Of a DNA stretch of 64,000 nt, positions 1 through 64,000 are shown piece by piece. Below the pieces are notes generated by a model. That model saw only the letters and a list, made by a program, of their open reading frames with translations. It was not told the DNA's origin and did not search any database. Location of the stretch: the NCBI GenBank assembly GCA_002170595.1, contig NHDP01000016.1, forward strand, positions 5,207-69,206, written 5' to 3'. The translations under genes and the position numbers were made by a program. Numbering within the stretch: the first letter of the stretch is position 1; each line of letters opens with the position of its first letter. This DNA is from Alphaproteobacteria bacterium TMED62. GTDB lineage: Bacteria; Pseudomonadota; Alphaproteobacteria; TMED109.

Positions 1-387
1 AGCCCTTAATATCATTGATGATAAACACATATCATTTTTAATCAATGCATGTGAACCTGCTAATATTTCTGGAATTATAAATAATTTTCTAAAACAACTC
101 CCTTTATTTAACAAATTATTTAATCTCTGTGCGCCGGGTTCTGGATGAAATCCTTTTTTCATTTTTTCTGAAATATGTTCCCACCCACCTTTCCAGCCTT
201 CATCATCAATTAATTTATCAACTGTTTTAGATACATTATTAAAATTTATTCCTCTGTCTTGCCAATCTTTTATAGAAAATTCTATTAGACAAAACCCATC
301 TTTTTCAAGACTGGTTTTTTGATTTATTGATAATGTATCAAAATTTACAGACAGTCTGTTGAACGCTTCTTTAGTTGAATTAATCAT
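1..387 (-). CDS. PhyH-family (phytanoyl-CoA dioxygenase-like) Fe(II)/2-oxoglutarate oxygenase, N-terminal part only; the C-terminus lies beyond the window start
   Basis: Manual translation from the ATG at 387 is open to position 1 (129 codons, no stop): MINSTKEAFNRLSVNFDTLSINQKTSLEKDGFCLIEF...AQRLNNLL...FRKLFIIPEILAGSHALIKNDMCLSS. This resembles the PhyH N-terminal region. It is absent from the ORF track because the window edge truncates it. Confidence 0.5.
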   Translation of the reverse strand, partial: MINSTKEAFNRLSVNFDTLSINQKTSLEKDGFCLIEFSIKDWQDRGINFNNVSKTVDKLIDDEGWKGGWEHISEKMKKGFHPEPGAQRLNNLLNKGSCFRKLFIIPEILAGSHALIKNDMCLSSMILRA

Positions 388-476
388 ATTAATTATAAAT
401 TTTAGACAAAATTAGCACTATTAATTAACTGAAACAAGTAGATTATAATTCTTGATAAAGTCTACAATATTTATAT

Positions 477-1289
477 TTATTTATTTTGAACTCTTTTTAA
501 AGTAGCTCTATTTTTTCTATGATTTTTAGGTGGAATACTATTACAGTGAAATAATTGTTTTAATTCAGGATTGAGACTTTCAAGTTCTTTTTTTTTAAAC
601 ATTTTATCAAATTGAAAGTACGGTTTGATAAACCAACTACTGTACATTGAAAATATAGCCCATCTACTCTTAATAGAAGAAACACCAGCTTTATGAAATA
701 AACTAGTATCCAAAATAAATATATCCCCTTTTTTCCCGATAAAAAAATCAGTCTCATAAGCTTTATTTCTTTCTGGTCTAAAATTAAATTTATGCGAATA
801 AGGTACAAATTGAGTAGCTGCATTTTCTTTTGTAAAATCTTCTAATAAAAAAATAACAATGTAGCTTAGACTTGGTTTTACTGGAACTTTATTTTGAAAT
901 ACATACCTTGTATCAGTATGCCAACCAATACCACTAGTACCGCTTGATTTTTCTAGAGTTTTCAAAATTCTTTTATTTCTTGCAGAAGTACTTGTTAGAA
1001 CGTGGTCTTCATCTAATACTTTGCTCATTAATTTAAAAATATTTTCGTCATACACAAAGTCTAAAAGGTCTGGAAATTCTATAAAATAATTATAAAGAAC
1101 TTGATTATTAGAATTTCCAACAAATTCTGATTTTTTTATTCTCAAAGATAAAATTGTTTCTAAAACTTTAATTGTTTTTAAGCATTTTTCTTCTGATTTA
1201 TAATTTTTAATACGACTGAATCCTTTGTTTTCAAGATCTTTAAGTATTTTATTAAAATTAAAAAGCTTTTTGCTTATTTTTTTTATCAT
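477..1289 (-). CDS. PhyH-family Fe(II)/2-oxoglutarate-dependent oxygenase
   Basis: 270-aa ORF with an HxD facial-triad motif (GWHTDTRY), a distal His (SLFHKAG) and Arg (KSRWAIF). The order of these motifs is typical of the phytanoyl-CoA dioxygenase fold. Confidence 0.7.
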   Translation of the reverse strand: MIKKISKKLFNFNKILKDLENKGFSRIKNYKSEEKCLKTIKVLETILSLRIKKSEFVGNSNNQVLYNYFIEFPDLLDFVYDENIFKLMSKVLDEDHVLTSTSARNKRILKTLEKSSGTSGIGWHTDTRYVFQNKVPVKPSLSYIVIFLLEDFTKENAATQFVPYSHKFNFRPERNKAYETDFFIGKKGDIFILDTSLFHKAGVSSIKSRWAIFSMYSSWFIKPYFQFDKMFKKKELESLNPELKQLFHCNSIPPKNHRKNRATLKRVQNK

Positions 1290-1299
1290 TTATATACTT

Positions 1300-3102
1300 T
1301 TATTTTATTATTTTATTTAAAGCAATATAATCTTGATTTGCTTTTTTATATCCTAAAAAATTAAAGATTAAGTTCTTTGAGGATTTTTTTTTATTTATCC
1401 ATTCTTTTTCTATAGTGGATATATCCCTATTTAAAAAATTATATAATTTAATCTTCCAATTAGCATCCAAGACATCGAAAAAAAATAAACTTTTTTTAAA
1501 CACATTAGTTGCTTCTTTGTTGAGTCTATTATCAATAGTTTCAATATATATTAATGGTTTAGATGAAAAAATACACCAACCTACGGTACTTGTTGCTCTT
1601 GAAGTAATGATTAATCTAGAATTATTTATTAAATACCTTAAATCAATTTCGTCTAAATTTACTAAAATATTTTCCTTAGTTTTTGCTCTATTTATTTCAA
1701 TTGCTTCCCCACTATATCTTTTTGAAAAATATGGTTTGTATTGAACTTTATGAGGTAATTTCGCTAATATATCATCTATTAACCCTAACTCAAATTCTGC
1801 TTTACTAACATCACTAGACCCGGCTCTATTAGTAATACCTCTGTTTCCGCAATAAGCACTAGTAGATGCGTATAAAACAGGACTTTCATATAACTTTTTA
1901 TTTTTATACATCATTCCTTTTTTTAAATCCTCCGGCAAACCTAGCACTATATTTTTTGCTCTATGAAAGCGACTGAGCTTCGAATACCTTGCAGTAGCTT
2001 TATTATAAACAAAATAATAATCTACTATATTAGACTCATAAACAGAATCAACAGACAATATGTCCTCACTAATCTCTTTAGATATAGCATGCTGAAAACT
2101 AGCAGTCACAATATTATATTTTTTTGTTAATGAAGAAAAAGCTACTTCCATAGCCGTATTTGGGAAACCAAACAAGCATGCATAAATTTTTTTTTTTTTG
2201 CCTGAATTAAGTTGATTATTCCAGAAATCGTAAGCGGTTACATAACTATTAATATGTTGTGTAATTTTTTTTAAAAAAAAGCTTTCTGTATTTATTGTAT
2301 ATGCTGATCCTAATATCTCTTTTTGATACTGTATTATTATTTTTTCAATATTTTCAAAAATTTTAAAAGTATTTTTTTTAATTATTTTATCATCTAATAA
2401 ATTAATTTTTTTTGGAAACTTTAATATCAGATGACCTTTTAAAAAGCATCTAAAGGCTATTCGTTTTAATAAAGTATTTTCATTAGAATAATAAATTTTT
2501 TTAAATGGCCAATACTTTTGAAGTAACTTTCCTATTATACATATAATTCTAAAAAAAATACTACTGAAACTTTCAAATTTAAGTCTTATCCAAAAGTTGG
2601 TTTGAGGGTCTCTACCTAACCTATTTAAATCATCTGGTAAATGTTCTAATTCTATAACTTTACAATTCTTAAATTGGGCCATATAAGAGAATAAATCCCC
2701 ATTAATTGCATAATTTTTTATTTTGTCTTTAAAATCTAACATAACTAATAAGCAATTATCATTATTTATAAATTGATTGATTTTATTTGCTCTATACATA
2801 ATATTTTGGATAGAAATTAAATATCTAGCTATCCAAATACCCATAAAAGGATCATTATTATATTTAATAATGCTATTGTAAACTTTACCACTGAATTGAT
2901 AGGTTTTCTTACCTAAATTTACAAAATCTTCTGGAATAGTATTTTGTTCTAAGCCCAGTACATTTAAATTTTTATTAAGCACCAACGAGGGATTAAAAGA
3001 AATTAAAGTGTGATTTTTTAGGTTAGTTTTGGTTTTTAAATATTTTATTGATACTAAAGAGTCAACATATATATATTTAAATTTTTTTATATTTTTTTTC
3101 AT
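1300..3102 (-). CDS. Uncharacterised 600-aa protein, possibly a GT-B-like surface-polysaccharide transferase
   Basis: Long uninterrupted ORF in an operon-like position. I recognise no family motif. The C-terminal stretch (LINNSRLIITSRATSTVGWCIFSSKPLIYIE) resembles the C-terminal half of capsule or teichoic-type GT-B transferases. Confidence 0.45.
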   Translation of the reverse strand: MKKNIKKFKYIYVDSLVSIKYLKTKTNLKNHTLISFNPSLVLNKNLNVLGLEQNTIPEDFVNLGKKTYQFSGKVYNSIIKYNNDPFMGIWIARYLISIQNIMYRANKINQFINNDNCLLVMLDFKDKIKNYAINGDLFSYMAQFKNCKVIELEHLPDDLNRLGRDPQTNFWIRLKFESFSSIFFRIICIIGKLLQKYWPFKKIYYSNENTLLKRIAFRCFLKGHLILKFPKKINLLDDKIIKKNTFKIFENIEKIIIQYQKEILGSAYTINTESFFLKKITQHINSYVTAYDFWNNQLNSGKKKKIYACLFGFPNTAMEVAFSSLTKKYNIVTASFQHAISKEISEDILSVDSVYESNIVDYYFVYNKATARYSKLSRFHRAKNIVLGLPEDLKKGMMYKNKKLYESPVLYASTSAYCGNRGITNRAGSSDVSKAEFELGLIDDILAKLPHKVQYKPYFSKRYSGEAIEINRAKTKENILVNLDEIDLRYLINNSRLIITSRATSTVGWCIFSSKPLIYIETIDNRLNKEATNVFKKSLFFFDVLDANWKIKLYNFLNRDISTIEKEWINKKKSSKNLIFNFLGYKKANQDYIALNKIIK

Positions 3103-3128
3103 TTAATATTTAATTGCTACTAGTAATA

Positions 3129-3977
3129 CTAAAATTGATTTATGGTTTTTGCTGGTATTCCTGCAATTGTAGAATTTTTTTTACCTTTAAAATCAAGAAG
3201 TAACGACATTGCTCCAACCCTACTGTGACTATCTAAAACAGTACTGCCTAATATTTGTGACCCTGTATAGATAGTAACAAAATCTTTAATTACAGGGTTA
3301 CCGCCATTTAATGTAGTCCCTATTGTGCAGCAATGATAAATAGTAACAAAAGAACCTAGTTTTGCATTTCTTGTAAAAACAATAGTGCCTGGATGGGCAA
3401 AAATAAGGCCTGGTCCGGCTTTAACATTTAAAGGTAATTGAATAGACAAAATCATACAAAATAAATAATGAAGAAAAGCTATAAGCCAATAAAAAATTAT
3501 TAATAATTTATATTTTCTTAAATACTTTGATAATCTGTATGTGATATTAACTAAAACTTGAGGTTTTATTAGTAATAGTTTAAGTAGACTACAATTTTTT
3601 GTAGCCACTAAGTCGATATATAAATTAGTTAGTTCATTACATGAATTATGATCAATCAAGAATAATTCATAGATGTAATAATATTTGCATTTAATATTTT
3701 TTTCTTTAATATATTTAAAAATTTCTAGATACGCGTTACTGCATACTATTATCAAATCAGGTTTTTTTTGTAGTATTTTTTTTGGAGTAAAGCAATTTAT
3801 TTTTTTAAATTTTTTATCAAGATTTTTTTTATTAGTATCAACTATATATTCTATTTTGTCTGCCGGTAGCCATTTACTTAATGCTAACTCTCCCAAGCCT
3901 CCAAACCCCCATACTACAATTTTCTTATATTCTAATAGATTTTTATCTATTTTTTTTTTTATTAAAGAGTTAAACAC
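3129..3977 (-). CDS. Left-handed beta-helix (hexapeptide) O-acetyltransferase, WcaB/CysE-like, with an extra N-terminal Rossmann-like domain
   Basis: Hexapeptide-repeat region GPGLIFAHPGTIVFTRNAKLGSFVTIYHCCTIGT...PVIKDFVTIYTGSQILGSTV. N-terminus KIVVWGFGGLGELAL. Confidence 0.7.
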   Translation of the reverse strand: MFNSLIKKKIDKNLLEYKKIVVWGFGGLGELALSKWLPADKIEYIVDTNKKNLDKKFKKINCFTPKKILQKKPDLIIVCSNAYLEIFKYIKEKNIKCKYYYIYELFLIDHNSCNELTNLYIDLVATKNCSLLKLLLIKPQVLVNITYRLSKYLRKYKLLIIFYWLIAFLHYLFCMILSIQLPLNVKAGPGLIFAHPGTIVFTRNAKLGSFVTIYHCCTIGTTLNGGNPVIKDFVTIYTGSQILGSTVLDSHSRVGAMSLLLDFKGKKNSTIAGIPAKTINQF

Positions 3978-4286
3978 TTAAAGAGTAATTTCTTTATTAG
4001 TAAAAAGAATAACAGGATATTTTATTTTATGTAAAACTGTATTTTTAATATAAAGGATTTTTTTAAAGCAAGCATGGTTTATAAAAAAAAAAATTTTTTT
4101 AAAATACTTCAAATTAATAAATAACATCTATAAATACCATATCATACTACTATTAATATAAACTAATAAATAAAAAAATAAAATTTTTTATTTAATTTTC
4201 TTTATCTACATATTATTTAATAAGTGTACAATGCTAAAACAGTAACTTTAAGTTTCTTTATTTATTACTGAAGTTAATTTATTTAA

Positions 4287-4979
4287 TCACCAAATTTTCC
4301 GTAGTATGTAAAATGCTTCAGCTTTTTTTAAGCCTGACTCACTTCCTCTTTTTATAGCAAGAGCTTCAATAGCTTTGTATGATCTTGGATGGGGAAATGC
4401 TTTTAATTCCTTTTCATAAGATTTTAAAGCTATGAGCTTTTCTTTCCATACATCTTGTATATTAACAAAAAAGTTAGGTTTAAAAATATAGGGAAACTCA
4501 TATGGAGATTGATCTGTACTAGATGGTGTCTCAAAACATCTAATTTCAGGGTTTATTTTATGATATGCTATAGGCCTTAATGCAACTAAGGTGGTTTGTG
4601 CTGCAATTTGATGGTCTTTATTTATATCATTAGGATGGTGAATATAAACAATATCAGGTTTTAAACTTTCTATTATTTTCTCTAATTTTTTTACTATATT
4701 TAATTGAGCAACGGAGTCTAGTTTTTGGTCAGGGTATTTATAAACTTTATGTAAATTTACTCCTGCTAATTTACTCCACTTACGTGCATTACTTAACCTT
4801 TTATAATTCTTGTCAGTTTTATTTATTTTTGCTCCTTCTCCTAAGGACAAGATAACTAAAAAAACTTTTTCGCCATGTCTTGAATGTTTAATAAGTGTGC
4901 CACCTACACCTAACGCCTCATCATCAGGGTGAGCTACAATACACAGTATTGTTTTAGAATTAGTTTTTTTAATAAACAT
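4287..4979 (-). CDS. PIG-L/LmbE-family N-acetyl-sugar deacetylase
   Basis: Zinc-site motifs VAHPDDEALGVGGT and HHPNDINKDH. The 230-aa size is typical of the family. Confidence 0.8.
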   Translation of the reverse strand: MFIKKTNSKTILCIVAHPDDEALGVGGTLIKHSRHGEKVFLVILSLGEGAKINKTDKNYKRLSNARKWSKLAGVNLHKVYKYPDQKLDSVAQLNIVKKLEKIIESLKPDIVYIHHPNDINKDHQIAAQTTLVALRPIAYHKINPEIRCFETPSSTDQSPYEFPYIFKPNFFVNIQDVWKEKLIALKSYEKELKAFPHPRSYKAIEALAIKRGSESGLKKAEAFYILRKIW

Positions 4980-5078
4980 TTACTATTATTATTTAATATA
5001 CATCTAAAAAAATATTAGTAAATTGATATAGTATAAAAAAATTGTTTAATATTTTAATTTTAAAAGTATAATTTTTAA

Positions 5079-6263
5079 ATGAATAATCTCAGGTTTCCCT
5101 ATGCTAGAGCAGATTTGAATAAAAATGATATTAAAGCAGTTCTAAAAGTCTTAGAAACCCAATATTTAGCTCAAGGTCAAGTAGTAAAAAAATTTGAAGA
5201 AAAATTAAAAAATAAATTTGATGTATCAGATGCTATTATTTGTAATTCAGGTACTGCTGCATTACATTCTGTTTATAGATCTTTGGGATTAAATAACGAA
5301 AATGGAATCATAACTACACCTATTACTTTTTTAGCTACTGCGAATGCTGCAAGAATGTGTAATGCTCCAGTTTTTTTTACTGATGTTGATAGTAAGTCTG
5401 GACTAATGACACCAAAAAAATTACAAGAAGCATTTAATAGAGTTAAATTTAAAGTTAAAGCAGTAGTGGTAGTGCATTTAGGAGGACACTTATGTGATTT
5501 AGAAGGATTATCTAAAGTTGCTAAGAAATATAATAGTTTTATTATAGAAGATGCCTGTCATGCTTTGGGGGCACTTCATTATGGTAAAAAAAATAGTCTT
5601 ATTGGTAGTTGTAAATATAGTTTGGCAACTACTTTTAGCTTCCATGCAATTAAGAATATAACAATGGGTGAAGGAGGAGCTATAACCACAAATAATTCAA
5701 ATCTTGCCAATAAAATTAAACTAAATATTAGTCATGGCATGATTAGAAATAAAAGAGAAATGATTAATCCACCTAAAGACGCTCCTTGGTATTATCAGAT
5801 GAAAGATATTGGGTGGAACTATAGAGCCAGCGAAATATCTTGTGCTCTAGGATTAAGTCAATTTAAGAGAATAAACAAAATTATAGAAAAAAGAGATATC
5901 ATTGCTAATCTGTACAAAAATCATTTAGCTCACAATGAATACATTAGCTTGCCAAAATTTAGTAATAGAAAATATGGAGAAGGTTGGCATTTATTTCAAC
6001 TTAATATTGATTTTAAAAAGTTGAAAGTAAAAAAACAGGAATTTATAAAACATCTTAGAAATCATTCAATTGGGTCACAAGTACATTACATTCCTTTAGT
6101 ATATCAGCCTTATTACTCAAATAACGAGGAAAAAAAATTTTTAATTGAAGCAGCTACCTTTTATAACAACACTATTAGCATACCTATGTATACTGGCTTG
6201 AATAAAAAGAATGTGAGATTTATTGCAAAGGTAATAAATAATTTTTTTAATATAACAAATTAA
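5079..6263 (+). CDS. pseC: DegT/PseC-type PLP aminotransferase (UDP-4-amino-4,6-dideoxy-N-acetyl-beta-L-altrosamine transaminase)
   Basis: N-terminus FPYARADL..DI.AV..VL....LAQGQVVKKFE, then NSGTAAL and the PLP-Lys motif FSFHAIKNITMGEGG. It sits next to pseH, pseG and pseB. Confidence 0.75.
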   Translation: MNNLRFPYARADLNKNDIKAVLKVLETQYLAQGQVVKKFEEKLKNKFDVSDAIICNSGTAALHSVYRSLGLNNENGIITTPITFLATANAARMCNAPVFFTDVDSKSGLMTPKKLQEAFNRVKFKVKAVVVVHLGGHLCDLEGLSKVAKKYNSFIIEDACHALGALHYGKKNSLIGSCKYSLATTFSFHAIKNITMGEGGAITTNNSNLANKIKLNISHGMIRNKREMINPPKDAPWYYQMKDIGWNYRASEISCALGLSQFKRINKIIEKRDIIANLYKNHLAHNEYISLPKFSNRKYGEGWHLFQLNIDFKKLKVKKQEFIKHLRNHSIGSQVHYIPLVYQPYYSNNEEKKFLIEAATFYNNTISIPMYTGLNKKNVRFIAKVINNFFNITN

Positions 6264-6280
6264 CATAGTTAAAAGTAAGT

Positions 6281-6730
6281 ATGTCTGAAATAAAGATAAG
6301 AAAACTTAATAGAAGAGATATATTTTTATTATATTGTTGGTTTAATGATAAAGAAAACCTTCAATTTAAAATTAAAACAAAATATAAAATACTTTTTAGA
6401 AATCATAAAGTCTGGCTTCTTAATTTTATAAAAAATAAAACAGGTTTTATTTGGATAATAAAATATAAAAATAAAGATGTTGGTAATATAAGATTAAATA
6501 AACTATTTTATAAAACCTATGAAATAGATATATTTATAATGAAAGAGTTTAGAAGCTTAAAAATTGCAAGTAAGTCTTTAATAAAAGTAGAAAATAACTT
6601 AAAAAAAGGAAGCGTAATACATTCATATGTTAAAAAAAATAATTTGAGATCATACAAGTTTTTTATAAAAAATAATTTTAGTTTATTTAATACTAATAAA
6701 GAGGTTTGGTTTTTAAAGAAGCATGTTTAA
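6281..6730 (+). CDS. pseH: Small GNAT-family N-acetyltransferase, PseH-like by context
   Basis: 149-aa ORF starting 18 nt after pseC, with GNAT-like size and pattern. The assignment rests mainly on its position between pseC and pseG. Confidence 0.5.
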   Translation: MSEIKIRKLNRRDIFLLYCWFNDKENLQFKIKTKYKILFRNHKVWLLNFIKNKTGFIWIIKYKNKDVGNIRLNKLFYKTYEIDIFIMKEFRSLKIASKSLIKVENNLKKGSVIHSYVKKNNLRSYKFFIKNNFSLFNTNKEVWFLKKHV

Positions 6731-7701
6731 TTATTATAATCATAAATATAATTTTCTATTTTTTCTAATATTCTTGATGTTCCATGATTATCAAATTGTT
6801 TAGATATCATTTCTTTAATATTATTTGTTGTTTGATCAGATTGAACCATTAAAAGAATCTTTTGCTTCAAATCTCTATGTATATTTTTAACTATAAGTGC
6901 ACATCCACTTTCTTCCCAACTCGTTAATAATTTTTTTTGAATTTCATTTTGAGCAACTAAAACAGTTGGTATATTGTATTCTAATCTTTCAATTTGGGAA
7001 AACCCTGGTGCTCCGATTGCAAAGTCACTATAGTTATAAATTTTATCAAGACTAGTTGGATTTCTAAAAAGTGTAAAATTTTTATTTAAGGATATCATTC
7101 TCCTTATAGAAGTTATATTCATTTTATATTTTCCTAAAATAATATTTACTTTAAATTTATCTTCCATTAAAAATCCATTAAAAGTGAGCTCTTGAAGGGT
7201 CTTAATTATTTTTTCGGTAAAGCATTTAGTATCAACATTTCCAAATGATACTAAAATATTTTTAATTTTTTTATTTTTCCTTAGCTTTTGACTTTTTTTT
7301 ATAAACGGTAAGTATTTTAAGCCTGATATAAAGTTTCTTTTATTAATGTTAATAGGATGCATGCATATACTTAAAACATTATTAACTAATAAATATTTAT
7401 CTACGAAAATTACTACAGGTTTTATCCTCAAAATATTATTTTTTCTAAATTTTTCTATTTCCGGATTATCTATTATTATACATTTTGCGTTATATTTTAT
7501 TGCGTATTTTTCTGTTCTTAAAAATGATGTATGATTTTTTTCTTCTATGATTTCATCTTGTAAGATTTTTAATAAATTTTTTTTTGTACCCTTATCTACA
7601 AACCATACAACCTTACTGTTGATTTTTTTTCTTATTTTTAAACATCTATTAATATGTCCCTGTCCAAAATTAGAAGCAGTTGCTACTCTAATGATGTACA
7701 T
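6727..7701 (-). CDS. pseG: UDP-2,4-diacetamido-2,4,6-trideoxy-beta-L-altropyranose hydrolase (PseG, GT28-like)
   Basis: N-terminus RVATASNFGQGHINRCLKI (G-x-GH-x-x-R signature of PseG) and GT-B C-terminal half GAPGFSQIERLEYNIPTVLV. Its start overlaps the pseB stop by 1 nt. Confidence 0.7.
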   Translation of the reverse strand: MYIIRVATASNFGQGHINRCLKIRKKINSKVVWFVDKGTKKNLLKILQDEIIEEKNHTSFLRTEKYAIKYNAKCIIIDNPEIEKFRKNNILRIKPVVIFVDKYLLVNNVLSICMHPININKRNFISGLKYLPFIKKSQKLRKNKKIKNILVSFGNVDTKCFTEKIIKTLQELTFNGFLMEDKFKVNIILGKYKMNITSIRRMISLNKNFTLFRNPTSLDKIYNYSDFAIGAPGFSQIERLEYNIPTVLVAQNEIQKKLLTSWEESGCALIVKNIHRDLKQKILLMVQSDQTTNNIKEMISKQFDNHGTSRILEKIENYIYDYNN

Positions 7702-8708
7702 TAAACTAAATTTTTTATTAATTTTTTTATTTCATTAGTTTGTAAAAAATTTTGATTGTTTTTGCTAGAATATTCAAAAGGCTTTACAATTTTTTTACCA
7801 TTTTTTTTTATATTAGGCTTTATCTTTGTCCTGTCCCACCAACTAAGCATTGGCTGTATAATATAAAAATCTTTCATTTCTATACAGTTTAAGGACTCTT
7901 CTTTAGGTATCATTACTTCATGTAATTTTTCGCCGGGTCTAATACCAATAAGGTCATAATTCTTATTATTACTAATAGCATATATTAAATCTTTAATCTT
8001 AATACTTGGTATTTTTGGAATAAAGATTTCTCCTCCACTCATATTATTTAAACTATTAAAAACGAATTCTATTCCCTGCTCTATAGTTATTATAAATCTA
8101 GTCATTCTTTCATCAGTTAAAGGTAGTTTTTTAATACCTGTAGATAAAAGCTTTTTAAAATGTGGAATAATACTTCCTCTTGATCCTAAAACATTCCCAT
8201 ATCTTACTATAGAAAACCTAGTTTTTCTTTTGCCTACTAAATTATTTGCAGCTACAAATAATTTATCAGCGCAGAGTTTAGTTGCTCCATACAAATTAAT
8301 AGGGTTTGCAGCTTTATCTGTAGATAAAGCAATTATTTTATCAACATTATTTATAATGCTAGCATCAATTAAATTTTGTGCCCCTAAAATGTTGGTAGCT
8401 ATACACTCAGTAGGATTATATTCAGAAGCAGGTACTTGCTTCATTGCAGCAGCATGAATAATAATATTAATACTAGAACAAGCTCTTACCAATCTTTCTT
8501 TATCTCTAATATCTCCTAAAAAGTATCTTACCGGAAATTTATCTTCAGGAAACTTTTGTGATAATTCAAACTGTTTTAGTTCGTCTCTACTATAAACAAC
8601 TACCTTTTTTGGTTTACTAGAAAATAAAATGTTTTTTAAACATTGAGACCCAAAAAAACCTGTTGCTCCAGTAATTAAAATAGACTTATTATTAAATTGT
8701 GATAACAC
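7701..8708 (-). CDS. pseB: UDP-N-acetylglucosamine 4,6-dehydratase (inverting), PseB/FlaA1 family
   Basis: ILITGATGFFGS, YSRDELKQ, STDKAANPINLYGATKLCADKLF (YxxxK), VRYGNVLGSRGS. Confidence 0.85.
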   Translation of the reverse strand: MLSQFNNKSILITGATGFFGSQCLKNILFSSKPKKVVVYSRDELKQFELSQKFPEDKFPVRYFLGDIRDKERLVRACSSINIIIHAAAMKQVPASEYNPTECIATNILGAQNLIDASIINNVDKIIALSTDKAANPINLYGATKLCADKLFVAANNLVGKRKTRFSIVRYGNVLGSRGSIIPHFKKLLSTGIKKLPLTDERMTRFIITIEQGIEFVFNSLNNMSGGEIFIPKIPSIKIKDLIYAISNNKNYDLIGIRPGEKLHEVMIPKEESLNCIEMKDFYIIQPMLSWWDRTKIKPNIKKNGKKIVKPFEYSSKNNQNFLQTNEIKKLIKNLV

Positions 8709-8710
8709 AT

Positions 8711-10510
8711 CTAACCTCTATGATAATTTTTAGGATTACCCTCATACTGGACTTTACCATTTTTAATTGCAATGACATAATCTGTTTTCATGAATGAGGA
8801 TACCCTATGAGATATTAAAATTATAGTTATTTTTTTTCTCTTTTTAATAATAGTATGCAAACTTTTATGTATAATATCTTCAGTTTTAGTATCAACTGCA
8901 CTAGTAGCTTCATCTAAAATCAAAATTTCACTATTTTTTAATAGTGCTCTTGCTAGAATTAATCTTTGTCTTTGCCCTCCAGATAGGCTTTGTCCCAACA
9001 GGCCTACATTAGTATCTAATTTTTTAGGTAGTGATTTAATAAATTTATTCATTTTTACTAATGTTAAGGCATCCCATATTTTTTTTTGTGAAACTTTTTT
9101 TGAACCGTATGTTATGTTATTTAATATACTATCATTAAATAAGAATGGATCCTGTGGAATATATGCAATTAACTTTCTTAAATATTTTTCTCCAATTTGG
9201 TTAATTTCTGAATTATCAAAAAATATTTCTCCTCTATCTGCTATTAGAATCTTAGATATCAAGCTAACTATTGTTGACTTACCTGACCCAGATGGACCTA
9301 CAATAGCGTTAATTTTACCAACTTTGACTTTAAAGCATAAATTTACTAAGATATTTTTCTGAGCCTCATTATAATTGAAGTAAACATTCTTGAATTCTAT
9401 TTCTTTATTTAGTTCTAATTTAGAAATATTTCCCTTATCTGTATTAGACAATTTTTCTGCATTTTCATATATTTTTTCACAAAATTTATATGATGGTAAA
9501 AGTTCAACTAGTCTTGTTATATTATATTGGAATACCTTAAAAGTAGGAGTAAGTCTCATAAAAGCAACGCTAAATATTACTATTTTGGTAGCATCAAAAC
9601 TAAAGTTAGCAATTAAACTATTTAAAACTACTAATATAATAATTGTTGATATTGATATAAACAATAACTGAGCTGTTGCTGATATTCTAGTAATGCTTAC
9701 AGAGTTCTCATAAATTTTTTGTTGTACAGTTAATAATCTCAAAGTCTCTTTATTTACCGTATCAAACGTTTTAATTGTTTTCCATCCTAAAAATCTTTCT
9801 GTAATAAGATCTCTATATTCCGATCTTAATCCTACTAAGTTTTCACTTATTCTTTTTGTCCTGATTGCAAATGTACTACCAGTAATAAATACTATGAAAC
9901 TCAAAAATATAACTCCTAATAGAGTAGGAATAAAAGAAGTCAAAAGTAATACTGTCATGTAAATAAGCATAGTTAGTATATTTGTATAAAAAGTTAAATA
10001 ACTTTTCACTGTCATGGCTACCATTTGTGGTTCTATATCAGTAGCATTAATAAATTTCCCTGTATTAAATGCATTCATAAACCTATAAGAAGATTTCATG
10101 AGGCAGCTGAACATTTCTAAGTTTATTTTTTTATGAATTTCTGCAGTAATTTTTTGTATCAGAATCAAATTAAAATAATTAAGAATTTGTCTTAATACTA
10201 TAAATAATATAGCCATGCTTGATAATAGAATTGTACTTAACTTAATATTTAAAAAATCTAAAGAATTATATAAATATAAACATAGTAAAGAAGACTTTTT
10301 AAACTTTTCTATATCACCTTCTACTTGAATAAAACTTAATAAAGGCACTAAAATTGATACTCCCAAGCCTTCAAAAACTAAAGTTAAAGTTCCAAGGAGA
10401 AAAGCTAAATATATTTTAGCTTTATTAAACGCTTTTAATTTGATTAAAAACTTAATATGCCCTTCTACATAGTTTTTTAATTTGAATAATTTTATTATAT
10501 TTTCAAACAT
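8711..10510 (-). CDS. MsbA/PglK-like ABC exporter (fused transmembrane domain + ATPase)
   Basis: N-terminal half has multiple hydrophobic helices. Walker A GPSGSGKST, signature LSGGQRQR, Walker B ILILDEATSAVD. Confidence 0.85.
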   Translation of the reverse strand: MFENIIKLFKLKNYVEGHIKFLIKLKAFNKAKIYLAFLLGTLTLVFEGLGVSILVPLLSFIQVEGDIEKFKKSSLLCLYLYNSLDFLNIKLSTILLSSMAILFIVLRQILNYFNLILIQKITAEIHKKINLEMFSCLMKSSYRFMNAFNTGKFINATDIEPQMVAMTVKSYLTFYTNILTMLIYMTVLLLTSFIPTLLGVIFLSFIVFITGSTFAIRTKRISENLVGLRSEYRDLITERFLGWKTIKTFDTVNKETLRLLTVQQKIYENSVSITRISATAQLLFISISTIIILVVLNSLIANFSFDATKIVIFSVAFMRLTPTFKVFQYNITRLVELLPSYKFCEKIYENAEKLSNTDKGNISKLELNKEIEFKNVYFNYNEAQKNILVNLCFKVKVGKINAIVGPSGSGKSTIVSLISKILIADRGEIFFDNSEINQIGEKYLRKLIAYIPQDPFLFNDSILNNITYGSKKVSQKKIWDALTLVKMNKFIKSLPKKLDTNVGLLGQSLSGGQRQRLILARALLKNSEILILDEATSAVDTKTEDIIHKSLHTIIKKRKKITIILISHRVSSFMKTDYVIAIKNGKVQYEGNPKNYHRG

Positions 10511-10595
10511 AAATTTAATACTTTCCTAAATTAAGCTTCAAATAATTAAATAGTATTTATTTTAATAATAGATAATATCACTTTTTTAAAAAGCT

Positions 10596-11642
10596 TTAAT
10601 AAACTAAAATATCATTTTTTTTATAATTTTTATTTGATTTTTTTTCTCTAATTTTTTTAAAGTCAAAGGCTTTTATTCCATTACTAATTTTATTAATTCT
10701 TTTAAAATGAACATTATTGATATTTATTATATCACCTTTTAATATTTCTTTGCTAGCAACACAATATCTCACTATGCTATTTTTTAATTTTAACTCTTCA
10801 CAAATGGGTTTTTTATTAAAATCTCCTTTAATTTTTTCAATAAATCTAATTTCTTTAACCATTTGTTTAAAATCTTTTGGGTTTAAAGAAATTCCATGAT
10901 CGAATCCATGTCTCGTATTATCTAAAGTAAAATGCTTTTCAATTACTTTAGCACCTAACGCAACCGCAATTTTACAGGCCTCCCAGCCTGTACAATGGTC
11001 AGAGTATCCTGAAATAACTTTATATTTCTTTTCAATAAATTTAATAGAATTAAGGTTTATTTTTAATATTGGTGCTGGATATAAAGACACAGCATGCAAT
11101 ACACTAATATTATTTCTGTTTTTATTCATAATTATTTTAATTATTTTGCTTACCTCTTTATCATAAGCCATTCCAGTAGAAAGTATAATTGATTTATTTG
11201 TTTTTTTTATGGCTTCTAATAAAGGTATATTAGAAAGCAGACCAGAAGAAATTTTATATAATTTAAATTTTAATTTTTCGCATAATTTTAAACTATCCAA
11301 ATCTCCAGGAGTGGCAAATATTAAACCTCTGCTTTCATATTTTTTTATTAACTTTTTGTAACTACTTTCAGAAAGAATCGAATGCTTAAAAATTTCATAA
11401 GATTTAGTATTTTTAGAATATGAGTGATCAGGATTAACTATTTGAAATTTTACAGCATCGGCTCCTGCTTTAAAAGCTTTATCCACTAAAGTATTGGCTA
11501 GATTAAACTTTCCTTCATGATTTATTCCAATTTCTGCGATAATAAATGTAGGGGAGAGTAAATTGATCTTTCTATTGGTAGTCAAACAAAAGTCAATAGG
11601 GGATAGTTTTATTTTATTAAACATAATTTTATCCTCTAACAC
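10596..11642 (-). CDS. pseI: Nonulosonic acid synthase (NeuB family), probably pseudaminic acid synthase
   Basis: IIAEIGINHEG, GADAVKFQ, and a C-terminal SAF-like segment. It lies in the same strand block as pseB and pseG. Sequence alone cannot separate Pse, Leg and Neu specificity. An alternative start at Met7 (11624) would remove the 14-nt overlap. Confidence 0.7.
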   Translation of the reverse strand: MLEDKIMFNKIKLSPIDFCLTTNRKINLLSPTFIIAEIGINHEGKFNLANTLVDKAFKAGADAVKFQIVNPDHSYSKNTKSYEIFKHSILSESSYKKLIKKYESRGLIFATPGDLDSLKLCEKLKFKLYKISSGLLSNIPLLEAIKKTNKSIILSTGMAYDKEVSKIIKIIMNKNRNNISVLHAVSLYPAPILKINLNSIKFIEKKYKVISGYSDHCTGWEACKIAVALGAKVIEKHFTLDNTRHGFDHGISLNPKDFKQMVKEIRFIEKIKGDFNKKPICEELKLKNSIVRYCVASKEILKGDIININNVHFKRINKISNGIKAFDFKKIREKKSNKNYKKNDILVY

Positions 11643-12915
11643 TAAAAATACTTTTTAGTTCACAACCTTCTAAAAAATTTTGGGGATCTTTTTTTTTTAA
11701 AATATCTTTAACGTTTAAAAGAGATTTTTCTATCTTACTTACACTATTTTTTAGTATATCGTTATTACTATGAGCTAAACAAAGGTTAAAACTAGATCCC
11801 ATAAAGACCCCATTTTTTATAAACTCTTGCCTTAATAAGTGTAACAGAAAGCTTTGATTATTTTTTTTAATTATTAGTCTAGGCCACCAATCATTGCCTG
11901 CGAACTCTATGTAATCATTTAGCTCAATATCTCTAATTTTTCTGTTCGTTAGCTTTTTAAGTTTTTTTCCTAAAACACTTAACTTTTCAGGTACGTTTAA
12001 TTTTTCTATTTTATTCAATGTAGCTAATGCAGCTGCCATTGATAAAGTTTCTCCTGCATACGTACCTGAAACAAATACATCTTTCATTAAATTCATAATT
12101 TTTTTTTTTCCAACAATTGCAGATATTGGATAACCGTTGCCTAATGATTTACCAAAACAGCCTAAATCTGGTTTTATATTAAACTTTTCTGAAGCTCCAC
12201 CTAAACTAGTCCTAAAACCACAAACTATTTCATCAAAAATAATCAATATTCCATTTTTTCTGCATATTTTTTTTAATTCTTTTAAAAAATTTTTATTAGG
12301 GGGTGAATATCCATCAGGTTCAATTACTACTGCCGCTATTTTATTATTATATTTTTTAATATTATAAGTTAAGTTTTCAATATCATTAAACTTAAAGTTT
12401 TTAGTAAGCCTTCTTACTTCCTTAGGAACACCTGCATTTCTCGAAGTACTTCCAATAAACCAATCGTGCCATCCATGGTATCCAGAAACTAATACTAAAT
12501 CTTTTTTTGTATATGCTCTTGCCAACCTTATAGCGGCAGAAAGAACATCTGAACCATTTTTTCCAAACCTTACCATTTCTGCATAAGGAATAATAGTATT
12601 TAACTTCTCTGCTAATTCAATCTCAATAGGATGAGACATAGAAAAAATTACACCCTTATTTATTTGCTTTTTAACTGCCCTATCAACATCATTATCTTTG
12701 TATCCTAATATAATTGGTAATAAAGCTAAAAGATAATCAATGTATTTATTGCCATCAACATCATACACATAACACCCCTTTGCCTTTTCAAAAAACATTG
12801 GTGCAGCTCCCAAGGGCCACTGCATAGATGACTTAGAAAATGTCTGCGTTGCTAAAGGTATAGTTTTGGAAGCTCTACCATATAGTCTATTTGATATTTT
12901 GAAAGATTTCTTCAT
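11629..12915 (-). CDS. Class-III PLP aminotransferase (glutamate-1-semialdehyde aminomutase-like)
   Basis: GYHGWHDW, DEIVCGFR, PLP-Lys context CFGKSLGNGYPISA. 428 aa. Confidence 0.75.
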   Translation of the reverse strand: MKKSFKISNRLYGRASKTIPLATQTFSKSSMQWPLGAAPMFFEKAKGCYVYDVDGNKYIDYLLALLPIILGYKDNDVDRAVKKQINKGVIFSMSHPIEIELAEKLNTIIPYAEMVRFGKNGSDVLSAAIRLARAYTKKDLVLVSGYHGWHDWFIGSTSRNAGVPKEVRRLTKNFKFNDIENLTYNIKKYNNKIAAVVIEPDGYSPPNKNFLKELKKICRKNGILIIFDEIVCGFRTSLGGASEKFNIKPDLGCFGKSLGNGYPISAIVGKKKIMNLMKDVFVSGTYAGETLSMAAALATLNKIEKLNVPEKLSVLGKKLKKLTNRKIRDIELNDYIEFAGNDWWPRLIIKKNNQSFLLHLLRQEFIKNGVFMGSSFNLCLAHSNNDILKNSVSKIEKSLLNVKDILKKKDPQNFLEGCELKSIFSVRG

Positions 12916-14072
12916 TTAACCATTGAAATAATTTTTTTTATGTCTGGAAATGATAAAATTTTTTTTTTTTCTGCTTCCTTTTTCAAAATTGGTATTACCT
13001 TCTCAAAATTAATTGTTTTAAAAGAAAAGTTGTTCTCATTAAGTATTTTTATTAATGCAGACCTTCCTGATAGCTTTCCAAATCTTACAATTCCACCTTT
13101 AATACCAAAACTTTCGGCTTTTATTATTTCAAAACTCTTTCTATTTTTAATAATTGCTTTTTGATGCATTCCTGAAGCATGCGTAAAAACATTTGTCCCA
13201 AAAATAGGTTTGTTATCATGCATTTTAATTTTAGAAATACTCTCTATGAGCTTTTTAGCCCTATTAAAGTATTTCAAATTAATTTTTTTTGACAATACAT
13301 CTTTATATTTTAAATTTAATATTGCTATTATTTCTTCTAATGGAGCGTTTCCTGCTCTTTCTCCAAGCCCTCCAATAGTGCATTCTATTTGATCCGCTCC
13401 GCTACCAATTGCGGCTAAAGTATTAGCTGTCGCTAAACCAAGGTCATTATGACAATGTGCTGAAATTTTTATTTCTTTATTATTTACAAACTGTTTTTTT
13501 ATTTCTTTAATTAGTTTTGAATATTCTAAGGGAGTACTAAATCCAGTAGTATCAGGGAGACACAATGAAGAGGCTCCACTTTGCACTGCTACCTTTAAGG
13601 ATTTTTTTAAGAATCTTATGTCTGCTCTTGTGCAGTCTTGTGCTGTAAACTGAATATTATTAAAATACTTTTTTGCTAATTTAATTATTTCTTTAATTTG
13701 AATTATTATTTGATCTTTATTTTTGTTAATAGAGTACTCTATTTGCAAATCTGATACGGGCATCACTATTTGTAGCTTAACATTATTTATTGACTTTGTT
13801 GCTTCTCTTGCAATCAAAATATCCTTTTCCAGTGAACGAGCAAAAACACAAATAGTAGTATGCTTTTTACTTACTTTATTGCATAGATTTTTTATTATTT
13901 TTTCTTCTTCTATAGAAGCAGCTGGAAAACCTACTTCGATAGTATCAACTCCAATTTTTTCTAAAATTTCAAAGATTTTTAACTTATTACTTAAATTAAA
14001 AGCAATGCCAGGAGTTTGTTCTCCGTCTCGGAGAGTTGTATCTTGAATTTTTATTTTTTTACTATTCATCAT
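12912..14072 (-). CDS. HMGL-like (LeuA / homocitrate / citramalate synthase-type) 2-oxoacid condensing enzyme, lacking a regulatory domain
   Basis: IQDTTLRDGEQTPG, metal site SAHCHNDLGLATANTLAAI. The 386-aa length is short. There is a 4-nt ATGA overlap with the downstream aminotransferase. Confidence 0.75.
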   Translation of the reverse strand: MMNSKKIKIQDTTLRDGEQTPGIAFNLSNKLKIFEILEKIGVDTIEVGFPAASIEEEKIIKNLCNKVSKKHTTICVFARSLEKDILIAREATKSINNVKLQIVMPVSDLQIEYSINKNKDQIIIQIKEIIKLAKKYFNNIQFTAQDCTRADIRFLKKSLKVAVQSGASSLCLPDTTGFSTPLEYSKLIKEIKKQFVNNKEIKISAHCHNDLGLATANTLAAIGSGADQIECTIGGLGERAGNAPLEEIIAILNLKYKDVLSKKINLKYFNRAKKLIESISKIKMHDNKPIFGTNVFTHASGMHQKAIIKNRKSFEIIKAESFGIKGGIVRFGKLSGRSALIKILNENNFSFKTINFEKVIPILKKEAEKKKILSFPDIKKIISMVK

Positions 14073-14859
14073 TAATTAATTTATTTAAGTCTTTTTTGCT
14101 ATTTTCATTATAAGCTATATGATTATTAATCTTAAATAAATCACTATTTTTTTGAATTAAATTTACTGCTTGTTGCCATTCACAGTTATTTCCTAATTTT
14201 TTACATACCTCATTCAAAAGATTTAAATCTTCTTCTCTATCCAAAGTTAATCTAAATAAGCTTAAATCTTTCAGGTTCTTAATTTGAGCTGTTTTAAAAT
14301 TTCCAGAGGACATATATTTTTTTAATTTTCCAGATATATATGGGGTAACATGCTCTCTTGTAAATGCATTAGCTTTTTTTTCTGCTTCATACAGAGCAGA
14401 TGATTTAAAAACCTCAACATCTATTCCATCAGGGTATGTTCTTATAATAGTGTTAGATACATAGTCTAATTTTTTTTCTAATATTTTTTTTATGCTTTTA
14501 TCTATAAGGTTATGATCAATCAAAGGACAGTCTCCTGTAATTCTAACTATATAATCTGCACTTTGTTTTTTTGAAATTAAGACAAATCTTGATAAAACGT
14601 TATTTAGGTTGCCTCTGAATGTATTTATTTTAAAAGCTTTTAAATACTTAGCTAGAATATCATCAGAAGAGTGATCAGAACATGCCAGCCATAGTTCATG
14701 AATTAATCTACTTTTACTAACCCTATTTATTACCATTTCTATACAAGGAGTTCCATTTATCTTAATTAGACTTTTCCCAGGTAACCTGGTTGAGCTCATC
14801 CTAGCTTGAATAATACAAATTACTCTTTTTTTTTTCATTTTGTTTTGATTGCTTCGCAT
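14062..14859 (-). CDS. SpsF/FlmC-like cytidylyltransferase
   Basis: VICIIQARMSSTRLPGKSL signature. The likely true start is Met8 at 14838, which gives an ATGA overlap with the ATP-grasp stop. Confidence 0.7.
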   Translation of the reverse strand: MRSNQNKMKKKRVICIIQARMSSTRLPGKSLIKINGTPCIEMVINRVSKSRLIHELWLACSDHSSDDILAKYLKAFKINTFRGNLNNVLSRFVLISKKQSADYIVRITGDCPLIDHNLIDKSIKKILEKKLDYVSNTIIRTYPDGIDVEVFKSSALYEAEKKANAFTREHVTPYISGKLKKYMSSGNFKTAQIKNLKDLSLFRLTLDREEDLNLLNEVCKKLGNNCEWQQAVNLIQKNSDLFKINNHIAYNENSKKDLNKLINDE

Positions 14860-15890
14860 ACTACTTTAGGCACTATTTTTAATCCATCTTTAGGATATTT
14901 AATAGCTCCAATTTTTTTATTAATGTTTAATTTTAGCAAATTTTTATATAAAGGTACTCCCGCTATAACTGAGATTACTGCGCTTCCACTTATTCTGGGA
15001 TTAATTTCTATTACAGTTGGTTCACCATTCGATTTAGTCATTACATCAATATCAACTAACCAAGAAAGACTTAATAAAGCTACTATTTTTTTTGACAACT
15101 CTTCTAATTGTTTATTTTTTCTTATTATGTTTCCTTTGAAAGGAACTCCAGCAGGATTTATTCTTTCTCTGACTACACTATACAAATATTTTCCTTGATA
15201 AGCCAAAACGTCTAAATCATAACAAGGAGAAAAAAGCCTTTCGGATAAGATTTTCGGAAAATTAAACTTTATAATTCTTTTTATATTTTTTTTGAAATAG
15301 CTCAGACTCATATGTAATTCTCTAGACTCATTATAAACTTTAAAACCTATTATTTTTTTAGCAATTACTATTGTACCTCTGTTACCTCTAGCTATAGGAT
15401 CTTTAATTACCACGCCAGAGTAGGTATTATAAAAATAATTAACAAACTTTAAAAGTTCTGATTTTGACCTTACTACTCTAAAATCAGGAGTACTTATATT
15501 ATTTTTTTTCAAAAATTCATAAGTTTTTATTTTGTTTGAAATAATTTTATTTATTTCCGGTAGTTGACAAGCAATAGACACATTTAGTTTTTCAAACCTA
15601 TTTAAATTATAAGATAATTTAATAGCCTCTTCGTCAGAACAAGGTAAAATAAAATTTATCTTATATTTTTTCACATACTTGATAACCTGAAGAATATAAT
15701 TTTCATTATTTCCCTTAGGTAACTGTATACACAAATCAGCTGCAGTATTTTCATTATATAATTTTCTAGAGTCTGCAGATAAAATCCATATTTTGTGCTT
15801 AAAAGTTTTTCTAAAATACTCAATATTTTGTAAACCTAAGAATCCACCTGCTGAAGTAATTAATATCCTATGGCTATAATTTATGTTCAC
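14835..15890 (-). CDS. ATP-grasp family ligase
   Basis: N-terminus ILITSAGGFLG, central VIKDPIARGNRG, C-terminal Mg/ATP site VIEINPRISGS. Confidence 0.7.
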   Translation of the reverse strand: MNINYSHRILITSAGGFLGLQNIEYFRKTFKHKIWILSADSRKLYNENTAADLCIQLPKGNNENYILQVIKYVKKYKINFILPCSDEEAIKLSYNLNRFEKLNVSIACQLPEINKIISNKIKTYEFLKKNNISTPDFRVVRSKSELLKFVNYFYNTYSGVVIKDPIARGNRGTIVIAKKIIGFKVYNESRELHMSLSYFKKNIKRIIKFNFPKILSERLFSPCYDLDVLAYQGKYLYSVVRERINPAGVPFKGNIIRKNKQLEELSKKIVALLSLSWLVDIDVMTKSNGEPTVIEINPRISGSAVISVIAGVPLYKNLLKLNINKKIGAIKYPKDGLKIVPKVVCEAIKTK

Positions 15891-16025
15891 TTTTTTAAAT
15901 TAAGTTATTTTTTAAAAATTAATTTTTTTTAATTATTATAATAATCTAAGTTAATTGATTAATATATTCAATTATTACTCTTAATTATAATACAATTAAC
16001 AAATAGAAAAAAATTGTTATTTATT

Positions 16026-16889
16026 TTACCAATTTGAAGGATTTAATAATTTATCATTATTTAATTCTAACCACTTAGGATAAGCTAATTTTATTTTTTC
16101 AAGATTACTTACTTGATTTAAACTCTGCCTACTATTGATACCAACCACTATTTTCGATATTCTTTTATCTAATAATAAAGAATTCATACAAGCTTGTAAT
16201 TTTGATATATTTTTCTTTTCAACCCAAGCTTCAAATTTTTCAAAAAAGTCTTTATACAAAAAAAAATTTACCGGTAAACTTTTTGCTTCAGTTAGTAATA
16301 ATCCTTGAAGAAATACTGAACGTACATGAATTTCTACACCATCATTGTACATTTTATTAATCCATTTTCCTTTTTCAAATCTTTTATCAACTATACTATA
16401 AGGTATTTGAACTATATCAGGCTTGAAATAATTATATAACTCTTCCAATTCCTCTACATTATAAATAGTATAACCAATTTTTGAGATTTTTTTATTTTTC
16501 TTAAAGTCAATAAAAACTTCCAATAATTTTTTATCTTTAAGTAAGTTAATTGGATTTCTAATTAAAATTGCATATATTTTTTTTACATTTAAATTTGATA
16601 GAGAGCTTTGTATATTTTTTTTTAAATTATCTGAGCTATTTATTTTATAATTTTTCATTAAAGATACTTTAGTTATTATATTAAATGATTTTAAGTCAAA
16701 ATTACCTATTTTTTTTTCAACTCCTGTATATTCTGGTGCAGTATCTATGGTATCTATCTTAAATTTTAAGCAATCATCGAGGATGTACCTAATTTGATTT
16801 AGGTTTAAAAAATTCTTATTTGTAATGCCATAATTATTAGAAAACTGAGCAGTTCCTATAGCAATTTTATTATTTTTTTTATATTTCAT
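16026..16889 (-). CDS. Aldo/keto reductase family oxidoreductase
   Basis: IGTAQFSNNYG, DTAPEYTG (catalytic Asp/Tyr region). 287 aa. Confidence 0.65.
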   Translation of the reverse strand: MKYKKNNKIAIGTAQFSNNYGITNKNFLNLNQIRYILDDCLKFKIDTIDTAPEYTGVEKKIGNFDLKSFNIITKVSLMKNYKINSSDNLKKNIQSSLSNLNVKKIYAILIRNPINLLKDKKLLEVFIDFKKNKKISKIGYTIYNVEELEELYNYFKPDIVQIPYSIVDKRFEKGKWINKMYNDGVEIHVRSVFLQGLLLTEAKSLPVNFFLYKDFFEKFEAWVEKKNISKLQACMNSLLLDKRISKIVVGINSRQSLNQVSNLEKIKLAYPKWLELNNDKLLNPSNW

Positions 16890-16896
16890 TTATTTT

Positions 16897-16983
16897 TGGT
16901 GCCCACTCCCGGACTCGAACCGGGACGTCTTTACAGACAAGGGATTTTAAGTCCCTTGCGTCTACCTATTCCGCCAAGTGGGC
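16897..16983 (-). tRNA. tRNA-Leu (anticodon UAA), class II with long variable arm, CCA encoded
   Basis: Reverse complement GCCCACTTGGCGGAATAGGTAGACGCAAGGGACTTAAAATCCCTTGTCTGTAAAGACGTCCCGGTTCGAGTCCGGGAGTGGGCACCA folds as a cloverleaf. Acceptor GCCCACT/AGTGGGC, anticodon loop CU-UAA-AA, variable hairpin GTCT-GTAA-AGAC, T-loop TTCGAGT. Confidence 0.95.
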
Positions 16984-17016
16984 AAAGTCATTACTTTAAT
17001 AACAAATAAATGTGTT

Positions 17017-17760
17017 TTAATCTACAGTAAATTCAATATCTCTGTTTTTTAATAATTTGCAAAATTTTTTAATTACTTTTTCTAATATTTTTTTATTACT
17101 ACATCTAAAAACTATATTTGTGCCAATATCTGGAGGTTTATAAAATGGATAACTACCTATATCTAAATCAGAATATTCTTTATTAATTTTATATAGAGTG
17201 TCAGCAATATCTCCTTCTGGTTTTTTTACTTTTACTGTTCTTGAAAATATTATTTTTCCTTTTTTTAATTTTTTTTCTACACTTTCTAAAAACATAGATT
17301 GCATTATTTTTGGAACCCCTGCCATAACCCATACATTCTTAATTTTAAAACCAGGCGCTGCACTTACTGGATTAGCAATTAAGGTAGCCCTAGATGGCAA
17401 ATATGCCATTTTCATTCTACTTTTATTCAATTCAAAATTACTATTTTCATAATGTTTTTTGAGTAACTCCTTTGCTTTTTTATTTAATACTAATTTTCTT
17501 TTAAATGCTCTTGCAATTGCTAAAGCTGTAATATCATCATGAGTTGGACCAATACCCCCTGTAACAAAAACATGTTTATATTTTTTTGACGCCTTTAAAA
17601 CTTCTTTTATTATTTCTTTATAATTGTCGGCAATAATTTTAATTTCACATAATTTTATTCCTATTTTAGAACAACGTTTAGCTATGAAATTACTATTTAA
17701 ATCTAAAGTCCTACCTGATAAAATTTCATTTCCTATAATTATAATTGCTGAAGTAATCAT
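17017..17760 (-). CDS. CinA-like / MoCF-biosynthesis (molybdopterin-binding) domain protein
   Basis: IIGNEILSGRTLDLNSNFIA and VFVTGGIGPTHDDIT motifs. Confidence 0.7.
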   Translation of the reverse strand: MITSAIIIIGNEILSGRTLDLNSNFIAKRCSKIGIKLCEIKIIADNYKEIIKEVLKASKKYKHVFVTGGIGPTHDDITALAIARAFKRKLVLNKKAKELLKKHYENSNFELNKSRMKMAYLPSRATLIANPVSAAPGFKIKNVWVMAGVPKIMQSMFLESVEKKLKKGKIIFSRTVKVKKPEGDIADTLYKINKEYSDLDIGSYPFYKPPDIGTNIVFRCSNKKILEKVIKKFCKLLKNRDIEFTVD

Positions 17761-17863
17761 ATAGTAAGGATATACAATTATAAACGTTAAGTAAAAATAT
17801 TTTATTCAAAAAAGAAGCATTGAGATTTTTTTTTATAGAGTTAATATTAATTAGTGAGAACAT

Positions 17864-18676
17864 ATGAATGATACTAATATTTTAGATGAGTATAATAACA
17901 CGGTTATTATACATACTAAAAAAGATTTTATAAAAATGAGAGAAGCAGGCAAACTCGCCTCACAAGTTCTGGATTTTATAACTCCTTTTGTAAAAGAAAA
18001 AATATCAACATTGGAATTAGACAACTTATGTCATGACTATATAGTTTCTCATGGGGCTATTCCAGCACCTCTAAATTACAAAGGATTTCCAAAATCAATT
18101 TGTACTTCAGTCAATCATGTTGTTTGCCATGGTATTCCAGGAAAAAAAATACTTAATAGAGGAGATATAATTAACATAGATATAACTGTAATCTTAAATG
18201 GATGGCATGGAGATACAAGCCGTATGTTTATAATAGGAAAAGAGAGTGTAAAATCAAAAAAGTTAATAGAAGTAACATTTCAATCTATGTGGGAAGGAAT
18301 AAAAAAAGTAAAGCCAGGTAATACTCTTGGAGATATAGGGTATGCTATACAAAAATACGCTGAAAGTTTTGGGTATTCAGTAGTAAAAGATTTTTGTGGT
18401 CATGGGATTGGACAGGTATTTCATTGTGCTCCTAATATTTTACATTATGGAGAATTAGGTAAGGGAATGAAATTACAAGAGGGGATGATCTTTACTATAG
18501 AACCAATGATAAATGTAGGGAAGGCTGATATTAAAATATTAGATGATGGTTGGACTGCCGTTACTAGAGATAAGAAGTTGTCTGCTCAATATGAGCATAC
18601 TATCGGTGTTACAGAAGATGGATATGAAGTATTTACAATTTCACAGGAGGAAACAAAGTATAATAACAGTTGTTAA
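17864..18676 (+). CDS. map: Methionine aminopeptidase, type I
   Basis: VCHGIP, DITVILNGWHGDTS, GHGIG, FTIEPM, QYEHT metal-ligand motifs. Confidence 0.9.
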   Translation: MNDTNILDEYNNTVIIHTKKDFIKMREAGKLASQVLDFITPFVKEKISTLELDNLCHDYIVSHGAIPAPLNYKGFPKSICTSVNHVVCHGIPGKKILNRGDIINIDITVILNGWHGDTSRMFIIGKESVKSKKLIEVTFQSMWEGIKKVKPGNTLGDIGYAIQKYAESFGYSVVKDFCGHGIGQVFHCAPNILHYGELGKGMKLQEGMIFTIEPMINVGKADIKILDDGWTAVTRDKKLSAQYEHTIGVTEDGYEVFTISQEETKYNNSC

Positions 18677-18704
18677 AAATATTTTTTTTTAGTAAATTAA
18701 TATT

Positions 18705-18890
18705 ATGTTTTATCATCCTCTAATGGGAATATCAATTTTTTTACTAGCTATAATTATCTCATTTGTATTGGGCAGATTGTACATAAAAAAAAAATCAAAT
18801 ATTCATAATTCAGACAAAGATAAAAAACAAAAAAATATTCCTCAAGGTGAAATTACCTCACCGGATGCCCCTTGGTTAGATGAAAAATAA
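18705..18890 (+). CDS. Small hypothetical membrane protein (61 aa)
   Basis: One N-terminal hydrophobic helix (ISIFLLAIIISFVLG) followed by a charged tail. It sits in a gap with no competing ORF. There is no homology evidence. Confidence 0.35.
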   Translation: MFYHPLMGISIFLLAIIISFVLGRLYIKKKSNIHNSDKDKKQKNIPQGEITSPDAPWLDEK

Positions 18891-18967
18891 TCTTTTTAAA
18901 ATTTATAGCCTAATATTATCGGCATTAATGTATTGATTTAAATTAAAAAAAAACTACTATTAAGAAA

Positions 18968-19501
18968 ATGAAGTTTTTAACTAAAATCTTGGCTCTTCTC
19001 CTTCTTTTAGGCTCTTTACGTATTTCTTATGCTGTAGAGTTTGAGGAGACTATAGACACTATAGAAATTAGAAAAGCAGCTATGCAAAATTTATGGCAAA
19101 GAATTAAAAGACTTTCACCTTATGTAGAACTTAAAGAAAAAGTTGAATATAATAAAGATCTTGCTGTAACCGATGCCCAGGAAGTAATCAATTTATTAGA
19201 ACAAACAAAAAACCTATGGCCTTTAAATAGTAATATTTCAGGAAAGGGTTTTACTAATGCTACTCCCGCAATATGGGTACTTCCTGACTATTTTGAAAAA
19301 TTATATTCTTCTGCTGAAAAATCGGCTTATATACTAAAACAATCCATTTTAGATGATGATATTGACAGTACAATTTCTGCGATGTGTAATCTGGGAACAT
19401 CTTGTGGAACATGTCATGCAAATTTTAGAAGGTTGCTTACTAGTCAGCTAGCTAATGAAGTAAGCGGTTGGTCAGGTCAGTATGTTAATGGCTGTAAATA
19501 G
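18968..19501 (+). CDS. Class II c-type cytochrome (cytochrome c'/c556-like), secreted
   Basis: Signal peptide MKFLTKILALLLLLGSLRISYA and a single C-terminal haem motif CGTCH, the arrangement typical of class II cytochromes c. Confidence 0.65.
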   Translation: MKFLTKILALLLLLGSLRISYAVEFEETIDTIEIRKAAMQNLWQRIKRLSPYVELKEKVEYNKDLAVTDAQEVINLLEQTKNLWPLNSNISGKGFTNATPAIWVLPDYFEKLYSSAEKSAYILKQSILDDDIDSTISAMCNLGTSCGTCHANFRRLLTSQLANEVSGWSGQYVNGCK

Positions 19502-19502
19502 T

Positions 19503-19847
19503 TTATTGAAGATTTGAACCTTTTAAAACATATTTCCCATCTTTTAGTCCATCAAAAACTGAATTAATTTGAGGGTGAGAGCATGGATCTAAATTTTCAT
19601 CATGTAACAAATTTTGTTGAGAAACATAAGCAATATAAGGACCATCATCATTTTCAGCGAACAAATGATAAAAAGGCTGATTTCTTTTTGGTCTTATATC
19701 TTTTGGGATAGAGTCATACCATTCTTCACTATTCATAAATTCTGGGTCGACGTCAAAAATAACACCTCTAAATGGATAATATCTATGTTTAACTAATTCA
19801 CCAATAGTAAATTTAGGACTATCTAGTTTATTTTTATTTTCTAACAT
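19503..19847 (-). CDS. hspQ: HspQ/YccV-like hemimethylated-DNA-binding domain protein
   Basis: FTIGELVKHRYYPFRGVIFDVDPEF...PFYHL...YVSQQNL, characteristic of the YccV family. Confidence 0.7.
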   Translation of the reverse strand: MLENKNKLDSPKFTIGELVKHRYYPFRGVIFDVDPEFMNSEEWYDSIPKDIRPKRNQPFYHLFAENDDGPYIAYVSQQNLLHDENLDPCSHPQINSVFDGLKDGKYVLKGSNLQ

Positions 19848-19928
19848 AATTAAATTATAATTATAAATTTCTATTTTTCAATATTCTATTATTGTTTTAT
19901 ATTAAATTAATAATAACAGGAGAAAAAA

Positions 19929-22214
19929 TTGAAATTTGGTTTAGGGCAATCTTTAAAAAGAGTTGAGGATAATAAATTTTTAACAGGAAACGCAACTTAT
20001 ACAGACGATATAAATTTCCAAGATCAAGTCTACATGCATATTATTAGATCACCTTACGCATTTGCAAGAATTGTGAAAGTAAATTATAAAAAAGCTGAAA
20101 AACATGATGGGATATTGTCTATAATAAGTAATAACACAATAAATAGTATGAAAATTAACCCTATGTATCCTGGATTCCAAGTAAAAAATAAAGATGGGAC
20201 AGATATGGTAAGTACTTTCAGAAATATTCTTGCTGATAAAAAAGTTAGATATGTAGGTGAACCTGTATTAGCTATTATTGGTAAAACTATTGACATAGCT
20301 GAAGAAGTTGCTGACCTTATTGACATAGAATATGAAGAAATGATTAGCACTACAAATTTAATTAATGCTGTTAAAAAAGATGCTCCTTTAGTTAGGGATG
20401 AACTATCAAGTAATATTTGCTTTGATTGGGAATTAGGTGATCAAGAAAATACTGACCTAGCTTTACATAATTCTGATCATATAACCACAATAGAGTTAAC
20501 AAATAACAGACTTGTACCTAATCCAATGGAATGTAGAAGTACCATTGGACAGTATAATTTAGAGTCAGATACCTATAGTTTATATTGTTCTAGTCAAGGA
20601 GTTCATAGCTTAAAGAGAAAATTAGCTTCAATAATTAACATTAAGGAAAATAAAATTAATGTTTTTACTCCAGATGTAGGTGGCGGGTTTGGTATGAAAA
20701 TATTTAATTATCCTGAGTACGTATTAACTTTAGCGGCAGCAAAAATAACTAAAAAAACTGTTAAATGGAGAGCAAAAAGAAGTGAGAGTTTTTTATCTGA
20801 TATTCATGGAAGAGACCACATCAGTAAAGCAAAACTAGGATTTGATAAAGATCATAAAATAACTGCTTTAAAAGTTGAAACATACGCAAATATGGGAGCT
20901 TATATTTCTGATTTTGGAGTTTTTATTCCTACTTATGCAGGTACAGCAATGTTAACGGGATGTTATAAGATTTCTAATGCCTATGCAAATGTTAAAGGTG
21001 TTTTTACAAATACAAATCCTGTTGATGCTTATAGAGGAGCAGGAAGACCTGAAGCTGCTTATTTAATAGAAAGACTAATAGATAAATCTGCTAGGGAGTT
21101 AAAAGTTAGCTCTATAGAATTAAGAAATATCAATTTAATTGAAGAAATTGATATGCCTTATAAAACAGCTCTAGGTCATATTTATGATAGTGGAGATTTT
21201 AAAAAAAACCTTTCTAATTGCTTAGAAATGTCAGGTTATGAAACTTTTCATGAAAGAAAAAAAATATCTCAAGAAAAAGATAAGTGCAGAGGAATTGGAA
21301 TTTCAACTTATATTGAAGCATGTGGAGGTGGAGGCCCTGAGTATAGCTCTGTAAGAATTGGTGGTAATGGAAATGTTGAAGTGAAAATAGGAACTCAATC
21401 TAATGGACAAGGACACGCAACATCATATGCACAAATTGTATCAGAGGTATTACAGATTGATATAAATGAAATTAGTTTAATTCAAGGAAATAGTATAGAA
21501 ATAAAAAATGGCTCTGGTACTGGTGGATCAAGGTCCATGCCAGTAGGAGGAAATGCTTTATATCTAGCTTCTAATAAACTTTTAAATAATGCAAAGCTAA
21601 GCCTTGCAAAATACTTCAAAGCAAAACCAGTTGAGATATCATATAAAGAAGGTTTCTTTGAATTTAAAAATAAATATATATCTTTCTCTGATTTAACTAA
21701 ATTGATTGATTCAGATAAGTTTTTAAATGTTGATGCAGAATGGGCACCAGAATCAGGAATTTATACTTTTCCAAATGGAACTCATGTTTGTGAGTTAGAA
21801 ATTGAAAAATATACAGGAAAGATAGATATTTTAAATTATACGGTAGTAGATGATTTTGGAAGGGTAATAAACCCCTTATTACTTGAAGGACAAGTCCATG
21901 GAGGTATTGTACAAGGAATTGGTCAAGCATTGTTAGAAGAAACTATATATGATATTGAAACAGGGCAGTTATTGAGTGGTTCTTTTATGGATTATGCAAT
22001 ACCAAGAGCAAGTGATATTCCATTCATAAAATTTGCCTACAATGAAATTCTTTGTACTACTAACCCATTAGGTATAAAAGGTGCAGGAGAAGCAGGAGCT
22101 ATCGGAGCTCCCCCAGCGGTGATCAATGCTATATGCAATGCTTTAGACATAAGTCATATCGATATGCCAGCTAAACCTGAGAAAGTATGGAAAATTTTAT
22201 CTTCACAGATCTAA
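19929..22214 (+). CDS. Molybdopterin-binding large subunit of the xanthine dehydrogenase / CO dehydrogenase family (form-II CoxL-like)
   Basis: Active-site loop AYRGAGRPEA (form-II type, not the form-I AYxCSFR), GGGFG, and C-terminal GIKGAGEAGAIGAPPAV. TTG start 6 nt after an AGGAG Shine-Dalgarno sequence. Confidence 0.8.
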   Translation: MKFGLGQSLKRVEDNKFLTGNATYTDDINFQDQVYMHIIRSPYAFARIVKVNYKKAEKHDGILSIISNNTINSMKINPMYPGFQVKNKDGTDMVSTFRNILADKKVRYVGEPVLAIIGKTIDIAEEVADLIDIEYEEMISTTNLINAVKKDAPLVRDELSSNICFDWELGDQENTDLALHNSDHITTIELTNNRLVPNPMECRSTIGQYNLESDTYSLYCSSQGVHSLKRKLASIINIKENKINVFTPDVGGGFGMKIFNYPEYVLTLAAAKITKKTVKWRAKRSESFLSDIHGRDHISKAKLGFDKDHKITALKVETYANMGAYISDFGVFIPTYAGTAMLTGCYKISNAYANVKGVFTNTNPVDAYRGAGRPEAAYLIERLIDKSARELKVSSIELRNINLIEEIDMPYKTALGHIYDSGDFKKNLSNCLEMSGYETFHERKKISQEKDKCRGIGISTYIEACGGGGPEYSSVRIGGNGNVEVKIGTQSNGQGHATSYAQIVSEVLQIDINEISLIQGNSIEIKNGSGTGGSRSMPVGGNALYLASNKLLNNAKLSLAKYFKAKPVEISYKEGFFEFKNKYISFSDLTKLIDSDKFLNVDAEWAPESGIYTFPNGTHVCELEIEKYTGKIDILNYTVVDDFGRVINPLLLEGQVHGGIVQGIGQALLEETIYDIETGQLLSGSFMDYAIPRASDIPFIKFAYNEILCTTNPLGIKGAGEAGAIGAPPAVINAICNALDISHIDMPAKPEKVWKILSSQI

Positions 22215-22239
22215 AAATAGTTTACAGAATTGGCTTTGC

Positions 22240-23199
22240 TTAAGCGAATGCTTCTTCCCAAGTGCCAGTTGTCGCTGCTTTAGAATATTCAGTTGCTCTA
22301 TTTTCAAAAAAATTAGTGTGTTCAACTGCATTCAACATTTCGTCCATCCATGGCAACGGATTAATACTTATTTTATAAATAGGTTGTAGCTTGAGTTGAT
22401 TTAAACGAATATCTGCCATATATCTCATATACTTTTTTACTTCTTCAGACCTAAGACCTTCTACAGTTCCTAGCTCAAATGCCCTATCTATAAAAGCGTC
22501 TTCATGCTCAATCATAGTATTACAGGCTATGTAAAGATCTCTTTGTAATTCTTCTATGTTTATATCAGGGTTTTCACTCACAAAAGTATTATAAAGTTTA
22601 ATTATAGATTCTGTATGTAAGCTTTCATCTCTGGCCGACCAAGTTACTATTTGCCCCATACCTTTCATTTTGTTAAATCTAGGAAAATTTAGAAGAATGG
22701 CAAAAGTCGCAAATAATTGCAAACCTTCTGTAAAACCACCAAATATCGCTAATGTTTTAGCAATATTTATCTTTGTTTTTGTATTAAACTTTTGCATATA
22801 ATCATACTTATCTCTCATTTCTTTAATCTCAAGAAAAGCTGAATATTCAACTTCAGGCATACCAATTGTATCTAATAAGTGAGAATAAGCGGCAATATGG
22901 ATAGTTTCCATATTAGAAAAAGCTGATAGCATCATCTGAACTTCAGTAGGTTTAAAGACTTGAGAATAATGTTTCATATAGCAATTGTTAACTTCTATAT
23001 CAGATTGAGTAAAAAATCTAAAGATTTGAGAAAGTAGATTTCTTTCTGGCTTAGTTAACTTTCTATTCCAGTCCGAAACATCATCAGCTAAAGGAACTTC
23101 TTCTGGTATCCAATGTATTCTTTGTTGTTGCAACCAAGCATCATAAGCCCAAGGATATTTAAATGGTTTATAAATTCTTTTTGTATCTAATAATGACAT
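22240..23199 (-). CDS. nrdB: Ribonucleotide reductase class I beta subunit
   Basis: Di-iron and radical site METIHIAAYSH (E, H at +3, Y at +7, as in E. coli E115/H118/Y122), EGLQLFATF, RDESLH. Confidence 0.9.
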   Translation of the reverse strand: MSLLDTKRIYKPFKYPWAYDAWLQQQRIHWIPEEVPLADDVSDWNRKLTKPERNLLSQIFRFFTQSDIEVNNCYMKHYSQVFKPTEVQMMLSAFSNMETIHIAAYSHLLDTIGMPEVEYSAFLEIKEMRDKYDYMQKFNTKTKINIAKTLAIFGGFTEGLQLFATFAILLNFPRFNKMKGMGQIVTWSARDESLHTESIIKLYNTFVSENPDINIEELQRDLYIACNTMIEHEDAFIDRAFELGTVEGLRSEEVKKYMRYMADIRLNQLKLQPIYKISINPLPWMDEMLNAVEHTNFFENRATEYSKAATTGTWEEAFA

Positions 23200-23212
23200 T
23201 TTTCCTCACAAT

Positions 23213-25105
23213 TTATTGACAAGATAAGCATTCATCATAATCAAGTTGATTACCATAAGGTTGCTCATCCTCATTAATTTTTCCTTTTAAAGGAACTTCA
23301 GCAGTTTTTTTATTATGAGAAACTACTTCAGCTCTCTGTATAGATAAAGATCTTAAATAATATAAACTTTTTACGCCCCTTTTCCATGCCAAAAAATGTA
23401 CCATATGTAAATCTCTTTTATTTACATCTGGTTTTAAAAATATATTTAAAGATTGGGCCTGACAAACATAAGGCGTTCTATCACCTGCTAATTCTATTAT
23501 TCTTCTCTGGTCAAGCTCAAAGGCTGTTTTAAAAACTGCTTTTTCTTCTTCATTGAGGCATTCAAGGTGCTGAACAGAACCTTTATTGATAGTTATTGAT
23601 GACCAGATTTCTTCATTATCTTTTCCTTTCTCAGCTAATAAACTCTTTAAATGAGGATTTTTTACATTAAATGAACCTGACAATGTTTTTTGAGTAAAAC
23701 TATTGGCTGCAATAGGTTCAATTCCTGGTGAAGCTCCTCCACAAATAATAGAAATTGAAGCTGTAGGTGCTATAGCTATTTTATTAGAAAACCTCTCATT
23801 TACTCCATATTCTTTAGCATCTGGGCATGCTCCTTTTTCATTAGCTAAAACAACAGATGCCTTGTCTGCTTCTTCTTTAATTTTAGAAAATATTCTTTTG
23901 TTCCAAACTTTTGCCATTACTGAATCAAAGGGAACTCTCTTTTTCTGTAAAAATGAATGAAAACCCATAACTCCTAGCCCTACACTTCTTTCTCTCATTG
24001 CTGAATATCTTGCACTTGCCATGGTATCAGGAGCTCGTATGATAAAATCTTCCATTACGTTATCTAAAAACCTCATTACATCTTCAATAAAGACTTTTTC
24101 ATTATTCCACTCATTGTATTTTTCTATATTAAGTGAAGAAAGGCAACATACAGCTGTTCTTCTATTGCCATCCTTATCAATTCCAGTAGGAAGAGTAATT
24201 TCACTGCATAAGTTAGACATTTTAACTTGTAAACCAGACAATTTTTGGTGGTTTGGAATGGCTTCATTAACTTTATCAATAAAAAGCAGATAAGGCTCTC
24301 CTGTCTCTATTCTGGTAGTTAAAAGTTTAATCCATAAAGATCTGGCTTTAACTGTTTTTTGAATAGACCCATCTTTAGGACTTTTAAGAGACCAGTCTTT
24401 ATCATCTTCTACAGCTCTCATGAATTCGTCTGTAATAACAATTCCATGATGTAGGTTTAAAGCTTTTCTATTAGGGTCTCCACCTGTAGGTCTTCTTAAA
24501 TCTATGAACTCTTCAATCTCAGGATGCCAAATTGGAAGGTAACAGGCGGCAGAACCTCTTCTAAGACTACCTTGACTAATTGCTAAAGTTAAAGAATCCA
24601 TAACTCTAATAAAAGGAACTACTCCTGAAGTTTTTCCAGCTTGGCCAACTTTTTCCCCTATTCCTCTTAAGTTGCCCCAATATGATCCTATACCACCTCC
24701 TTTGGAAGCTAACCAAACATTTTCATTCCACAAATCAACAATACTGTGAAGACTATCGCCAGCCTCATTCAAAAAACATGAAATAGGTAGTCCTCTATTA
24801 GTACCTCCATTAGATAAAATAGGGGTGGACGGCATAAACCAATGTTTTGACATATAGTTATATAATCTCTGTGCATGATCAACATTGTCAGAAAAATAAC
24901 TCGCTACTCTAGCAAACATACCTTGATAATCTTCGTTAGGAAGTAAATACCTATCTTTTAATGTAGATTTCCCAAATTCTGTTAATAATATATCTTTAGT
25001 ACTATCTTTCTGAACCTTTATTCCAGGTTTAATTTGGACAACATTTAAAATATCAGAGTTTTTTCTATTTTGATTGTCAATATTTACGAATTCTTTTAGC
25101 ATCAT
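23213..25105 (-). CDS. nrdA: Ribonucleotide reductase class I alpha subunit (short form with no evident ATP-cone)
   Basis: NLCSEI and AVCCLSS active-site regions, IAPTASIS, C-terminal redox pair ECLSCQ. It lies directly upstream of nrdB. The N-terminus has no VxKRDG-type ATP-cone motif. Confidence 0.9.
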   Translation of the reverse strand: MMLKEFVNIDNQNRKNSDILNVVQIKPGIKVQKDSTKDILLTEFGKSTLKDRYLLPNEDYQGMFARVASYFSDNVDHAQRLYNYMSKHWFMPSTPILSNGGTNRGLPISCFLNEAGDSLHSIVDLWNENVWLASKGGGIGSYWGNLRGIGEKVGQAGKTSGVVPFIRVMDSLTLAISQGSLRRGSAACYLPIWHPEIEEFIDLRRPTGGDPNRKALNLHHGIVITDEFMRAVEDDKDWSLKSPKDGSIQKTVKARSLWIKLLTTRIETGEPYLLFIDKVNEAIPNHQKLSGLQVKMSNLCSEITLPTGIDKDGNRRTAVCCLSSLNIEKYNEWNNEKVFIEDVMRFLDNVMEDFIIRAPDTMASARYSAMRERSVGLGVMGFHSFLQKKRVPFDSVMAKVWNKRIFSKIKEEADKASVVLANEKGACPDAKEYGVNERFSNKIAIAPTASISIICGGASPGIEPIAANSFTQKTLSGSFNVKNPHLKSLLAEKGKDNEEIWSSITINKGSVQHLECLNEEEKAVFKTAFELDQRRIIELAGDRTPYVCQAQSLNIFLKPDVNKRDLHMVHFLAWKRGVKSLYYLRSLSIQRAEVVSHNKKTAEVPLKGKINEDEQPYGNQLDYDECLSCQ

Positions 25106-25117
25106 TTTTACTCTTTG

Positions 25118-25151
25118 TTATCCACAGCTGTTAATAATAATTTGTGGATAA
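25118..25151. promoter_or_regulatory. Two perfect consensus DnaA boxes in inverted orientation (TTATCCACA-N16-TGTGGATAA), 13-46 nt upstream of the nrdA start
   Basis: Read directly: TTATCCACA at 25118-25126 and TGTGGATAA at 25143-25151. It could equally form a 9-bp hairpin in the nrdA leader. Confidence 0.5.
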
Positions 25152-25155
25152 ATCA

Positions 25156-25195
25156 CTATATGTTGTATATTTTTTATATTTATATCTAAATATTG
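25156..25195. promoter_or_regulatory. Two NrdR-box-like sites upstream of nrdA
   Basis: Cores CTATATGTTG (25156-25165) and CTAAATATTG (25186-25195) each match 9/10 of the NrdR-box core CwAtATaTwG. Centres are 30 bp apart. Confidence 0.35.
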
Positions 25196-25333
25196 CGTAT
25201 AAGTTTGATATAGTCAATACAGAAATAAAATTAATTATCATTTTAGAACATAAATAGAACAAATTCAATATTTTTTGAACTTAACTAGGAGTTGTTTTAA
25301 AAAAAAACTTATCCATGTTATATTAATATATAT

Positions 25334-25888
25334 ATGGTAAAATTAGATAAAATTTATACTAGAGGAGGAGATAAAGGTTTCACCTCTATAGTAGGTGGAA
25401 AAAGAGTTAAAAAATCTTCTAATATAATAGAAGCCATTGGCAATATTGATGAACTAAATGCTGTTATAGGTATAATTATAACAAATTTAAAAACTAAACA
25501 TAAAGCAGTCTTAAAAAATATACAGAATGATTTATTTGACATAGGTGCTGATATTGCTACACCAATAAATAAAAAAAAAAATGTAATTAGAATTCAAGCT
25601 CAACAAACTTTATATATTGAGCATGAAATTGACAAAATAAATAAAAACTTAAAACCTCTCAAGTCTTTTATTCTTCCTGGAGGCGATAAAATATCTGCTC
25701 TAGTTCATTTAGCTAGAACCATAAACAGAAGGTGTGAAATTAGTGTTGTAAAACTAAATGAAACTCTTAAAATAAATTTAGAGATTTTAAAATATATTAA
25801 TAGATTGTCTGATTATTTATTTGTTTTAGCAAGACAAACAAATAAAAGAGAAGTATTATGGAAACCATTAAAAAATAATTTAAAGTAA
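25334..25888 (+). CDS. pduO: ATP:cob(I)alamin adenosyltransferase, PduO/MMAB type
   Basis: N-terminal IYTRGGDKGFTS signature. 184 aa, consistent with the helical-bundle family. Confidence 0.8.
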   Translation: MVKLDKIYTRGGDKGFTSIVGGKRVKKSSNIIEAIGNIDELNAVIGIIITNLKTKHKAVLKNIQNDLFDIGADIATPINKKKNVIRIQAQQTLYIEHEIDKINKNLKPLKSFILPGGDKISALVHLARTINRRCEISVVKLNETLKINLEILKYINRLSDYLFVLARQTNKREVLWKPLKNNLK

Positions 25889-25889
25889 T

Positions 25890-27050
25890 ATGCCTATAAA
25901 AAATAGAATATCACAGTTTGAGAATGAAATAACCAAATGGCGTCATTATTTTCATGAAAACCCTGAAATTGCTTATGATGAAAAAAATACCGCTAAAAAA
26001 GTTGTTGAGCTTTTAGAAAGTTTTAAAGTAGATAAAATAGAAACCGGTTTTGGTCAAACTGGCGTGGTTGCTACTATTGAGAATGGTTCTGGTAAAAGTG
26101 TTGGTCTAAGAGCCGATATGGACGCATTACCCATTACAGAGGAAAACATTAATACAAAACATTGCTCAAAAATTAAAGGAAAAATGCATGCATGCGGACA
26201 CGACGGCCACACAGCCATGTTATTAGGTGCAGCAAAATATCTCTCTGAAACTAGAAACTTTAAAGGAAAAGTCGTTTTAATATTTCAACCAGCAGAGGAA
26301 GGTTATGCAGGAGCTAAAGCGATGATAAAAGATGGACTGTTAAGTAAGTATCCCATTGATGCAATATATGGAATGCATAATATGCCTGGTTTAGAAAAAG
26401 GAATTATTGCTGTTGAAGAAGGTCCAAGACTAGCAGCTGCAGATAATTTTGTAGTTAAAATTACAGGTAAAGGATCTCATGCTGCTATGCCATCAAATTC
26501 TATTGACCCTATATTATGTACTTCGTCTTTGATACAAAACTTGCAATCAATAGTATCAAGAAATGTTAACCCAAAAGAAACTCTTGTAATTACAGTAGCA
26601 ACTTTTAATTCAGGAAAGGCAAATAATGTTATTCCTGACGAAGCAACTATTTCTGGAACTATAAGATACTATAATAAACAAGTAGGCTCCCTTGCAAAAG
26701 AAAGATTTAACACAATAGTTACTAATACTTGTAAACTATTTGGTGCTAAGGCAGAAATTAATATCAAAACAGGTTACCCTCCTACTATCAATCATCAAGC
26801 AAATAGTAAGTTTGCATTTGAAGTAGCAAAAAAAGTAGTTGGTATGAAAGCTAGCCCGCAACAGAGTCCAATGATGGGATCTGAAGACTTCTCATATTTT
26901 TTAGAAAAAGTTCCAGGAGCATTTGCTTGGATAGGGAATGGCAATACTGCTCCATTACATAACCCAAAATATGATTTTAATGATAATGTTTTGACTATAG
27001 GTTCTAGCTATCTTTCTAGTTTAGCTGAAGAAACACTTAATGGTAGTTAA
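25890..27050 (+). CDS. M20D-family amidohydrolase (hippurate hydrolase / N-acyl-amino-acid amidohydrolase-like)
   Basis: MHACGHDGH metal site, FQPAEEG, GSEDFSYF. It starts 1 nt after the pduO stop. Confidence 0.8.
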   Translation: MPIKNRISQFENEITKWRHYFHENPEIAYDEKNTAKKVVELLESFKVDKIETGFGQTGVVATIENGSGKSVGLRADMDALPITEENINTKHCSKIKGKMHACGHDGHTAMLLGAAKYLSETRNFKGKVVLIFQPAEEGYAGAKAMIKDGLLSKYPIDAIYGMHNMPGLEKGIIAVEEGPRLAAADNFVVKITGKGSHAAMPSNSIDPILCTSSLIQNLQSIVSRNVNPKETLVITVATFNSGKANNVIPDEATISGTIRYYNKQVGSLAKERFNTIVTNTCKLFGAKAEINIKTGYPPTINHQANSKFAFEVAKKVVGMKASPQQSPMMGSEDFSYFLEKVPGAFAWIGNGNTAPLHNPKYDFNDNVLTIGSSYLSSLAEETLNGS

Positions 27051-27067
27051 TAAAATATTAGAATTTA

Positions 27068-28054
27068 ATGACAAAAAGATTAATCAAGAATGAAATTAGT
27101 AAAAAAGCAGTTGATTTTCTATTAGTTTATTGTGGAAACCTTAAGCCAAATGAAAAGCTTCTAATTATATTTGATGAAACTACACAAAAATTAATCCCTT
27201 TATTTGAAGAGTCTGCATCAAAAATAACAGAATTTATTAAAATAAATCAAATTAAACAACTAAGCCAACATGGTTTAGAACCACCTAAAATTGTATCAAG
27301 AAATATGATAAAATCTGATTTAATAGTAGCTTTAACTAGTAAATCTTTAGCTCATACAAAAGCAAGAAATAATGCCTGCGTTAAAGGCGCAAGATATTTA
27401 AGTCTTGCCGAGTACTCTTTAGATGTTTTAGAAAATGAGGCAATCTTTGGAGTTAAAAAAAATAAATTAAATTTGCTAACAAAGATGGAAACCATATTAA
27501 ATAAAGGAAAGATAGTACAAGTAAAAACTAGCCTAGGTACTAGTCTAGAATTAAATATTGATAAAAGGCTCGCTAATAACTGTCCTGGTTTTGTTGAGAA
27601 ACCTGGACAATTGGGATCACCTCCAGATATGGAAGTTAATATTAGTCCAATTGAAGATTACAGTTTTGGTAGTTTAATAGTAGATGGATCAATAACTCAT
27701 CCTGAATTAGGACTTCTTCAAAATCCTGTCTCTTTAAAAATTCTCAAAGGTAAAATATATAAAATATCTGGTCAGGAAGAAGCAAAAAAATTACGAAAAA
27801 TATTTGAAAAACTAAACAATCCTAAAACTTTAGTTTTAGCTGAACTAGGTATTGGTTTTAATGAAAAAGCAAAGCTGTGTGGAAATATGCTAATAGATGA
27901 AGGAGCAGCAAATTGTGTACATTTTGGATTTGGTTCAAACTCCACAGTAGGTGGAAAAAATGAAGTTTCTTTTCATTTAGATTTTATTGTCAAAAATGCT
28001 GATGTATTTTTAGACAGTAAACTTATAATTAAAAAAGGAAAACCTTTAATATGA
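27068..28054 (+). CDS. M29 / aminopeptidase-T-like (NicX-like) protein
   Basis: C-terminal LAELGIGFNEKAKLCGNMLIDEGAANCVHFGFG resembles the conserved M29 segment (GIG.N....L.DEK..G..H.A.G). The call is tentative. Confidence 0.45.
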   Translation: MTKRLIKNEISKKAVDFLLVYCGNLKPNEKLLIIFDETTQKLIPLFEESASKITEFIKINQIKQLSQHGLEPPKIVSRNMIKSDLIVALTSKSLAHTKARNNACVKGARYLSLAEYSLDVLENEAIFGVKKNKLNLLTKMETILNKGKIVQVKTSLGTSLELNIDKRLANNCPGFVEKPGQLGSPPDMEVNISPIEDYSFGSLIVDGSITHPELGLLQNPVSLKILKGKIYKISGQEEAKKLRKIFEKLNNPKTLVLAELGIGFNEKAKLCGNMLIDEGAANCVHFGFGSNSTVGGKNEVSFHLDFIVKNADVFLDSKLIIKKGKPLI

Positions 28055-30762
28055 AGATTAATATAGTCCCTTTTGGAAAAGGTTTTAATCAAATAGTAAA
28101 TACTTATAGGAATAAAGTCGCGTTTATTGATTTTGATACTAAAAAAAGTTTTAACTATAATGAAATTGATATTTTAATAAAAAGATGCCTTTGTTTTTTA
28201 CAGAAAAGTGGATTAAAAAAAAATGATACATTTCAAGTAGTTTTACCAAATTGTATAGAGCTTTTAATTTTATTTCTTGCTGCAGGTAAGGGTGGGTTTA
28301 ATATTATGCCTAGTTCCGAAGAATCCACCGATTCAGAACTTACTCTATCTAATAAAATAATTAACTGTAAATTAGTTATTACCGAAAAAAAAAATAAGCT
28401 AGATAAAGTTTTCAATAAAAAGAATAAATTAAAAAAAATTTCATTAAAGTGTAATTTTTCTTGGCTCCCAAATCAGCACAGCAGCTTAAATAATAAAAAT
28501 GGTAAGTTATATATTATGACTAGCGGTACTACTGGAAAACCTAAGGCTATAGTCATTAGTCTTGATAAATTATGGTCAAGTGCAATTGCTTTTGGAGAAA
28601 ATTATAAAGAACTTAACTCAAATTCTTGCATATGGAATTACTTGCCTATGTCTTATTTAGGAGGCCTTTATAACCTATGTTATATTCCTTTAACTAAAGG
28701 AAGTAAAATTATTGTATCTAAATCTTTTGATAGCTTAATGGCGTTAAATTTTTGGAAAACAGTTGAGCAGTTTAAGATAAATATACTATGGTTGGTACCA
28801 AGCTTATTAAAATTACTTCAAAAGCTTTCAGAACGGACAAATGAATTAGAAAATAAAAGAATAGGGTCTTTAATTAAATTTAGTTTTTTGGGAACGGCAC
28901 CTATATCTTTAAAAGAAAAAAAACTTTTTGAAAAAACTTTTCAATTTCCAGTTTATGAAAATTATGGATTATCTGAAACCACATTTATCTCTGCTGAGAA
29001 AAATTATGATTATAAAAATAGAACCGAAAGAACAGTAGGAAAATTATTGCCGTATGTTGAAACCAATTTTAAAAAAAATTCTCAGATTAAAAATGAATTA
29101 AAAGTAAAATCTCCTTTTTTATTTTTAGGGTATTTGAACGACAGAGGAGAGATATCTCTACCTTTAGATAAAGAGGGTTATTTTTCAACCGGGGATATTT
29201 GTAATATTAAAAATAGTATAATTAAATTAAATGGAAGAATTAGAGATATCATTAAAAAAGGTGGATTCTTTATTCAACTTCGTGAAATAGAAGAGAAATG
29301 TAAAATAGTTGATGGGGTAGAAGAAATTTCTGCTGTTCCCATAAAAGACAATTTTTATGGAGAAGATTATGTTATATTTTTTAGTAGCAATTCGCCAGAA
29401 AGCACTAAATATAAATTAAATAATCTCTTAAAAGTTAACTTTAATAAAAGAAAACATCCTAAAGAAGTTTTTCCTATAGCCTCTTTTCCAAAAACTAAAA
29501 GCGGTAAGATAAAAAAAACCGACCTTGTTAAATTTGTTCCCTTCTATATAAAAAATAGTGTTAAAAATAGAAAGTTTAATTTTAATATTTCAAAAAAAGT
29601 GTCTAAGATCAATCCTGCCTCTTCTATAGAAATAAACCAAATTGTATACAATATGAAAAGAGCTGGTGAAACTGTAACGGCTCTCTCTTTAGGAGAGGCA
29701 TTCTTTAAAATTCCGCAGTATGATTTTTCGAGATTAGATTTTAATAAAGGTTATCATTACAGCGATACTGCTGGCATTCCAGAACTGAGAAAGAAGATTG
29801 CAAATCATTATCAAAAAAACTATCAAGCCCCAGTATTTGATAATGAAATTATAATATCAGCAGGTTCTAAACCATTAGTTTTCATGGCAATGACTACAGT
29901 CCTTGACAAAGGTGCTGAAATATTAATCCCTGAGCCTGCTTGGCTTAGTTATGAAGAACATGCTAAGCTTTGTGGAGCAAAAATTAAATTTATCCCATAC
30001 AATATTGAAGTTAAAAATTATAAAAATTTTTTTACTAAAAACACCAAATTGTTAATAATTAATAATCCTAATAACCCTCGAGGAAAAGTATATACTGAAG
30101 AGGAACTCAGACAAATCTATGAAATAGCAATAAACAAAAATATTTTTATTCTTATAGACGAAGCTTATTCTGACTTTGTCAATGAAAAGTTCATATCAAT
30201 GGCTAATATTGCACCAGATAAAAAAGGAATTATCATTGTTAATTCTTTATCAAAAAATTTAGGTATATCTGGTTGGCGAATAGGATTTATAATTGCTTCT
30301 CCTGAAATTAATAAACAAATACTTAAATTAAATCAACATATCATAACCTGTGCTCCTACTATATTGAGTATGTATGTAGATAAGTATTATGAAAAGATAT
30401 ATAAAAATACTAGCAAACAAATCATAAATTTATTACAAAAAAGAATAATTATTCAGAAATATTTAAAAAAAATAAATTTAAATTTTTTGGAAGGTAATTC
30501 TACTTTTTATTTTTTTATATCTATAGAAAACTTTATAGGAACTGATTTAGAATTTTCTAACTATTTGCTTTATAACCATAGAGTTTCTGTAGTCCCAGGA
30601 TCTGCGTATGGGATAAGTACAAATAGATATATTAGAGTTTCTTTTGGAACAGAAAGTGTGAATTCTATAAAAAGTGCTTTAGATAAAATCAAAACTGTTA
30701 TAAGAATAAATAAAATTGATCATGTAGATTTAGAAAAAAAAATTAAAGTTTGGGCTTTTTAA
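28051..30762 (+). CDS. Fusion protein: adenylate-forming (acyl/aminoacyl-AMP ligase) domain + fold-type-I (AspC-like) PLP aminotransferase domain
   Basis: Residues ~1-500: TSGTTGKPKAIV, ENYGLSETT, YFSTGDI, GRIRDIIKKGG, PKTKSGKIKK. From residue ~512 (nt ~29584): ALSLGEAFFKIP, NNPNNPRGK, SLSKNLGISGWRIGF (PLP Lys). It is one uninterrupted 903-codon frame. Confidence 0.8.
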   Translation: MKINIVPFGKGFNQIVNTYRNKVAFIDFDTKKSFNYNEIDILIKRCLCFLQKSGLKKNDTFQVVLPNCIELLILFLAAGKGGFNIMPSSEESTDSELTLSNKIINCKLVITEKKNKLDKVFNKKNKLKKISLKCNFSWLPNQHSSLNNKNGKLYIMTSGTTGKPKAIVISLDKLWSSAIAFGENYKELNSNSCIWNYLPMSYLGGLYNLCYIPLTKGSKIIVSKSFDSLMALNFWKTVEQFKINILWLVPSLLKLLQKLSERTNELENKRIGSLIKFSFLGTAPISLKEKKLFEKTFQFPVYENYGLSETTFISAEKNYDYKNRTERTVGKLLPYVETNFKKNSQIKNELKVKSPFLFLGYLNDRGEISLPLDKEGYFSTGDICNIKNSIIKLNGRIRDIIKKGGFFIQLREIEEKCKIVDGVEEISAVPIKDNFYGEDYVIFFSSNSPESTKYKLNNLLKVNFNKRKHPKEVFPIASFPKTKSGKIKKTDLVKFVPFYIKNSVKNRKFNFNISKKVSKINPASSIEINQIVYNMKRAGETVTALSLGEAFFKIPQYDFSRLDFNKGYHYSDTAGIPELRKKIANHYQKNYQAPVFDNEIIISAGSKPLVFMAMTTVLDKGAEILIPEPAWLSYEEHAKLCGAKIKFIPYNIEVKNYKNFFTKNTKLLIINNPNNPRGKVYTEEELRQIYEIAINKNIFILIDEAYSDFVNEKFISMANIAPDKKGIIIVNSLSKNLGISGWRIGFIIASPEINKQILKLNQHIITCAPTILSMYVDKYYEKIYKNTSKQIINLLQKRIIIQKYLKKINLNFLEGNSTFYFFISIENFIGTDLEFSNYLLYNHRVSVVPGSAYGISTNRYIRVSFGTESVNSIKSALDKIKTVIRINKIDHVDLEKKIKVWAF

Positions 30763-30763
30763 T

Positions 30764-31015
30764 TTGACTAAAAAAAATATAAATATTGAACAAAATTTAA
30801 AGGAAGTTTTTAAAAAAATTTTTAATATAACTAGTGAAAATTGCCAAAGTTTTTCAGAAAAAGAAGAATATAAATGGGATAGCTTAAAAGGCGTAAACTT
30901 ACTATTAGAAGTAGAAAAAATATTTTCCGTAAAAATCTCGACTAATGACCTACAAAATTTTAATTCTTTTAAAAATATAAAAAAAATTTTAAATAAACAA
31001 ATAAATGAAAAATAA
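30764..31015 (+). CDS. Stand-alone acyl/peptidyl carrier protein
   Basis: 83 aa with a phosphopantetheine-site-like KWDSLKGVNLLLEVEK. TTG start 1 nt after the fusion gene stop. Confidence 0.6.
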   Translation: MTKKNINIEQNLKEVFKKIFNITSENCQSFSEKEEYKWDSLKGVNLLLEVEKIFSVKISTNDLQNFNSFKNIKKILNKQINEK

Positions 31016-31577
31016 AAACAAATTTTTAATTGAAGGTAAATTAGTCAAATTTAGAAACCCTTCTAAAGATGATGCTAAAGGAATTTGGAGTGAGTGGTTT
31101 AATAATTTAGATAATTTAGTTATGTTAGGAAGAGTACCATTGCCAAATACTCCTGAACAACAAATTGCTTATATGATTGAAAGCCAAGATAATGCTGATA
31201 GAGTTATATTTATTGTTTGTCTAAAATCTAGTAGCAAAGCGATAGGGGTAGTCAGTTTAAGTAATATTAATAGATATCATCAAAGTGCTCAAACGGGTCT
31301 TTTAATTGGCGAAAAAAAGCATAGAAATTACAAAATAGCTTTGGAAACAATGTCTTTGCTAACCGAATTTGCCTTAGTAAAAATGAATCTAAACAGATGT
31401 GATGCTAGTGCTTTAAAAATTAATCCACAGAGTTATTTACTAAATGAGTTTTTAGGCTGGAGAAAAGTAGGAGAAAAAAAACAAAGTCATTATCACAATG
31501 GGATTTTTGTAGATACAATTTTATATGAAATTTTAAGAAAGAACTGGCTAAAATCTAATAAAAGACCAAACTTGTAG
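31005..31577 (+). CDS. GNAT-family (RimJ/RimL-like) N-acyltransferase
   Basis: 190 aa, with IGVVSLSNIN...GLLIGEKKHRNYKIALE (acetyl-CoA-binding-like region). It overlaps the carrier gene by 11 nt. Confidence 0.6.
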   Translation: MKNKNKFLIEGKLVKFRNPSKDDAKGIWSEWFNNLDNLVMLGRVPLPNTPEQQIAYMIESQDNADRVIFIVCLKSSSKAIGVVSLSNINRYHQSAQTGLLIGEKKHRNYKIALETMSLLTEFALVKMNLNRCDASALKINPQSYLLNEFLGWRKVGEKKQSHYHNGIFVDTILYEILRKNWLKSNKRPNL

Positions 31578-31942
31578 ACTTAATAAAAGACAATATTTTA
31601 ATTTAAGTGCAAAATATTAAAAAACCTTAACCAATTTCATATTACAATTATTTTAGATACCTTATAACGGGTGCTAATATAGCAAGGAATAGAAGCTTAT
31701 AATCTACTCAGTAATTCAGAAAGGGAATCGTATGCTAAGTATAAATATTATTACTCAGATAATGAAATATTAATTATATTTTGATGCCACTCCTTATAAC
31801 AATCATAGAAAAAATAGAGCTACTTTAAAAAGTATAAAATAAATAATTTATAAGTGATATTAAATTTTTTAATAAGCTTATTATAAAATTTTATATTATA
31901 TTTAGTAATTATCTTATATAAATATGTAATTAAGTAACTCAA

Positions 31943-32689
31943 ATGAAAAAAAAAAATAATTATTATTGGATGTATAGTAAGCATTCTATTGAGAATGCAC
32001 TTTTAAATCAAAATAGAAATATATTAGAAATCATAATAGAGAAAAAGTTTAGTAACTTTTATGAAAATTATTTCAAAATTTATGATTTAAATAAAAATAT
32101 TAAAATAAGTATTGTGACAAAAAAAACAATTGTAAAAAAGATAGGTAAATTAGCTAAGTATCAAGGTGTGGCTCTATTAGTTGAAAAATTGTCCTATGAT
32201 AGAATAGTTTCTCTAGACCCAAGATTCTCAAAAGAAAGTTTTATAATTATTATTGACCAATTAAATGATATAAAAAACTTTGGAGCTTTATTGAGAGTAG
32301 CTTATGCATTTGGTGTAAAAACTATAATTACACTCGATCGTTTTATGCCAGATGAAAATGGCTATTTGGCAAGCATAGCATCAGGAGCACTTGATAAAAT
32401 TAATATTTTTAAAGTTACAAATTTAACAAGTATTATAAATTATTTTAAGAAAGATAATTGGTGGATAATAGGTCTTGAGTCAAAAAAATTAGATAATTGT
32501 GTAGATCTCAAAAGACAAAAGAATTCATTCGAAAAAAAAGTGCTAATTATTGGCTCGGAAAGCATAGGCTTAAGAAGTTTAGTAAGAAAAAATTGTGATA
32601 TTTTATACAGAATATCGACTAAAAATGAAGATTTAGATAGTATTAATTTAGTTCAGGCCGCTAGTATTGCTTTATATGAATTAACATAA
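31943..32689 (+). CDS. SpoU/TrmH-family RNA 2'-O-methyltransferase (RlmB-like)
   Basis: IIIDQLNDIKNFGALLRVAYAFGV, LIIGSESIGLR, NLVQAASIALYE (SPOUT knot motifs). Confidence 0.7.
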   Translation: MKKKNNYYWMYSKHSIENALLNQNRNILEIIIEKKFSNFYENYFKIYDLNKNIKISIVTKKTIVKKIGKLAKYQGVALLVEKLSYDRIVSLDPRFSKESFIIIIDQLNDIKNFGALLRVAYAFGVKTIITLDRFMPDENGYLASIASGALDKINIFKVTNLTSIINYFKKDNWWIIGLESKKLDNCVDLKRQKNSFEKKVLIIGSESIGLRSLVRKNCDILYRISTKNEDLDSINLVQAASIALYELT

Positions 32690-32723
32690 TATGGCTCATT
32701 TTTTTTATTTTATTTTCAAATAA

Positions 32724-33467
32724 TTACTTTTTCAAAAATAATTCAGCTAATTTAAGTTGATGCTTGTAATCAATATCAATTGCTCTTTCACTTGGCATCT
32801 CGTATGTTTTCACAGATTTATCATAAAATGTTTTATGTTTTAATATCCATTCATACTTTGCGGCAAATACTGCACCGTTAGGAGCATAAATAGAAGAGTT
32901 TTTTATTCCTAAAGGCTTGAAATAATTTTTCGCATTACTTAGTCCTATTTTTTTAAGATTATACTGAAGTTTACTTTGACTCATTACCGCACTTGCACCT
33001 TTTTCAATAATCTTTATTCCTTTTATAATATCATTATCTTTTCTTAGTGGAGAAGTTGGTTGTAGTATTAAAATATTATTTTCATGCTTTAGTTTATTAG
33101 TTACATGTTTCGTTACATCTATCAAGGACGCATAATTTGTTGATAAATATTTAGGCCTTTTTAGAATAATTAAGTCTTTATATTTAGAACATTTTTTTAA
33201 TATTAAATCGCTGTCACTAGATACAACTGTATTACCATATTTTTTTAATCTAAGTGCTTGCTCTAATGTCCAGAAAATTAATGGTTTCCCCATAAAATTT
33301 TTAAGGTTTTTTCCTGGTAATCTCTTTGAACCCCCTCTAGCAGGAACTATAAATAAAAAAATATTTTTCATTTCATTAATTTTAATAAATATTATTATTG
33401 ATAATATTACAATAAGCAAAATATGTATTGCTTTAATTGCAATTATTTTATGCTTGCTATACTTCAT
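32724..33467 (-). CDS. Acylneuraminate cytidylyltransferase family (CMP-nonulosonate synthetase; NeuA/PseF/LegF-like)
   Basis: IVPARGGSKRLPGKNL signature. The annotated ORF has a 32-aa hydrophobic N-terminal extension. An alternative start is Met33 at 33371. Confidence 0.75.
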   Translation of the reverse strand: MKYSKHKIIAIKAIHILLIVILSIIIFIKINEMKNIFLFIVPARGGSKRLPGKNLKNFMGKPLIFWTLEQALRLKKYGNTVVSSDSDLILKKCSKYKDLIILKRPKYLSTNYASLIDVTKHVTNKLKHENNILILQPTSPLRKDNDIIKGIKIIEKGASAVMSQSKLQYNLKKIGLSNAKNYFKPLGIKNSSIYAPNGAVFAAKYEWILKHKTFYDKSVKTYEMPSERAIDIDYKHQLKLAELFLKK

Positions 33468-33541
33468 AAATTTTATAATGTTTATTTAATTCAATACTTT
33501 AAATATTTTGAATTTGTAGTTTTTAAGTTGGAGGATTTTTT

Positions 33542-34300
33542 ATGATTTCAAATCCTGTAAGGGTTATTGCTAGACTTGATATAAAAAGTAATAGTGTAGT
33601 GAAAGGTATAAACTTAGAAGGGTTAAGAAAGGTCGGAGACCCAAAAGAGTTGGCAAAAAAATATTATAAAGAAGGTATAGATGAAATTATTTACATGGAT
33701 GTTGTAGCTTCTTTATATGAAAGAAATACTATAGAGAAGTTTATAAAAGTAGCAGCAAAAGAAATTTTTGTTCCTTTGACTGTAGGAGGGGGAATTAGAA
33801 ATTTGGAAGATATTAGAAAAGTTTTGAACAATGGCGCAGACAAAGTTGCTATAAATACAGCAGCAATAAAAAATGAAAATTTCATTAAAGAAGCTTCACA
33901 AGAAATCGGAAGCCAATCTATAATAGTATCTATAGAGGCAAAAAAGGTAGAGAAAAACAATTGGGAGGCTTATTATGATAATGGTAGAGAAAGGTCTGGA
34001 TTAAATGTATTAGATTGGGCAAAAAAAGCACAAGATTTAGGAGCTGGTGAAGTCTTGATAACATCAGTTGATAACGAAGGCTTAAAAAAAGGAATGGATT
34101 TAGAATTACTCAAAAGGTTAAGAGACATTGTTTCTATTCCAATTATTTTTAGTGGAGGAGTGGGACAAGTTGAACACATAATAGATGTAGTACCAAATAC
34201 AGATGCTGTAGCTTTGGCTAGCGTTTTACACTACAATGAGTACAGTATAAAATTTTTGAAAGATATTTTATATAAAAAAGGTATAAATGTTAGAAGTTAA
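33542..34300 (+). CDS. HisF-like imidazole-glycerol-phosphate-synthase cyclase paralogue (WbuZ/HisF2 type, glycan amidotransferase partner)
   Basis: RVIARLDIK, LTVGGGIR, GAGEVLITSVDNEG, FSGGVG. It is followed by HisH-like and WbuX-like genes rather than his genes. Confidence 0.8.
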   Translation: MISNPVRVIARLDIKSNSVVKGINLEGLRKVGDPKELAKKYYKEGIDEIIYMDVVASLYERNTIEKFIKVAAKEIFVPLTVGGGIRNLEDIRKVLNNGADKVAINTAAIKNENFIKEASQEIGSQSIIVSIEAKKVEKNNWEAYYDNGRERSGLNVLDWAKKAQDLGAGEVLITSVDNEGLKKGMDLELLKRLRDIVSIPIIFSGGVGQVEHIIDVVPNTDAVALASVLHYNEYSIKFLKDILYKKGINVRS

Positions 34301-34308
34301 ACAATAGA

Positions 34309-34938
34309 ATGATTACTGTAGTTGATTATGGTTATGGAAATATCTTTTCTATAGTATCCGCATTTAATGAAATAGGTTTTAAGTGCAAAGTCTCAGATAA
34401 AGAAAATGATATTTTGAATGCTACAATTATTGTTTTGCCTGGAGTAGGAGCTTTTAAGCAAGCAATGAGATCATTAGAAATTAAAAAGTTAGATAAAATA
34501 ATTATAAAAGCTGTAGCAAATAAAAAAAATATAATAGGAATTTGTCTAGGCTATCAAATGTTATTTGATAAAAGTAATGAATTCGGAGTTTATAATGGTT
34601 TAGGCTTAGTTGAAGGAGAGGTAAGAAGTTTAAAAACTTTTGATGGCCGTTACTCAAAAATTCCTAATGTGGGCTGGCGTCCTTTGATATTAAATAAGGA
34701 AAATAAAATAATGAGTGATAAAAATGATAATCAAATGTTTTATTTCGTTCATTCATTTGTACCGTTTGCAAAATATGAAAAAAAAATAAGTTCTTTTATA
34801 AAGTTTAATGATAATAAAATTCATGCCTCTATACATTACAATAATATTGTAGGTTTCCAATTTCATCCAGAAAAAAGTGGAAAAGCCGGACTAAAATTAC
34901 TCAAAGAGTCAACAGAATATTTATTAAATAGAGATTAA
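34309..34938 (+). CDS. HisH-like class-I glutamine amidotransferase (WbuY/HisH2 type)
   Basis: LPGVGAF, nucleophile elbow GICLGYQML, FQFHPEKS. Confidence 0.8.
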   Translation: MITVVDYGYGNIFSIVSAFNEIGFKCKVSDKENDILNATIIVLPGVGAFKQAMRSLEIKKLDKIIIKAVANKKNIIGICLGYQMLFDKSNEFGVYNGLGLVEGEVRSLKTFDGRYSKIPNVGWRPLILNKENKIMSDKNDNQMFYFVHSFVPFAKYEKKISSFIKFNDNKIHASIHYNNIVGFQFHPEKSGKAGLKLLKESTEYLLNRD

Positions 34939-35018
34939 TGAAAAAAATGTTTGGAATATTAAGATCATTCTATTTATAATAATTTATAAGATTTAAATTT
35001 TAAATATTATATACTTTT

Positions 35019-36227
35019 ATGATTCCAGATAAGTCAAGCAAAGCTCAACCTGAAGATGTAGTGTTTTGCAAAAAATGTGTAATGTCTAATCAAAGACCTG
35101 GTTCCACAATTGAATTTAAAAATACTTCAAAAAAAGAAAGAAGATTGATTGGTTTCAACAATAAAGGCGTTTGTAATGCATGCGAATATAAGTCTATTAA
35201 AGATAATGACATAGACTGGGAAGAAAGAGAGGCATTGCTAAAAACACTTTGTGATAAATACAGAAGTAGAAATAATTCATATGATATAATAATTCCAGGT
35301 AGTGGGGGAAAAGATAGTGTATTTACAAGTCATATTTTAAAGTACAAATATAATATGAATCCTCTTACTATAACGTGGGCTCCTCATTTGTACACTAATA
35401 TAGGTTGGCAAAATTTTCAACAATGGATTAACTCTGGTTTTGATAATATTTTATTAACTCCAAATGGTAAACTTCATAGGTTACTGACAAGAAAAGCATT
35501 TTTAAATTTATGTCACCCATTTCAGCCTTTCATAATTGGCCAGAAAATATGTGGTCCTAAATATGCTGCTCTTCATAAAATACCTTTTGTGATGTATGGT
35601 GAGCACGCAGCTGAGTATGGAGATAGAATGGATGAAGCATTTGATCCAAAAATGAAAGAACATTATTTTATGGATGAGACTAATGCTGATAATCTAATTT
35701 TATCAGGAGAGCCAGCAAAAAAAATCTGCTTAGATAATGGTTTCAATCTATCAGAAATGTCTCCATATCTTCCTATTAAGCCCAAAACTATTAAAGATGC
35801 TAATGTTCAGGTCTTTCACTTAAGTTATTATATCAAATGGGACCCTCAAGAAGTTTTTTATTACGCGGCAGAAAATGCTGGATTTCAAGCTAATTCAGAA
35901 AGGACACAAGGTAGCTACAGTAAATATAGTTCAATTGATGATAAGCTTGACACTCTTCACTATTATACCACTCTAATTAAATTTGGAATAGGCAGAGCAA
36001 CTTACGATGCCTCACAAGAAATCAGATCAAATAAAATTGATAGAGAGGAAGGGGTAGCACTGGTAAAAAAATATGACCAAGAGTTTCCTGATAAGTTTTT
36101 TGATGAGATACTTGAGTACATGAATATTACTGCCGATCAGTTTTGGGAAGTAATAAATAAAAATAGACCTGAACATTTATGGGAAAAAAGTAATAATCAG
36201 TGGAAACTTAAGCATCAAGTTAGTTAA
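35019..36227 (+). CDS. N-acetyl-sugar amidotransferase (WbuX/PseA/WbpG family, PP-loop ATPase)
   Basis: N-terminal Cys cluster CKKCVMSNQRP...GVCNAC and PP-loop IIPGSGGKDS. Confidence 0.75.
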   Translation: MIPDKSSKAQPEDVVFCKKCVMSNQRPGSTIEFKNTSKKERRLIGFNNKGVCNACEYKSIKDNDIDWEEREALLKTLCDKYRSRNNSYDIIIPGSGGKDSVFTSHILKYKYNMNPLTITWAPHLYTNIGWQNFQQWINSGFDNILLTPNGKLHRLLTRKAFLNLCHPFQPFIIGQKICGPKYAALHKIPFVMYGEHAAEYGDRMDEAFDPKMKEHYFMDETNADNLILSGEPAKKICLDNGFNLSEMSPYLPIKPKTIKDANVQVFHLSYYIKWDPQEVFYYAAENAGFQANSERTQGSYSKYSSIDDKLDTLHYYTTLIKFGIGRATYDASQEIRSNKIDREEGVALVKKYDQEFPDKFFDEILEYMNITADQFWEVINKNRPEHLWEKSNNQWKLKHQVS

Positions 36228-36352
36228 ATGTGAACTTTTTAAGTAAATTAGTAAAATTTATAAATAATGAGTAATGTATATTTAATAAATGTTAAAAAGA
36301 ATAATAGTATCTTAAATATGATTTTATTTAGGGACATGACACATTTTATACA

Positions 36353-36428
36353 TGGTGCCGGATGAGAGATTTGAACTCCCGACCCACTGATTACAAATCA
36401 GTTGCTCTACCAACTGAGCTAATCCGGC
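36353..36428 (-). tRNA. tRNA-Thr (anticodon UGU), CCA encoded
   Basis: Reverse complement GCCGGATTAGCTCAGTTGGTAGAGCAACTGATTTGTAATCAGTGGGTCGGGAGTTCAAATCTCTCATCCGGCACCA. Acceptor GCCGGAT/ATCCGGC, anticodon loop UU-UGU-AA, T-loop TTCAAAT. Confidence 0.95.
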
Positions 36429-36817
36429 AAGACAATGAAATCATTATTTTTTTTGATTTCTAATTTAATAATTTTATTCAATATAAAAAAGTATAACTTT
36501 CCTAACTACTAATATCTTATACTAGATTTCTAGTAAAATATAAACCAAAAAAAGCGATATGTAAGCACTCATATATTCTAAACAATAATGTTCTAAAAGT
36601 ATTAACTTTATTGCTCGGAAATCATAGAATTTAAAGCCAAAATTTTATCATTAAAATACAAACTATAATCATATTCAGGCATTGCTATACTAAAATATTG
36701 ACATTATTTATTTCATAATATGATAATAGAAATTTTAAGAGAATATATTTAAATTAGCGGCTAAAGTTGAAAGAAATGTTAGAGCATAGCAGAGCTATCC
36801 TGTTAATTTTCATAAGA

Positions 36818-38653
36818 TCACATGGGATTCTGATGCCAAAGTTTAGGTACATTATTAATTGTTTCTATGACTGTTTTAAAATCAAGGTTCAAAACTTCTA
36901 AATATTGAGCGATATTTTGGTATCTAGGTCTATTTTCTTCTTCAACTAATTTGAGGCCTTCTTGTCTTGACATTACTCCCTCCCTTATTTGATTACTTCT
37001 AAAAGTATCATGTTCGGTAAAACCAGCTATTGTATAATAAATATAATTATAGAAGCCAGCAGTACCATCGCCTATTCGCCAAGTAGTATTAGTGTCATCA
37101 GCTAACTCCCAATCATATTCCTTTATTAAGGTTTTGTTTATTAACCTTTCATTCCAACTCCAATAGTCATAAATATAATGATAATCTTGTTTTTTCTTAA
37201 AACTCCTATAATACTCCCCTGATAATGTATCCCAAATAGACATATTAAAATAAGAAGGATTGGCAACGAATGCTTTCGCTCTTAAATATTGATACTTGAT
37301 TTGTTTTATAACGCCATGTGAATATATTCTGTCCATATCAAAATCTGGCGGGTATCCTAAAAAGCCTGATTTAAAATGAGTAACTTCGAAAGGACTATAA
37401 CCCCATAAATTCAGCTTTATAGTGGTCTGTTTCTTTACTTCTTCTATATATTTATAGAAATGCTTATCTCCTGCTGTAAATAAATTTACCATTCCAAGAT
37501 GAGGGTTCTTGAGCCATGCTAATATATTTTTTCTAATGTTCTTTCTTTTAAATTGTATATCAGCAGAAACTATAATATTTTCAACTTTTAGTTTTGAACA
37601 AACTCTGCTTATATTTCTTCTACCTATATCTGACGTCATACCCCAATCATATGTAAAAGTAATAGGTTTCATATTCAATTCTTTAACTATTATGTGTAAT
37701 GCGTAGGAACTATCCCTTCCCCCAGAAAAAGGAACTATACAATCTTCTTTATTTTTCTTCCTGTAGTATTCTAGGATCTTAAAAAGTTCTTCTTTAGGTT
37801 TAAGCTTAGATTTTTTTTTGTGGTTCAAGCAGTAATTACATACGCCTTCTTCATTAAATTTAATGAAGGGGAATGTATGGGGTAATAAACATTTAGTGCA
37901 CCTTACCAATGTAGGAAAATCTTGAGCTAATAAATTTCTGTCAGTATCTAAAAAATTATTTTTAGGTACTAAGTTTATTCTATTTACTTTGAACTCTTTA
38001 ATAGTAATTGGTAATCTATCAGATTGAGGAATATTCAAAATTTTTAATTTATTATTTAATTTTTTTATTTTTTTACAATTTAAGGAGTGTAGGTGAAATT
38101 TTTCTGACGAAAAAATTATTAAATTTTTTTTCTCTCCATAATAAAGACTGCCGTGATTAGAACTTAAAATCAGCTTTCCTAATTTAGGGAGAGCTAAAGC
38201 TATTGAAAATGTGCCAAAACATTTATTGAAAAGTATATTTTTAATTTTATCTACATCAATATCCTTATTGCATATATATTTCTTAGTTAGTGCATGAAAT
38301 ATTTCAGTATCAAGATTACTTTTTCTTTTTATATTTTCATTTTTGAATATATTGCTATCATTTACTATTATTCCATTATGGAAAACACAAACTTCTCCTT
38401 CTGAATAAGGTTGATTTTCCATGTTGTCATTAGTTATTAATCTTCCTATTCCTAGAAAAACTTTTGAGTTTTTAAAATTTATTTTCTTAATAAGCTTAGT
38501 AATAGAAAAATCGGCCTTATTGATATTATAATGTTCATTATAATATAAAATACCACTTGAATCTTTTCCTCTTTTTTCTGCAAACTTTGATAATCTTTTA
38601 ATTATTTCCTCAGTGCCTTCTCCTTCACCTATAACACCAAAAATACCACACAT
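36818..38653 (-). CDS. Fusion: class-II (Ntn) glutamine amidotransferase domain + WbuX-type N-acetyl-sugar amidotransferase (PP-loop) domain
   Basis: Starts MCGIFGV (Cys2 nucleophile). The middle has CTKCLLPHTFP...GVCNYC and the PP-loop VPFSGGRDSS. The C-terminal half is collinear by eye with the 35019-36227 product. Confidence 0.75.
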   Translation of the reverse strand: MCGIFGVIGEGEGTEEIIKRLSKFAEKRGKDSSGILYYNEHYNINKADFSITKLIKKINFKNSKVFLGIGRLITNDNMENQPYSEGEVCVFHNGIIVNDSNIFKNENIKRKSNLDTEIFHALTKKYICNKDIDVDKIKNILFNKCFGTFSIALALPKLGKLILSSNHGSLYYGEKKNLIIFSSEKFHLHSLNCKKIKKLNNKLKILNIPQSDRLPITIKEFKVNRINLVPKNNFLDTDRNLLAQDFPTLVRCTKCLLPHTFPFIKFNEEGVCNYCLNHKKKSKLKPKEELFKILEYYRKKNKEDCIVPFSGGRDSSYALHIIVKELNMKPITFTYDWGMTSDIGRRNISRVCSKLKVENIIVSADIQFKRKNIRKNILAWLKNPHLGMVNLFTAGDKHFYKYIEEVKKQTTIKLNLWGYSPFEVTHFKSGFLGYPPDFDMDRIYSHGVIKQIKYQYLRAKAFVANPSYFNMSIWDTLSGEYYRSFKKKQDYHYIYDYWSWNERLINKTLIKEYDWELADDTNTTWRIGDGTAGFYNYIYYTIAGFTEHDTFRSNQIREGVMSRQEGLKLVEEENRPRYQNIAQYLEVLNLDFKTVIETINNVPKLWHQNPM

Positions 38654-38666
38654 ACATCCTCTAATT

Positions 38667-39890
38667 TTATTTTTTTACTAAAGCTTCCAAGATTTTTATT
38701 TCTTGATCTATACGTTCTTTCCAACTTCTCAAGAACCTCTTTTTATATTTTGCTAATTTATTTTTATAATAAATTATAGTATCAGGTGATTTCAATAAAA
38801 ACATTATTTTCTTAGCCAAATCATCTTCATCATTAACTTTATAATACAATACTGAGTCTTTTAAAAATTCATAAGTTTTAATATCAATAAGTTTTTCTTT
38901 CTGAGGTTTGGGAATAATCATACAGGCATCAGAGCTGATTGCTTCTAGATTAGTATTGATTAAATTACCATCAGTATTAGCAGAAACATAAATATCAGTA
39001 TTTAAATGGTATTTTAAGACATTTTTATGAGGAATACTTTTTAAAAATTTAAATTTTTTCCGAAAACCAGATTTCTCACATAGACTAATTACTTCTTTAA
39101 ACAAAGTACCATCCCCTATTATTATAATACTTATACGCTGTTGAGAGCTTTTTAACACTTTAATTATAGCTTTAATGAAAATTATTATTCCTTTATATTC
39201 TTCTAATCTACCAACAAATAAAATTTGCTTATTTTGCTCTACTTTTTTTTTAATACCTTTGTTATTTTTTACACCATTTAAAAGAACGTACCTAGAAACA
39301 TTTTTTTTTAAAACTTCATTGAACCAATATTCTATACCACTACCATCTTGAGTTCCAATAACAGTAGAGTAATGGCCTTTAAATGCAAACTTATAAATTT
39401 TATGAACAAATCTTTTACTTTTTAAAATCGACCTCCAAAATGAACAAACTCCTAAAACTCTGATAACTATAGGTAGATTTGGATATAATTTAGAAAGTAT
39501 AAAACCCACAATAATATTTGCAGAATCGCAATATATCAACTGTGGTTTATTACACTGAATATATTGAATTACTTTAATTAATTGTCTGAAGTCTCTTAGT
39601 ATCATTGCCACTTTTCTAGGTATAATTTTAGGAAAATAAAACACACCTGATAGAACTTTTATATTCGCGTCTAAATTTTTAATTTTTAAATCAACATCTT
39701 TATTTTTTTTCCAATTTGAGGTGTAGGTCTTTCCAGAGTCTTTTGCAGTAAATATAATTGATGTATCATGCGTTAAAGACAGTTTATTAATAAGGTTATA
39801 AATTGTAGGAACGCCTTCTGGGTTCCAAACTAAGTTTTTTAGACTCAATTCAAAACCAGAATAGAGTCTAGTAATTAATAGGCACTTCAT
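38667..39890 (-). CDS. GT4-family (GT-B) glycosyltransferase
   Basis: FVGRLEEYKG and the C-terminal EX7E-like region GNLINTNLEAISSDACMI. Confidence 0.7.
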   Translation of the reverse strand: MKCLLITRLYSGFELSLKNLVWNPEGVPTIYNLINKLSLTHDTSIIFTAKDSGKTYTSNWKKNKDVDLKIKNLDANIKVLSGVFYFPKIIPRKVAMILRDFRQLIKVIQYIQCNKPQLIYCDSANIIVGFILSKLYPNLPIVIRVLGVCSFWRSILKSKRFVHKIYKFAFKGHYSTVIGTQDGSGIEYWFNEVLKKNVSRYVLLNGVKNNKGIKKKVEQNKQILFVGRLEEYKGIIIFIKAIIKVLKSSQQRISIIIIGDGTLFKEVISLCEKSGFRKKFKFLKSIPHKNVLKYHLNTDIYVSANTDGNLINTNLEAISSDACMIIPKPQKEKLIDIKTYEFLKDSVLYYKVNDEDDLAKKIMFLLKSPDTIIYYKNKLAKYKKRFLRSWKERIDQEIKILEALVKK

Positions 39891-40203
39891 AATAGAATAT
39901 TAAATATTATAATTTTTTTTCATTAGTTGCTTTTTTAATTTATAAATATTCCTATAGGTTAGTTGCTAAAAAATCAATAATAAAGATAATGTATTTTTAA
40001 ATTATAAATTTAATTCATAAATATTGACTAAAGCTGAGCAATAATAATATTCTTATCTAATCTAACTTTAAAAGGTGAATAATTTATATTTCTACCCCCA
40101 AGGGTTTTCAATTTTAATTTTAGTTTAAGAAATTTATTTGAATTGACATATTTATGTTAACTTAGTTATCATAACATTATAACTTCATTTTATTAATTAT
40201 TAA

Positions 40204-41454
40204 ATGCTTTTTCATTATATAAAGGAACTTTACACAAAACTTAACACAGTTAGTAACGGAAGAATTTTTCTATTACTTAGTTTTGTAATAAGAATTATCG
40301 TAATACCGCTAACATATTTATTATGGATTATTGAACCTTTTAAGAAAGTTAGATTTCATAAGGGAGATATACGTAGAATAGGTCATCTGTCATGTACCTT
40401 TGAGGTGCTGATTAGATCAAAAGAAGTAAAAATCGATTCTAAAGATATATTAGAAATTTTTATAGTTGGAAAAAATGCTGCGGCTAATTTTACTCTTTAC
40501 AATATGTGGAGAAGAAAATTATTTTTTATAGAAAATAATACATTGAATTTTATTTATGCATTATGTGGTGTATGGTTGAAAAATAGAAAACATTTTGGAC
40601 CGTCAAATATTTTGCATGGATCTCTACCTTATTCAAAACCTTCAATTGAATTTACTGAAACTCAAATTTTAGAAGGTAAAAAAAAATCTCAAGAAATAGG
40701 AATTAAACAAAATGAATGGTTTGTTTGTTTACATAACAGAAGCCCTATTTATCTTGATGAAAAATTTCCAAAACACAAATGGGCATTTCACAATATAAGA
40801 GATTGCGACTTTAAAAATCTCTATCAAGCTGCTAATTTAATTAAAGAAAAAGGTGGAAAATGTGTAAGGATGAGTTCTGGAGAAAAAGAAAAACTAGATA
40901 AAGAAGCTCCAAGTAATATTATTGACTACGCTTATTATAATCAAACTGATTTTTTGGATATATATTTACTTGCAAAATGTAAATTTTTCTTAGGTCCCCA
41001 GAGTGGATTACTAAATGTTTCATTAATTTTTAATATTCCTGTAGCGGCTACTAATGTTATTCCCTTAGGATGTGCATATGTTCCAGTAAATAGTCTTTTT
41101 ATTCCAAAATTATTATGGTACAAGGAACAAAAAAGATTTTTATCTTATAAAGAGATATTAAATAGCAATTTGCAAAATAGCTTAAAGATATCAGATTTTC
41201 ACTCTTTAGGTATTGAAGTTATAGATAATGATCCAGATGACATAAGATTATTAACTCAAGATATGTTTGATTTATTAAGAAAAAAATCGTTATTTTGTAA
41301 AGATGATAAACTTGTGAATAATTTTATGGAAGAGTACTTTGAAGAAGGTAAATTTGTAAATGAATTTACTAGTAAACATAAGAAATTTGAATTTGCAGGA
41401 CAAATATCACGGAGATTTTTATTAAAGCATAGTTATTTAATGAATGATAAATAA
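40204..41454 (+). CDS. Uncharacterised 416-aa protein with an N-terminal membrane helix, possibly a glycosyltransferase
   Basis: Long ORF bounded by >300-bp spacers. Hydrophobic N-terminus (IFLLLSFVIRIIVIPLTYLLWII). C-terminal FLGPQSGLLNVSLIFNIPVAATN is reminiscent of a GT-B nucleotide-binding half. I cannot make a firm family call. Confidence 0.4.
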   Translation: MLFHYIKELYTKLNTVSNGRIFLLLSFVIRIIVIPLTYLLWIIEPFKKVRFHKGDIRRIGHLSCTFEVLIRSKEVKIDSKDILEIFIVGKNAAANFTLYNMWRRKLFFIENNTLNFIYALCGVWLKNRKHFGPSNILHGSLPYSKPSIEFTETQILEGKKKSQEIGIKQNEWFVCLHNRSPIYLDEKFPKHKWAFHNIRDCDFKNLYQAANLIKEKGGKCVRMSSGEKEKLDKEAPSNIIDYAYYNQTDFLDIYLLAKCKFFLGPQSGLLNVSLIFNIPVAATNVIPLGCAYVPVNSLFIPKLLWYKEQKRFLSYKEILNSNLQNSLKISDFHSLGIEVIDNDPDDIRLLTQDMFDLLRKKSLFCKDDKLVNNFMEEYFEEGKFVNEFTSKHKKFEFAGQISRRFLLKHSYLMNDK

Positions 41455-41786
41455 TTTATATAGTGGAAAATAATCTATTATTTTTTCCAATGTGAATTTC
41501 TATTATTTTAAAAATTTTTAACTTTGTAAAGTTTTTCTATTTTTAAAGTGAAAATAAAATAAAGGCTAAGATAATTTGAAAGCTTACATTTCTTAAATTG
41601 TATTAATGAATCTTTATCGTATTACTTCAAAAAAATAATAAATATAATTTAAATTAATAGCATTCTAAAAAACTAAATTAATTATTTTTTAATATCTTGT
41701 GGAGATGTTAAATTATATTACTATTATAATAATACTTATAAATTATTCAGAACAATAATTTTAATGTTAATTTAGATATATATCAT

Positions 41787-43415
41787 ATGATAAAAACAGT
41801 TTTTAATTCTGGAAAGTTAAAGCAATGGATCTGTTATAGAGGTCACAATTATATAATTTGGTTGGCAGGTTTAAATAGTGAAAAATATATTCAAAATATT
41901 TTGGAAATAATTGATAAAGTAAATAATATCAATTTAATTCTATGTAAGAAAATAATAAAAAATTTTGGTGATCATTTTGGTATAATTATTCAAACATTTG
42001 ATTGGACGTTTGCAGCCGTAGATTATTCAAGAGGATATCCAATATTTTGGAAGATAAGCAACGGTCAATTAAGTTTATCTTCACAAGCTAATTTTTTTAA
42101 AAACAAAGTAGTTAATAAGAAACAGTTAATTTCTTTCAGAATGTCAGGCTACACCACTAACGATAATACTTTGTGGAAAGGTATAAAAAGTTTAAAAGCA
42201 GGAAGTTATTTATTTTATAAGAATAAAAATACTTTTCATTGCAAAAAGTATTTTTCTTATCTACCAGTAAATACCAAAACATATACTTATAAAAATTATA
42301 TATCAAGACTAAGTAATCAGATAAATAATTTAATAAAAAAAATAATTAGAGAAGCTAATGGAAGGACTATAATTATTCCTTTATCTGCAGGATTAGACTC
42401 AAGATTAATAGCATCAGGATTAATGCACTTTAATTATAAAAATGTAAAATGTTTTTCATATGGTTTGAAAAATAACTATGAGGCTAGTGCCTCAAAAAAA
42501 ATATCAAGAAAACTTGGTTTTAAATGGGTATTTGTAGAAATAAATCATATTAAAGCCAATACTTTTTATAAATCTAAAAAATATAAAAATTATTTGAAAA
42601 ATAGTACGGACGGTTGTGCAACTTCAACTATTCAAGGATTATTTGCTATTAATGAATTAATTACTAGAAAATATATTACTAAGAAAGATATTATAATTAA
42701 TGGAAATTCAGGAGATTTCATAAGCGGTGGTCATATACCTAATAGTATTCCTAAATCAATTTTAGAGAAAAAAAACTTTAATATTTTATTAAAAAAAGTA
42801 ATTAATTTGCATTATGATAAACATTATTCATTATGGGAAAAGCTCAAAACAAATTATAATGAAAAAATAGTAAAAAAAGAACTTGAAACTCAACTAGGTA
42901 GAGAGTTAAAAAGAAAGAAAATGCCCTTATATGGTCTAATTGAGTATTTAGAATATGATAATAGACAAACAAAATATGTTGTTAATAGTCAAAGAATTTA
43001 TGATTTTTTTTGTATTGATTGGTTACTTCCTCTTTGGAGTAAGTCTTTTATAAAGTTTTGGGAAAAAGTTCCACTTGAATATAAATTAAATCAATTGCTT
43101 TATAGAGATACCCTCATAAGATTAAATTACGGTGGAGTATGGACGGAGGAATATAATTTTAAGAGTTATGTCGCTCCAAGCTGGATGATTTTCGTAAGGT
43201 TTTTTTTTAAAATGTTCTTTTTCTTTTTAGGAAAAGATAAATGGAGGATTTTTGAAAAAAAATATTTAAATTATTGGACAGAAAATATATGTGGTTTTAG
43301 TTCAATTAGCTTCTTTATTTATGCTAATAATAAAAATATAGCTAGAAATTATGTTTCTTATTATACACTTATTTCAGAAAAAATTAACTTAGGGCGTAGC
43401 TGGCAAGAAAAATAG
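41787..43415 (+). CDS. Asparagine-synthetase-like (PP-loop) amidoligase lacking the N-terminal catalytic Cys
   Basis: PP-loop IIPLSAGLDSRLIAS at about residue 195. The N-terminus is MIKTVF, not MCG. Confidence 0.6.
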   Translation: MIKTVFNSGKLKQWICYRGHNYIIWLAGLNSEKYIQNILEIIDKVNNINLILCKKIIKNFGDHFGIIIQTFDWTFAAVDYSRGYPIFWKISNGQLSLSSQANFFKNKVVNKKQLISFRMSGYTTNDNTLWKGIKSLKAGSYLFYKNKNTFHCKKYFSYLPVNTKTYTYKNYISRLSNQINNLIKKIIREANGRTIIIPLSAGLDSRLIASGLMHFNYKNVKCFSYGLKNNYEASASKKISRKLGFKWVFVEINHIKANTFYKSKKYKNYLKNSTDGCATSTIQGLFAINELITRKYITKKDIIINGNSGDFISGGHIPNSIPKSILEKKNFNILLKKVINLHYDKHYSLWEKLKTNYNEKIVKKELETQLGRELKRKKMPLYGLIEYLEYDNRQTKYVVNSQRIYDFFCIDWLLPLWSKSFIKFWEKVPLEYKLNQLLYRDTLIRLNYGGVWTEEYNFKSYVAPSWMIFVRFFFKMFFFFLGKDKWRIFEKKYLNYWTENICGFSSISFFIYANNKNIARNYVSYYTLISEKINLGRSWQEK

Positions 43416-43479
43416 GATTGAAACTTTTATATAATCTTAAATTATTTACTCACAATTAATAAATATGTTAAAGTAAAGT

Positions 43480-44388
43480 ATGTCTTGGAAGATTTTACAG
43501 TTTCAATATAGTCAAATTATAGAAAAAATAAGAGAAAAGAAAAACTTTTCTTCAGATTGGAAAAAATTCCAAGTATTATCAAATGAAATTAATAAAAATC
43601 CTCCCCTTGCTATATCGACATTACAGCAGTCTGTTGAGCAGATAGCAAAAATAAAGCCTAAAAATAAAATTAGAATATTTGATCATGGATGTGGAGCAGG
43701 TCTAAAAATCATTTACTTAGCTTGTATAGGTTACAAAAATATATATGGCGTTAATGTAAACTTTGATGTTTATCCTATAAATAAAATACTTAAGAGCAAA
43801 TTCAAATTATCAGAACAAAGATTCTTTCAAACTGAAGGGAAAAAAGTTCCATTTAAAAGTAACTTTTTTGATTTCATTATTAGCTGTCAAGTCTTAGAGC
43901 ATCTTAGAGAGGACGAAATTTACCATTATTATTCTGAAGAGGGAAGAGTTTTAAAAAAGAATGGATTAGTCTATCATGAAGTTCCTCATAAATTAATCCC
44001 TTATGAATCTCATACTAGGTTGTGGTTAATTCATCTTTTCCCAAATTTTTTAAAACCTCTACTATACGGTATATTTATATCTGTACAGAAGAAAAAAAAT
44101 TTGTTTTTTAAGGGAAGATATTATGCGGAACGTTATACTAAAAATTTCTTAATTCTCCGTATGCCTAATTTTCATAAAAAAATGCTAAAACGCTATATAG
44201 GTAACTTTAAAGATTTAACTCAAGATAGGTTATCTAGCCAATCAGACTTGTCTTCATATGATAGAGATAGCCCAATTAGGTTAAGAAAATTAATACAAAA
44301 GATATTTACAATACCTCTTTTAGGTAAGCTTGTTATTATTATATTTAAGAATTTTTTTATCTTACAGACATTAGCAAAAAAAAAATAA
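43480..44388 (+). CDS. Class I SAM-dependent methyltransferase
   Basis: Motif I IFDHGCGAGL and post-I/II pattern (FDFIISCQVLEHL). Confidence 0.65.
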   Translation: MSWKILQFQYSQIIEKIREKKNFSSDWKKFQVLSNEINKNPPLAISTLQQSVEQIAKIKPKNKIRIFDHGCGAGLKIIYLACIGYKNIYGVNVNFDVYPINKILKSKFKLSEQRFFQTEGKKVPFKSNFFDFIISCQVLEHLREDEIYHYYSEEGRVLKKNGLVYHEVPHKLIPYESHTRLWLIHLFPNFLKPLLYGIFISVQKKKNLFFKGRYYAERYTKNFLILRMPNFHKKMLKRYIGNFKDLTQDRLSSQSDLSSYDRDSPIRLRKLIQKIFTIPLLGKLVIIIFKNFFILQTLAKKK

Positions 44389-44530
44389 AAGATATTATAA
44401 ATTAACATATATTATTTTTTAAAATAATTAAGTAGAGAGTTTATTTATATTGAGTGTGTCTGGTGCAATAGGACAATGTTGCTGAAAATTAGAAAAGCAT
44501 CAAAATTTTTATAATATTTTTAAAGTTTTT

Positions 44531-45616
44531 TTAAAAAGGCCCTTTAAAACTGTTATTAGGTACATCTATTGGTGACGAATTCTTTTTTAGTAATTTGAGA
44601 ACTTTTTTAATTTTTAAAAGATCAATATTCAGGGATTTTCCTATTTCTATAATAATTTTTTCACTACTGGGGTAATGGCTCTTAATTGATCCTCTTGAGC
44701 TTGGTGTTGGTTTATCTGCCATACCAATTCTAATAGGAGGCTTTTTTAAATGAATAGCATCTCTACAAAATACCTGTGCTAAAATTTCAGATCCCACACC
44801 AAATAAAGTCCATCCTAAATCAACCGTCATTAAGTGTTTAGTTTTATTAATTGATTTAAAGACTTTATCAAGCTTTAAGGGTCTCAGAACTCTCAAATCT
44901 ATTATCTCTATAAAAATACCAATTTCTTCAAGATATTTTGCTGCAATTAATGCTTCTATAACCATATAACTTACACATAACACTGTAAAATGGTTACCTT
45001 TTTTTACAATTTTTGCACCAATTAAAGGCTCTGAGTAGTTTGAAGGGATAATATTATCTTTTAAATAATGACACCATCTATGTTCTATTACAATAACAGG
45101 ATTATTATCTCTTATAGCACTCAAAAACATTCCTTTTGCATCTCCTGGAAAAGTAGGAGCAATCACTTTTAATCCTGGAATATGAGAAAATATAGTTTCC
45201 AAACTTTGACTGTGGTTCGCTCCTTGTCCCCAACCTCTTCCAATTATTAATCTTATTACTAAAGGTACTTTAAGTTTTCCTTCACTCAAAAATGATGTTT
45301 TAGCAGCGTTATTAATAATTTGTTCTAGAGCTAATAATGCAAACTCCATTCTATGAAAACTTACTATTGGTTTCATGCCAGAAATTGCTGCTCCAATTGC
45401 TATACCTAATGCGCCATTTTCAGATGTTGGCATTTCTATTAATCGATTTTTAGGGATATTTTTTTCTAAATTTTTTAAAGTACCAAAAACTCCGGTTGGA
45501 TCTGTTAATCCTTGAGCAATGAAAATTATAGTTGGATCCAGTTTAGCTTCCGTGATCATTGCTTGATTTATAGCTTCAGCAAAAGTTGTTAAGATTTTCT
45601 TTTTAGGCATATACAT
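44531..45616 (-). CDS. 2-oxoacid dehydrogenase E1 component beta-subunit-like (transketolase Pyr + C-terminal domains)
   Basis: Typical E1-beta layout: AINQAM...DP.I...GLTDPTGVFG, MPTSENGALGIAIGAA, then a C-terminal domain. It overlaps the E1-alpha gene by 14 nt. Confidence 0.75.
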   Translation of the reverse strand: MYMPKKKILTTFAEAINQAMITEAKLDPTIIFIAQGLTDPTGVFGTLKNLEKNIPKNRLIEMPTSENGALGIAIGAAISGMKPIVSFHRMEFALLALEQIINNAAKTSFLSEGKLKVPLVIRLIIGRGWGQGANHSQSLETIFSHIPGLKVIAPTFPGDAKGMFLSAIRDNNPVIVIEHRWCHYLKDNIIPSNYSEPLIGAKIVKKGNHFTVLCVSYMVIEALIAAKYLEEIGIFIEIIDLRVLRPLKLDKVFKSINKTKHLMTVDLGWTLFGVGSEILAQVFCRDAIHLKKPPIRIGMADKPTPSSRGSIKSHYPSSEKIIIEIGKSLNIDLLKIKKVLKLLKKNSSPIDVPNNSFKGPF

Positions 45617-46583
45617 GTCTCCATGAGTCTTTTGATGAAGGCAATTTTGATTTTAATGCAAAGTTAAAAGCTATAATAATTTCTTTTTTGATTTGCTTCT
45701 CAATTTTAATCTTTTCTGATGGCCAGTACTTGCTTTTTTTAATTAAAATATTGTCTAGAGATTTAATTGCACACTTTTTTTTGATCCATTTATCATTTTC
45801 TGACTTATCTCTATAGTTTAGGTGATCATCATTCATAGGGCCACAATGTTCCTTCCATCTATATGTATCCAAAACTAAAAAAAAAGGAGCGGAATTTTTC
45901 TTTATATATTTTAAAGCTTCTTGAGTTCCATTGACAATTTGAGTCACATCTGAAGCATCTATTGTTTTGGATGCTATACTATGTGCAGAAGCAATTTTCT
46001 CTATATTTCTTTTTTTCGGTTGACGTTCATTTAAGTGAGTAAAAATTGAGTATTGGTTATTTTCACAGACAAACAAAACTTTTAAATTTTTTATTGAAGC
46101 AAAATTCATACATTCATGTAATATACCTTCTTCAATGGCAGCATCTCCAAAAAAACTTACAGAAATATTTTTCTTTTTTTTAATCTTTTCTGATAAGGCA
46201 TTCCCCACTGCTAATGGTATAGAGCTTCCTATAATAGGAATACTCGCCATGAAATTTACCGATAAATCTGATAAGTGCATAGACCCTCCTCTGCCTCCAA
46301 TACACCCAGTACTTTTTCCATAAATCTCACTTATCATAGATTTTAAATTACCGTTTTTAGCTAAATAGTGTGCGTGACTCCTGTGGCTACTATAAACTTT
46401 ATCACTTTTTTTTAAACAGTAAGAAACTCCAACTGCTGTGCTCTCTTGTCCTATAGATAGATGAACAGGACAACGCATTTCTTGTTCAGAATACCTTTTA
46501 GCTATTTCTTCTTCTACTAACCTAATTCTATACATACTAAAAAATAATTTTTTTAAATTGTTCATACTAATATTTTTCTCCAT
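45603..46583 (-). CDS. 2-oxoacid dehydrogenase E1 component alpha-subunit-like (ThDP-binding)
   Basis: ThDP motif FFGDAAIEEGILHECMNFASIKNLKVLFVCENNQYS, upstream GGRGGSMH. Confidence 0.75.
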   Translation of the reverse strand: MEKNISMNNLKKLFFSMYRIRLVEEEIAKRYSEQEMRCPVHLSIGQESTAVGVSYCLKKSDKVYSSHRSHAHYLAKNGNLKSMISEIYGKSTGCIGGRGGSMHLSDLSVNFMASIPIIGSSIPLAVGNALSEKIKKKKNISVSFFGDAAIEEGILHECMNFASIKNLKVLFVCENNQYSIFTHLNERQPKKRNIEKIASAHSIASKTIDASDVTQIVNGTQEALKYIKKNSAPFFLVLDTYRWKEHCGPMNDDHLNYRDKSENDKWIKKKCAIKSLDNILIKKSKYWPSEKIKIEKQIKKEIIIAFNFALKSKLPSSKDSWRHVYA

Positions 46584-46589
46584 AATTGT

Positions 46590-47240
46590 TTACTCCGTTA
46601 TTGTCCAATACCAGTCACCTTTATACCCTGCTTTATTAAATAGTTTGATCCATTCTTTTGGGTAACCATGACATTCGGCAGTTAAAACCCAATCTTCAAA
46701 TTTCTTTTTTTGTAAGTTGTTTAAATAACTATCTACCTGAATGAAATATGATTTTTTCCCTACTCGTATCATTTCTTTTAGTGCTAGTACAAAATCTTTT
46801 TTATTGAAATTATGAAGAGTATTTATAGAGACTACGCATTCAAATGTTTTGTCTGGAAATGGTAGTGAAATAGCTGAGCCTCTGTGAAGTCTGCCAAAGG
46901 TTTCCTTTTCAGAATTTTTGATAGCGTAATCTGATATATCAATGCCATAGCTATCAATACCTAAGCTTAACATTTCTTTAACTAAAAAACCTTTAGCACA
47001 GCCTATATCCAAAAATTTATCACTTTTTTTCAGTTTATAATGGGTATAAATATCATGAGCTACGGGTTTCCATCTACCATCATAGTAATATCCTCCATAA
47101 CCACAGGCTCTTGGTCCATCAAAAAATTCTTTTCCAAATTCTTTAGCTATTTTTATATTTTTGGATGATTTTTTTTTTTTTCTAATATTAATTTTCCTAT
47201 TAGACTTTGGCAAACATTTTAAAAGATTAATTTCAGCCAT
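46590..47240 (-). CDS. Class I SAM-dependent methyltransferase
   Basis: Motif I FLDIGCAKGF and VVSINTLHN. It carries a 13-nt A tract (47169-47181 on the + strand as T) that encodes a KKKK run. Confidence 0.65.
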   Translation of the reverse strand: MAEINLLKCLPKSNRKINIRKKKKSSKNIKIAKEFGKEFFDGPRACGYGGYYYDGRWKPVAHDIYTHYKLKKSDKFLDIGCAKGFLVKEMLSLGIDSYGIDISDYAIKNSEKETFGRLHRGSAISLPFPDKTFECVVSINTLHNFNKKDFVLALKEMIRVGKKSYFIQVDSYLNNLQKKKFEDWVLTAECHGYPKEWIKLFNKAGYKGDWYWTITE

Positions 47241-47285
47241 ACCGTGATTTATATATATAAATTAATTAATAATAAATTTAATAAA

Positions 47286-48383
47286 TTAAGCATAGAAATT
47301 TTCTATTTTTTCTATCATATAATGCATGTGTTTAGCATCTAAGTATTGATGAACTGGCAAAGTTAATAACTTCTTAGCTTGCATTTCAGAATTTGGAAAG
47401 CTTCCAATTTTGTAGTTGAGTTTTTTAGCAGCTGTTTGTAAATGTAGGGGTGTAGGATAATGTATTTTGGCTTCTATATTATTTTTAATGAGGTATTTTA
47501 ATAATTCATCTCTCTTATCAAATAACCCCATATATAAAGCAAAAGTTTCGGTACTATTTTTTAAACGTTTTGGTATTTTTACATTCTTAAATTTAGATAA
47601 GTTATTATCTAAAATTTTTGCATTTTTGTTTCTTTTTACAATTATAGATTTCAGTTTTTTTAATCCGTGCATGGCAACGATGGCTTGTAAAGGTTGAAGT
47701 CTTGAGTTTACACCCCAAAAATCTATATTATTTCTATCAACCATACCATGGTTTCTATACTTAAAAATCCATTTTGCAATTTTATCATCATTTGTGGTAA
47801 TCATGCCGCCATCACCCATTACATTTAGGGATTTAAGAGGGTGCATGCTGAATGCATTTACTTTACCAAATGCTCCTGGTGATTTGTTAAATATGCTAGC
47901 ACCAATACCCATACAGGCGTCCTCCACTACAAATAAATTATATTTTTTAGATAATTGCATTATTTTTTTAATTTCAGGAGAAGCCCCGGCCCAATGCACA
48001 GGTAGAATTGCTTTAGTTTTTGAATTAATTTTTTCTTCAATTTTATTAACATCTATTTGATATCTATTATCAGAATCTACAAAGATAGGCTTAGCACCTA
48101 CTGCATGTATAGCACCAGTAGTTGCATAAAATGAGTTACACACGGTAATCACTTCGTCATTTTTTCTTATTCCAAGTGATTTTAATGCTATTATTAAAGC
48201 ATCAGTGCCAGTATTCGTTGAAATACAATGTTTTACGTTTATGTAGGCAGCAAATTTTTTTTCAAATTTTTTTACAAATTTTCCTAAGGTAAAATCAGAG
48301 GACTTAATTAGCTTTTCCCAATCTCTAAATATAGCTTTGTTGTTGGAAAACTGTTTTGGTAAATAATTGTAATATACTTTCAT
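47286..48383 (-). CDS. DegT/DnrJ/EryC1-family sugar aminotransferase (paralogue 1)
   Basis: NTGTDAL, VEDACMGIGA, PLP-Lys motif FSMHPLKSLN. Confidence 0.8.
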   Translation of the reverse strand: MKVYYNYLPKQFSNNKAIFRDWEKLIKSSDFTLGKFVKKFEKKFAAYINVKHCISTNTGTDALIIALKSLGIRKNDEVITVCNSFYATTGAIHAVGAKPIFVDSDNRYQIDVNKIEEKINSKTKAILPVHWAGASPEIKKIMQLSKKYNLFVVEDACMGIGASIFNKSPGAFGKVNAFSMHPLKSLNVMGDGGMITTNDDKIAKWIFKYRNHGMVDRNNIDFWGVNSRLQPLQAIVAMHGLKKLKSIIVKRNKNAKILDNNLSKFKNVKIPKRLKNSTETFALYMGLFDKRDELLKYLIKNNIEAKIHYPTPLHLQTAAKKLNYKIGSFPNSEMQAKKLLTLPVHQYLDAKHMHYMIEKIENFYA

Positions 48384-48393
48384 ACTATTTATT

Positions 48394-48481
48394 ATAATAA
48401 TTTATTATTAACATTAAAATCAAAAATAAAAAAACATTATTATTGAATAATGTTTATTTTAACTTAATAATAAATTATTAT
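48394..48481. repeat. 18-bp perfect inverted repeat (ATAATAATTTATTATTAA / TTAATAATAAATTATTAT) in the divergent DegT-DegT intergenic region, enclosing a 10-4-10 palindrome
   Basis: Arms read at 48394-48411 and 48464-48481. The inner palindrome is AAACATTATT-ATTG-AATAATGTTT at 48432-48455. Confidence 0.8.
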
Positions 48482-48494
48482 TAATGGAAATATT

Positions 48495-49595
48495 ATGAAA
48501 GTAGACTTAATTGATATCAAACATAGGTATTTTGACGAACATAAAATTATATTAAAAAGTATAAATAAACTGTTAAAAAAAGGTAATTTAGTTCTTACAG
48601 AGGAAGTGTCTTCTTTTGAAAAAAGAATATGTGATTACACTGGTATGAAATATTGTTTGGGTTTAAATTCAGGTACAGATGCCTTAATGATGTCGCTTTG
48701 GGCCCTAGGTATAAAAAAAGGTGATGAGGTAATAACTACGCCAGTTTCATTTATAGCTTCTATTGGAGCCATAGCTCATATAGGAGCAAAACCTGTATTT
48801 GTAGATATTCAAGATGATTTAAATATTAATTCTAATAAAATTGAACAGGCCATAACTAATAAAACCAAAGCAATTATGCCAGTACACTGGGGAGGAAGAG
48901 TGTGCGATATGGATCCAATCGTATCATTAGGTAAAAAATATAATATACCCATAATAGAAGATGCCGCACAAGGCATGGGAGCATACTACAAAGGACGTCA
49001 TAGTGGATCTTTTAGCACAATATCAGCTTTTTCAGGACATCCTTTAAAAAATCTAGGAGCTATTGGAGATAGTGGTTTTATTATTACTAATAAAAAAAAT
49101 CTTTATGAAAAAATAAAATTATATAGAAATCACGGAATGGTAAGTAGAGATAAAACAAGTTTCTTTGGAGTAAATTCTAGAATTGATGCAGTTAATGCAG
49201 AAGTTTTATCTTTCAGGCTAAAAAAATTGAAGTCTGTCATTTCAAAACGAAATAGGAATGTTAAACTTTATAGAAAATATTTAAAAAAAAATATTATTAT
49301 TCCTTCAAATAAAAGCTTTGAATTAAATTCTTATGTAATGTTTTTAGTTTTATGTGATAAAAGAGATAAATTACAAAAGTATTTATCTAGATTTAAAATA
49401 CAGTCCCTAGTTTATTATGGAACACCATTACATTTGCACGGAGCATCTAGAAAGCTTGGATATAAAAAAGGGGATTTTCCAAAAGCTGAATATATTTGTA
49501 AAAAAGTTTTAGCTTTGCCACATCATCAGCATCTTAATCAAAAACAGATTGAGTTTGTTGCTAATAAAGTAAATGATTTTTATAGTAAAAAATAA
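48495..49595 (+). CDS. DegT/DnrJ/EryC1-family sugar aminotransferase (paralogue 2)
   Basis: NSGTDAL, IEDAAQGMGA, PLP-Lys motif FSGHPLKNLG. It is collinear with the divergently transcribed neighbour. Confidence 0.8.
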   Translation: MKVDLIDIKHRYFDEHKIILKSINKLLKKGNLVLTEEVSSFEKRICDYTGMKYCLGLNSGTDALMMSLWALGIKKGDEVITTPVSFIASIGAIAHIGAKPVFVDIQDDLNINSNKIEQAITNKTKAIMPVHWGGRVCDMDPIVSLGKKYNIPIIEDAAQGMGAYYKGRHSGSFSTISAFSGHPLKNLGAIGDSGFIITNKKNLYEKIKLYRNHGMVSRDKTSFFGVNSRIDAVNAEVLSFRLKKLKSVISKRNRNVKLYRKYLKKNIIIPSNKSFELNSYVMFLVLCDKRDKLQKYLSRFKIQSLVYYGTPLHLHGASRKLGYKKGDFPKAEYICKKVLALPHHQHLNQKQIEFVANKVNDFYSKK

Positions 49596-49929
49596 ATCTT
49601 TATAACTTTAAGGTTTAATTAAATATATATACTATATATTTAATTTAATTTATATTAAAGGATAAAAAGTGCTAACAAGAAAATATTATACTAAATAAAT
49701 CTATTTACATAAAGCTATTAACTCCAAAATATGTTTTATCTAATAAACAGTAAAAATTACATAATAAAGATATACTGCTTATTAATTTATTGTTAAATAT
49801 TTTGATGAAAAGAAATATATAAATAACTATAATAGAATGATATAAAATATTAATGTGTTAGAAACATATCATTAAGATTATTACTTAAGCATAGTTTCTA
49901 AATGAATAATAATAAATTATAAGGTTAAA

Positions 49930-50514
49930 ATGAAATTTGTTGATAAATATTTTAAAAGCTTTTCTCAAGAGTGTTTAAAAGTTAATTATGAAACTATTAA
50001 TATCATTGTTGAAGGCTTAGTAGAATTAAGAAATAAAAAAGGTAGATTATTCATTATTGGAGTAGGAGGTTCAGCAGGAAATGCTAGTCATGCTGTAAAT
50101 GATTTTAGAAAACTGTGTAATATTGAGGCCTATGCTCCTACAGATAATGTATCTGAACTAACTGCTAGAACTAATGACGAGGGGTTTGCGACAATATTTT
50201 CAGAATATTTAAAAGTCTCTCAGGTTAGTGCAAAAGATGCTATTTTTATCTTTTCTGTTGGTGGAGGAAATGTAGAAAAAAATGTCAGTGTGAATTTGAT
50301 TAATGCAATGAAGTTAGCTAAAGAAAAAAATATGAAAGTATTTTCAGTAGTTGGGAAGTCTAATGGATATGCTGCTTTGAATAGTGATGCGAGCGTTATT
50401 TTAGATGTTGAAGACTCATCTTTACTTACTCCTATGTCAGAAGCTTTTCAGTCTGTTATATGGCACTGTATGGTTTCTCATCCTAGTTTAGCAGTAAATG
50501 CTACTAAATGGTAA
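49930..50514 (+). CDS. gmhA: SIS-domain sedoheptulose-7-phosphate isomerase
   Basis: IGVGGSAGNASHAVNDFRK, FSVGGGN. 194 aa, directly upstream of gmhB. Confidence 0.7.
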   Translation: MKFVDKYFKSFSQECLKVNYETINIIVEGLVELRNKKGRLFIIGVGGSAGNASHAVNDFRKLCNIEAYAPTDNVSELTARTNDEGFATIFSEYLKVSQVSAKDAIFIFSVGGGNVEKNVSVNLINAMKLAKEKNMKVFSVVGKSNGYAALNSDASVILDVEDSSLLTPMSEAFQSVIWHCMVSHPSLAVNATKW

Positions 50515-51067
50515 TTTTGTGAAAGAAAAAGCTATATTTTTAGATAGAGATGGAGTTTTAAATAAACCCAATTTGATCAGTAATAAACCTTTTGCACCAA
50601 ATGTTTTCGAAGATTTTATTTTATACGAAGATGCAAAAGATGTTCTCCAGGTTTTTAAAAAATTTTTTTTTAAACTAATTGTAGTAACAAATCAAAAAGA
50701 TGTAGGAAAAGGTATTATGAGCAAAAGCATTCTCGAAAAAATGCATACTCTTTTAAAAAAACAAATGCCGATAGATGAAATTTTAGTTTGTACTTGTATA
50801 GATGAATGTGATTGTTATAAACCAAATCCAGGAATGTTACTTGAAGCAAAAAAAAAATGGAATCTTGATATAGATAATTGTTTTATTATAGGAGATAGTT
50901 GGAGAGATATAGGAGCAGGAATTAATTTTGGGTGTAAAACTATTTTCATAGATAGAAAATATAATATGCCTATGCCTTACGAACCTGATTTTATAGTAAG
51001 TTCTCTATCAGAGGCAAAAAATTTAATTATAAAACTTAACAAGGAGAGTGAGTATGAAAGCAGTTAG
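50498..51067 (+). CDS. gmhB: D-glycero-D-manno-heptose 1,7-bisphosphate phosphatase (HAD family)
   Basis: FLDRDGVLN, VVTNQ, Zn-loop CTCIDECDCYKPNPGM, IGDSWRDIGAG. An in-frame GTG at 50519 is an alternative start that removes the overlap. Confidence 0.8.
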   Translation: MLLNGNFVKEKAIFLDRDGVLNKPNLISNKPFAPNVFEDFILYEDAKDVLQVFKKFFFKLIVVTNQKDVGKGIMSKSILEKMHTLLKKQMPIDEILVCTCIDECDCYKPNPGMLLEAKKKWNLDIDNCFIIGDSWRDIGAGINFGCKTIFIDRKYNMPMPYEPDFIVSSLSEAKNLIIKLNKESEYESS

Positions 51068-51776
51068 TTTAAGTGAGCTTAATTTAAAAATCTTTGCTGA
51101 TGGAGCAGATATTAATAAAATTAAAATTTTCGCTAATAACCCTTTAATAAAAGGTTTTACTACTAATCCAACACTAATGAAAAAAAATGGAATTAATAAT
51201 TATGAAACTTTTTCAAGAGATGTTCTAGATATAGTACAAGATAAACCAATTAGCTTTGAAGTTTTTGCAGATGATAGTGAGGAAATAGTGAAACAAGCAA
51301 AATTTATATCATCATGGGGCTCGAATGTTTTTGTAAAAGTACCAGTTACAAATACTAAAGGGGTATTTTTAGGTTCAGTGATTGAAAAACTTTCAAAAGA
51401 GGGTATCAAATTAAATATTACAGCTGTTTTTACTATAGAGCAGGTTAAAAAAATTATTAGCTCTTTAGATAATCATACTTCCACTATCATTTCTATATTT
51501 GCAGGAAGAATTGCAGACTCAGGAATTGATCCAGTAAAATATTTTATCAAATGTAAAGAAAATTTAGATGTTCATCAAAAAGTAGAGCTTCTTTGGGCTA
51601 GCCCTCGAGAATTATATAATATTTATCATGCTGAAGAAGCAGGAGCAGATATTATAACAATTTCTGAGGATTTAATTAATAAATTTCAAAATATAGGCAA
51701 AGATTTAGACCAATATAGCAAAGAAACAGTAGAAATGTTTTATAATGATGCTTTAATGGCAGGTTATAAACTATAA
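51048..51776 (+). CDS. Small transaldolase / fructose-6-phosphate-aldolase family protein (TalC/Fsa type)
   Basis: IFADGAD...IKGFTTNPTLM, VKVPVT. The likely start is the ATG at 51054, 7 nt after the AGGAG at 51042-51046. Confidence 0.7.
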   Translation: MSMKAVSLSELNLKIFADGADINKIKIFANNPLIKGFTTNPTLMKKNGINNYETFSRDVLDIVQDKPISFEVFADDSEEIVKQAKFISSWGSNVFVKVPVTNTKGVFLGSVIEKLSKEGIKLNITAVFTIEQVKKIISSLDNHTSTIISIFAGRIADSGIDPVKYFIKCKENLDVHQKVELLWASPRELYNIYHAEEAGADIITISEDLINKFQNIGKDLDQYSKETVEMFYNDALMAGYKL

Positions 51777-51796
51777 TTTAAAAAGGGAATGTTAAG

Positions 51797-52807
51797 TTGC
51801 AAAACAAAAATATAAAAAAAGTTTTAATTACAGGAGGAGCAGGTTATGTAGGTAATATTTTAGTTCCTTTATTACTTGCTAATCATTATAAAATAATAGT
51901 GTATGATACTCTTTTTTTCTATGAAGATACATTAAAGAAAGATAAAAATCTTAAAATTGTTAAAGGTGACATTAGAGATATAGAGCTATTTAAAACTAAT
52001 TTAGAAAACGTTGATGCAGTCATTCACATGGCATGTATATCAAATGATCCTAGTTTTGAACTCAACCCTGATTTAGCTACTTCAATAAATTATACTTGTT
52101 TTGAGCCATTAGTCGTAGCCGCAAAAAAAGCTGGAGTAAAAAGATTCATATATTGTTCATCTAGCTCAGTTTATGGAGTATCTGAGTCTCCAAATGTTAC
52201 AGAGTCTCATCCATTAGTGCCATTAACGCAATATAATAAATATAAAGCTTTATGTGAGCCTATTTTATTTAAATATCAAGAAAAAGATTTTACATGTGTT
52301 ACATTAAGGCCTGCAACTATATGTGGGTATAGTCCTAGATGTAGATTAGATCTAACGGTTAATATTTTAACTAATCATGCATTTAATAATAATAAGATAA
52401 TAGTATTTGGAGGAAATCAAAAAAGACCTAATTTGCACGTAAAGGATATGGCAGAAGCATACAAGTTATTTTTAGAGGCTCCTATAGAAAAAATTTCTGG
52501 AGAAATTTTTAATATTGGATATCAAAACTATTCTGTAAATGAAATAGCAAATATAGTTAAAAACAGTCTGGAAAAATTTGAAAATAGAAATAATATAGTT
52601 ATTGAAAAAATTTCTAGTGATGATGATAGATCATATCAGATTAATTCTGACAAAATTTTTAATGTTTTGGGTTATAAACCAAAAAGAACACTTGAAGATG
52701 CCGTTTATGATCTTTGTCAAGCTTTCAAGCAAGGAAAGTTACCCGATAGTCTTAATGCTAAAAAGTATATCAACGTAAAAACAATGAAAAGTAAAAATAT
52801 AGAGTAA
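51797..52807 (+). CDS. Extended-SDR NAD-dependent sugar epimerase/dehydratase
   Basis: VLITGGAGYVG, SSSSVYG, YNKYK (YxxxK). TTG start. Confidence 0.75.
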   Translation: MQNKNIKKVLITGGAGYVGNILVPLLLANHYKIIVYDTLFFYEDTLKKDKNLKIVKGDIRDIELFKTNLENVDAVIHMACISNDPSFELNPDLATSINYTCFEPLVVAAKKAGVKRFIYCSSSSVYGVSESPNVTESHPLVPLTQYNKYKALCEPILFKYQEKDFTCVTLRPATICGYSPRCRLDLTVNILTNHAFNNNKIIVFGGNQKRPNLHVKDMAEAYKLFLEAPIEKISGEIFNIGYQNYSVNEIANIVKNSLEKFENRNNIVIEKISSDDDRSYQINSDKIFNVLGYKPKRTLEDAVYDLCQAFKQGKLPDSLNAKKYINVKTMKSKNIE

Positions 52808-52815
52808 GTGATTAT

Positions 52816-53799
52816 ATGAAGACAGCTTTAATAACAGGAGGAGCGGGTTTTATAGGAAGTCATATGGTCGACCTGTTACTTTCTAAAAATTATTGTGTAA
52901 GAGTAGTTGATAATTTAGTTACTGGAAAATATATAAATTTAGCTCATCATAGTAATAATAAGAACTTGCTTGTTGATGAAAGAGATATAAGAAGCTTAAG
53001 CGATAGTGATAGCTTATTTAAAAATTTGGATTATATATTTCATTTTGCAGGAATAGGCGATATCGTTCCATCAATAGACAAACCGGAAGAATACTTAAGT
53101 GTAAATACTCAAGGAACAGTAAAAATATGTGAAGGTGCAAAATTTAATTCAATTTCAAAATTAGTTTATGCGGCTTCTTCTTCTTGTTATGGAATAGCTA
53201 AAGTTCCAACGGATGAAGATGCCAAAATTGAAACAGAGTATCCATACGCATTAAGTAAATATCTTGGAGAATGTATTGTTCTGCACTGGAGTAAAGTATA
53301 TAAGTTACCAGTTAATGTAATTAGAATATTTAATGCTTATGGAACTAGGTCTAAAACCTCTGGTGCATATGGAGCAGTATTCGGAGTATTTTTAAAACAA
53401 AAACTCTCAGGTAAACCATTTACAGTAGTAGGCGATGGAACACAGAAAAGAGACTTTCTTTATGTAACAGATGTAGCAAACGCATTTTATGAGGCTAGCA
53501 TAACAAATAAATCTGGAGAAATATATAATCTGGGTGCAGGAAATCCACAATCCATAAATTATCTAGTTAAATTATTAGGAGGCCCAATAAAAAATATTCC
53601 ATCAAGACCAGGAGAACCAAAAGTAACTTGGGCAAATATATCAAAAATAGTCAATGATTTAAATTGGGAGCCAAAAGTATCTTTTGAAGAGGGTGTTAAA
53701 AAAATTCTCCAAAATATTGATTATTGGAGAGATGCTCCATTATGGGATGAAGAGTCAATAAAAGTTGCTACAAAAAATTGGTTTGATAACTTACATTAA
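52816..53799 (+). CDS. Extended-SDR NAD-dependent sugar epimerase/dehydratase
   Basis: ALITGGAGFIGSH, ASSSCYG, YALSK (YxxxK), RIFNAYG. Confidence 0.75.
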   Translation: MKTALITGGAGFIGSHMVDLLLSKNYCVRVVDNLVTGKYINLAHHSNNKNLLVDERDIRSLSDSDSLFKNLDYIFHFAGIGDIVPSIDKPEEYLSVNTQGTVKICEGAKFNSISKLVYAASSSCYGIAKVPTDEDAKIETEYPYALSKYLGECIVLHWSKVYKLPVNVIRIFNAYGTRSKTSGAYGAVFGVFLKQKLSGKPFTVVGDGTQKRDFLYVTDVANAFYEASITNKSGEIYNLGAGNPQSINYLVKLLGGPIKNIPSRPGEPKVTWANISKIVNDLNWEPKVSFEEGVKKILQNIDYWRDAPLWDEESIKVATKNWFDNLH

Positions 53800-53818
53800 T
53801 AGTTTAATTTAGTTTAGT

Positions 53819-55360
53819 ATGGAAAATAATAATTACAAAAGTAAAATTAAAACAGCTTTGCAAATAAGTAAGTTAGTTGGGAATAGATCTAGAAAAAAAA
53901 AGGTTATAATGTGTCATGGTAATTTTGATATAGTTCATCCAGGTCATATAAGACATCTTATGTTTGCTGCTTCGAAAGCAGATATTTTAGTAGCTAGTTT
54001 AACTTGTGACGCTCTTATAACAAAGGGTAACAATAGACCTTACATTCCAGAGGATTTGAGAGCTGAAAATTTATCAGTATTAAATATGGTTGATTATGTT
54101 TTAATTGATTATAATTCAAAGCCTATTAAAAATATAAAATTAATAAAGCCAGACTTTTTTGCTAAAGGATCTGATTATGTTACAGGTGAATTAAATCCAA
54201 AAACACTTGAAGAAAAAAAACTAGTTGAGAGTTATGGTGGAGAAATAATTTTTACTCCAGGCGACATTGTTTACTCATCAAGCAGTATTATAAGCAAAAA
54301 GCCTCCTTCCTTGAAACATGAAAAGCTAAGAGCTTTACTTAAGGCAGAAAAAATTGACTTTAAATCTTTATACGAATCTTTAGAGAAAAAAAGTAAAAAA
54401 AATATATTAGTTGTGGGAGATACTATTGTAGATTCGTACACTGAAACAGAAATGATAGGAGGACAAACAAAAACTCCAACTATTTCTGTTAGGTATATTG
54501 ATAAAAAAGATTATGTGGGAGGGGCTGGTATAGTAGCTAAGCATATAGCAAAAGCAGGAGCAAATGTAACTTTTGCAACTATTTTAGGTAATGATCATCT
54601 AAGAAAATACGTAGAAAATGATATAAAAAAAAATAAAATAAAATTAAAGAAAATCATTGATCCCTCCAGACCAACTACAAATAAAAATGTGATAACTAAT
54701 GGAACTTATAAATTATTAAAGTTGGATTATATAGATAATAGAGCAATTAATGATAACACTTTAAAAAAATTAATAGAAGAAATAAAAGCTTTTTCTGGAG
54801 ACGCTGTAATATTTAGTGATTTTAGACACGGGATATTTAATTCTAACTCAATTCCTAATTTGATAAAAGCTATAAGGAAAAATATTTTAAAGGTAGCTGA
54901 TAGTCAAGTTGCCTCTAGATGGGGAAATATTATGGATTTTCAAAAATTTGATATAATTACTCCAAATGAGAGAGAAGCTAGGTTTTCTTTAGGAGATCAA
55001 GATTCAGTTATTCGACCTCTAGCAAAAAATTTATATGATAAATCAAAATGTAAAAACTTACTTCTTAAATTAGGTGAAAAAGGAATTTTAGTTTATAGAA
55101 AAACAAATAAAAACCAAGAATTGAGATCATTTTTTGCGCTTGATAGTTTTGCTGAAAATATTAAAGACCCAGTAGGTGCAGGAGACGCTATGTTAGCTTA
55201 TGCAACACTGACTTTTATAAAAACAAATAATATTTTGATATCAGCGATCATAGGATTAGTAGCAGCTTCATTAGAATGTGAATACGAAGGGAATATTCCA
55301 ATAAAGCCAGAAAATATAAAAAAACGACTTAAAGAAATTGAAAGTTACACTTATACTTAG
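53819..55360 (+). CDS. Bifunctional heptose nucleotidyltransferase + PfkB sugar kinase (HldE-like, with domain order reversed relative to E. coli HldE)
   Basis: N-terminus: CHGNFDIVHPGHIRHL (HxGH cytidylyltransferase-fold). C-terminus: ILVVGDTIVDSY...GGAGIVAKHIAKAGANV...DPVGAGDAMLA (ribokinase/PfkB). Confidence 0.75.
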   Translation: MENNNYKSKIKTALQISKLVGNRSRKKKVIMCHGNFDIVHPGHIRHLMFAASKADILVASLTCDALITKGNNRPYIPEDLRAENLSVLNMVDYVLIDYNSKPIKNIKLIKPDFFAKGSDYVTGELNPKTLEEKKLVESYGGEIIFTPGDIVYSSSSIISKKPPSLKHEKLRALLKAEKIDFKSLYESLEKKSKKNILVVGDTIVDSYTETEMIGGQTKTPTISVRYIDKKDYVGGAGIVAKHIAKAGANVTFATILGNDHLRKYVENDIKKNKIKLKKIIDPSRPTTNKNVITNGTYKLLKLDYIDNRAINDNTLKKLIEEIKAFSGDAVIFSDFRHGIFNSNSIPNLIKAIRKNILKVADSQVASRWGNIMDFQKFDIITPNEREARFSLGDQDSVIRPLAKNLYDKSKCKNLLLKLGEKGILVYRKTNKNQELRSFFALDSFAENIKDPVGAGDAMLAYATLTFIKTNNILISAIIGLVAASLECEYEGNIPIKPENIKKRLKEIESYTYT

Positions 55361-55384
55361 GGTAGGATAAGAAAGATATTTTTA

Positions 55385-56329
55385 ATGACTTTAAAAAAAA
55401 TAAGAGTTGTAGTTGTAGGAATGGGAGTTCAAGGAAATAAAAGGGCTCAGATTGCAGGTAAAGAGTTAGTTGCTACAATAGACATTAAAGCTAAAAATGG
55501 AGATTTTGATGATATTGATAAAATAAATGACCAGTTATATGATGCAGTATTAATATGTGTTCCAGATTCTGTAAAGTTTAATCTGATTAAAAAGATACTA
55601 AATAAAAAAAAACATATATTAGTAGAAAAACCACTATTCTTTGAAAACAAACAAAAGCTCACCATATTGCAAAGAGTAGCTAATAAAAAAAATGTGTTAC
55701 TATACACGGCCTATAATCATAGGTTTGAACCTCATTTTATAAATATGAAATCATCTATAGAAAAAAAAGAATTTGGAAAAATATATAGAATTAGAATGTT
55801 TTATGGAAATGGTACAAGCTTACTAGTAAAAAACTCTCCATGGAGAGATAAAGGTGCTGGAGTAATTCTTGATATAGGATCACACTTATTAGATACTTTA
55901 TTATTTTGGTTTAAAGATAAAAAAATTAAAATTATAGATATTAAAAAATTTTGTTTCGAAAACTCTTCACCTGATCATGCCATCATAACAGGTAAAATTA
56001 ATAATATTTTTTTCGAGCTTGAAGTAAGTTTGCTTAGCTGGAGAAATGATTTTATTTGTGATGTAATAGGTGATAAAGGTAGCGGTCATATAAATTCTTT
56101 ATGTAAATGGGGACCTAGTAAATTTATAAAAAGGAATCGAGTTTTTCCTGCTGGAAAACCTGATGAAAAAATAATTACTTTAAAACAATTAGATCCTACT
56201 TGGGACAGAGAGTATTTGCATTTTAAAAAATTAATAAGATGTAAAACTAAAACAAATTTAAAAAATGATGATAAAATATTTCAACTATTTAAAAGCATTT
56301 TAAATGAGGATCATTCATGGCTAAAATAG
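55385..56329 (+). CDS. Gfo/Idh/MocA-family NAD(P) oxidoreductase
   Basis: IRVVVVGMGVQG Rossmann N-terminus, HILVEKP motif, central AYNHRF. Confidence 0.7.
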   Translation: MTLKKIRVVVVGMGVQGNKRAQIAGKELVATIDIKAKNGDFDDIDKINDQLYDAVLICVPDSVKFNLIKKILNKKKHILVEKPLFFENKQKLTILQRVANKKNVLLYTAYNHRFEPHFINMKSSIEKKEFGKIYRIRMFYGNGTSLLVKNSPWRDKGAGVILDIGSHLLDTLLFWFKDKKIKIIDIKKFCFENSSPDHAIITGKINNIFFELEVSLLSWRNDFICDVIGDKGSGHINSLCKWGPSKFIKRNRVFPAGKPDEKIITLKQLDPTWDREYLHFKKLIRCKTKTNLKNDDKIFQLFKSILNEDHSWLK

Positions 56330-57564
56330 GATTTTGTGGTGCAAGTCATTTAGGGCTATGTTATTCAGCAGCAGCAGTTAAAAAAGGAAATAAAATATTT
56401 TGTTACGACTTTGATCATAATAAAATAAGAAACTACAAAAGGTTCGAGATAGATATTGATGAGCCTAAACTCAAAAATATTTTAATAGAAAATAAAAAGC
56501 AATATAATTTTTCCTGTAAAATCAGTGATTTATCAAAGTGTGATTTTGTTTTTTTTTCATATGATGTAGGTACAGATCATAAGGGAAATGGTGATTATAG
56601 AAAATTACGTGAAAATTTAAAAAGCTTGATAGAATCTTTAGACATTAAAGTTCCTTTAATAATTTTATCTCAGGTTCCCCCTGGGTTTACGAGGCTTTTT
56701 TCTTCAAAAAAACATAATATTTTTTACCAAGTAGAGACATTAATATTTGGAAGAGCAATTGATAGAGCATTAAAACCAGAGAGATTTATAATAGGTTGTA
56801 GCTCTACGGATAAAGAGTTATTTAGTAAATATAAAAAATTTCTAAAGTCTTTCAATTGCCCTGTATTAATAATGAAGTACGAAAGTGCCGAACTTTCTAA
56901 GATAGCTATAAATTGTTATTTAGCAGCAGATGTTACTTTAACTAATACGTTAGCTGAAATAAGTAAAGTTATAGGAGCAAATTGGGATGAAATTTTACCT
57001 ACTTTAAAATTAGATAAAAGAATAGGAAAAAATGCTTATCTTAATCCTGGACTTGGTCTTTCTGGAGGAAATATAGAAAGGGATTTAACTACATTAAATA
57101 ATATAGGAGAAAAAAAAGATGCAAATACTGAATTTATAAAAACTATTATAAAACACAGTAAATATAGTAAAAAATGGTTATTAAAAACTGTTAGTATTTT
57201 TTTAAAAAATAAAAATTCAATAAATATTACTGTTTTAGGTTTAGCTTACAAAGGGAATACTAATGCTATCAAAAACTCTCCTTCTATTGAATTTTTAAAA
57301 AAAATGAAAAAATATAAAGTAAAAGTTTACGATCCAGTTGTTAAAAATATAGGTTTAAAAAATACTATAGAGTACCAATCAGAATATGAAGCGTTAGAAG
57401 GTGCTGATATTTTAGTCATTGCTACCTCATGGGATGTTTTTAAAAGACTAAATATAAGAATAATTAAATCAAAAATGAGAGGAAATGTAATCATTGATCC
57501 ATTAAAAGTTTTAAATAAAGAAATTGTAGAAAAATTTAAATTTAAATATTATTGTTTAGGTTAA
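56317..57564 (+). CDS. UDP-glucose/GDP-mannose dehydrogenase family homologue lacking the catalytic Cys
   Basis: Family layout with LDKRIGKNAYLNPGLGLSGGNIERD, which aligns gap-free to the E. coli Ugd region [24 protein letters not shown] as I recall it. C-terminal VLGLAYKGNTNAIKNSP. Confidence 0.7.
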   Translation: MAKIGFCGASHLGLCYSAAAVKKGNKIFCYDFDHNKIRNYKRFEIDIDEPKLKNILIENKKQYNFSCKISDLSKCDFVFFSYDVGTDHKGNGDYRKLRENLKSLIESLDIKVPLIILSQVPPGFTRLFSSKKHNIFYQVETLIFGRAIDRALKPERFIIGCSSTDKELFSKYKKFLKSFNCPVLIMKYESAELSKIAINCYLAADVTLTNTLAEISKVIGANWDEILPTLKLDKRIGKNAYLNPGLGLSGGNIERDLTTLNNIGEKKDANTEFIKTIIKHSKYSKKWLLKTVSIFLKNKNSINITVLGLAYKGNTNAIKNSPSIEFLKKMKKYKVKVYDPVVKNIGLKNTIEYQSEYEALEGADILVIATSWDVFKRLNIRIIKSKMRGNVIIDPLKVLNKEIVEKFKFKYYCLG

Positions 57565-57570
57565 ATCATA

Positions 57571-58443
57571 ATGATGAAAAAAAATATTAATAAAACTGTA
57601 ATAATAGGATCATCTGGATTTATTGGTACTGCACTATGTAAAGAATTAAAAAAAATAAATAAATATTTTTGCCCACTTTCTAGTAATGATGTAAATCTAT
57701 TGAAATTGGATAGTATCGATAAGCTTGCCAAAATTATTAATAGCAATGATACAGTAGTTTTTATTTCTGCAATAGCGCCTTGTAAAAACGAGGATAGTTA
57801 TGAAAAGAATATTACAATGGTTAAAAACTTTATTTTATCAATTGAAAAGAATAGACCTAGACATATAATATATATCAGTTCTGATGCTGTATATTATGAT
57901 TCTAGTTCTAAAATCGTAGAAGACTCAAAAAAAAATCCTGCTAATTTTCATGCTAAAATGCATATAGATAGAGAAAAGTTATTTTATAATTATATGAAAA
58001 AAAATAGTTTAATGCTTTCTATCCTTAGACCTACTTTGGTATATGGACCTGGAGATACTCACAACGGTTATGGGCCTAATAAATTCATGAGATCTTTTAA
58101 TTCAGGAGAAGATATTTATTTGTTTGGAAATGGAGAGGAGCAAAGAGATCATATTTATATTATTGATCTAGTTAAAATTATTTCAGATGTTATAGAAAAT
58201 CAAATAGTTGGAGATTTTATATTAGCTACTGGAAAGGTGACTACTTTTTTTGATATTGCAAAAATAGTATGCAGTATAAAAAATGATGCTGGAATAAAAA
58301 TTAATTTTAAGCCTAGAGTTGGAGAAATGCCGCATAATGGATATAGAGCATTTGATATCACTAAACTATATAATATTTTTCCACATTTAAAACTTACTAC
58401 AATTGAAGAAGGAATTAAAAAGTCTATAAATTTTATGAAATAA
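57571..58443 (+). CDS. Atypical extended-SDR (RmlD/epimerase-like) protein, paralogue A
   Basis: VIIGSSGFIG, ISSDAVY, LRPTLVYGPG. HAKMH replaces the expected YxxxK. Confidence 0.7.
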   Translation: MMKKNINKTVIIGSSGFIGTALCKELKKINKYFCPLSSNDVNLLKLDSIDKLAKIINSNDTVVFISAIAPCKNEDSYEKNITMVKNFILSIEKNRPRHIIYISSDAVYYDSSSKIVEDSKKNPANFHAKMHIDREKLFYNYMKKNSLMLSILRPTLVYGPGDTHNGYGPNKFMRSFNSGEDIYLFGNGEEQRDHIYIIDLVKIISDVIENQIVGDFILATGKVTTFFDIAKIVCSIKNDAGIKINFKPRVGEMPHNGYRAFDITKLYNIFPHLKLTTIEEGIKKSINFMK

Positions 58444-59044
58444 CTGATTTCGTTTTCAGTAACTTGACTTTTTTTATAGATTCATACTAGAGAAAAATTC
58501 GGATTGTGAGAGTAATCACTTATTTTATTTTAAATCCCTTCCTATTTCTATTTTCGAATATTACAAATAATATCAAAATAAAAAAAAGTAAATAAAGTAA
58601 TTTTAAATATTAATCAGTTTTTTTACTCTTTATATTTACTAAGCTATTACTATTTCTAATTAAGAATTAATCTAAATTGCTTTGCTATTACAAATAATTG
58701 AGAAAATTTTATATTAGTAATACCTAAAAAAATTAATTAACTAATTTTAATAGGGCGTTGATATTCATCAAATAATATTTAAGCGTGACGTATAAATTAT
58801 GTTTTTTTTTAGAATTTTAAATCAACATTATTAGATTAGAAAATATTACAATTTAAATTATTTATCATTTTTTTTAAAATCTTCTAGTAGGGCTTTTGCT
58901 AGGAACAATCTATACTGAAAAAATTGGCAATATCAAATGGTATTGTAAATAATATTTTTTAAAATTATATTAATTTTAATTCAATATTTTAGTTTTTAAT
59001 ATTTTTTTAATTTTATTAAAATATTATAAACAATAAAGATTTTT

Positions 59045-59920
59045 ATGTGCAAAACTATTAATATTAAGGTTATTATATTTGGAGCTTCAGGTTTTATTGG
59101 AAAAGCTTTGTGTAAAGAATTAAAAGCTAGAAATATAGAAATAGTAGCCCTAGCAAGCAGTGATTTAGACCTTTTAAAAATAAATAAAAATCATAAACTT
59201 TTAACTACTATGGATAAAAATACTAGCATAGTTTTTATGTCTACCATAATACCCTCTAAGAATGAAAATAATTTTAAAAAAAACGTATCAATCATAAATA
59301 ATTTTATAAGTTTAATAAAAGATAAACAATTTAATCATATAATATATTTAAGCTCAGATGCCGTATACAAAGATTCTTTGTCTAAAATAAATGAAAATTC
59401 TGATAAAAATGAAGTAGACTTATATGCAAAGATGCATTTAGTACGAGAAGATATTATAAAGGAATATTGTAATAAAAATGATATAAGTTTTAGTATTTTA
59501 AGGCCTACAGCAGTTTTTGGTCCGGGAGCCACACATTATAGTTATGGGCCTAATAAATTTATTAAAGCTATTAATGCAGGAGAAAAGATTAGTCTTTTTG
59601 GTAAAGGTGAAGAGGGTAGAGATTATATTTTTATTTATGATTTAGTAAAAATTATAGCAGACATTATAGAAAAGAAAATATTAGGAATTTTTACTTTGGC
59701 TTCAGGAAAAGTATATACATTCCACCAGGTTGCAAAGCTGATATGTAATATTCAAAAAATTTCTTTTTCTCGAATTGAATTTATAAAGAGAAATAAAATA
59801 AAGACATATAGTAAATATAGATCTTTTGATATTTCTAAATTAAAAAAAAATATTTCAAGTTTAGATTTTACTGATTTAAAAAAAGCAATTGAGTGGTCTA
59901 TTAAAAATAATTTTAGATAA
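59045..59920 (+). CDS. Atypical extended-SDR (RmlD/epimerase-like) protein, paralogue B
   Basis: VIIFGASGFIG, LSSDAVY, LRPTAVFGPG. YAKMH replaces YxxxK. It is collinear with 57571-58443. Confidence 0.7.
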   Translation: MCKTINIKVIIFGASGFIGKALCKELKARNIEIVALASSDLDLLKINKNHKLLTTMDKNTSIVFMSTIIPSKNENNFKKNVSIINNFISLIKDKQFNHIIYLSSDAVYKDSLSKINENSDKNEVDLYAKMHLVREDIIKEYCNKNDISFSILRPTAVFGPGATHYSYGPNKFIKAINAGEKISLFGKGEEGRDYIFIYDLVKIIADIIEKKILGIFTLASGKVYTFHQVAKLICNIQKISFSRIEFIKRNKIKTYSKYRSFDISKLKKNISSLDFTDLKKAIEWSIKNNFR

Positions 59921-60081
59921 TATTTATGGACTTAGTTAAAAACCAAATTTATATATTTATGCTTTATAATTTTTATACATGAGTAATATTTTACTTTTTT
60001 TTAAAAATATTAGTGAGAGTGTGCTACAGGTTCCAATCTTTTAAGAAAAACAATAAACTGATTTAGTATCGGAATATAAAT

Positions 60082-61260
60082 TTAGGAATTATAAATAATT
60101 TTTGATAAATCTATACTACTAACATCTTTATAATTTTTTTTATGAGTTTTATGTAGACTATGTTTTTTAGAACTTAAAATCTCATATAATTTATTTTTAT
60201 CTTCTGAATCAATAAAATAATTCACAAATTCCTCTCCTACCGAATTATTCTTTGTAAAAGATAATATTTCCTTATCATATTTAGTGATTTCTATTGTAAT
60301 TGAATTAGCAAACCATGCATCAGGTAAAGCAAAACTAAAATAATTACTTATGGTGTATTTGCAAAAAGAAGCTAAAACTGCAGTATGCATATAGCTAATT
60401 TTATAATTAATAAAATCAAGATTTTTTAGTATTCTTTTTATCTCTTTAACGTTCGCATTAGGATGAGGTTTAAAAATAATAAATACGTCGTTTATCTTTT
60501 TTAATTGAATAATTGTTTTAATAAACAGTATTTTGCCATTAGTATTTTTATCAAACCCAGAAATTGCTCCAAAATGTCCAATTAAATAAAGTACTAACTT
60601 TTTATTATCTTTTATTTTTTTAATAGAAAAATTTTTTTTTATAAAAAATTGAGACTCCTTATAGCAGTACTTAAGCCACTCTTTATCTGCTCTAGGAAAA
60701 TTTAAAAAAAAGATCTTTTTTTTTTTTTTTTTCATTCTTTCTACAAATGGAGATTCTTTACTGAAAGTTATTATATTTTTTGTGTATTTAATTTCTTTTT
60801 GAGGTCTCTCATCTTTAAAACGTTTATTTTTAAAAAAAATATCATCTGACTTTTCTAAATTTTTAATATATCCCCAAGGGTTAGGGTCAATATAGAAACA
60901 ATTTTTTTTATTAGTAAAGTATAAAACATTAAACGGAAATAATTCTAAAGCTTTAAAATGAATGTATGTATTTTTAATGAAGATACTTGTAATTAATAAA
61001 AACATTAAATTAAAAAAAATATTAAATATTCTAATAATTTTTATTGTTGAAGAACTAGGTAATATCTTTAAAACACCAACATTATTTATTAGTTTTAATA
61101 AAAATAAATTTTTATTAATTTCATCCAACGTACTTTTATTAAAACAATAAAAAATAACTTCTATGTTTCTATTTTCTTTTTTAAAATCGAATATTAGGGG
61201 TATAACTGTATCTAGAGTAAGTATTTTATTATTTAAAAATAAATAAATTTTTTTCTTCAT
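60082..61260 (-). CDS. Uncharacterised 392-aa protein, candidate GT-B transferase with a K-P-H-P motif
   Basis: Long ORF with hydrophobic segment FNIFFNLMFLLITSIFI and motif VFIIFKPHPNAN. I recognise no firm family. Confidence 0.4.
   Translation of the reverse strand: MKKKIYLFLNNKILTLDTVIPLIFDFKKENRNIEVIFYCFNKSTLDEINKNLFLLKLINNVGVLKILPSSSTIKIIRIFNIFFNLMFLLITSIFIKNTYIHFKALELFPFNVLYFTNKKNCFYIDPNPWGYIKNLEKSDDIFFKNKRFKDERPQKEIKYTKNIITFSKESPFVERMKKKKKKIFFLNFPRADKEWLKYCYKESQFFIKKNFSIKKIKDNKKLVLYLIGHFGAISGFDKNTNGKILFIKTIIQLKKINDVFIIFKPHPNANVKEIKRILKNLDFINYKISYMHTAVLASFCKYTISNYFSFALPDAWFANSITIEITKYDKEILSFTKNNSVGEEFVNYFIDSEDKNKLYEILSSKKHSLHKTHKKNYKDVSSIDLSKIIYNS
60716..60732 (-). repeat. 17-nt homopolymeric A tract (T on the + strand) inside the 60082-61260 coding frame
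   Basis: Counted directly: T run 60716-60732. It encodes M-KKKKKK in frame (ATG AAA x5 AAG). Confidence 0.9.
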
Positions 61261-61406
61261 TTTCTAGATCTTTAAAATATTAATTTGTACAACTAACAGT
61301 TGTTATTTGATTTTAACTAACTTATATTATTTTTAATTATGTACAACAATTATTTACTAAACCTTTTTCAAAATTTTTTATTTTCAAATACAAGGATTAA
61401 GAAACT

Positions 61407-62102
61407 ATGAAGAGAACGCATGACGAATTTTATTTAAGTGAAAATAATAAAAGTGTTAAACAGGTGTTTGTTGAAGTTGCAAACATTATAGAACAAGGAG
61501 AATTCTCCTCAATTGCTGATGTTGGTTGTGCTACAGGAGCATTCCCAAATTATTTAAAGTTTCGTTTTCCTGATGCTAATGTAATCGGTATTGAATATCT
61601 AGAATCCTTGTTGAATAAAGCATCAAAAGATTTTTCAAATATTTCTTTTATAAAAGGAAATGTATTAGACAGGGACTCTATAAAAGATAAGTATGATGTG
61701 GTTACCATGTGTGGAGTTTTATCTATATTTGATGATTATTGTCATGCATTAGATAACGTGCTTAGCTGGGTAAAACCAAAAGGAAAACTTATTTTGCATA
61801 ATATGATAAGTGAATATGATATAGATGTTTTTGTTAAGTACAAACCTTCTAGCCTAAAAGTTGACTATAATGAATTAGAATCAGGATGGAATATAATAAG
61901 TAAAAAAAGCTTAAAATTAGTAGCTGAAAAAAATAATGCAAGCCTAACTTTGTGTAAGTCTTTTACATTAAAAGTTAACTTAGATAAACAAAAAGACATA
62001 ATGCGAAGTTGGACTGAAGAAAATATATCCGGAGAAAAAGATATATTTAATGCACTTCATATAAGACAACCACATAAAATTGCAGTTATTGAGAAATTAT
62101 AA
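61407..62102 (+). CDS. Class I SAM-dependent methyltransferase
   Basis: Motif I IADVGCATGAF, then DVVTMCGVLSIF. Confidence 0.65.
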   Translation: MKRTHDEFYLSENNKSVKQVFVEVANIIEQGEFSSIADVGCATGAFPNYLKFRFPDANVIGIEYLESLLNKASKDFSNISFIKGNVLDRDSIKDKYDVVTMCGVLSIFDDYCHALDNVLSWVKPKGKLILHNMISEYDIDVFVKYKPSSLKVDYNELESGWNIISKKSLKLVAEKNNASLTLCKSFTLKVNLDKQKDIMRSWTEENISGEKDIFNALHIRQPHKIAVIEKL

Positions 62103-62138
62103 TTTATGTCAAATATTTAATTTAATATTTTTCTTTTT

Positions 62139-63140
62139 TTAAATTTTATACTCATTTTTAATAAAATATTTTTGATTTTTTCTAATCCAATTAATTGTTT
62201 CCTCAATACCATTTTTAAAACTATATCTTTTATCTTTATTAATTAAAGAGTTCATTAATTTTGTATCCGCTATTAGTCTATTAACTTCACTGTTTTTTGG
62301 ACGAAGTCTTTTTTTTTGTGAAACTATTGGAACTTTATAATTCATAATATTCATAATAGTAGAAGCAGTCTCTTTAATACTAATTTCTTTACCTGTACCT
62401 ATATTGATAGTCTTACCAATTGCTTTTTTTTTAACACTCAAGGCAGTAATTGATCTAACAGTATCTAAAACATAATTAAAATCTCTAGTAGCATGTATAT
62501 TACCTAAGTGTAATTTTTTTACGCCTGTTACTAACTGAGAGATAATACTAGGTATTACAGCTCTAGTCGTTTGTCTAGGGCCAAATGTATTAAACGGTCT
62601 TAATGTAATAATAGGAAGATTAAATGACAAGTAAAAGCTCTCAGCCAATTTATCAGCTGCAATTTTAGAAGCAGAATATGGAGATTGACCTACAAGAGGA
62701 TGACTCTCATTTATTGGTATTTGCTGAGCTGAGCCATAAACTTCTGAAGTTGAAGTGTGTATTATTCTTTCAATTGATTTATTTAACTTACATGCTTCAA
62801 GTATATTAAGTGTTCCTAATACATTAGTTTGATAATAAGATCTATATGCTACATATGAGTAAGGAATACCAATTAAACTAGCTAAATGAAAAACATAAGC
62901 TACTCCATCAACTGCTTCTTTTACTCTAGTCTGATCTCTTATATCTCCTGTAATTAATTCAACCTTAGATATTACCTCTTCAGGTAAATCAGATAACCAA
63001 CCTATGTTATTCCATGAGTTATATAAACAGAAAGCCTTCACATTGGCTCCTATTTCAACTAAAAACTCTACTAAATGACTACCAATAAATCCATCAGCTC
63101 CGGTAATTAATATTTTTTTATTTTTTAATTTATGTCTCAT
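62139..63140 (-). CDS. Extended-SDR NAD-dependent sugar 4,6-dehydratase/epimerase
   Basis: ILITGADGFIGSH, TSTSEVYG, YSASK (YxxxK), LRPFNTFGP. There is a 4-nt overlap with the upstream NeuC-like gene. Confidence 0.75.
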   Translation of the reverse strand: MRHKLKNKKILITGADGFIGSHLVEFLVEIGANVKAFCLYNSWNNIGWLSDLPEEVISKVELITGDIRDQTRVKEAVDGVAYVFHLASLIGIPYSYVAYRSYYQTNVLGTLNILEACKLNKSIERIIHTSTSEVYGSAQQIPINESHPLVGQSPYSASKIAADKLAESFYLSFNLPIITLRPFNTFGPRQTTRAVIPSIISQLVTGVKKLHLGNIHATRDFNYVLDTVRSITALSVKKKAIGKTINIGTGKEISIKETASTIMNIMNYKVPIVSQKKRLRPKNSEVNRLIADTKLMNSLINKDKRYSFKNGIEETINWIRKNQKYFIKNEYKI

Positions 63141-64000
63141 TTGAATTTTATAGTCATTTTTTTTTGTACTAGTTTTTTATCTAATTTTACTTTTGAGATA
63201 AAATCAGCTATTTTTTTTCCAGCATTACCAGTCCCGTAAGGGTTATCAGTATGAAAAGCCTTATTTCTGAATCGATCATCATATAGACACTTTTTAATAG
63301 CACTATAAATTTCTTTATGTGCATAATTAGCATCTAAAACATTAGAACCTCTTAAACGACTTTTTTGTCTAGTTCCTATGTTTACAGTTGGACAGCCAAA
63401 CACAGCGGTTTCTTTTATACCAGAGGAACTATTGCCTGCACAAGCAATTCTAATTTTTTTTGATTTTGCTAAATTTAATACTCCATAATAAAGATTACTT
63501 CCTAATGATTTTTTTATTATTAAATTTTTAAATGAATCGTTATTATTTTTCCACTTTACAATTTCATTAATAATTTTTTTTCCCCCTGCATCATTATTAG
63601 GAAATGTTACTATAACTTGTACATTTTCCAATAAAAGTTTTTTTATTGCTATCAAACTTTGTTGAATTTGTTTTGTTGATTCATTAAACTCAGTAGTCAC
63701 AGAATGCTGAGTAAATATAATTATTGGTTTTTTAAAATCTAATTTGAGATTTTTTTTAATTTCTTCTTTTTTCATAAATTTCTTCTGCTTAATTAAATCT
63801 ACTCCTGGAAAACCAACTGTCTTTACTCTCCAATTTTCTTCTCCCATAGCTAATATCCGCTTTGTTGCAAATTTATTAGTAGTAAAATGTAGATGGGATA
63901 GTTTAGTCATTGCGTGTCTTATAGAATCATCTAAAGCACCTCCTTCTGTAATATCTCCTCCTTCTATGTGTGCTGTAGGTATATTCATCTGGGTTCCTGC
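63137..64000 (-). CDS. Hydrolysing UDP-N-acetylglucosamine 2-epimerase family (NeuC/LegG-like); the N-terminus lies beyond the window end
   Basis: IPTAHIEGGDITEGGALDDSIRHAMTKLSHLHF and GNSSSGIKE motifs. The frame stays open upstream of Met 63988 to position 64000 (AGTQ-M...). Confidence 0.75.
   Translation of the reverse strand, partial: AGTQMNIPTAHIEGGDITEGGALDDSIRHAMTKLSHLHFTTNKFATKRILAMGEENWRVKTVGFPGVDLIKQKKFMKKEEIKKNLKLDFKKPIIIFTQHSVTTEFNESTKQIQQSLIAIKKLLLENVQVIVTFPNNDAGGKKIINEIVKWKNNNDSFKNLIIKKSLGSNLYYGVLNLAKSKKIRIACAGNSSSGIKETAVFGCPTVNIGTRQKSRLRGSNVLDANYAHKEIYSAIKKCLYDDRFRNKAFHTDNPYGTGNAGKKIADFISKVKLDKKLVQKKMTIKFK

What the first reader, a model, noticed from the sequence alone, without database searches (positions are those of the whole stretch)
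11629..16889. Translationally coupled accessory cassette next to the pseudaminic acid genes, likely building a non-standard nonulosonate substituent
Five genes on one strand are coupled by overlaps of 4, 11-25 and 14 nt. They are a GSA-aminomutase-like class-III aminotransferase, a short LeuA/homocitrate-synthase-like condensing enzyme (DTTLRDGEQ, HCHND), an SpsF-like cytidylyltransferase, an ATP-grasp ligase (EINPR) and an aldo-keto reductase. They sit directly upstream of the NeuB-family synthase. None of them is needed for the canonical six-step Pse pathway. A C-C condensing enzyme, a transaminase, a reductase and an ATP-dependent ligase together are what one would need to make a small amino or hydroxy acid and amide-link it to an amino sugar. 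The function of this gene combination is, as far as I know, not established.
Basis: inference. Interest (0 to 1): 0.65.

Follow-up and report, generated by a model that had tools for sequence, protein, structure and literature searches.

The report
Tailoring genes for a pseudaminic-type sugar
An uncultured marine alphaproteobacterium carries a pseudaminic-acid-type sugar gene cluster with extra, uncharacterised enzymes that most likely decorate that surface sugar in a way not yet described; the same module is common in ocean metagenomes.

Summary
The five genes and their domain assignments are real. They are not one five-gene unit, and the overlaps are ordinary for this 91%-coding genome. Across about 90 related loci the conserved core is NeuB + ATP-grasp + SpsF-type cytidylyltransferase (CT) + class-III aminotransferase (AT3), usually with a PIG-L deacetylase and PseB/PseC/PseG. 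The LeuA-like gene occurs in about a quarter of loci and the aldo-keto reductase in about a sixth.

The CT is the hub. It is fused to AT3 in 32 of 80 loci, and elsewhere to ATP-grasp, GNAT, PseG, PIG-L or AKR. It is therefore probably part of the nonulosonate pathway itself, the CMP-activating step, and not an accessory. One caveat: this window also holds a NeuA/PseF-type CT 16 kb away.

The LeuA-like protein is not housekeeping LeuA. It lacks the regulatory domain, and every NeuB-linked member has Gln or Leu where condensing enzymes keep a conserved Glu.

Best reading: a tailoring module that replaces an N-acetyl group on a Pse-type sugar with another acyl group. The chemistry is unproven. 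The AKR/CT/AT3 trio has been noted by annotation in Aeromonas, Legionella and Moritella. I found no description of the ATP-grasp and LeuA-like additions.

The parts
16897..16983 (-). tRNA-Leu(UAA). It marks the boundary of the sugar island, 7 nt upstream of the AKR start.
   Evidence: ARAGORN; Rfam tRNA, 59 bits
16026..16889 (-). Aldo-keto reductase, 287 aa. A variable accessory gene. D49, Y54 and K74 are kept, but the fourth residue of the catalytic tetrad is Arg, not His.
   Evidence: PF00248, 68 bits. Alignment with relatives. Present in only 6 of 36 longer related loci.
14835..15890 (-). ATP-grasp carboxylate-amine ligase, 351 aa, GTG start. Core gene of the module.
   Evidence: PylC-like_N, ATPgrasp_Ter and ATP-grasp_3. 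AF2 model with pLDDT 92.6. Foldseek best hits are 2pn1, RizA, PurK, PurT and PylC. E295/N297 (EINPR), K120 and K163 are invariant in 31 homologues.
14062..14838 (-). SpsF-type cytidylyltransferase, 258 aa from ATG 14838 (the longest ORF starts at 14859). Hub of the module and the probable CMP-nonulosonate synthetase.
   Evidence: CTP_transf_3, 123 bits. PDB 6oew, 1.4e-31. Fusions with AT3, ATP-grasp, GNAT, PseG, PIG-L, AKR and GFO/IDH/MocA.
12912..14072 (-). Short LeuA/IPMS-like protein, 386 aa. No regulatory domain; Gln145 in place of a conserved Glu. An add-on found in one clade only.
   Evidence: HMGL-like, 250 bits, + HCS_D2. IPMS NCBIfam models reach 391 bits against a cut-off of 532. 3rmj, 258 bits. 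Alignment A1. Q or L in 28 of 28 NeuB-linked homologues.
11629..12915 (-). Class-III PLP aminotransferase, 428 aa, GSA-aminomutase-like. Core gene of the module.
   Evidence: PF00202, 184 bits. PRK06209, 356 bits against 486; TIGR00713 hemL, 259 against 527. PDB GSA-AMs about 190 bits. Fused to the CT in many relatives.
10596..11624 (-). NeuB-family nonulosonate synthase, 342 aa from ATG 11624.
   Evidence: PF03102, 230 bits. NeuB_NnaB, 290 bits, and PseI, 205 bits, both below their cut-offs. Gene call of 342 aa on the same contig.
8711..10510 (-). ABC exporter, MsbA/PglK/HepA-like. Recurs in related loci.
7701..8708 (-). PseB, the inverting UDP-GlcNAc 4,6-dehydratase.
   Evidence: TIGR03589, 491 bits, above the cut-off of 408
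6727..7701 (-). PseG-like UDP-sugar hydrolase; weak match.
   Evidence: TIGR03590, 78.7 bits against a cut-off of 153.6. Position conserved after PseB in related loci.
6281..6730 (+). Small GNAT acetyltransferase, the PseH candidate.
   Evidence: PF00583, 5e-6
5079..6263 (+). PseC aminotransferase.
   Evidence: TIGR03588, 420.6 bits against a cut-off of 423.5
4287..4979 (-). PIG-L/LmbE-family de-N-acetylase. Frequent partner of the core module.
   Evidence: PF02585, 91 bits. Present in 21 of 36 longer related loci. A CT+PIG-L fusion exists.
1300..3102 (-). Conserved 600-aa protein of unknown family. Candidate transferase, by inference only.
   Evidence: No Pfam, NCBIfam or PDB-sequence match. 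Homologues in 20 of 36 longer loci.
32724..33467 (-). Second cytidylyltransferase, NeuA/PseF-type, outside the finding. It competes with the SpsF-type CT for the PseF role.
   Evidence: TIGR03584 PseF, 100.6 bits against a cut-off of 205.7. This type is found near the module in only 1 of 96 related loci.

Best explanation
The region is part of a variant pseudaminic-acid-type nonulosonate (NulO) island in an uncultured, low-GC marine alphaproteobacterium.

Proposed pathway:
1. PseB, PseC, a small GNAT, a PseG-like hydrolase and NeuB build a 5,7-diacylamido nonulosonate.
2. The SpsF-type cytidylyltransferase most likely makes the CMP-activated sugar (inferred).
3. Three enzymes form a conserved tailoring module that works on or next to the CMP-sugar: the ATP-grasp ligase, the class-III aminotransferase and the PIG-L deacetylase.
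4. The deacetylase frees one ring nitrogen. The ATP-grasp enzyme then re-acylates it with a carboxylic acid through an acyl-phosphate (inferred).
5. The PLP enzyme puts an amino group either into that acyl group or into the sugar (its substrate is unknown).

In this clade a neofunctionalised LeuA paralogue, which has lost a conserved active-site Glu, probably supplies or alters the acid. The aldo-keto reductase is an optional extra.

Shown: gene identities, tight linkage to NeuB, the fusions, and the active-site change. Inferred: every chemical step.
For: Pse-type core:
- PseB scores above its cut-off, PseC sits at its cut-off, and PseG-like, GNAT and NeuB are present.

Linkage:
- Loci anchored on the LeuA-like gene show the same neighbours.
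- A scan anchored on the ATP-grasp gene gave 80 loci. I annotated them with phmmer.
- With at least 6 kb on both sides (n=11): NeuB 11, CT 10, AT3 10, PseB 8, PseC 8, PIG-L 7, LeuA-like 3.
- Loci of at least 8 kb (n=36): NeuB 31, CT 30, AT3 29, PIG-L 21, LeuA-like 9, AKR 6.

Fusions:
- CT+AT3 in 32 of 80 loci.
- ATP-grasp+CT.
- CT+GNAT in Roseobacter sp. HKCCD7870.
- Among the 150 best representatives of the CT family, 43 are multidomain. Partners include AT3, GNAT, AKR, PIG-L, PseG and GFO/IDH/MocA.

CT as activating enzyme:
- It is the only CTP_transf_3 gene within 10 kb in L006, L007, L010, L011, L014 and L015.
- A B. subtilis spsF mutant makes legionaminic acid but cannot transfer it (PMC7439481).
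- In Moritella an SpsF-like CT fused to an AKR was proposed to replace the missing NeuA (PMC7371886).

Ligase role: the ATP-grasp fold is closest to amino-acid and amine ligases.

LeuA-like is not housekeeping:
- No LeuA_dimer domain, and scores below the IPMS cut-offs.
- Q145 sits in an invariant QFTAQD motif, where canonical LeuAs aligned with it have EFSAED.
- 27 Q and 1 L among NeuB-linked homologues.
Against: - No experiment exists and no product structure is known.
- This window also encodes a NeuA/PseF-type CT at 32724..33467, next to WbuX/Y/Z-type amidotransferase genes, and only one NeuB. Here the SpsF-type CT cannot be assigned by elimination and could have another substrate.
- The aminotransferase has no obvious carbonyl substrate. 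Most related loci lack a dedicated dehydrogenase, and a LeuA-type product has no ketone.
- PIG-L is missing from about 40% of the longer loci, though it may lie outside the fetched flanks.
- The NeuB, PseG-like and GNAT scores are below the subtype cut-offs, so the exact sugar stereochemistry is not settled.
- The scan anchored on the ATP-grasp gene is biased towards loci that contain it.
Confidence: 0.5

Rival explanations
1. Extra amination of the sugar. After CMP activation, a hydroxyl of the nonulosonate (C4 or C8) is oxidised, by the AKR or another oxidoreductase. The class-III aminotransferase converts the ketone to an amine, giving a triamino nonulosonate. The ATP-grasp enzyme then acylates that new amine.
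For: - The CT+AT3 fusion suggests that the PLP domain acts on the CT's product or substrate.
- AKR and GFO/IDH/MocA oxidoreductases are also fused to this CT family.
- The AKR-CT-AT3 trio sits inside Pse clusters of Aeromonas (PMC7874193) and Legionella serogroup 6 (PMC3694923).
- From my own knowledge, not checked here: an 8-amino nonulosonate is known from the Tenacibaculum maritimum O-antigen, and CMP-level changes at C8 are known for 8-epi-legionaminic and acinetaminic acids.
Against: - Most related loci have AT3 but no AKR or other dedicated dehydrogenase within 10 kb.
- PIG-L co-occurrence is left unexplained.
- The window's AKR lacks the tetrad His.
Confidence: 0.2
2. The SpsF-type CT is not the pathway's CMP-synthetase. 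The NeuA/PseF-type enzyme at 32.7 kb activates the sugar. The SpsF-type CT, together with AT3 and the ATP-grasp enzyme, handles a second, modified ulosonic acid or a different cytidylylated intermediate.
For: - The window has two CTs but one NeuB.
- L013 and L032 carry two or three SpsF-type CTs with two NeuB genes.
- The cassette CT scores only 29 bits on the PseF model.
Against: - A PseF-type CT is found near the module in only 1 of 96 loci.
- The SpsF-type CT is fused to PseG and to PseH-like GNATs, which are enzymes of the core pathway.
- B. subtilis spsF genetics.
Confidence: 0.2
3. The cassette makes an unrelated small molecule, for example by phosphonate-like logic as in FrbC/FrbH of FR-900098 biosynthesis, and lies beside the Pse genes only because both sit in a hypervariable island.
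For: - From my own knowledge: FR-900098 biosynthesis uses a homocitrate-synthase-like enzyme and a cytidylyltransferase-PLP fusion.
- The Pantoea HiVir phosphonate cluster combines an IPMS-like enzyme with ATP-grasp enzymes (PMC7858074, listed).
Against: - No PEP mutase, aconitase-like or dehydrogenase genes are present in the window or in related loci.
- NeuB linkage is essentially invariant despite shuffled gene order.
- The CT is fused to PseG and PseH-type enzymes.
Confidence: 0.04
4. The LeuA-like and HemL-like genes are the organism's housekeeping leuA and hemL that happen to lie in this island.
For: No second copy of either gene in the 64-kb window.
Against: - Both score far below the equivalog cut-offs.
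- The LeuA-like protein lacks the regulatory domain and a conserved Glu.
- Both families travel with NeuB, and AT3 is often fused to a sugar cytidylyltransferase.
- From my own knowledge: Alphaproteobacteria make 5-aminolevulinate with ALA synthase and do not need HemL.
Confidence: 0.02

Closest known systems
Canonical CMP-pseudaminic acid pathway (PseB, C, H, G, I, F) of Campylobacter/Helicobacter
   Same: PseB scores above its cut-off and PseC is at its cut-off. A PseG-like hydrolase, a small GNAT, a NeuB-family synthase and a cytidylyltransferase are all present in one island.
   Different: The cytidylyltransferase in the island is SpsF-type and scores 29 bits on the PseF model. NeuB, PseG and GNAT are below the subtype cut-offs. 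Extra genes are interleaved: ATP-grasp, AT3, LeuA-like, AKR, PIG-L, an ABC exporter and a 600-aa unknown.
Aeromonas group-I flagellin glycosylation islands, Legionella pneumophila serogroup 6/12 LPS cluster, and the Moritella viscosa Pse cluster
   Same: An aldo-keto reductase, an 'acylneuraminate/SpsF-like' cytidylyltransferase and a class-III (GSA-aminomutase-like) aminotransferase are embedded among pseB/C/G/I genes. These were noted by annotation only (PMC7874193; PMC3694923; PMC7371886).
   Different: Those descriptions mention no ATP-grasp ligase or LeuA-like gene. I did not compare their sequences with the window directly. No function was assigned to these genes there either.
Bacillus subtilis sps legionaminic acid pathway (SpsM, C, D, G, E, F)
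   Same: An SpsF-type cytidylyltransferase acts together with NeuB-like SpsE and PseG-like SpsG. The spsF mutant accumulates the free sugar (PMC7439481).
   Different: That pathway makes a legionaminic sugar, not a pseudaminic-type one, and has no AT3, ATP-grasp or LeuA-like genes. Sequence similarity to B. subtilis SpsF itself was not measured here.
2-Isopropylmalate / citramalate / homocitrate synthases (LeuA-dimer superfamily)
   Same: About 40% identity to bacterial IPMS. The TIM-barrel and subdomain I are present, along with R15, D16, H206, H208 and the HxSGxHQ motif.
   Different: No regulatory domain. The Glu of the xSxED strand is Gln or Leu. Other pocket positions also differ from canonical LeuA: F76 for Leu, C171 for Asn, T143 for Ser. 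I mapped these by eye on alignment A1 and the 3rmj alignment, and the structural roles come from memory.
ATP-grasp amide ligases (L-amino-acid ligases RizA/BacD, PylC, PurT)
   Same: Same fold and same ATP/Mg residues.
   Different: Only 12-18% identity. No PDB hit by sequence. The closest structure, 2pn1, is itself uncharacterised. Substrates are unknown.

Membership tests
Pseudaminic acid biosynthesis cluster | PseB, the inverting UDP-GlcNAc 4,6-dehydratase | tested here: met
   TIGR03589, 491.3 bits against a cut-off of 407.75
Pseudaminic acid biosynthesis cluster | PseC aminotransferase | tested here: inconclusive
   TIGR03588, 420.6 bits against a cut-off of 423.5
Pseudaminic acid biosynthesis cluster | PseG UDP-sugar hydrolase and PseH N-acetyltransferase | tested here: inconclusive
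   PseG model, 78.7 bits against 153.55. The 149-aa GNAT matches only general Pfam GNAT models.
Pseudaminic acid biosynthesis cluster | PseI-type synthase | tested here: inconclusive
   NeuB Pfam, 230 bits. PseI, 205 against 340. NeuB_NnaB, 290 against 400.
Pseudaminic acid biosynthesis cluster | PseF-type CMP-Pse synthetase | tested here: not met
   The cassette CT scores 29 bits on TIGR03584. A second CT at 32724..33467 scores 100.6 against 205.7.
2-isopropylmalate synthase (LeuA) | HMGL-like TIM barrel with metal and 2-oxo-acid ligands (RD...HxH) | tested here: met
   PF00682, 249.6 bits. D16, H206 and H208 are invariant and R15 is kept.
2-isopropylmalate synthase (LeuA) | Conserved Glu of the xSxED strand. 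From my memory this is part of the Glu-His pair that enolises acetyl-CoA: MtIPMS E218, SpHCS E155, LiCMS E146. | tested here: not met
   Q145 in the window protein. Q in 27 and L in 1 of the NeuB-linked homologues. E is kept in the canonical LeuAs aligned with it.
2-isopropylmalate synthase (LeuA) | C-terminal LeuA_dimer regulatory domain and the equivalog score | tested here: not met
   No PF08502. Best IPMS model, 391.5 bits against a cut-off of 532.
Glutamate-1-semialdehyde 2,1-aminomutase (HemL) | Score above the hemL equivalog cut-off | tested here: not met
   TIGR00713, 259 against 527.3. PRK06209, 356 against 486.
Glutamate-1-semialdehyde 2,1-aminomutase (HemL) | Class-III PLP fold with the Schiff-base lysine | tested here: met
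   PF00202, 184 bits. The FGKSLGNGYP motif is read directly from the sequence.
SpsF-type cytidylyltransferase (CTP_transf_3) | Family HMM and the N-terminal ARxxSxRLPGK nucleotide-binding motif | tested here: met
   PF02348, 123 bits. IIQARMSSTRLPGKSL is read from the sequence.
SpsF-type cytidylyltransferase (CTP_transf_3) | CMP-nonulosonate synthetase activity | not testable with these tools
   Indirect only: fusions with PseG/GNAT and B. subtilis genetics.
ATP-grasp carboxylate-amine ligases | ATP-grasp fold with conserved ATP/Mg ligands | tested here: met
   AF2 model, pLDDT 92.6. Foldseek probability 1.0 to RizA, PurK, PurT and PylC. K120, K163, E295 and N297 invariant.
Aldo-keto reductases | Catalytic tetrad Asp-Tyr-Lys-His | tested here: not met
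   D49, Y54 and K74 are present. The His position is Arg ('LIRNP'). It is variable (H or D) in relatives.

The most novel reading that the evidence does not exclude
Abundant streamlined marine Alphaproteobacteria display a so far undescribed pseudaminic-type sugar. Its extra N-acyl group is built by a LeuA paralogue that has given up the usual Glu-dependent acetyl-CoA enolisation, and so uses a different donor, a different acceptor or a different reaction. That group is then attached by a new family of ATP-grasp ligases working on the CMP-sugar. This would be a new branch of nonulosonate chemistry with new enzyme activities for three old folds.
Probability: 0.25. Interest if true: 0.7.

Novelty: new variant of a known kind. 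Interest (0 to 1): 0.55.

Why it matters
Nonulosonic acids on bacterial surfaces are recognised by phages, grazers and immune systems, and their N-acyl groups decide that recognition. A tailoring module this widespread in ocean metagenomes implies a common surface sugar whose structure nobody has determined.

The module also gives concrete, testable functions to three orphan enzyme subfamilies:
- the class-III aminotransferases fused to sugar cytidylyltransferases;
- a PylC-like ATP-grasp family;
- a LeuA paralogue without the conserved Glu.

Finally, it would explain the unassigned AKR and aminotransferase genes already noted in Aeromonas, Legionella and Moritella Pse clusters.

Tried and rejected
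- A genome-contig scan with the LeuA-like protein used low-complexity Lys/Asn-rich peptide patterns. It returned one irrelevant Chryseobacterium locus, so no survey of named genomes was obtained.
- Promoter and terminator scans are uninformative in this AT-rich DNA: 86 found against 82 expected.
- Rfam found only the two tRNAs.
- PDB sequence searches gave nothing for the ATP-grasp or for the 600-aa family profile. NCBIfam found no credible family for the 600-aa protein.
- The Iyer/Aravind amidoligase paper (PMC3268129) is not held.
- Literature searches for ATP-grasp or isopropylmalate synthase together with pseudaminic or legionaminic acid found no description of this module.
- The Tenacibaculum O-antigen paper gave no link to a class-III aminotransferase.
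- The 403-Da Pse-like glycan of A. hydrophila AH-1 (PMC4691044) is only a lead. I could not confirm that AH-1 carries the AKR/AT3 genes, and an acetamidino group would also explain the odd mass.
- Taxonomy could be narrowed only to 'Alphaproteobacteria bacterium' MAGs. I considered a SAR11 assignment but did not show it.
- I considered a phosphonate (FrbC/FrbH-like) reading and rejected it because no PEP mutase is present.

Full report
WHAT IS THERE

The window is AT-rich (about 22-33% GC) and densely coding (about 91%). The same contig and close relatives occur in TARA and other marine metagenomes. Housekeeping proteins of the window cluster with proteins named only 'Alphaproteobacteria bacterium'. 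On the minus strand, downstream of a tRNA-Leu(UAA) gene (16897..16983), lie:
- an aldo-keto reductase, AKR (16889..16026);
- a 135-nt AT-rich gap;
- an ATP-grasp protein (15890..14835);
- an SpsF-type cytidylyltransferase, CT (14838..14062);
- a short LeuA-like protein (14072..12912);
- a class-III aminotransferase, AT3 (12915..11629);
- NeuB (11624..10596);
- an ABC exporter, PseB and a PseG-like protein.

PseC and a small GNAT sit on the other strand. Beyond them are a PIG-L deacetylase, a hexapeptide acyltransferase, a 600-aa protein of no known family and a PhyH-like dioxygenase.

The overlap pattern is only partly right:
- The AKR is not overlapped.
- With the likely true starts (CT at ATG 14838, NeuB at ATG 11624) the junctions are ATGA, 8-11 nt, ATGA and a 4-nt gap.
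- Such packing is the rule in this genome: 11 of 39 same-strand neighbour pairs overlap.

IS IT A UNIT, AND IS IT TIED TO NONULOSONATE SYNTHESIS?

I looked at neighbourhoods from three independent anchors.

(a) The LeuA-like protein.
- Its close relatives form a small clade of about 385-aa proteins without the LeuA_dimer domain. All are metagenomic. Canonical 500-aa LeuAs follow at about 40% identity.
- Their contigs show PseB-PseG-PseC-600aa-(GNAT)-NeuB-ATP-grasp-LeuA-like-[CT+AT3 fusion] (L006).
- Another arrangement is PseB-PseG-PseC-600aa-ATP-grasp-CT-LeuA-like-AT3-GNAT-NeuB (L007/L008).

(b) AT3.
- Very many relatives at 50-56% identity are fusions of about 685 aa, CTP_transf_3 + Aminotran_3.
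- Contexts include L010, with all four genes in a different order.
- L011/L012, from a MarineAlpha9 MAG, have the ATP-grasp and the CT+AT3 fusion but no LeuA-like gene.
- L013 has LeuA-like-AT3-NeuB beside a second, legionaminic-type set.

(c) The ATP-grasp protein.
- It belongs to a small, specific family (55 hits).
- The family includes ATP-grasp+CT fusions (L014).
- It also includes a cultured isolate, Roseobacter sp. HKCCD7870: NeuB-[CT+GNAT]-ATP-grasp-AT3-PIG-L (L015).

A metagenome scan with the ATP-grasp alignment returned 80 loci. I annotated them with phmmer, using the window's proteins as queries.
- At least 6 kb on both sides (n=11): NeuB 11, CT 10, AT3 10, PseB 8, PseC 8, PIG-L 7, LeuA-like 3, AKR 0.
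- Loci of at least 8 kb (n=36): NeuB 31, CT 30, AT3 29, PIG-L 21, LeuA-like 9, AKR 6.
- Of 31 loci with the clade-type LeuA-like gene, 21 contain NeuB, at most 4.7 kb away. All 12 that extend at least 4 kb on both sides contain it.

But the unit is not the five genes. It is NeuB + ATP-grasp + CT + AT3, often with PIG-L. The LeuA-like gene and the AKR are add-ons found in some clades only.

THE CYTIDYLYLTRANSFERASE IS THE HUB

A search of 1.84 billion representative proteins with the CT found 1,154 relatives at E below 1e-30. Of the best 150, 43 are multidomain. I classified them with phmmer, Pfam and NCBIfam:
- CT+AT3: 9-10.
- GNAT on either side: at least 10.
- Tandem CT-CT: 5.
- AKR on either side: 3.
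- One each of PIG-L, PseG (TIGR03590, 129 bits), GFO/IDH/MocA, ATP-grasp and a methyltransferase.

Fusion to PseG and to PseH-like GNATs places this CT inside the core pathway. Fusion to AT3, ATP-grasp, PIG-L and AKR says that those enzymes work on the same molecule family.

Further points favour the CT as the CMP-activating enzyme rather than an accessory:
- In six distinct loci it is the only CTP_transf_3 gene within 10 kb of NeuB.
- A B. subtilis spsF mutant makes legionaminic acid but cannot transfer it (PMC7439481).
- The Moritella authors proposed that an SpsF-like CT fused to an AKR replaces the missing NeuA (PMC7371886).

An honest complication remains. This window also has a NeuA/PseF-type CT at 32724..33467 (PseF model 100.6 bits, below its cut-off). 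It lies beside WbuX/Y/Z-type acetamidino genes, and the window has only one NeuB. That type of CT is near the module in only 1 of 96 loci, but it could lie further away in the others, as it does here. I put about 0.65 on 'SpsF-type CT = CMP-nonulosonate synthetase of this pathway'.

THE LEUA-LIKE PROTEIN IS A NEOFUNCTIONALISED PARALOGUE

- It aligns over its whole catalytic part with N. meningitidis IPMS (3rmj, 258 bits).
- It keeps the metal and 2-oxo-acid ligands.
- In the strand where canonical enzymes read EFSAED, every cassette-linked member reads QFTAQD.
- Among all LeuA-like ORFs in the fetched loci the position is Q in 27 and L in 1. It is E only in a homologue on a giant-virus-like contig that lacks the cassette.
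- From my own knowledge, this Glu (MtIPMS E218, SpHCS E155, LiCMS E146) pairs with a His to enolise acetyl-CoA. I could not confirm this from a held paper.
- Its systematic loss, plus the missing regulatory domain and sub-threshold scores, argues against a housekeeping LeuA. It suggests a changed donor, acceptor or reaction.

AT3 likewise scores well below the hemL cut-off. From general knowledge, Alphaproteobacteria use ALA synthase. No second copy of either gene is in the window, but the whole genome could not be checked.

MECHANISM

The ATP-grasp model is confident (pLDDT 92.6). Its closest structures are an uncharacterised CPS-like protein (2pn1), the L-amino-acid ligase RizA, PurK/PurT and PylC. 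That fits an acyl-phosphate-forming amide ligase.

PIG-L enzymes remove N-acetyl groups from 2-acetamido sugars. Its frequent presence suggests that one N-acetyl of the sugar is removed and replaced.

I therefore favour this order: core Pse-type synthesis, then CMP activation by the SpsF-type CT, then de-N-acetylation, then ATP-grasp re-acylation. AT3 would put an amino group into the acyl group, or the sugar, and the LeuA paralogue would supply or alter the acid in this clade.

The weak point is AT3. A LeuA-type product has no carbonyl, and most loci have no dedicated dehydrogenase. The main rival is amination of an oxidised C4 or C8 position of the CMP-sugar, followed by acylation. It uses the CT+AT3 and CT+oxidoreductase fusions well but leaves PIG-L unexplained.

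WHAT IS KNOWN

The AKR/CT/AT3 trio inside Pse clusters has been recorded by annotation, without a function, in:
- Aeromonas group-I flagellin glycosylation islands (PMC7874193);
- the Legionella serogroup 6/12 LPS cluster (PMC3694923);
- Moritella (PMC7371886).

I found no description of the ATP-grasp or LeuA-like members, or of the fusion network. This is a new variant of a known kind of system: nonulosonate biosynthesis with tailoring.

VERDICT

It is wrong about the boundaries of the unit and probably about the cytidylyltransferase. Interest is moderate to fairly high. The module is widespread and uncharacterised, has a clear experimental handle in a cultured Roseobacter, and includes an unusual LeuA paralogue.

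Noticed in passing
window 31943..39890: A second sugar region. It holds rlmB, a NeuA/PseF-type cytidylyltransferase (32724..33467), WbuZ/HisF-like (33542..34300), a probable WbuY-like gene (34309..34938), a WbuX N-acetyl-sugar amidotransferase (35019..36227), tRNA-Thr, a GATase+WbuX fusion (36818..38653) and a glycosyltransferase. This looks like acetamidino-sugar machinery. rlmB also flanks the cassette island in L010, L013 and L014.
   Followed up: partly
window 43480..63988: A third polysaccharide region. It holds methyltransferases, E1 alpha/beta dehydrogenase subunits, two DegT aminotransferases, heptose-type genes (SIS, HAD, a PfkB+cytidylyltransferase-like fusion, transaldolase), several epimerases/dehydratases, UDP-glucose dehydrogenase, GFO/IDH/MocA and UDP-GlcNAc 2-epimerase.
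   Followed up: partly
window 1300..3102 (-): A 600-aa protein with no Pfam, NCBIfam or PDB-sequence match. It is conserved in 20 of 36 longer related loci, usually right after PseC. Invariant residues include H338, K456, Y458, D487, R489, S505, T506 and W509. One homologue gives a weak hit to a Leptospira 'LIC12162 family transferase' (E 0.0018). It may be the sugar transferase.
   Followed up: partly
L004 10001..11143 and L005: A short LeuA homologue (45% identity) that keeps the canonical Glu sits on a 239-kb contig resembling a giant virus. The contig carries an mRNA-capping methyltransferase, an NPHI-like helicase and an SNF2 protein, and has no nonulosonate genes.
   Followed up: no
L006 14147..19055: Downstream of the cassette lie a PPDK_N/PEP-utilizer protein, an APS-kinase-like protein and a Peptidase_C26 glutaminase. 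From memory, this combination resembles the Campylobacter O-methyl-phosphoramidate genes Cj1418, Cj1415 and Cj1417.
   Followed up: no
window 28051..30762 (+): A 903-aa fusion of an acyl-CoA/AMP-dependent ligase (N-terminal) with a class I/II aminotransferase (C-terminal).
   Followed up: no
L016 (1.68-Mb long-read contig): Syntenic with the window: RNR, CoxL-like, map, then ATP-grasp-CT-LeuA-like-AT3-NeuB-PseB. The genes are broken into fragments, probably by long-read frameshift errors. The island occupies the same chromosomal site in a relative.
   Followed up: no
representatives P0367, P0368, P0369, P0371, P0470: Tandem duplications of the SpsF-type cytidylyltransferase domain within one polypeptide, about 480-515 aa.
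   Followed up: no
window 16026..16889 (-): The AKR has Arg where the catalytic tetrad normally has His ('LIRNP'). Relatives have H or D at this position. Its best NCBIfam hit is the Caulobacter regulator KidO, far below the cut-off.
   Followed up: partly

Follow-up and report, generated by a model that had tools for sequence, protein, structure and literature searches.

Several described systems share parts of their chemistry with that proposed for the gene cassette reported here. The AHBA pathway of butirosin uses a carrier (BtrI), a ligase (BtrJ), a PLP decarboxylase (BtrK), BtrO/V, an acyltransferase (BtrH) and a deprotecting enzyme (BtrG). It resembles the cassette in that an amino-acid-derived acyl group is held on a free-standing carrier, a PLP enzyme takes part, an amide to the amine of an amino sugar is formed, and a peptidase-like enzyme acts on the aminoacyl amide bond. 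It differs in that its ligase is of the ATP-grasp and not the ANL type, its PLP enzyme is a decarboxylase and not an AspAT-type transaminase, its acyltransferase and deprotecting enzyme belong to other families, and its acceptor is an aminoglycoside instead of a nonulosonic acid; the sequence relationship between the two is limited to the carrier. In Vibrio cholerae O1, the carrier RfbK and the AMP-ligase RfbL likewise combine an ANL ligase with a free carrier to give a non-acetyl N-acyl group in a surface-glycan locus, but this perosamine N-tetronate system has neither an aminotransferase nor a NicX/M29-like protein, and places a hydroxy acid on perosamine.

Systems of the bacilysin BacF/BacD type, and the proteins P0250/P0251 described below, resemble the cassette in that the product of a class-I aminotransferase, an amino acid, has its carboxyl group activated for amide formation. 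Such pairings of an aminotransferase with an L-amino-acid ligase differ in activating through an acyl phosphate, and in having no carrier, separate acyltransferase or NicX-like partner. The AL-ACP-KS-AMT loading modules of iturin/mycosubtilin-type synthetases likewise bring acyl activation, a carrier and an aminotransferase to bear on a single substrate; these are megasynthase parts with KS and C domains, whereas the cassette has a free-standing carrier and an AspAT-like aminotransferase, a class different from that of the AMT domain.

A further parallel comes from Campylobacter jejuni NCTC 11168, where genes outside the core of the pseudaminic-acid locus swap the 5-N-acetyl group for another acyl group. 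The Cj1295-Cj1300 region presumably holds neighbouring carrier and methyltransferase genes, and we equate the aminopeptidase-like family of Cj1295 with the DUF4910/DUF2172 genes found in the commonest form of the cassette, with which the region has the families DUF4910/DUF2172, Antibiotic_NAT, carrier and methyltransferase in common. The trio of NicX/M29-like protein, adenylase (A) and aminotransferase (AT) is, we presume, missing there, with a carrier gene nearby and no NicX-like gene beside Cj1295-Cj1296/7. Genetic evidence in the region concerns Cj1295 only, which is needed to replace the 5-N-acetyl group of pseudaminic acid with a di-O-methylglyceroyl group (the 2,3-di-O-methylglyceroyl form) and adjoins the N-acetyltransferase gene Cj1296/7 (PMC3068675).

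The locus

The window, a stretch of 64,000 nucleotides from contig NHDP01000016.1 of Alphaproteobacteria bacterium TMED62, carries a real, conserved gene cassette at 27068-31577. Five ORFs follow each other on the forward strand: an M20D amidohydrolase (25890-27050, 386 aa), a NicX/M29-superfamily metalloprotein (27068-28054, 328 aa), an adenylase-aminotransferase (A-AT) fusion (28051-30762, 903 aa), an acyl-carrier-like protein (30764-31015, 83 aa, with a TTG start) and a GNAT of the Acetyltransf_3 family (31005-31577, 190 aa). By their ORF coordinates, the M20 gene is followed after a 17-nt gap by the NicX/M29-like gene, which runs into the fusion through a 4-nt ATGA overlap; the carrier gene begins 1 nt after the fusion and overlaps the GNAT gene by 11 nt. 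These ORFs and junctions had been described in the first-pass annotation and match the ORF list exactly, and the motifs quoted there (TSGTTGKPK, YGLSETT, STGD, GRIRDIIKKGG, KSGKIKK, NNPNNPRGK, SLSKNLGISGWRIGF and WDSL) are all found in the translations. The same annotation had stated that condensation (C), ketosynthase (KS) and thioesterase (TE) domains were absent, and a Pfam and NCBIfam scan found none in any of the five proteins; the domain calls of the fusion, the GNAT and the M20 protein score far beyond chance. The literature yielded neither a published characterisation of the cassette nor an orthologous operon with an assigned pathway, which agrees with its having been singled out as a candidate undescribed system.

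The adenylase-aminotransferase fusion

The fusion consists of an ANL (acyl-CoA-synthetase-like) adenylate-forming domain (28051-29550, forward strand; residues ~1-500) and a fold-type-I, class-I (AspAT-like) aminotransferase domain (29578-30762, forward strand; residues ~510-903), joined by a disordered linker (residues 502-515); the AF2 model has a pLDDT of 83, with low confidence in the linker. Pfam matched AMP-binding at residues 15-362 (152 bits, GA 29.9), AMP-binding_C at residues 412-486 and Aminotran_1_2 at residues 562-872 (198 bits, GA 19.7). The best NCBIfam match of the A domain was MenE, with 169 bits over a full-length alignment and below the cutoff of 330, and its best PDB matches were 4-coumarate and oxalate CoA ligases. 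It reads LPMSYLGG where NRPS enzymes have the FDxS motif, and we take it to lack the aspartate by which NRPS-type domains bind the alpha-amino group; an A domain of this acyl-CoA-synthetase type would be better suited to keto, hydroxy or dicarboxylic acids than to a simple amino acid.

The AT domain aligned with the Thermotoga AspAT 1o4s (E 7e-49), the Asn, Asp/Tyr, PLP Lys, phosphate Arg and alpha-carboxylate Arg all being matched. The PLP lysine, on which the earlier aminotransferase call depended, is K735, and the alpha-carboxylate arginine is R862. In an alignment of 12 fusions with 36-57% identity, T161, K165, E309, T310, D382, R396 and K486 (the A10 lysine) of the A domain were invariant, as were N674/N675, D703, Y706, K735, R743 and R862 of the AT domain. 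The fusion recurs as a single protein in independent isolates, SAGs and MAGs, including the cultured Kiloniella litopenaei, down to 36% identity; the 903-aa frame is thus genuine, and not an artefact of assembly or frameshift. It is not the hallmark of the system that it had first seemed, since most relatives have separate A and AT genes, which makes the fusion a derived, rare architecture that does not define the system. Judged from these sequences, it is a rare, lineage-specific merger of two usually adjacent genes that probably arose at least twice. The AT relatives P0250/P0251, 47-50% identical to the window AT domain, are instead joined to an ATP-grasp L-amino-acid-ligase domain in a single polypeptide, and their genes belong to amino-sugar loci that include DegT, glycosyltransferase and sugar-transfer ATP-grasp genes.

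The NicX/M29-like metalloprotein

The protein encoded upstream of the fusion has no Pfam or NCBIfam match of its own, and the Pfam M29 threshold was not reached. Its nearest solved relative is NicX (7cn3, E 8.5e-16 by phmmer against the PDB), and a profile search returned NicX at 1e-13 and PepS (4icq) at 3e-3 with the ligand motifs aligned. A Foldseek search with the AF2 model (pLDDT 95) gave NicX at TM 0.82 and PepS/AmpT/AmpS at TM 0.6-0.7, M29 peptidases being reached only by profile and by fold. All five M29-type metal ligands (E189, E259, H285, H303 and D305) are kept and are invariant in 27 homologs. The protein shares with NicX its fold, detectable sequence homology and the HxD motif, but has a Glu at the ligand of the NicX 'SHIG' motif and two additional M29 ligands that NicX lacks; with the M29 aminopeptidases PepS (4icq), AmpT (2ayi) and AmpS (1zjc) it shares the fold, detectable homology and the HxD motif, but is ~80 residues shorter. 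Originally labelled an M29-like hydrolase, the protein is by both sequence and fold closest to NicX, while keeping the five M29 ligands.

The gene had been regarded as a mere upstream hydrolase, a role that does not fit its linkage: by genome comparison it is the obligate, most tightly linked partner of A and AT, and in some genomes (L020; P0242) all three are fused in one protein of 1,224 aa. Its context here is biosynthetic, coupled or fused to A and AT, and we know of no such coupling or fusion in either the NicX or the M29 family. NicX-like paralogs of ~43% identity sit in catabolic, non-glycan contexts.

The carrier, the GNAT and the M20 hydrolase

The Pfam scores of the carrier fall just below the GA thresholds (PP-binding_2 29.9 vs 32; PP-binding 17.5 vs 20.8), but its WDSL is the phosphopantetheine-serine motif, in which D-S is invariant among 7 cassette ACPs. 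With an HMM of these 7 sequences, a carrier was found within 6 kb of the NicX-like gene in 32 of the 42 related loci, its position being conserved, which bears out the original identification. The GNAT matched Acetyltransf_3 with 48.5 bits (GA 25.4) and the PseH model with 31.6 bits (cutoff 93); among solved structures it is nearest to RimJ-like and spermidine acetyltransferases. Orthologs follow the ACP gene in L001, L008, L009, L050 and L051, and the CoA pyrophosphate loop of the cassette GNAT clade is degenerate, reading HRNYKIA and not conforming to the G-x-G type. This protein is presumed to be an N-acyltransferase. The proposed partnership of carrier and GNAT is conserved and translationally coupled across related loci, but the GNAT is one of several interchangeable acyltransferases: the slot may be filled by a GNAT (as in the window), an Antibiotic_NAT (the commonest terminal enzyme), a PglD-like protein or a 349-aa protein of no named family.

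The M20 protein is well supported as such (Peptidase_M20 165 bits; TIGR01891 359 bits, cutoff 154). Its inclusion in the system is contradicted by its distribution, the gene being found only in the window and its closest relatives (L008 and L051), always directly after PduO, and in none of the other GNAT-type cassettes compared. It is peripheral, either a candidate de-N-acylase or a backbone gene coupled to PduO.

Distribution across genomes

The NicX-like protein served to retrieve 42 genome loci, at which neighbours within 6 kb were counted. An A gene was present in 33 of the 42 and an AT gene in 29, and a methyltransferase lay beside the carrier in 13. PPTase genes adjoin the cassette in L002, L003, L015 and L026, and L036 has a PPTase-like, a GNAT and an AT domain in one ORF. 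By this comparison of sequences, the conserved module is NicX/M29-like protein, A, AT and ACP with an interchangeable N-acyltransferase; split-gene versions occur in many bacterial and some archaeal lineages. The commonest form carries DUF4910/DUF2172, Antibiotic_NAT, carrier and methyltransferase genes, whereas the window cassette has no DUF4910, Antibiotic_NAT or methyltransferase gene and has a GNAT instead.

Genes for NeuB, PseB/LegB-like proteins, DegT and CMP-transferases are the module's neighbours in, among others, Kiloniella, Cohnella, Prochlorococcus, Pelagibacter HIMB1485, Legionella and Lachnospiraceae. Translational packing of the module with NeuB, Epimerase_2 or PglD-like genes is frequent. 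A sugar marker of the NeuB/PseB/DegT/CMP-transferase type lies within 10 kb in 23 of the 33 cassette-positive loci; since the other 10 have none within that distance, and the six-gene cassette of L010 stands alone amid unrelated genes, a nonulosonic acceptor is likely, not universal or proven.

A proposed pathway and its alternatives

We lean, with some reserve, towards the reading that the four genes at 27068-31577 are a self-contained module for the ACP-dependent synthesis of a non-acetyl, amino-acid-derived N-acyl group, which would be linked through an amide bond to an amino group of a pseudaminic-type sugar or its nucleotide-linked precursor. The AspAT-like domain would begin by transaminating a free 2-oxo acid to an L-alpha-amino acid, probably a non-standard one, as suggested by the retained alpha-carboxylate arginine and by the fusion of related AT domains to L-amino-acid ligases in amino-sugar loci. 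The ANL domain, in keeping with its family, would then adenylate the carboxylate and load it as a thioester onto the phosphopantetheine arm of the 83-aa carrier, from which the coupled GNAT would move the acyl group to a sugar amine, possibly freed by a de-N-acetylase (candidates are the PIG-L protein at 4287-4979 and the M20 protein). GNATs normally use acyl-CoA; an acyl-carrier donor is suggested by the 11-nt overlap with the carrier gene and by the degenerate pyrophosphate loop, the latter being weak evidence for a non-CoA donor. The NicX/M29-like protein would be a hydrolase-type, metal-dependent enzyme of this pathway, with a possible part in precursor preparation, deprotection or editing of the loaded carrier. 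Against this reading count the A domain type, which would fit non-amino acids better, the sub-threshold Pfam scores of the carrier, the ~9 kb between cassette and Pse island in the window, the loci lacking a sugar marker and the catabolic settings of NicX-like paralogs.

Loading could also precede transamination, the ANL domain activating a dicarboxylic 2-oxo acid (2-oxoglutarate being the obvious candidate) at its distal carboxylate and tethering it to the carrier; the AT would aminate the tethered alpha-keto end, and the resulting gamma-glutamyl-type thioester would pass to the same sugar amine, the transferred group being N-methylated in cassettes with a methyltransferase. This order is rather unlikely. 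The acyl-CoA-synthetase-like A domain suits it, with the full-length MenE match and the oxalate-CoA ligases among the PDB matches, and the substrate of MenE is itself a 4-oxobutanoate derivative, activated at its aliphatic carboxylate; an A and an AT domain on one chain are typical of enzymes that handle carrier-bound intermediates, the retained arginine is compatible in that a tethered substrate would need attachment through another carboxylate, and the 13 methyltransferases beside carriers would find a use. There is precedent in butirosin, where a PLP enzyme processes glutamate that BtrI carries by the gamma-carboxylate, and in the N-methyl-glutamyl legionaminic acid on Clostridium botulinum flagellin. 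However, the score against MenE falls well short of the cutoff, 2-oxoglutarate has no direct support, the AT-ligase fusions argue for free substrates, and the window cassette has no methyltransferase. The last two points also count against an AT running in the deaminating direction, the fusions because they imply an amino-acid product. A common amino acid such as serine would then give a 2-oxo acid that is activated, possibly after reduction, for a 2-oxo- or 2-hydroxy-acyl decoration (glyceroyl-, lactoyl- or dihydroxybutanoyl-type), which would parallel the di-O-methylglyceroyl pseudaminic acid of C. jejuni and the tetronate carried by the V. cholerae O1 antigen. The A domain type fits non-amino acids, the DUF4910 and Antibiotic_NAT of the common form would match Cj1295 and Cj1296/7 (PMC3068675), its carrier and methyltransferase would match the presumed neighbouring genes, and Kiloniella has an aldo-keto reductase (AKR) gene adjoining its NicX-like gene, as the window has one at 16026-16889; but the AKR is associated with the CMP-transferase/class-III aminotransferase pair, the conserved core holds no reductase, and this direction appears very unlikely.

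A swap of roles, which we consider quite unlikely, would have the NicX/M29-like protein form the amide by binding the alpha-amine of the aminoacyl-carrier and catalysing aminolysis by the sugar amine, with the GNAT, Antibiotic_NAT or hexapeptide transferase only capping the new alpha-amine from acetyl-CoA. It would account for an invariant NicX-like protein beside a freely exchanged acyltransferase, the families named for it all being classical users of acetyl-CoA; the five M29 ligands are in place, and an aminopeptidase active site recognises an N-terminal aminoacyl amide. N-acetyl-aminoacyl groups such as N-acetylalanyl, the type of decoration that would result, are common substituents on these sugars. 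Leg5Ac7AcAla is an example (PMC7371886). Against the swap stand the catabolic loci of NicX-like paralogs, the overlap of the GNAT and carrier genes with the degenerate CoA-binding loop, and the adjacency of the Antibiotic_NAT-type Cj1296/7 to Cj1295 in C. jejuni (PMC3068675), whose di-O-methylglyceroyl product has no amine to cap and which is not known to have a NicX-like gene there; nor do we know of an M29 or NicX family member acting as a transacylase. It seems highly improbable that the product is no glycan at all but a small N-acyl metabolite (an acylated amino acid or polyamine, siderophore-like or signalling), the sugar genes being near through shared variable genomic islands. The isolated L010 cassette, the 10 loci without a sugar marker, the housekeeping genes on the left of the window cassette and the RimJ-like and spermidine acetyltransferase relatives of the GNAT would agree with this; yet the module is embedded among nonulosonic-acid genes in many phyla, often translationally packed, its commonest terminal enzyme belongs to an aminoglycoside N-acetyltransferase family, and the AT-ligase fusions likewise lie in amino-sugar loci.

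The probable acceptor sugar

A pseudaminic-acid-type nonulosonic acid island was recognised with Pfam and NCBIfam on both strands at 4287-16889. On the forward strand it holds PseC (5079-6263; near-threshold in NCBIfam, 420.6 vs cutoff 423.5) and an adjoining small GNAT (6281-6730). The reverse strand encodes the PIG-L de-N-acetylase (4287-4979), a PseG-like protein (6727-7701, 78.7 bits in NCBIfam), a bona fide PseB (7701-8708, 491 bits in NCBIfam, cutoff 408), an ABC exporter (8711-10510), a NeuB/PseI-type synthase (10596-11642, NeuB 290 and PseI 205 bits in NCBIfam), a class-III aminotransferase (11629-12915), an IPMS-like synthase (12912-14072), a CMP-transferase (14062-14859), an ATP-grasp protein (14835-15890) and the AKR (16026-16889). 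Beyond the cassette lie a PseF-like CMP-nonulosonate cytidylyltransferase (32724-33467, reverse strand; CTP_transf_3 82.7 bits, PseF 100.6 bits against a cutoff of 205.7) and an acetamidino-forming tailoring set at 33542-36227 on the forward strand, with WbuZ/HisF-like (266 bits), HisH-like (198 bits) and WbuX N-acetyl-sugar amidotransferase (349.8 bits, cutoff 203.2) proteins by NCBIfam and His_biosynth and GATase by Pfam.

Housekeeping genes border the window cassette on its left, ~9 kb of them separating it from the island; the Kiloniella cassette (L001) is surrounded by the same gene set as this island. The earlier suggestion of an amino-sugar acceptor from the flanking glycan islands finds support in comparative genomics, which places the module inside NeuB/PseB/DegT/CMP-transferase clusters. 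As the island has its own small GNAT beside PseC, the cassette GNAT would be an extra enzyme, and the Pse-type island at 4-17 kb is the probable source of the sugar that it would acylate.

Gene layout and DNA context

The region singled out in the first-pass annotation consists of five tightly packed, co-oriented open reading frames, and an ORF list bore out its coordinates and spacings. On the + strand, an M20D amidohydrolase gene (25890-27050; 386 aa, Peptidase_M20 and TIGR01891) is followed by the gene of a NicX/M29-like metalloprotein, here called NicX-like (27068-28054; 328 aa, neither Pfam nor NCBIfam match), and then by the fusion of an ANL adenylate-forming (A) domain with an AspAT-like aminotransferase (AT) domain (28051-30762; 903 aa, AMP-binding, AMP-binding_C and Aminotran_1_2), by a predicted carrier-protein gene with a TTG start (30764-31015; 83 aa, PP-binding match under threshold) and by a GNAT gene (31005-31577; 190 aa, Acetyltransf_3 at 48.5 bits against a Pfam gathering threshold, GA, of 25.4). 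The junctions are, in order, a 17-nt gap, a 4-nt overlap, a 1-nt gap and an 11-nt overlap, and the sequence motifs quoted initially were all found in the translations of the five ORFs. The last four genes (27068-31577) are referred to below as the cassette.

No terminator was predicted on the + strand between the five genes, except for a weak one within the fusion, and the promoter scan, with 49 promoter-like sites against 48 expected, was uninformative at the GC content of the window (~27%). Two tRNAs were the only Rfam matches across the window. A non-coding gap of 365 nt (31578-31942), unusually long for a compact genome, separates the GNAT from an RlmB-like methyltransferase gene, with neither an Rfam match at gathering thresholds nor a predicted terminator. 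In the species collection, the single-cell genome Rhodospirillaceae bacterium AG-919-A04 came closest; the plasmid collection returned only paralogs of at most 33% identity, and nothing matched in the phage collection.

The adenylation-aminotransferase fusion

The A-AT fusion is genuine, yet it is the rarer form compared with separate A and AT genes. A word-indexed search returned about 15 fused full-length homologs (36-86% identity), one of them a 923-aa protein of the cultured Kiloniella litopenaei, and among 1.84 billion cluster representatives, searched exhaustively, no more than about 8-10 fused clusters turned up, together with dozens of separate ligases of ~500 aa and aminotransferases of ~400 aa at 35-50% identity. 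An assembly or frameshift artefact was ruled out by fused orthologs (86, 57, 49, 44 and 36-38% identity) in independently assembled isolates, SAGs and MAGs, and the claim of a fusion shared with related genomes has stood down to 36% identity, with the catalytic residues invariant. Split pieces were seen in one relative (locus L051), on a contig with a coverage of 1.3x and many frameshifts, which also affect its M20 and NicX-like genes. The linker between A and AT is in frame, and an AlphaFold model of the fusion (mean pLDDT 83) has two confident domains joined by a disordered 14-residue connector, the low-confidence stretch 502-515. In a neighbour-joining tree of AT domains (no bootstrap), the fused proteins fall into two separate clades, whose gene order also differs, with split forms nested beside and within them, so that two or more independent mergers are probable.

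The public NCBI gene call for the identical fusion (database protein P0001) has 807 aa and is 96 residues shorter at the N-terminus than the ORF at 28051-30762. Since the alignment of orthologs begins at residue 1 and the start codon of the longer frame overlaps the preceding stop (ATGA), this annotation probably truncates the adenylation domain. An exact-sequence look-up of P0001 found nothing on record.

The A domain matches AMP-binding at 152 bits (GA 29.9) over residues 15-362 and belongs to the ANL superfamily; the P-loop residues T161/K165, E309/T310, D382, R396 and the A10 lysine K486 are invariant in 12 aligned fusions. Its best NCBIfam match is MenE (TIGR01923), at 169.3 bits under the equivalog cutoff of 330.15, its best structure matches in the PDB are 4-coumarate and oxalate CoA ligases, and it is of the acyl-CoA-synthetase type. 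During amino-acid adenylation by NRPS enzymes, the aspartate of the A4 motif FDxS binds the alpha-amino group. This aspartate is absent from the A domain, where the matching segment reads LPMSYLGG. The initial statement that condensation, ketosynthase and thioesterase domains are missing held in Pfam and NCBIfam searches of all five proteins, and an NRPS/PKS fragment was ruled out, as these domains were not found in any cassette protein.

The AT domain matches Aminotran_1_2 at 197.9 bits (GA 19.7) over residues 562-872, which places it among the class I/II aminotransferases, and aligns over its full length with Thermotoga AspAT (1o4s, E 7e-49), with all catalytic positions matched. The PLP lysine, on which the assignment of the C-terminal domain had been made to depend, is present in this alignment as K735. 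Together with N674/N675, D703, Y706, R743 and the alpha-carboxylate arginine R862, it is invariant in the 12 fusions. The best match among AspAT equivalogs is asp_aminotase_Arch, at 253 bits under a cutoff of 550.

The NicX-like protein

The 328-aa protein, initially described as an M29-like hydrolase, is a core member of the cassette and is homologous to NicX (7cn3, E 8.5e-16). With a profile built from six cassette orthologs, the M29 aminopeptidase PepS is found as well (E 3e-3). Its AlphaFold model (pLDDT 95) matches NicX with a TM score of 0.82, followed by PepS, AmpT and AmpS at 0.6-0.7 and then by the crocagin proteins CgnB and CgnE. Even at E 1, Pfam gives no match for the window protein, Peptidase_M29 included; some of its homologs carry a precomputed PF02073 match, and a precomputed Pfam NicX assignment (PF26233) exists on the identical protein P0121 and its homologs. 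Members are named in databases as ‘aminopeptidase’, ‘aminopeptidase T’, ‘2,5-dihydroxypyridine 5,6-dioxygenase’ or ‘hypothetical’, and the entry 100% identical to the window's protein in the TMED62 MAG is a ‘hypothetical protein’.

NicX has a mononuclear Fe(II) site of two histidines and one aspartate. A profile alignment showed that the five M29 metal-ligand positions are kept in the NicX-like protein, i.e., E189 in PPDxEV, E259 in AELG, H285 in HFGFG, and H303 and D305 in HLD, and these residues are invariant in 27 diverse homologs. At the same five positions, NicX has non-ligand residues at three and a histidine in place of E259, the His of its ‘ISHIGWG’ aligning to the Glu of ‘LAELGIGF’. 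The cassette context is biosynthetic and contains none of the nic genes of nicotinate degradation; a true NicX dioxygenase was ruled out by the ligand pattern and this gene context. Thus, compared with NicX, the protein fails the iron-ligand and context features, whereas compared with M29 it misses the Pfam threshold and keeps the ligands. Because the M29 ligand set is kept and invariant while NicX differs at those positions, the NicX-like protein would be a metal-dependent, hydrolase-type enzyme and not a ring-cleaving dioxygenase. The options for its role are precursor formation, deprotection, editing or amide formation.

Carrier, GNAT and M20 hydrolase

AMP-binding, Aminotran_1_2 and Acetyltransf_3, the families named for the cassette in the first-pass annotation, all scored above GA. 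The naming of PP-binding was borne out in part: the D-S phosphopantetheine motif is present, and invariant in seven cassette carriers, but the Pfam scores lie under GA (PP-binding_2, 29.9 against 32; PP-binding, 17.5 against 20.8), and the protein is therefore treated as a predicted carrier. ACPS (PPTase) genes adjoin the cassette in five loci (L002, L003, L015, L026 and L036); none was found within the window.

The CoA pyrophosphate loop of the window GNAT reads H-R-N-Y-K-I-A and not the canonical Q/R-x-x-G-x-G/A. It is similarly degenerate in the orthologs of L001 (Kiloniella), L008, L009 and L050, and the other GNAT of Kiloniella has W-G-Q-G-I-G. An identity of the cassette GNAT with PseH was ruled out by its 31.6 bits against the TIGR03585 cutoff of 93.1 and by a second small GNAT (6281-6730) that follows PseC.

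The M20 gene exceeds the TIGR01891 cutoff (358.6 bits against 153.75) and stays below the cutoffs of the equivalogs CpsA and DoeB2. The first-pass annotation placed it immediately before the system, and in the comparison of genomes it was not linked to the cassette across relatives. It accompanies the cassette in only one of 42 genome loci, besides L051 and the window, and in the window's nearest relatives, the only places where the two occur together, it always follows PduO in the conserved order XDH-NrdB-NrdA-PduO-M20. This distribution, with GNAT-type cassettes elsewhere lacking M20, rules it out as a core component.

Distribution and variants of the cassette

The 42 genome loci were retrieved via the NicX-like protein by a scan with two peptide patterns, so that the frequencies given here are indicative, and were mapped with phmmer and HMM probes, neighbours being counted within 6 kb. 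They span Alphaproteobacteria, Pelagibacter HIMB1485, Prochlorococcus SAGs, Legionella, relatives of Desulfovibrio and Bacteriovorax, Planctomycetota, Lentisphaerae, Melainabacteria, Lachnospiraceae, Clostridia, Cohnella and CPR phyla, and two are archaeal (Nitrosopelagicus and a Methanobacteriota MAG). An A domain lies within 6 kb of the NicX-like gene in 33 of the 42 loci; for the AT domain and the carrier, the counts are 29 and 32. The arrangement seen most often is NicX-like, A, AT, carrier, Antibiotic_NAT and DUF4910, and a two-domain methyltransferase is found in 13 loci. The clade of the window (with L008, L009, L050, L051 and the Kiloniella locus L001) has NicX-like, fused A-AT, carrier and GNAT. 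Variant cassettes contain a PglD-like hexapeptide transferase and an Epimerase_2 gene, and a Firmicutes variant has a 349-aa protein of unknown type and a polysaccharide deacetylase.

Further fusions tie the parts of the cassette together. A, AT and NicX-like are joined in a single protein in L020 (7259-10966) and in P0242 (1,224 aa), whose C-terminal 320 residues (903-1222) are 44% identical to the 328-aa protein of the window. In a Peribacteria (CPR) locus (L036, 3750-6026), a 759-aa ORF matches the PPTase probe, GNAT and AT in one frame, followed downstream by the carrier, the NicX-like gene and the adenylase. The protein P0272 was considered as an AT-NicX-like fusion and rejected, as no similarity was found.

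In nine of the 42 loci, a NicX-like gene is present but the stretch retrieved shows no A domain. In the two of these that were annotated, the NicX-like proteins are paralogs in unrelated, catabolic-looking contexts with no ligase: that of L028 (9977-10912; Lentisphaeria, 43% identical to the window's) lies among GH28, M24 peptidase and polysaccharide-deacetylase genes, and that of L047 (3285-4265; Clostridia, 32% identical) adjoins a class-V aminotransferase and two aconitase-family genes. They hint at a broader family role in amino-acid, 2-oxo-acid or glycan-amide metabolism.

Two other enzyme families were seen near the module. Genes of PhyH-family Fe/2-oxoglutarate oxygenases are found immediately upstream of the L002 fusion (9228-10004) and at the edge of the window's sugar island (477-1289, - strand); in other pathways, members of this family act on carrier-bound amino acids by hydroxylation or halogenation. 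HMGL-family enzymes recur as a DmpG-type aldolase fused to a related adenylase (P0384, 830 aa), as a gene between AT and NicX-like in Maridesulfovibrio (L027, 8152-9981) and as an isopropylmalate/homocitrate-synthase-like gene in the window's sugar island (12912-14072); they may make an unusual 2-oxo-acid precursor.

Association with nonulosonic acid loci

The Kiloniella cassette is flanked on one side by an ABC exporter and AKR and on the other by PseB-like, DegT, NeuB, ATP-grasp and CMP-transferase/class-III aminotransferase genes, and the split cassette of Cohnella follows a legionaminic-type set (NeuB, PglD, PtmE-like, CMP-transferase). A similar embedding was found in L002, L003, L005, L016, L018, L029-L031, L035, L037, L040 and L043. 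With conservative single-sequence probes, an amino-sugar or nonulosonic marker lies within 10 kb in 23 of the 33 cassette-positive loci, and NeuB in 16. In the complete chromosome of L010, the six-gene cassette stands alone among unrelated genes; the module is therefore self-contained, and its association with nonulosonic loci is not universal. We infer a nonulosonic-type acceptor for the cassette.

The window contains the same gene set as Kiloniella but split in blocks. The first is a pseudaminic-type island at 4-17 kb, ending at a tRNA, with PseB, PseC, a small GNAT, PseG-like, a NeuB/PseI-type synthase, a PIG-L de-N-acetylase, an ABC exporter, a class-III aminotransferase, an IPMS-like synthase, a CMP-transferase, ATP-grasp and AKR. 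It is followed by 8 kb of housekeeping genes, the cassette, a PseF-like cytidylyltransferase, the acetamidino set WbuZ/HisH/WbuX and a second tRNA. PseB scores 491 bits, above its equivalog cutoff of 407.75, and PseC lies just under its own (420.6 against 423.5 bits), followed by PseG (78.7 against 153.55), PseI (205 against 340) and PseF (100.6 against 205.7), all below cutoff. The tRNA genes mark the right end of the island (16900-16983, - strand) and the end of the cassette-plus-acetamidino block (36356-36428, - strand), positions consistent with an island-type organisation.

Beside the WbuX/WbuZ/HisH set, a 611-aa protein (36818-38653, - strand) with an N-terminal class-II glutamine amidotransferase and a WbuX-like domain (151 bits, below cutoff) is a second, self-sufficient amidotransferase. 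A further glycan-precursor block (44531-58443) contains thiamine-dependent E1 alpha/beta-like genes, a methyltransferase, two DegT aminotransferases, SIS (GmhA-like), HAD and transaldolase-like genes, two epimerase/dehydratase genes, a heptose-type bifunctional kinase and cytidylyltransferase-like gene, a GFO/IDH oxidoreductase and a gene of the UDP-glucose-dehydrogenase family. AKR, CMP-transferase and class-III aminotransferase, the last two often fused, recur beside the cassette in L001, L005, L029, L030, L040 and L050, and in the window at 11629-16889. This trio has been described, without a function, in Aeromonas flagellin islands (PMC7874193) and may add an extra amino group to the sugar.

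Proposed function

The cassette combines an intact catalytic domain pair, a carrier-like D-S protein and an acyltransferase, with strong linkage that includes the NicX-like gene, and a preference for nonulosonic-acid loci. ANL domains form an acyl-adenylate and then hand the acyl group to a thiol, and the obvious thiol acceptor for the A domain is the adjacent predicted carrier, PPTase genes lying beside several cassettes. The AT family interconverts an alpha-amino acid and a 2-oxo acid, with R862 holding the alpha-carboxylate. In the cassette, AT would make a free, probably non-standard amino acid, which the A domain would then load. This order is suggested by AT domains, 47-50% identical to the window's, that are fused to ATP-grasp L-amino-acid ligases, again in amino-sugar loci. 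These class-I aminotransferase-LAL_C2 ligase fusions (P0250 and P0251; L052, L053 and a JGI contig) have as neighbours DegT, GT4/GT56 glycosyltransferases, Amidohydro_2, and a methyltransferase or a ‘sugar-transfer-associated’ ATP-grasp, and look like a second way, without a carrier, of making aminoacyl-sugars of this kind.

The resemblance of the A domain to a ligase for non-amino acids keeps two other schemes alive. A dicarboxylic 2-oxo acid such as 2-oxoglutarate might be activated and undergo transamination while tethered, by a butirosin-like logic, or AT might work in the deaminating direction, leading to an oxo- or hydroxy-acyl group. The GNAT might take the acyl group off the carrier and attach it to a sugar amine, as hinted by the 11-nt overlap with the carrier gene and the degenerate CoA loop common to the cassette GNATs. 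PIG-L or M20 could free the acceptor amine, an idea that parallels the hypothesis made for Cj1295 of C. jejuni, an aminopeptidase-like protein required to replace the 5-N-acetyl of Pse with di-O-methylglyceroyl (PMC3068675).

A bolder reading, which we regard as improbable, is that NicX/M29-fold protein, ANL domain, AspAT-like AT and carrier form an unrecognised pathway across many prokaryotic lineages for the non-proteinogenic (or gamma-linked) aminoacyl decoration of nonulosonic acids, the aminopeptidase-fold metalloenzyme having been recruited to biosynthesis, e.g., for amide-forming transacylation from the aminoacyl-carrier or for the formation of an unusual 2-oxo-acid precursor. We know of no member of the aminopeptidase-fold superfamily with a biosynthetic role of such a kind. 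If true, the pathway would give abundant marine microbes (TMED62-type Alphaproteobacteria, Prochlorococcus, Pelagibacter and Nitrosopelagicus), and also Legionella, a surface sugar of a new, sialic-acid-like class.

Known systems and significance

The superfamilies represented are ANL, class-I aminotransferase, GNAT and M20D, and none of the proteins reaches a named equivalog (MenE, AspAT, PseH, CpsA or DoeB2). The nearest functional precedents are carrier-dependent N-acylations of amino sugars: AHBA in butirosin, tetronate in V. cholerae O1 and the genetically defined Cj1295 region of C. jejuni. To our knowledge, the trio of NicX/M29-like, ANL and AspAT-like proteins occurs in none of these three systems. 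No description of the module was found in the full-text literature, where coverage of subscription journals is thin and absence is not proof, the nearest being unspecific references to ACP and AMP-ligase genes of Aeromonas flagellin islands and the Cj1295 work; the suggestion that the system is undescribed stands within the same coverage, in which no orthologous operon with an assigned pathway was found. We class the cassette as a probable carrier-protein-dependent tailoring system of surface amino sugars, with an unusual and unexplained combination of enzymes and a very wide distribution.

Nonulosonic acids (pseudaminic, legionaminic) decorate flagella, capsules, LPS and S-layers and govern phage adsorption, immune recognition and motility, and the hypervariable glycan islands of abundant ocean microbes are thought to drive phage-host dynamics. 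The catalogued N-acyl variants include alanyl, N-acetylalanyl, N-methylglutamyl, hydroxybutanoyl, glyceroyl and others, and we know of almost no enzymes that install them. For one such tailoring route, the cassette offers a concrete candidate that is both widespread and genetically compact, and it is present in the cultured, tractable Kiloniella litopenaei and Cohnella cellulosilytica as well as in some of the most abundant ocean microbes. Solving it would link a gene set to a glycan structure, assign a function to a large family mis-annotated as ‘aminopeptidase / dihydroxypyridine dioxygenase / hypothetical’, reveal how an ANL enzyme works together with a transaminase and a carrier where no megasynthase is involved, and supply glyco-engineering parts for sialic-acid mimics.
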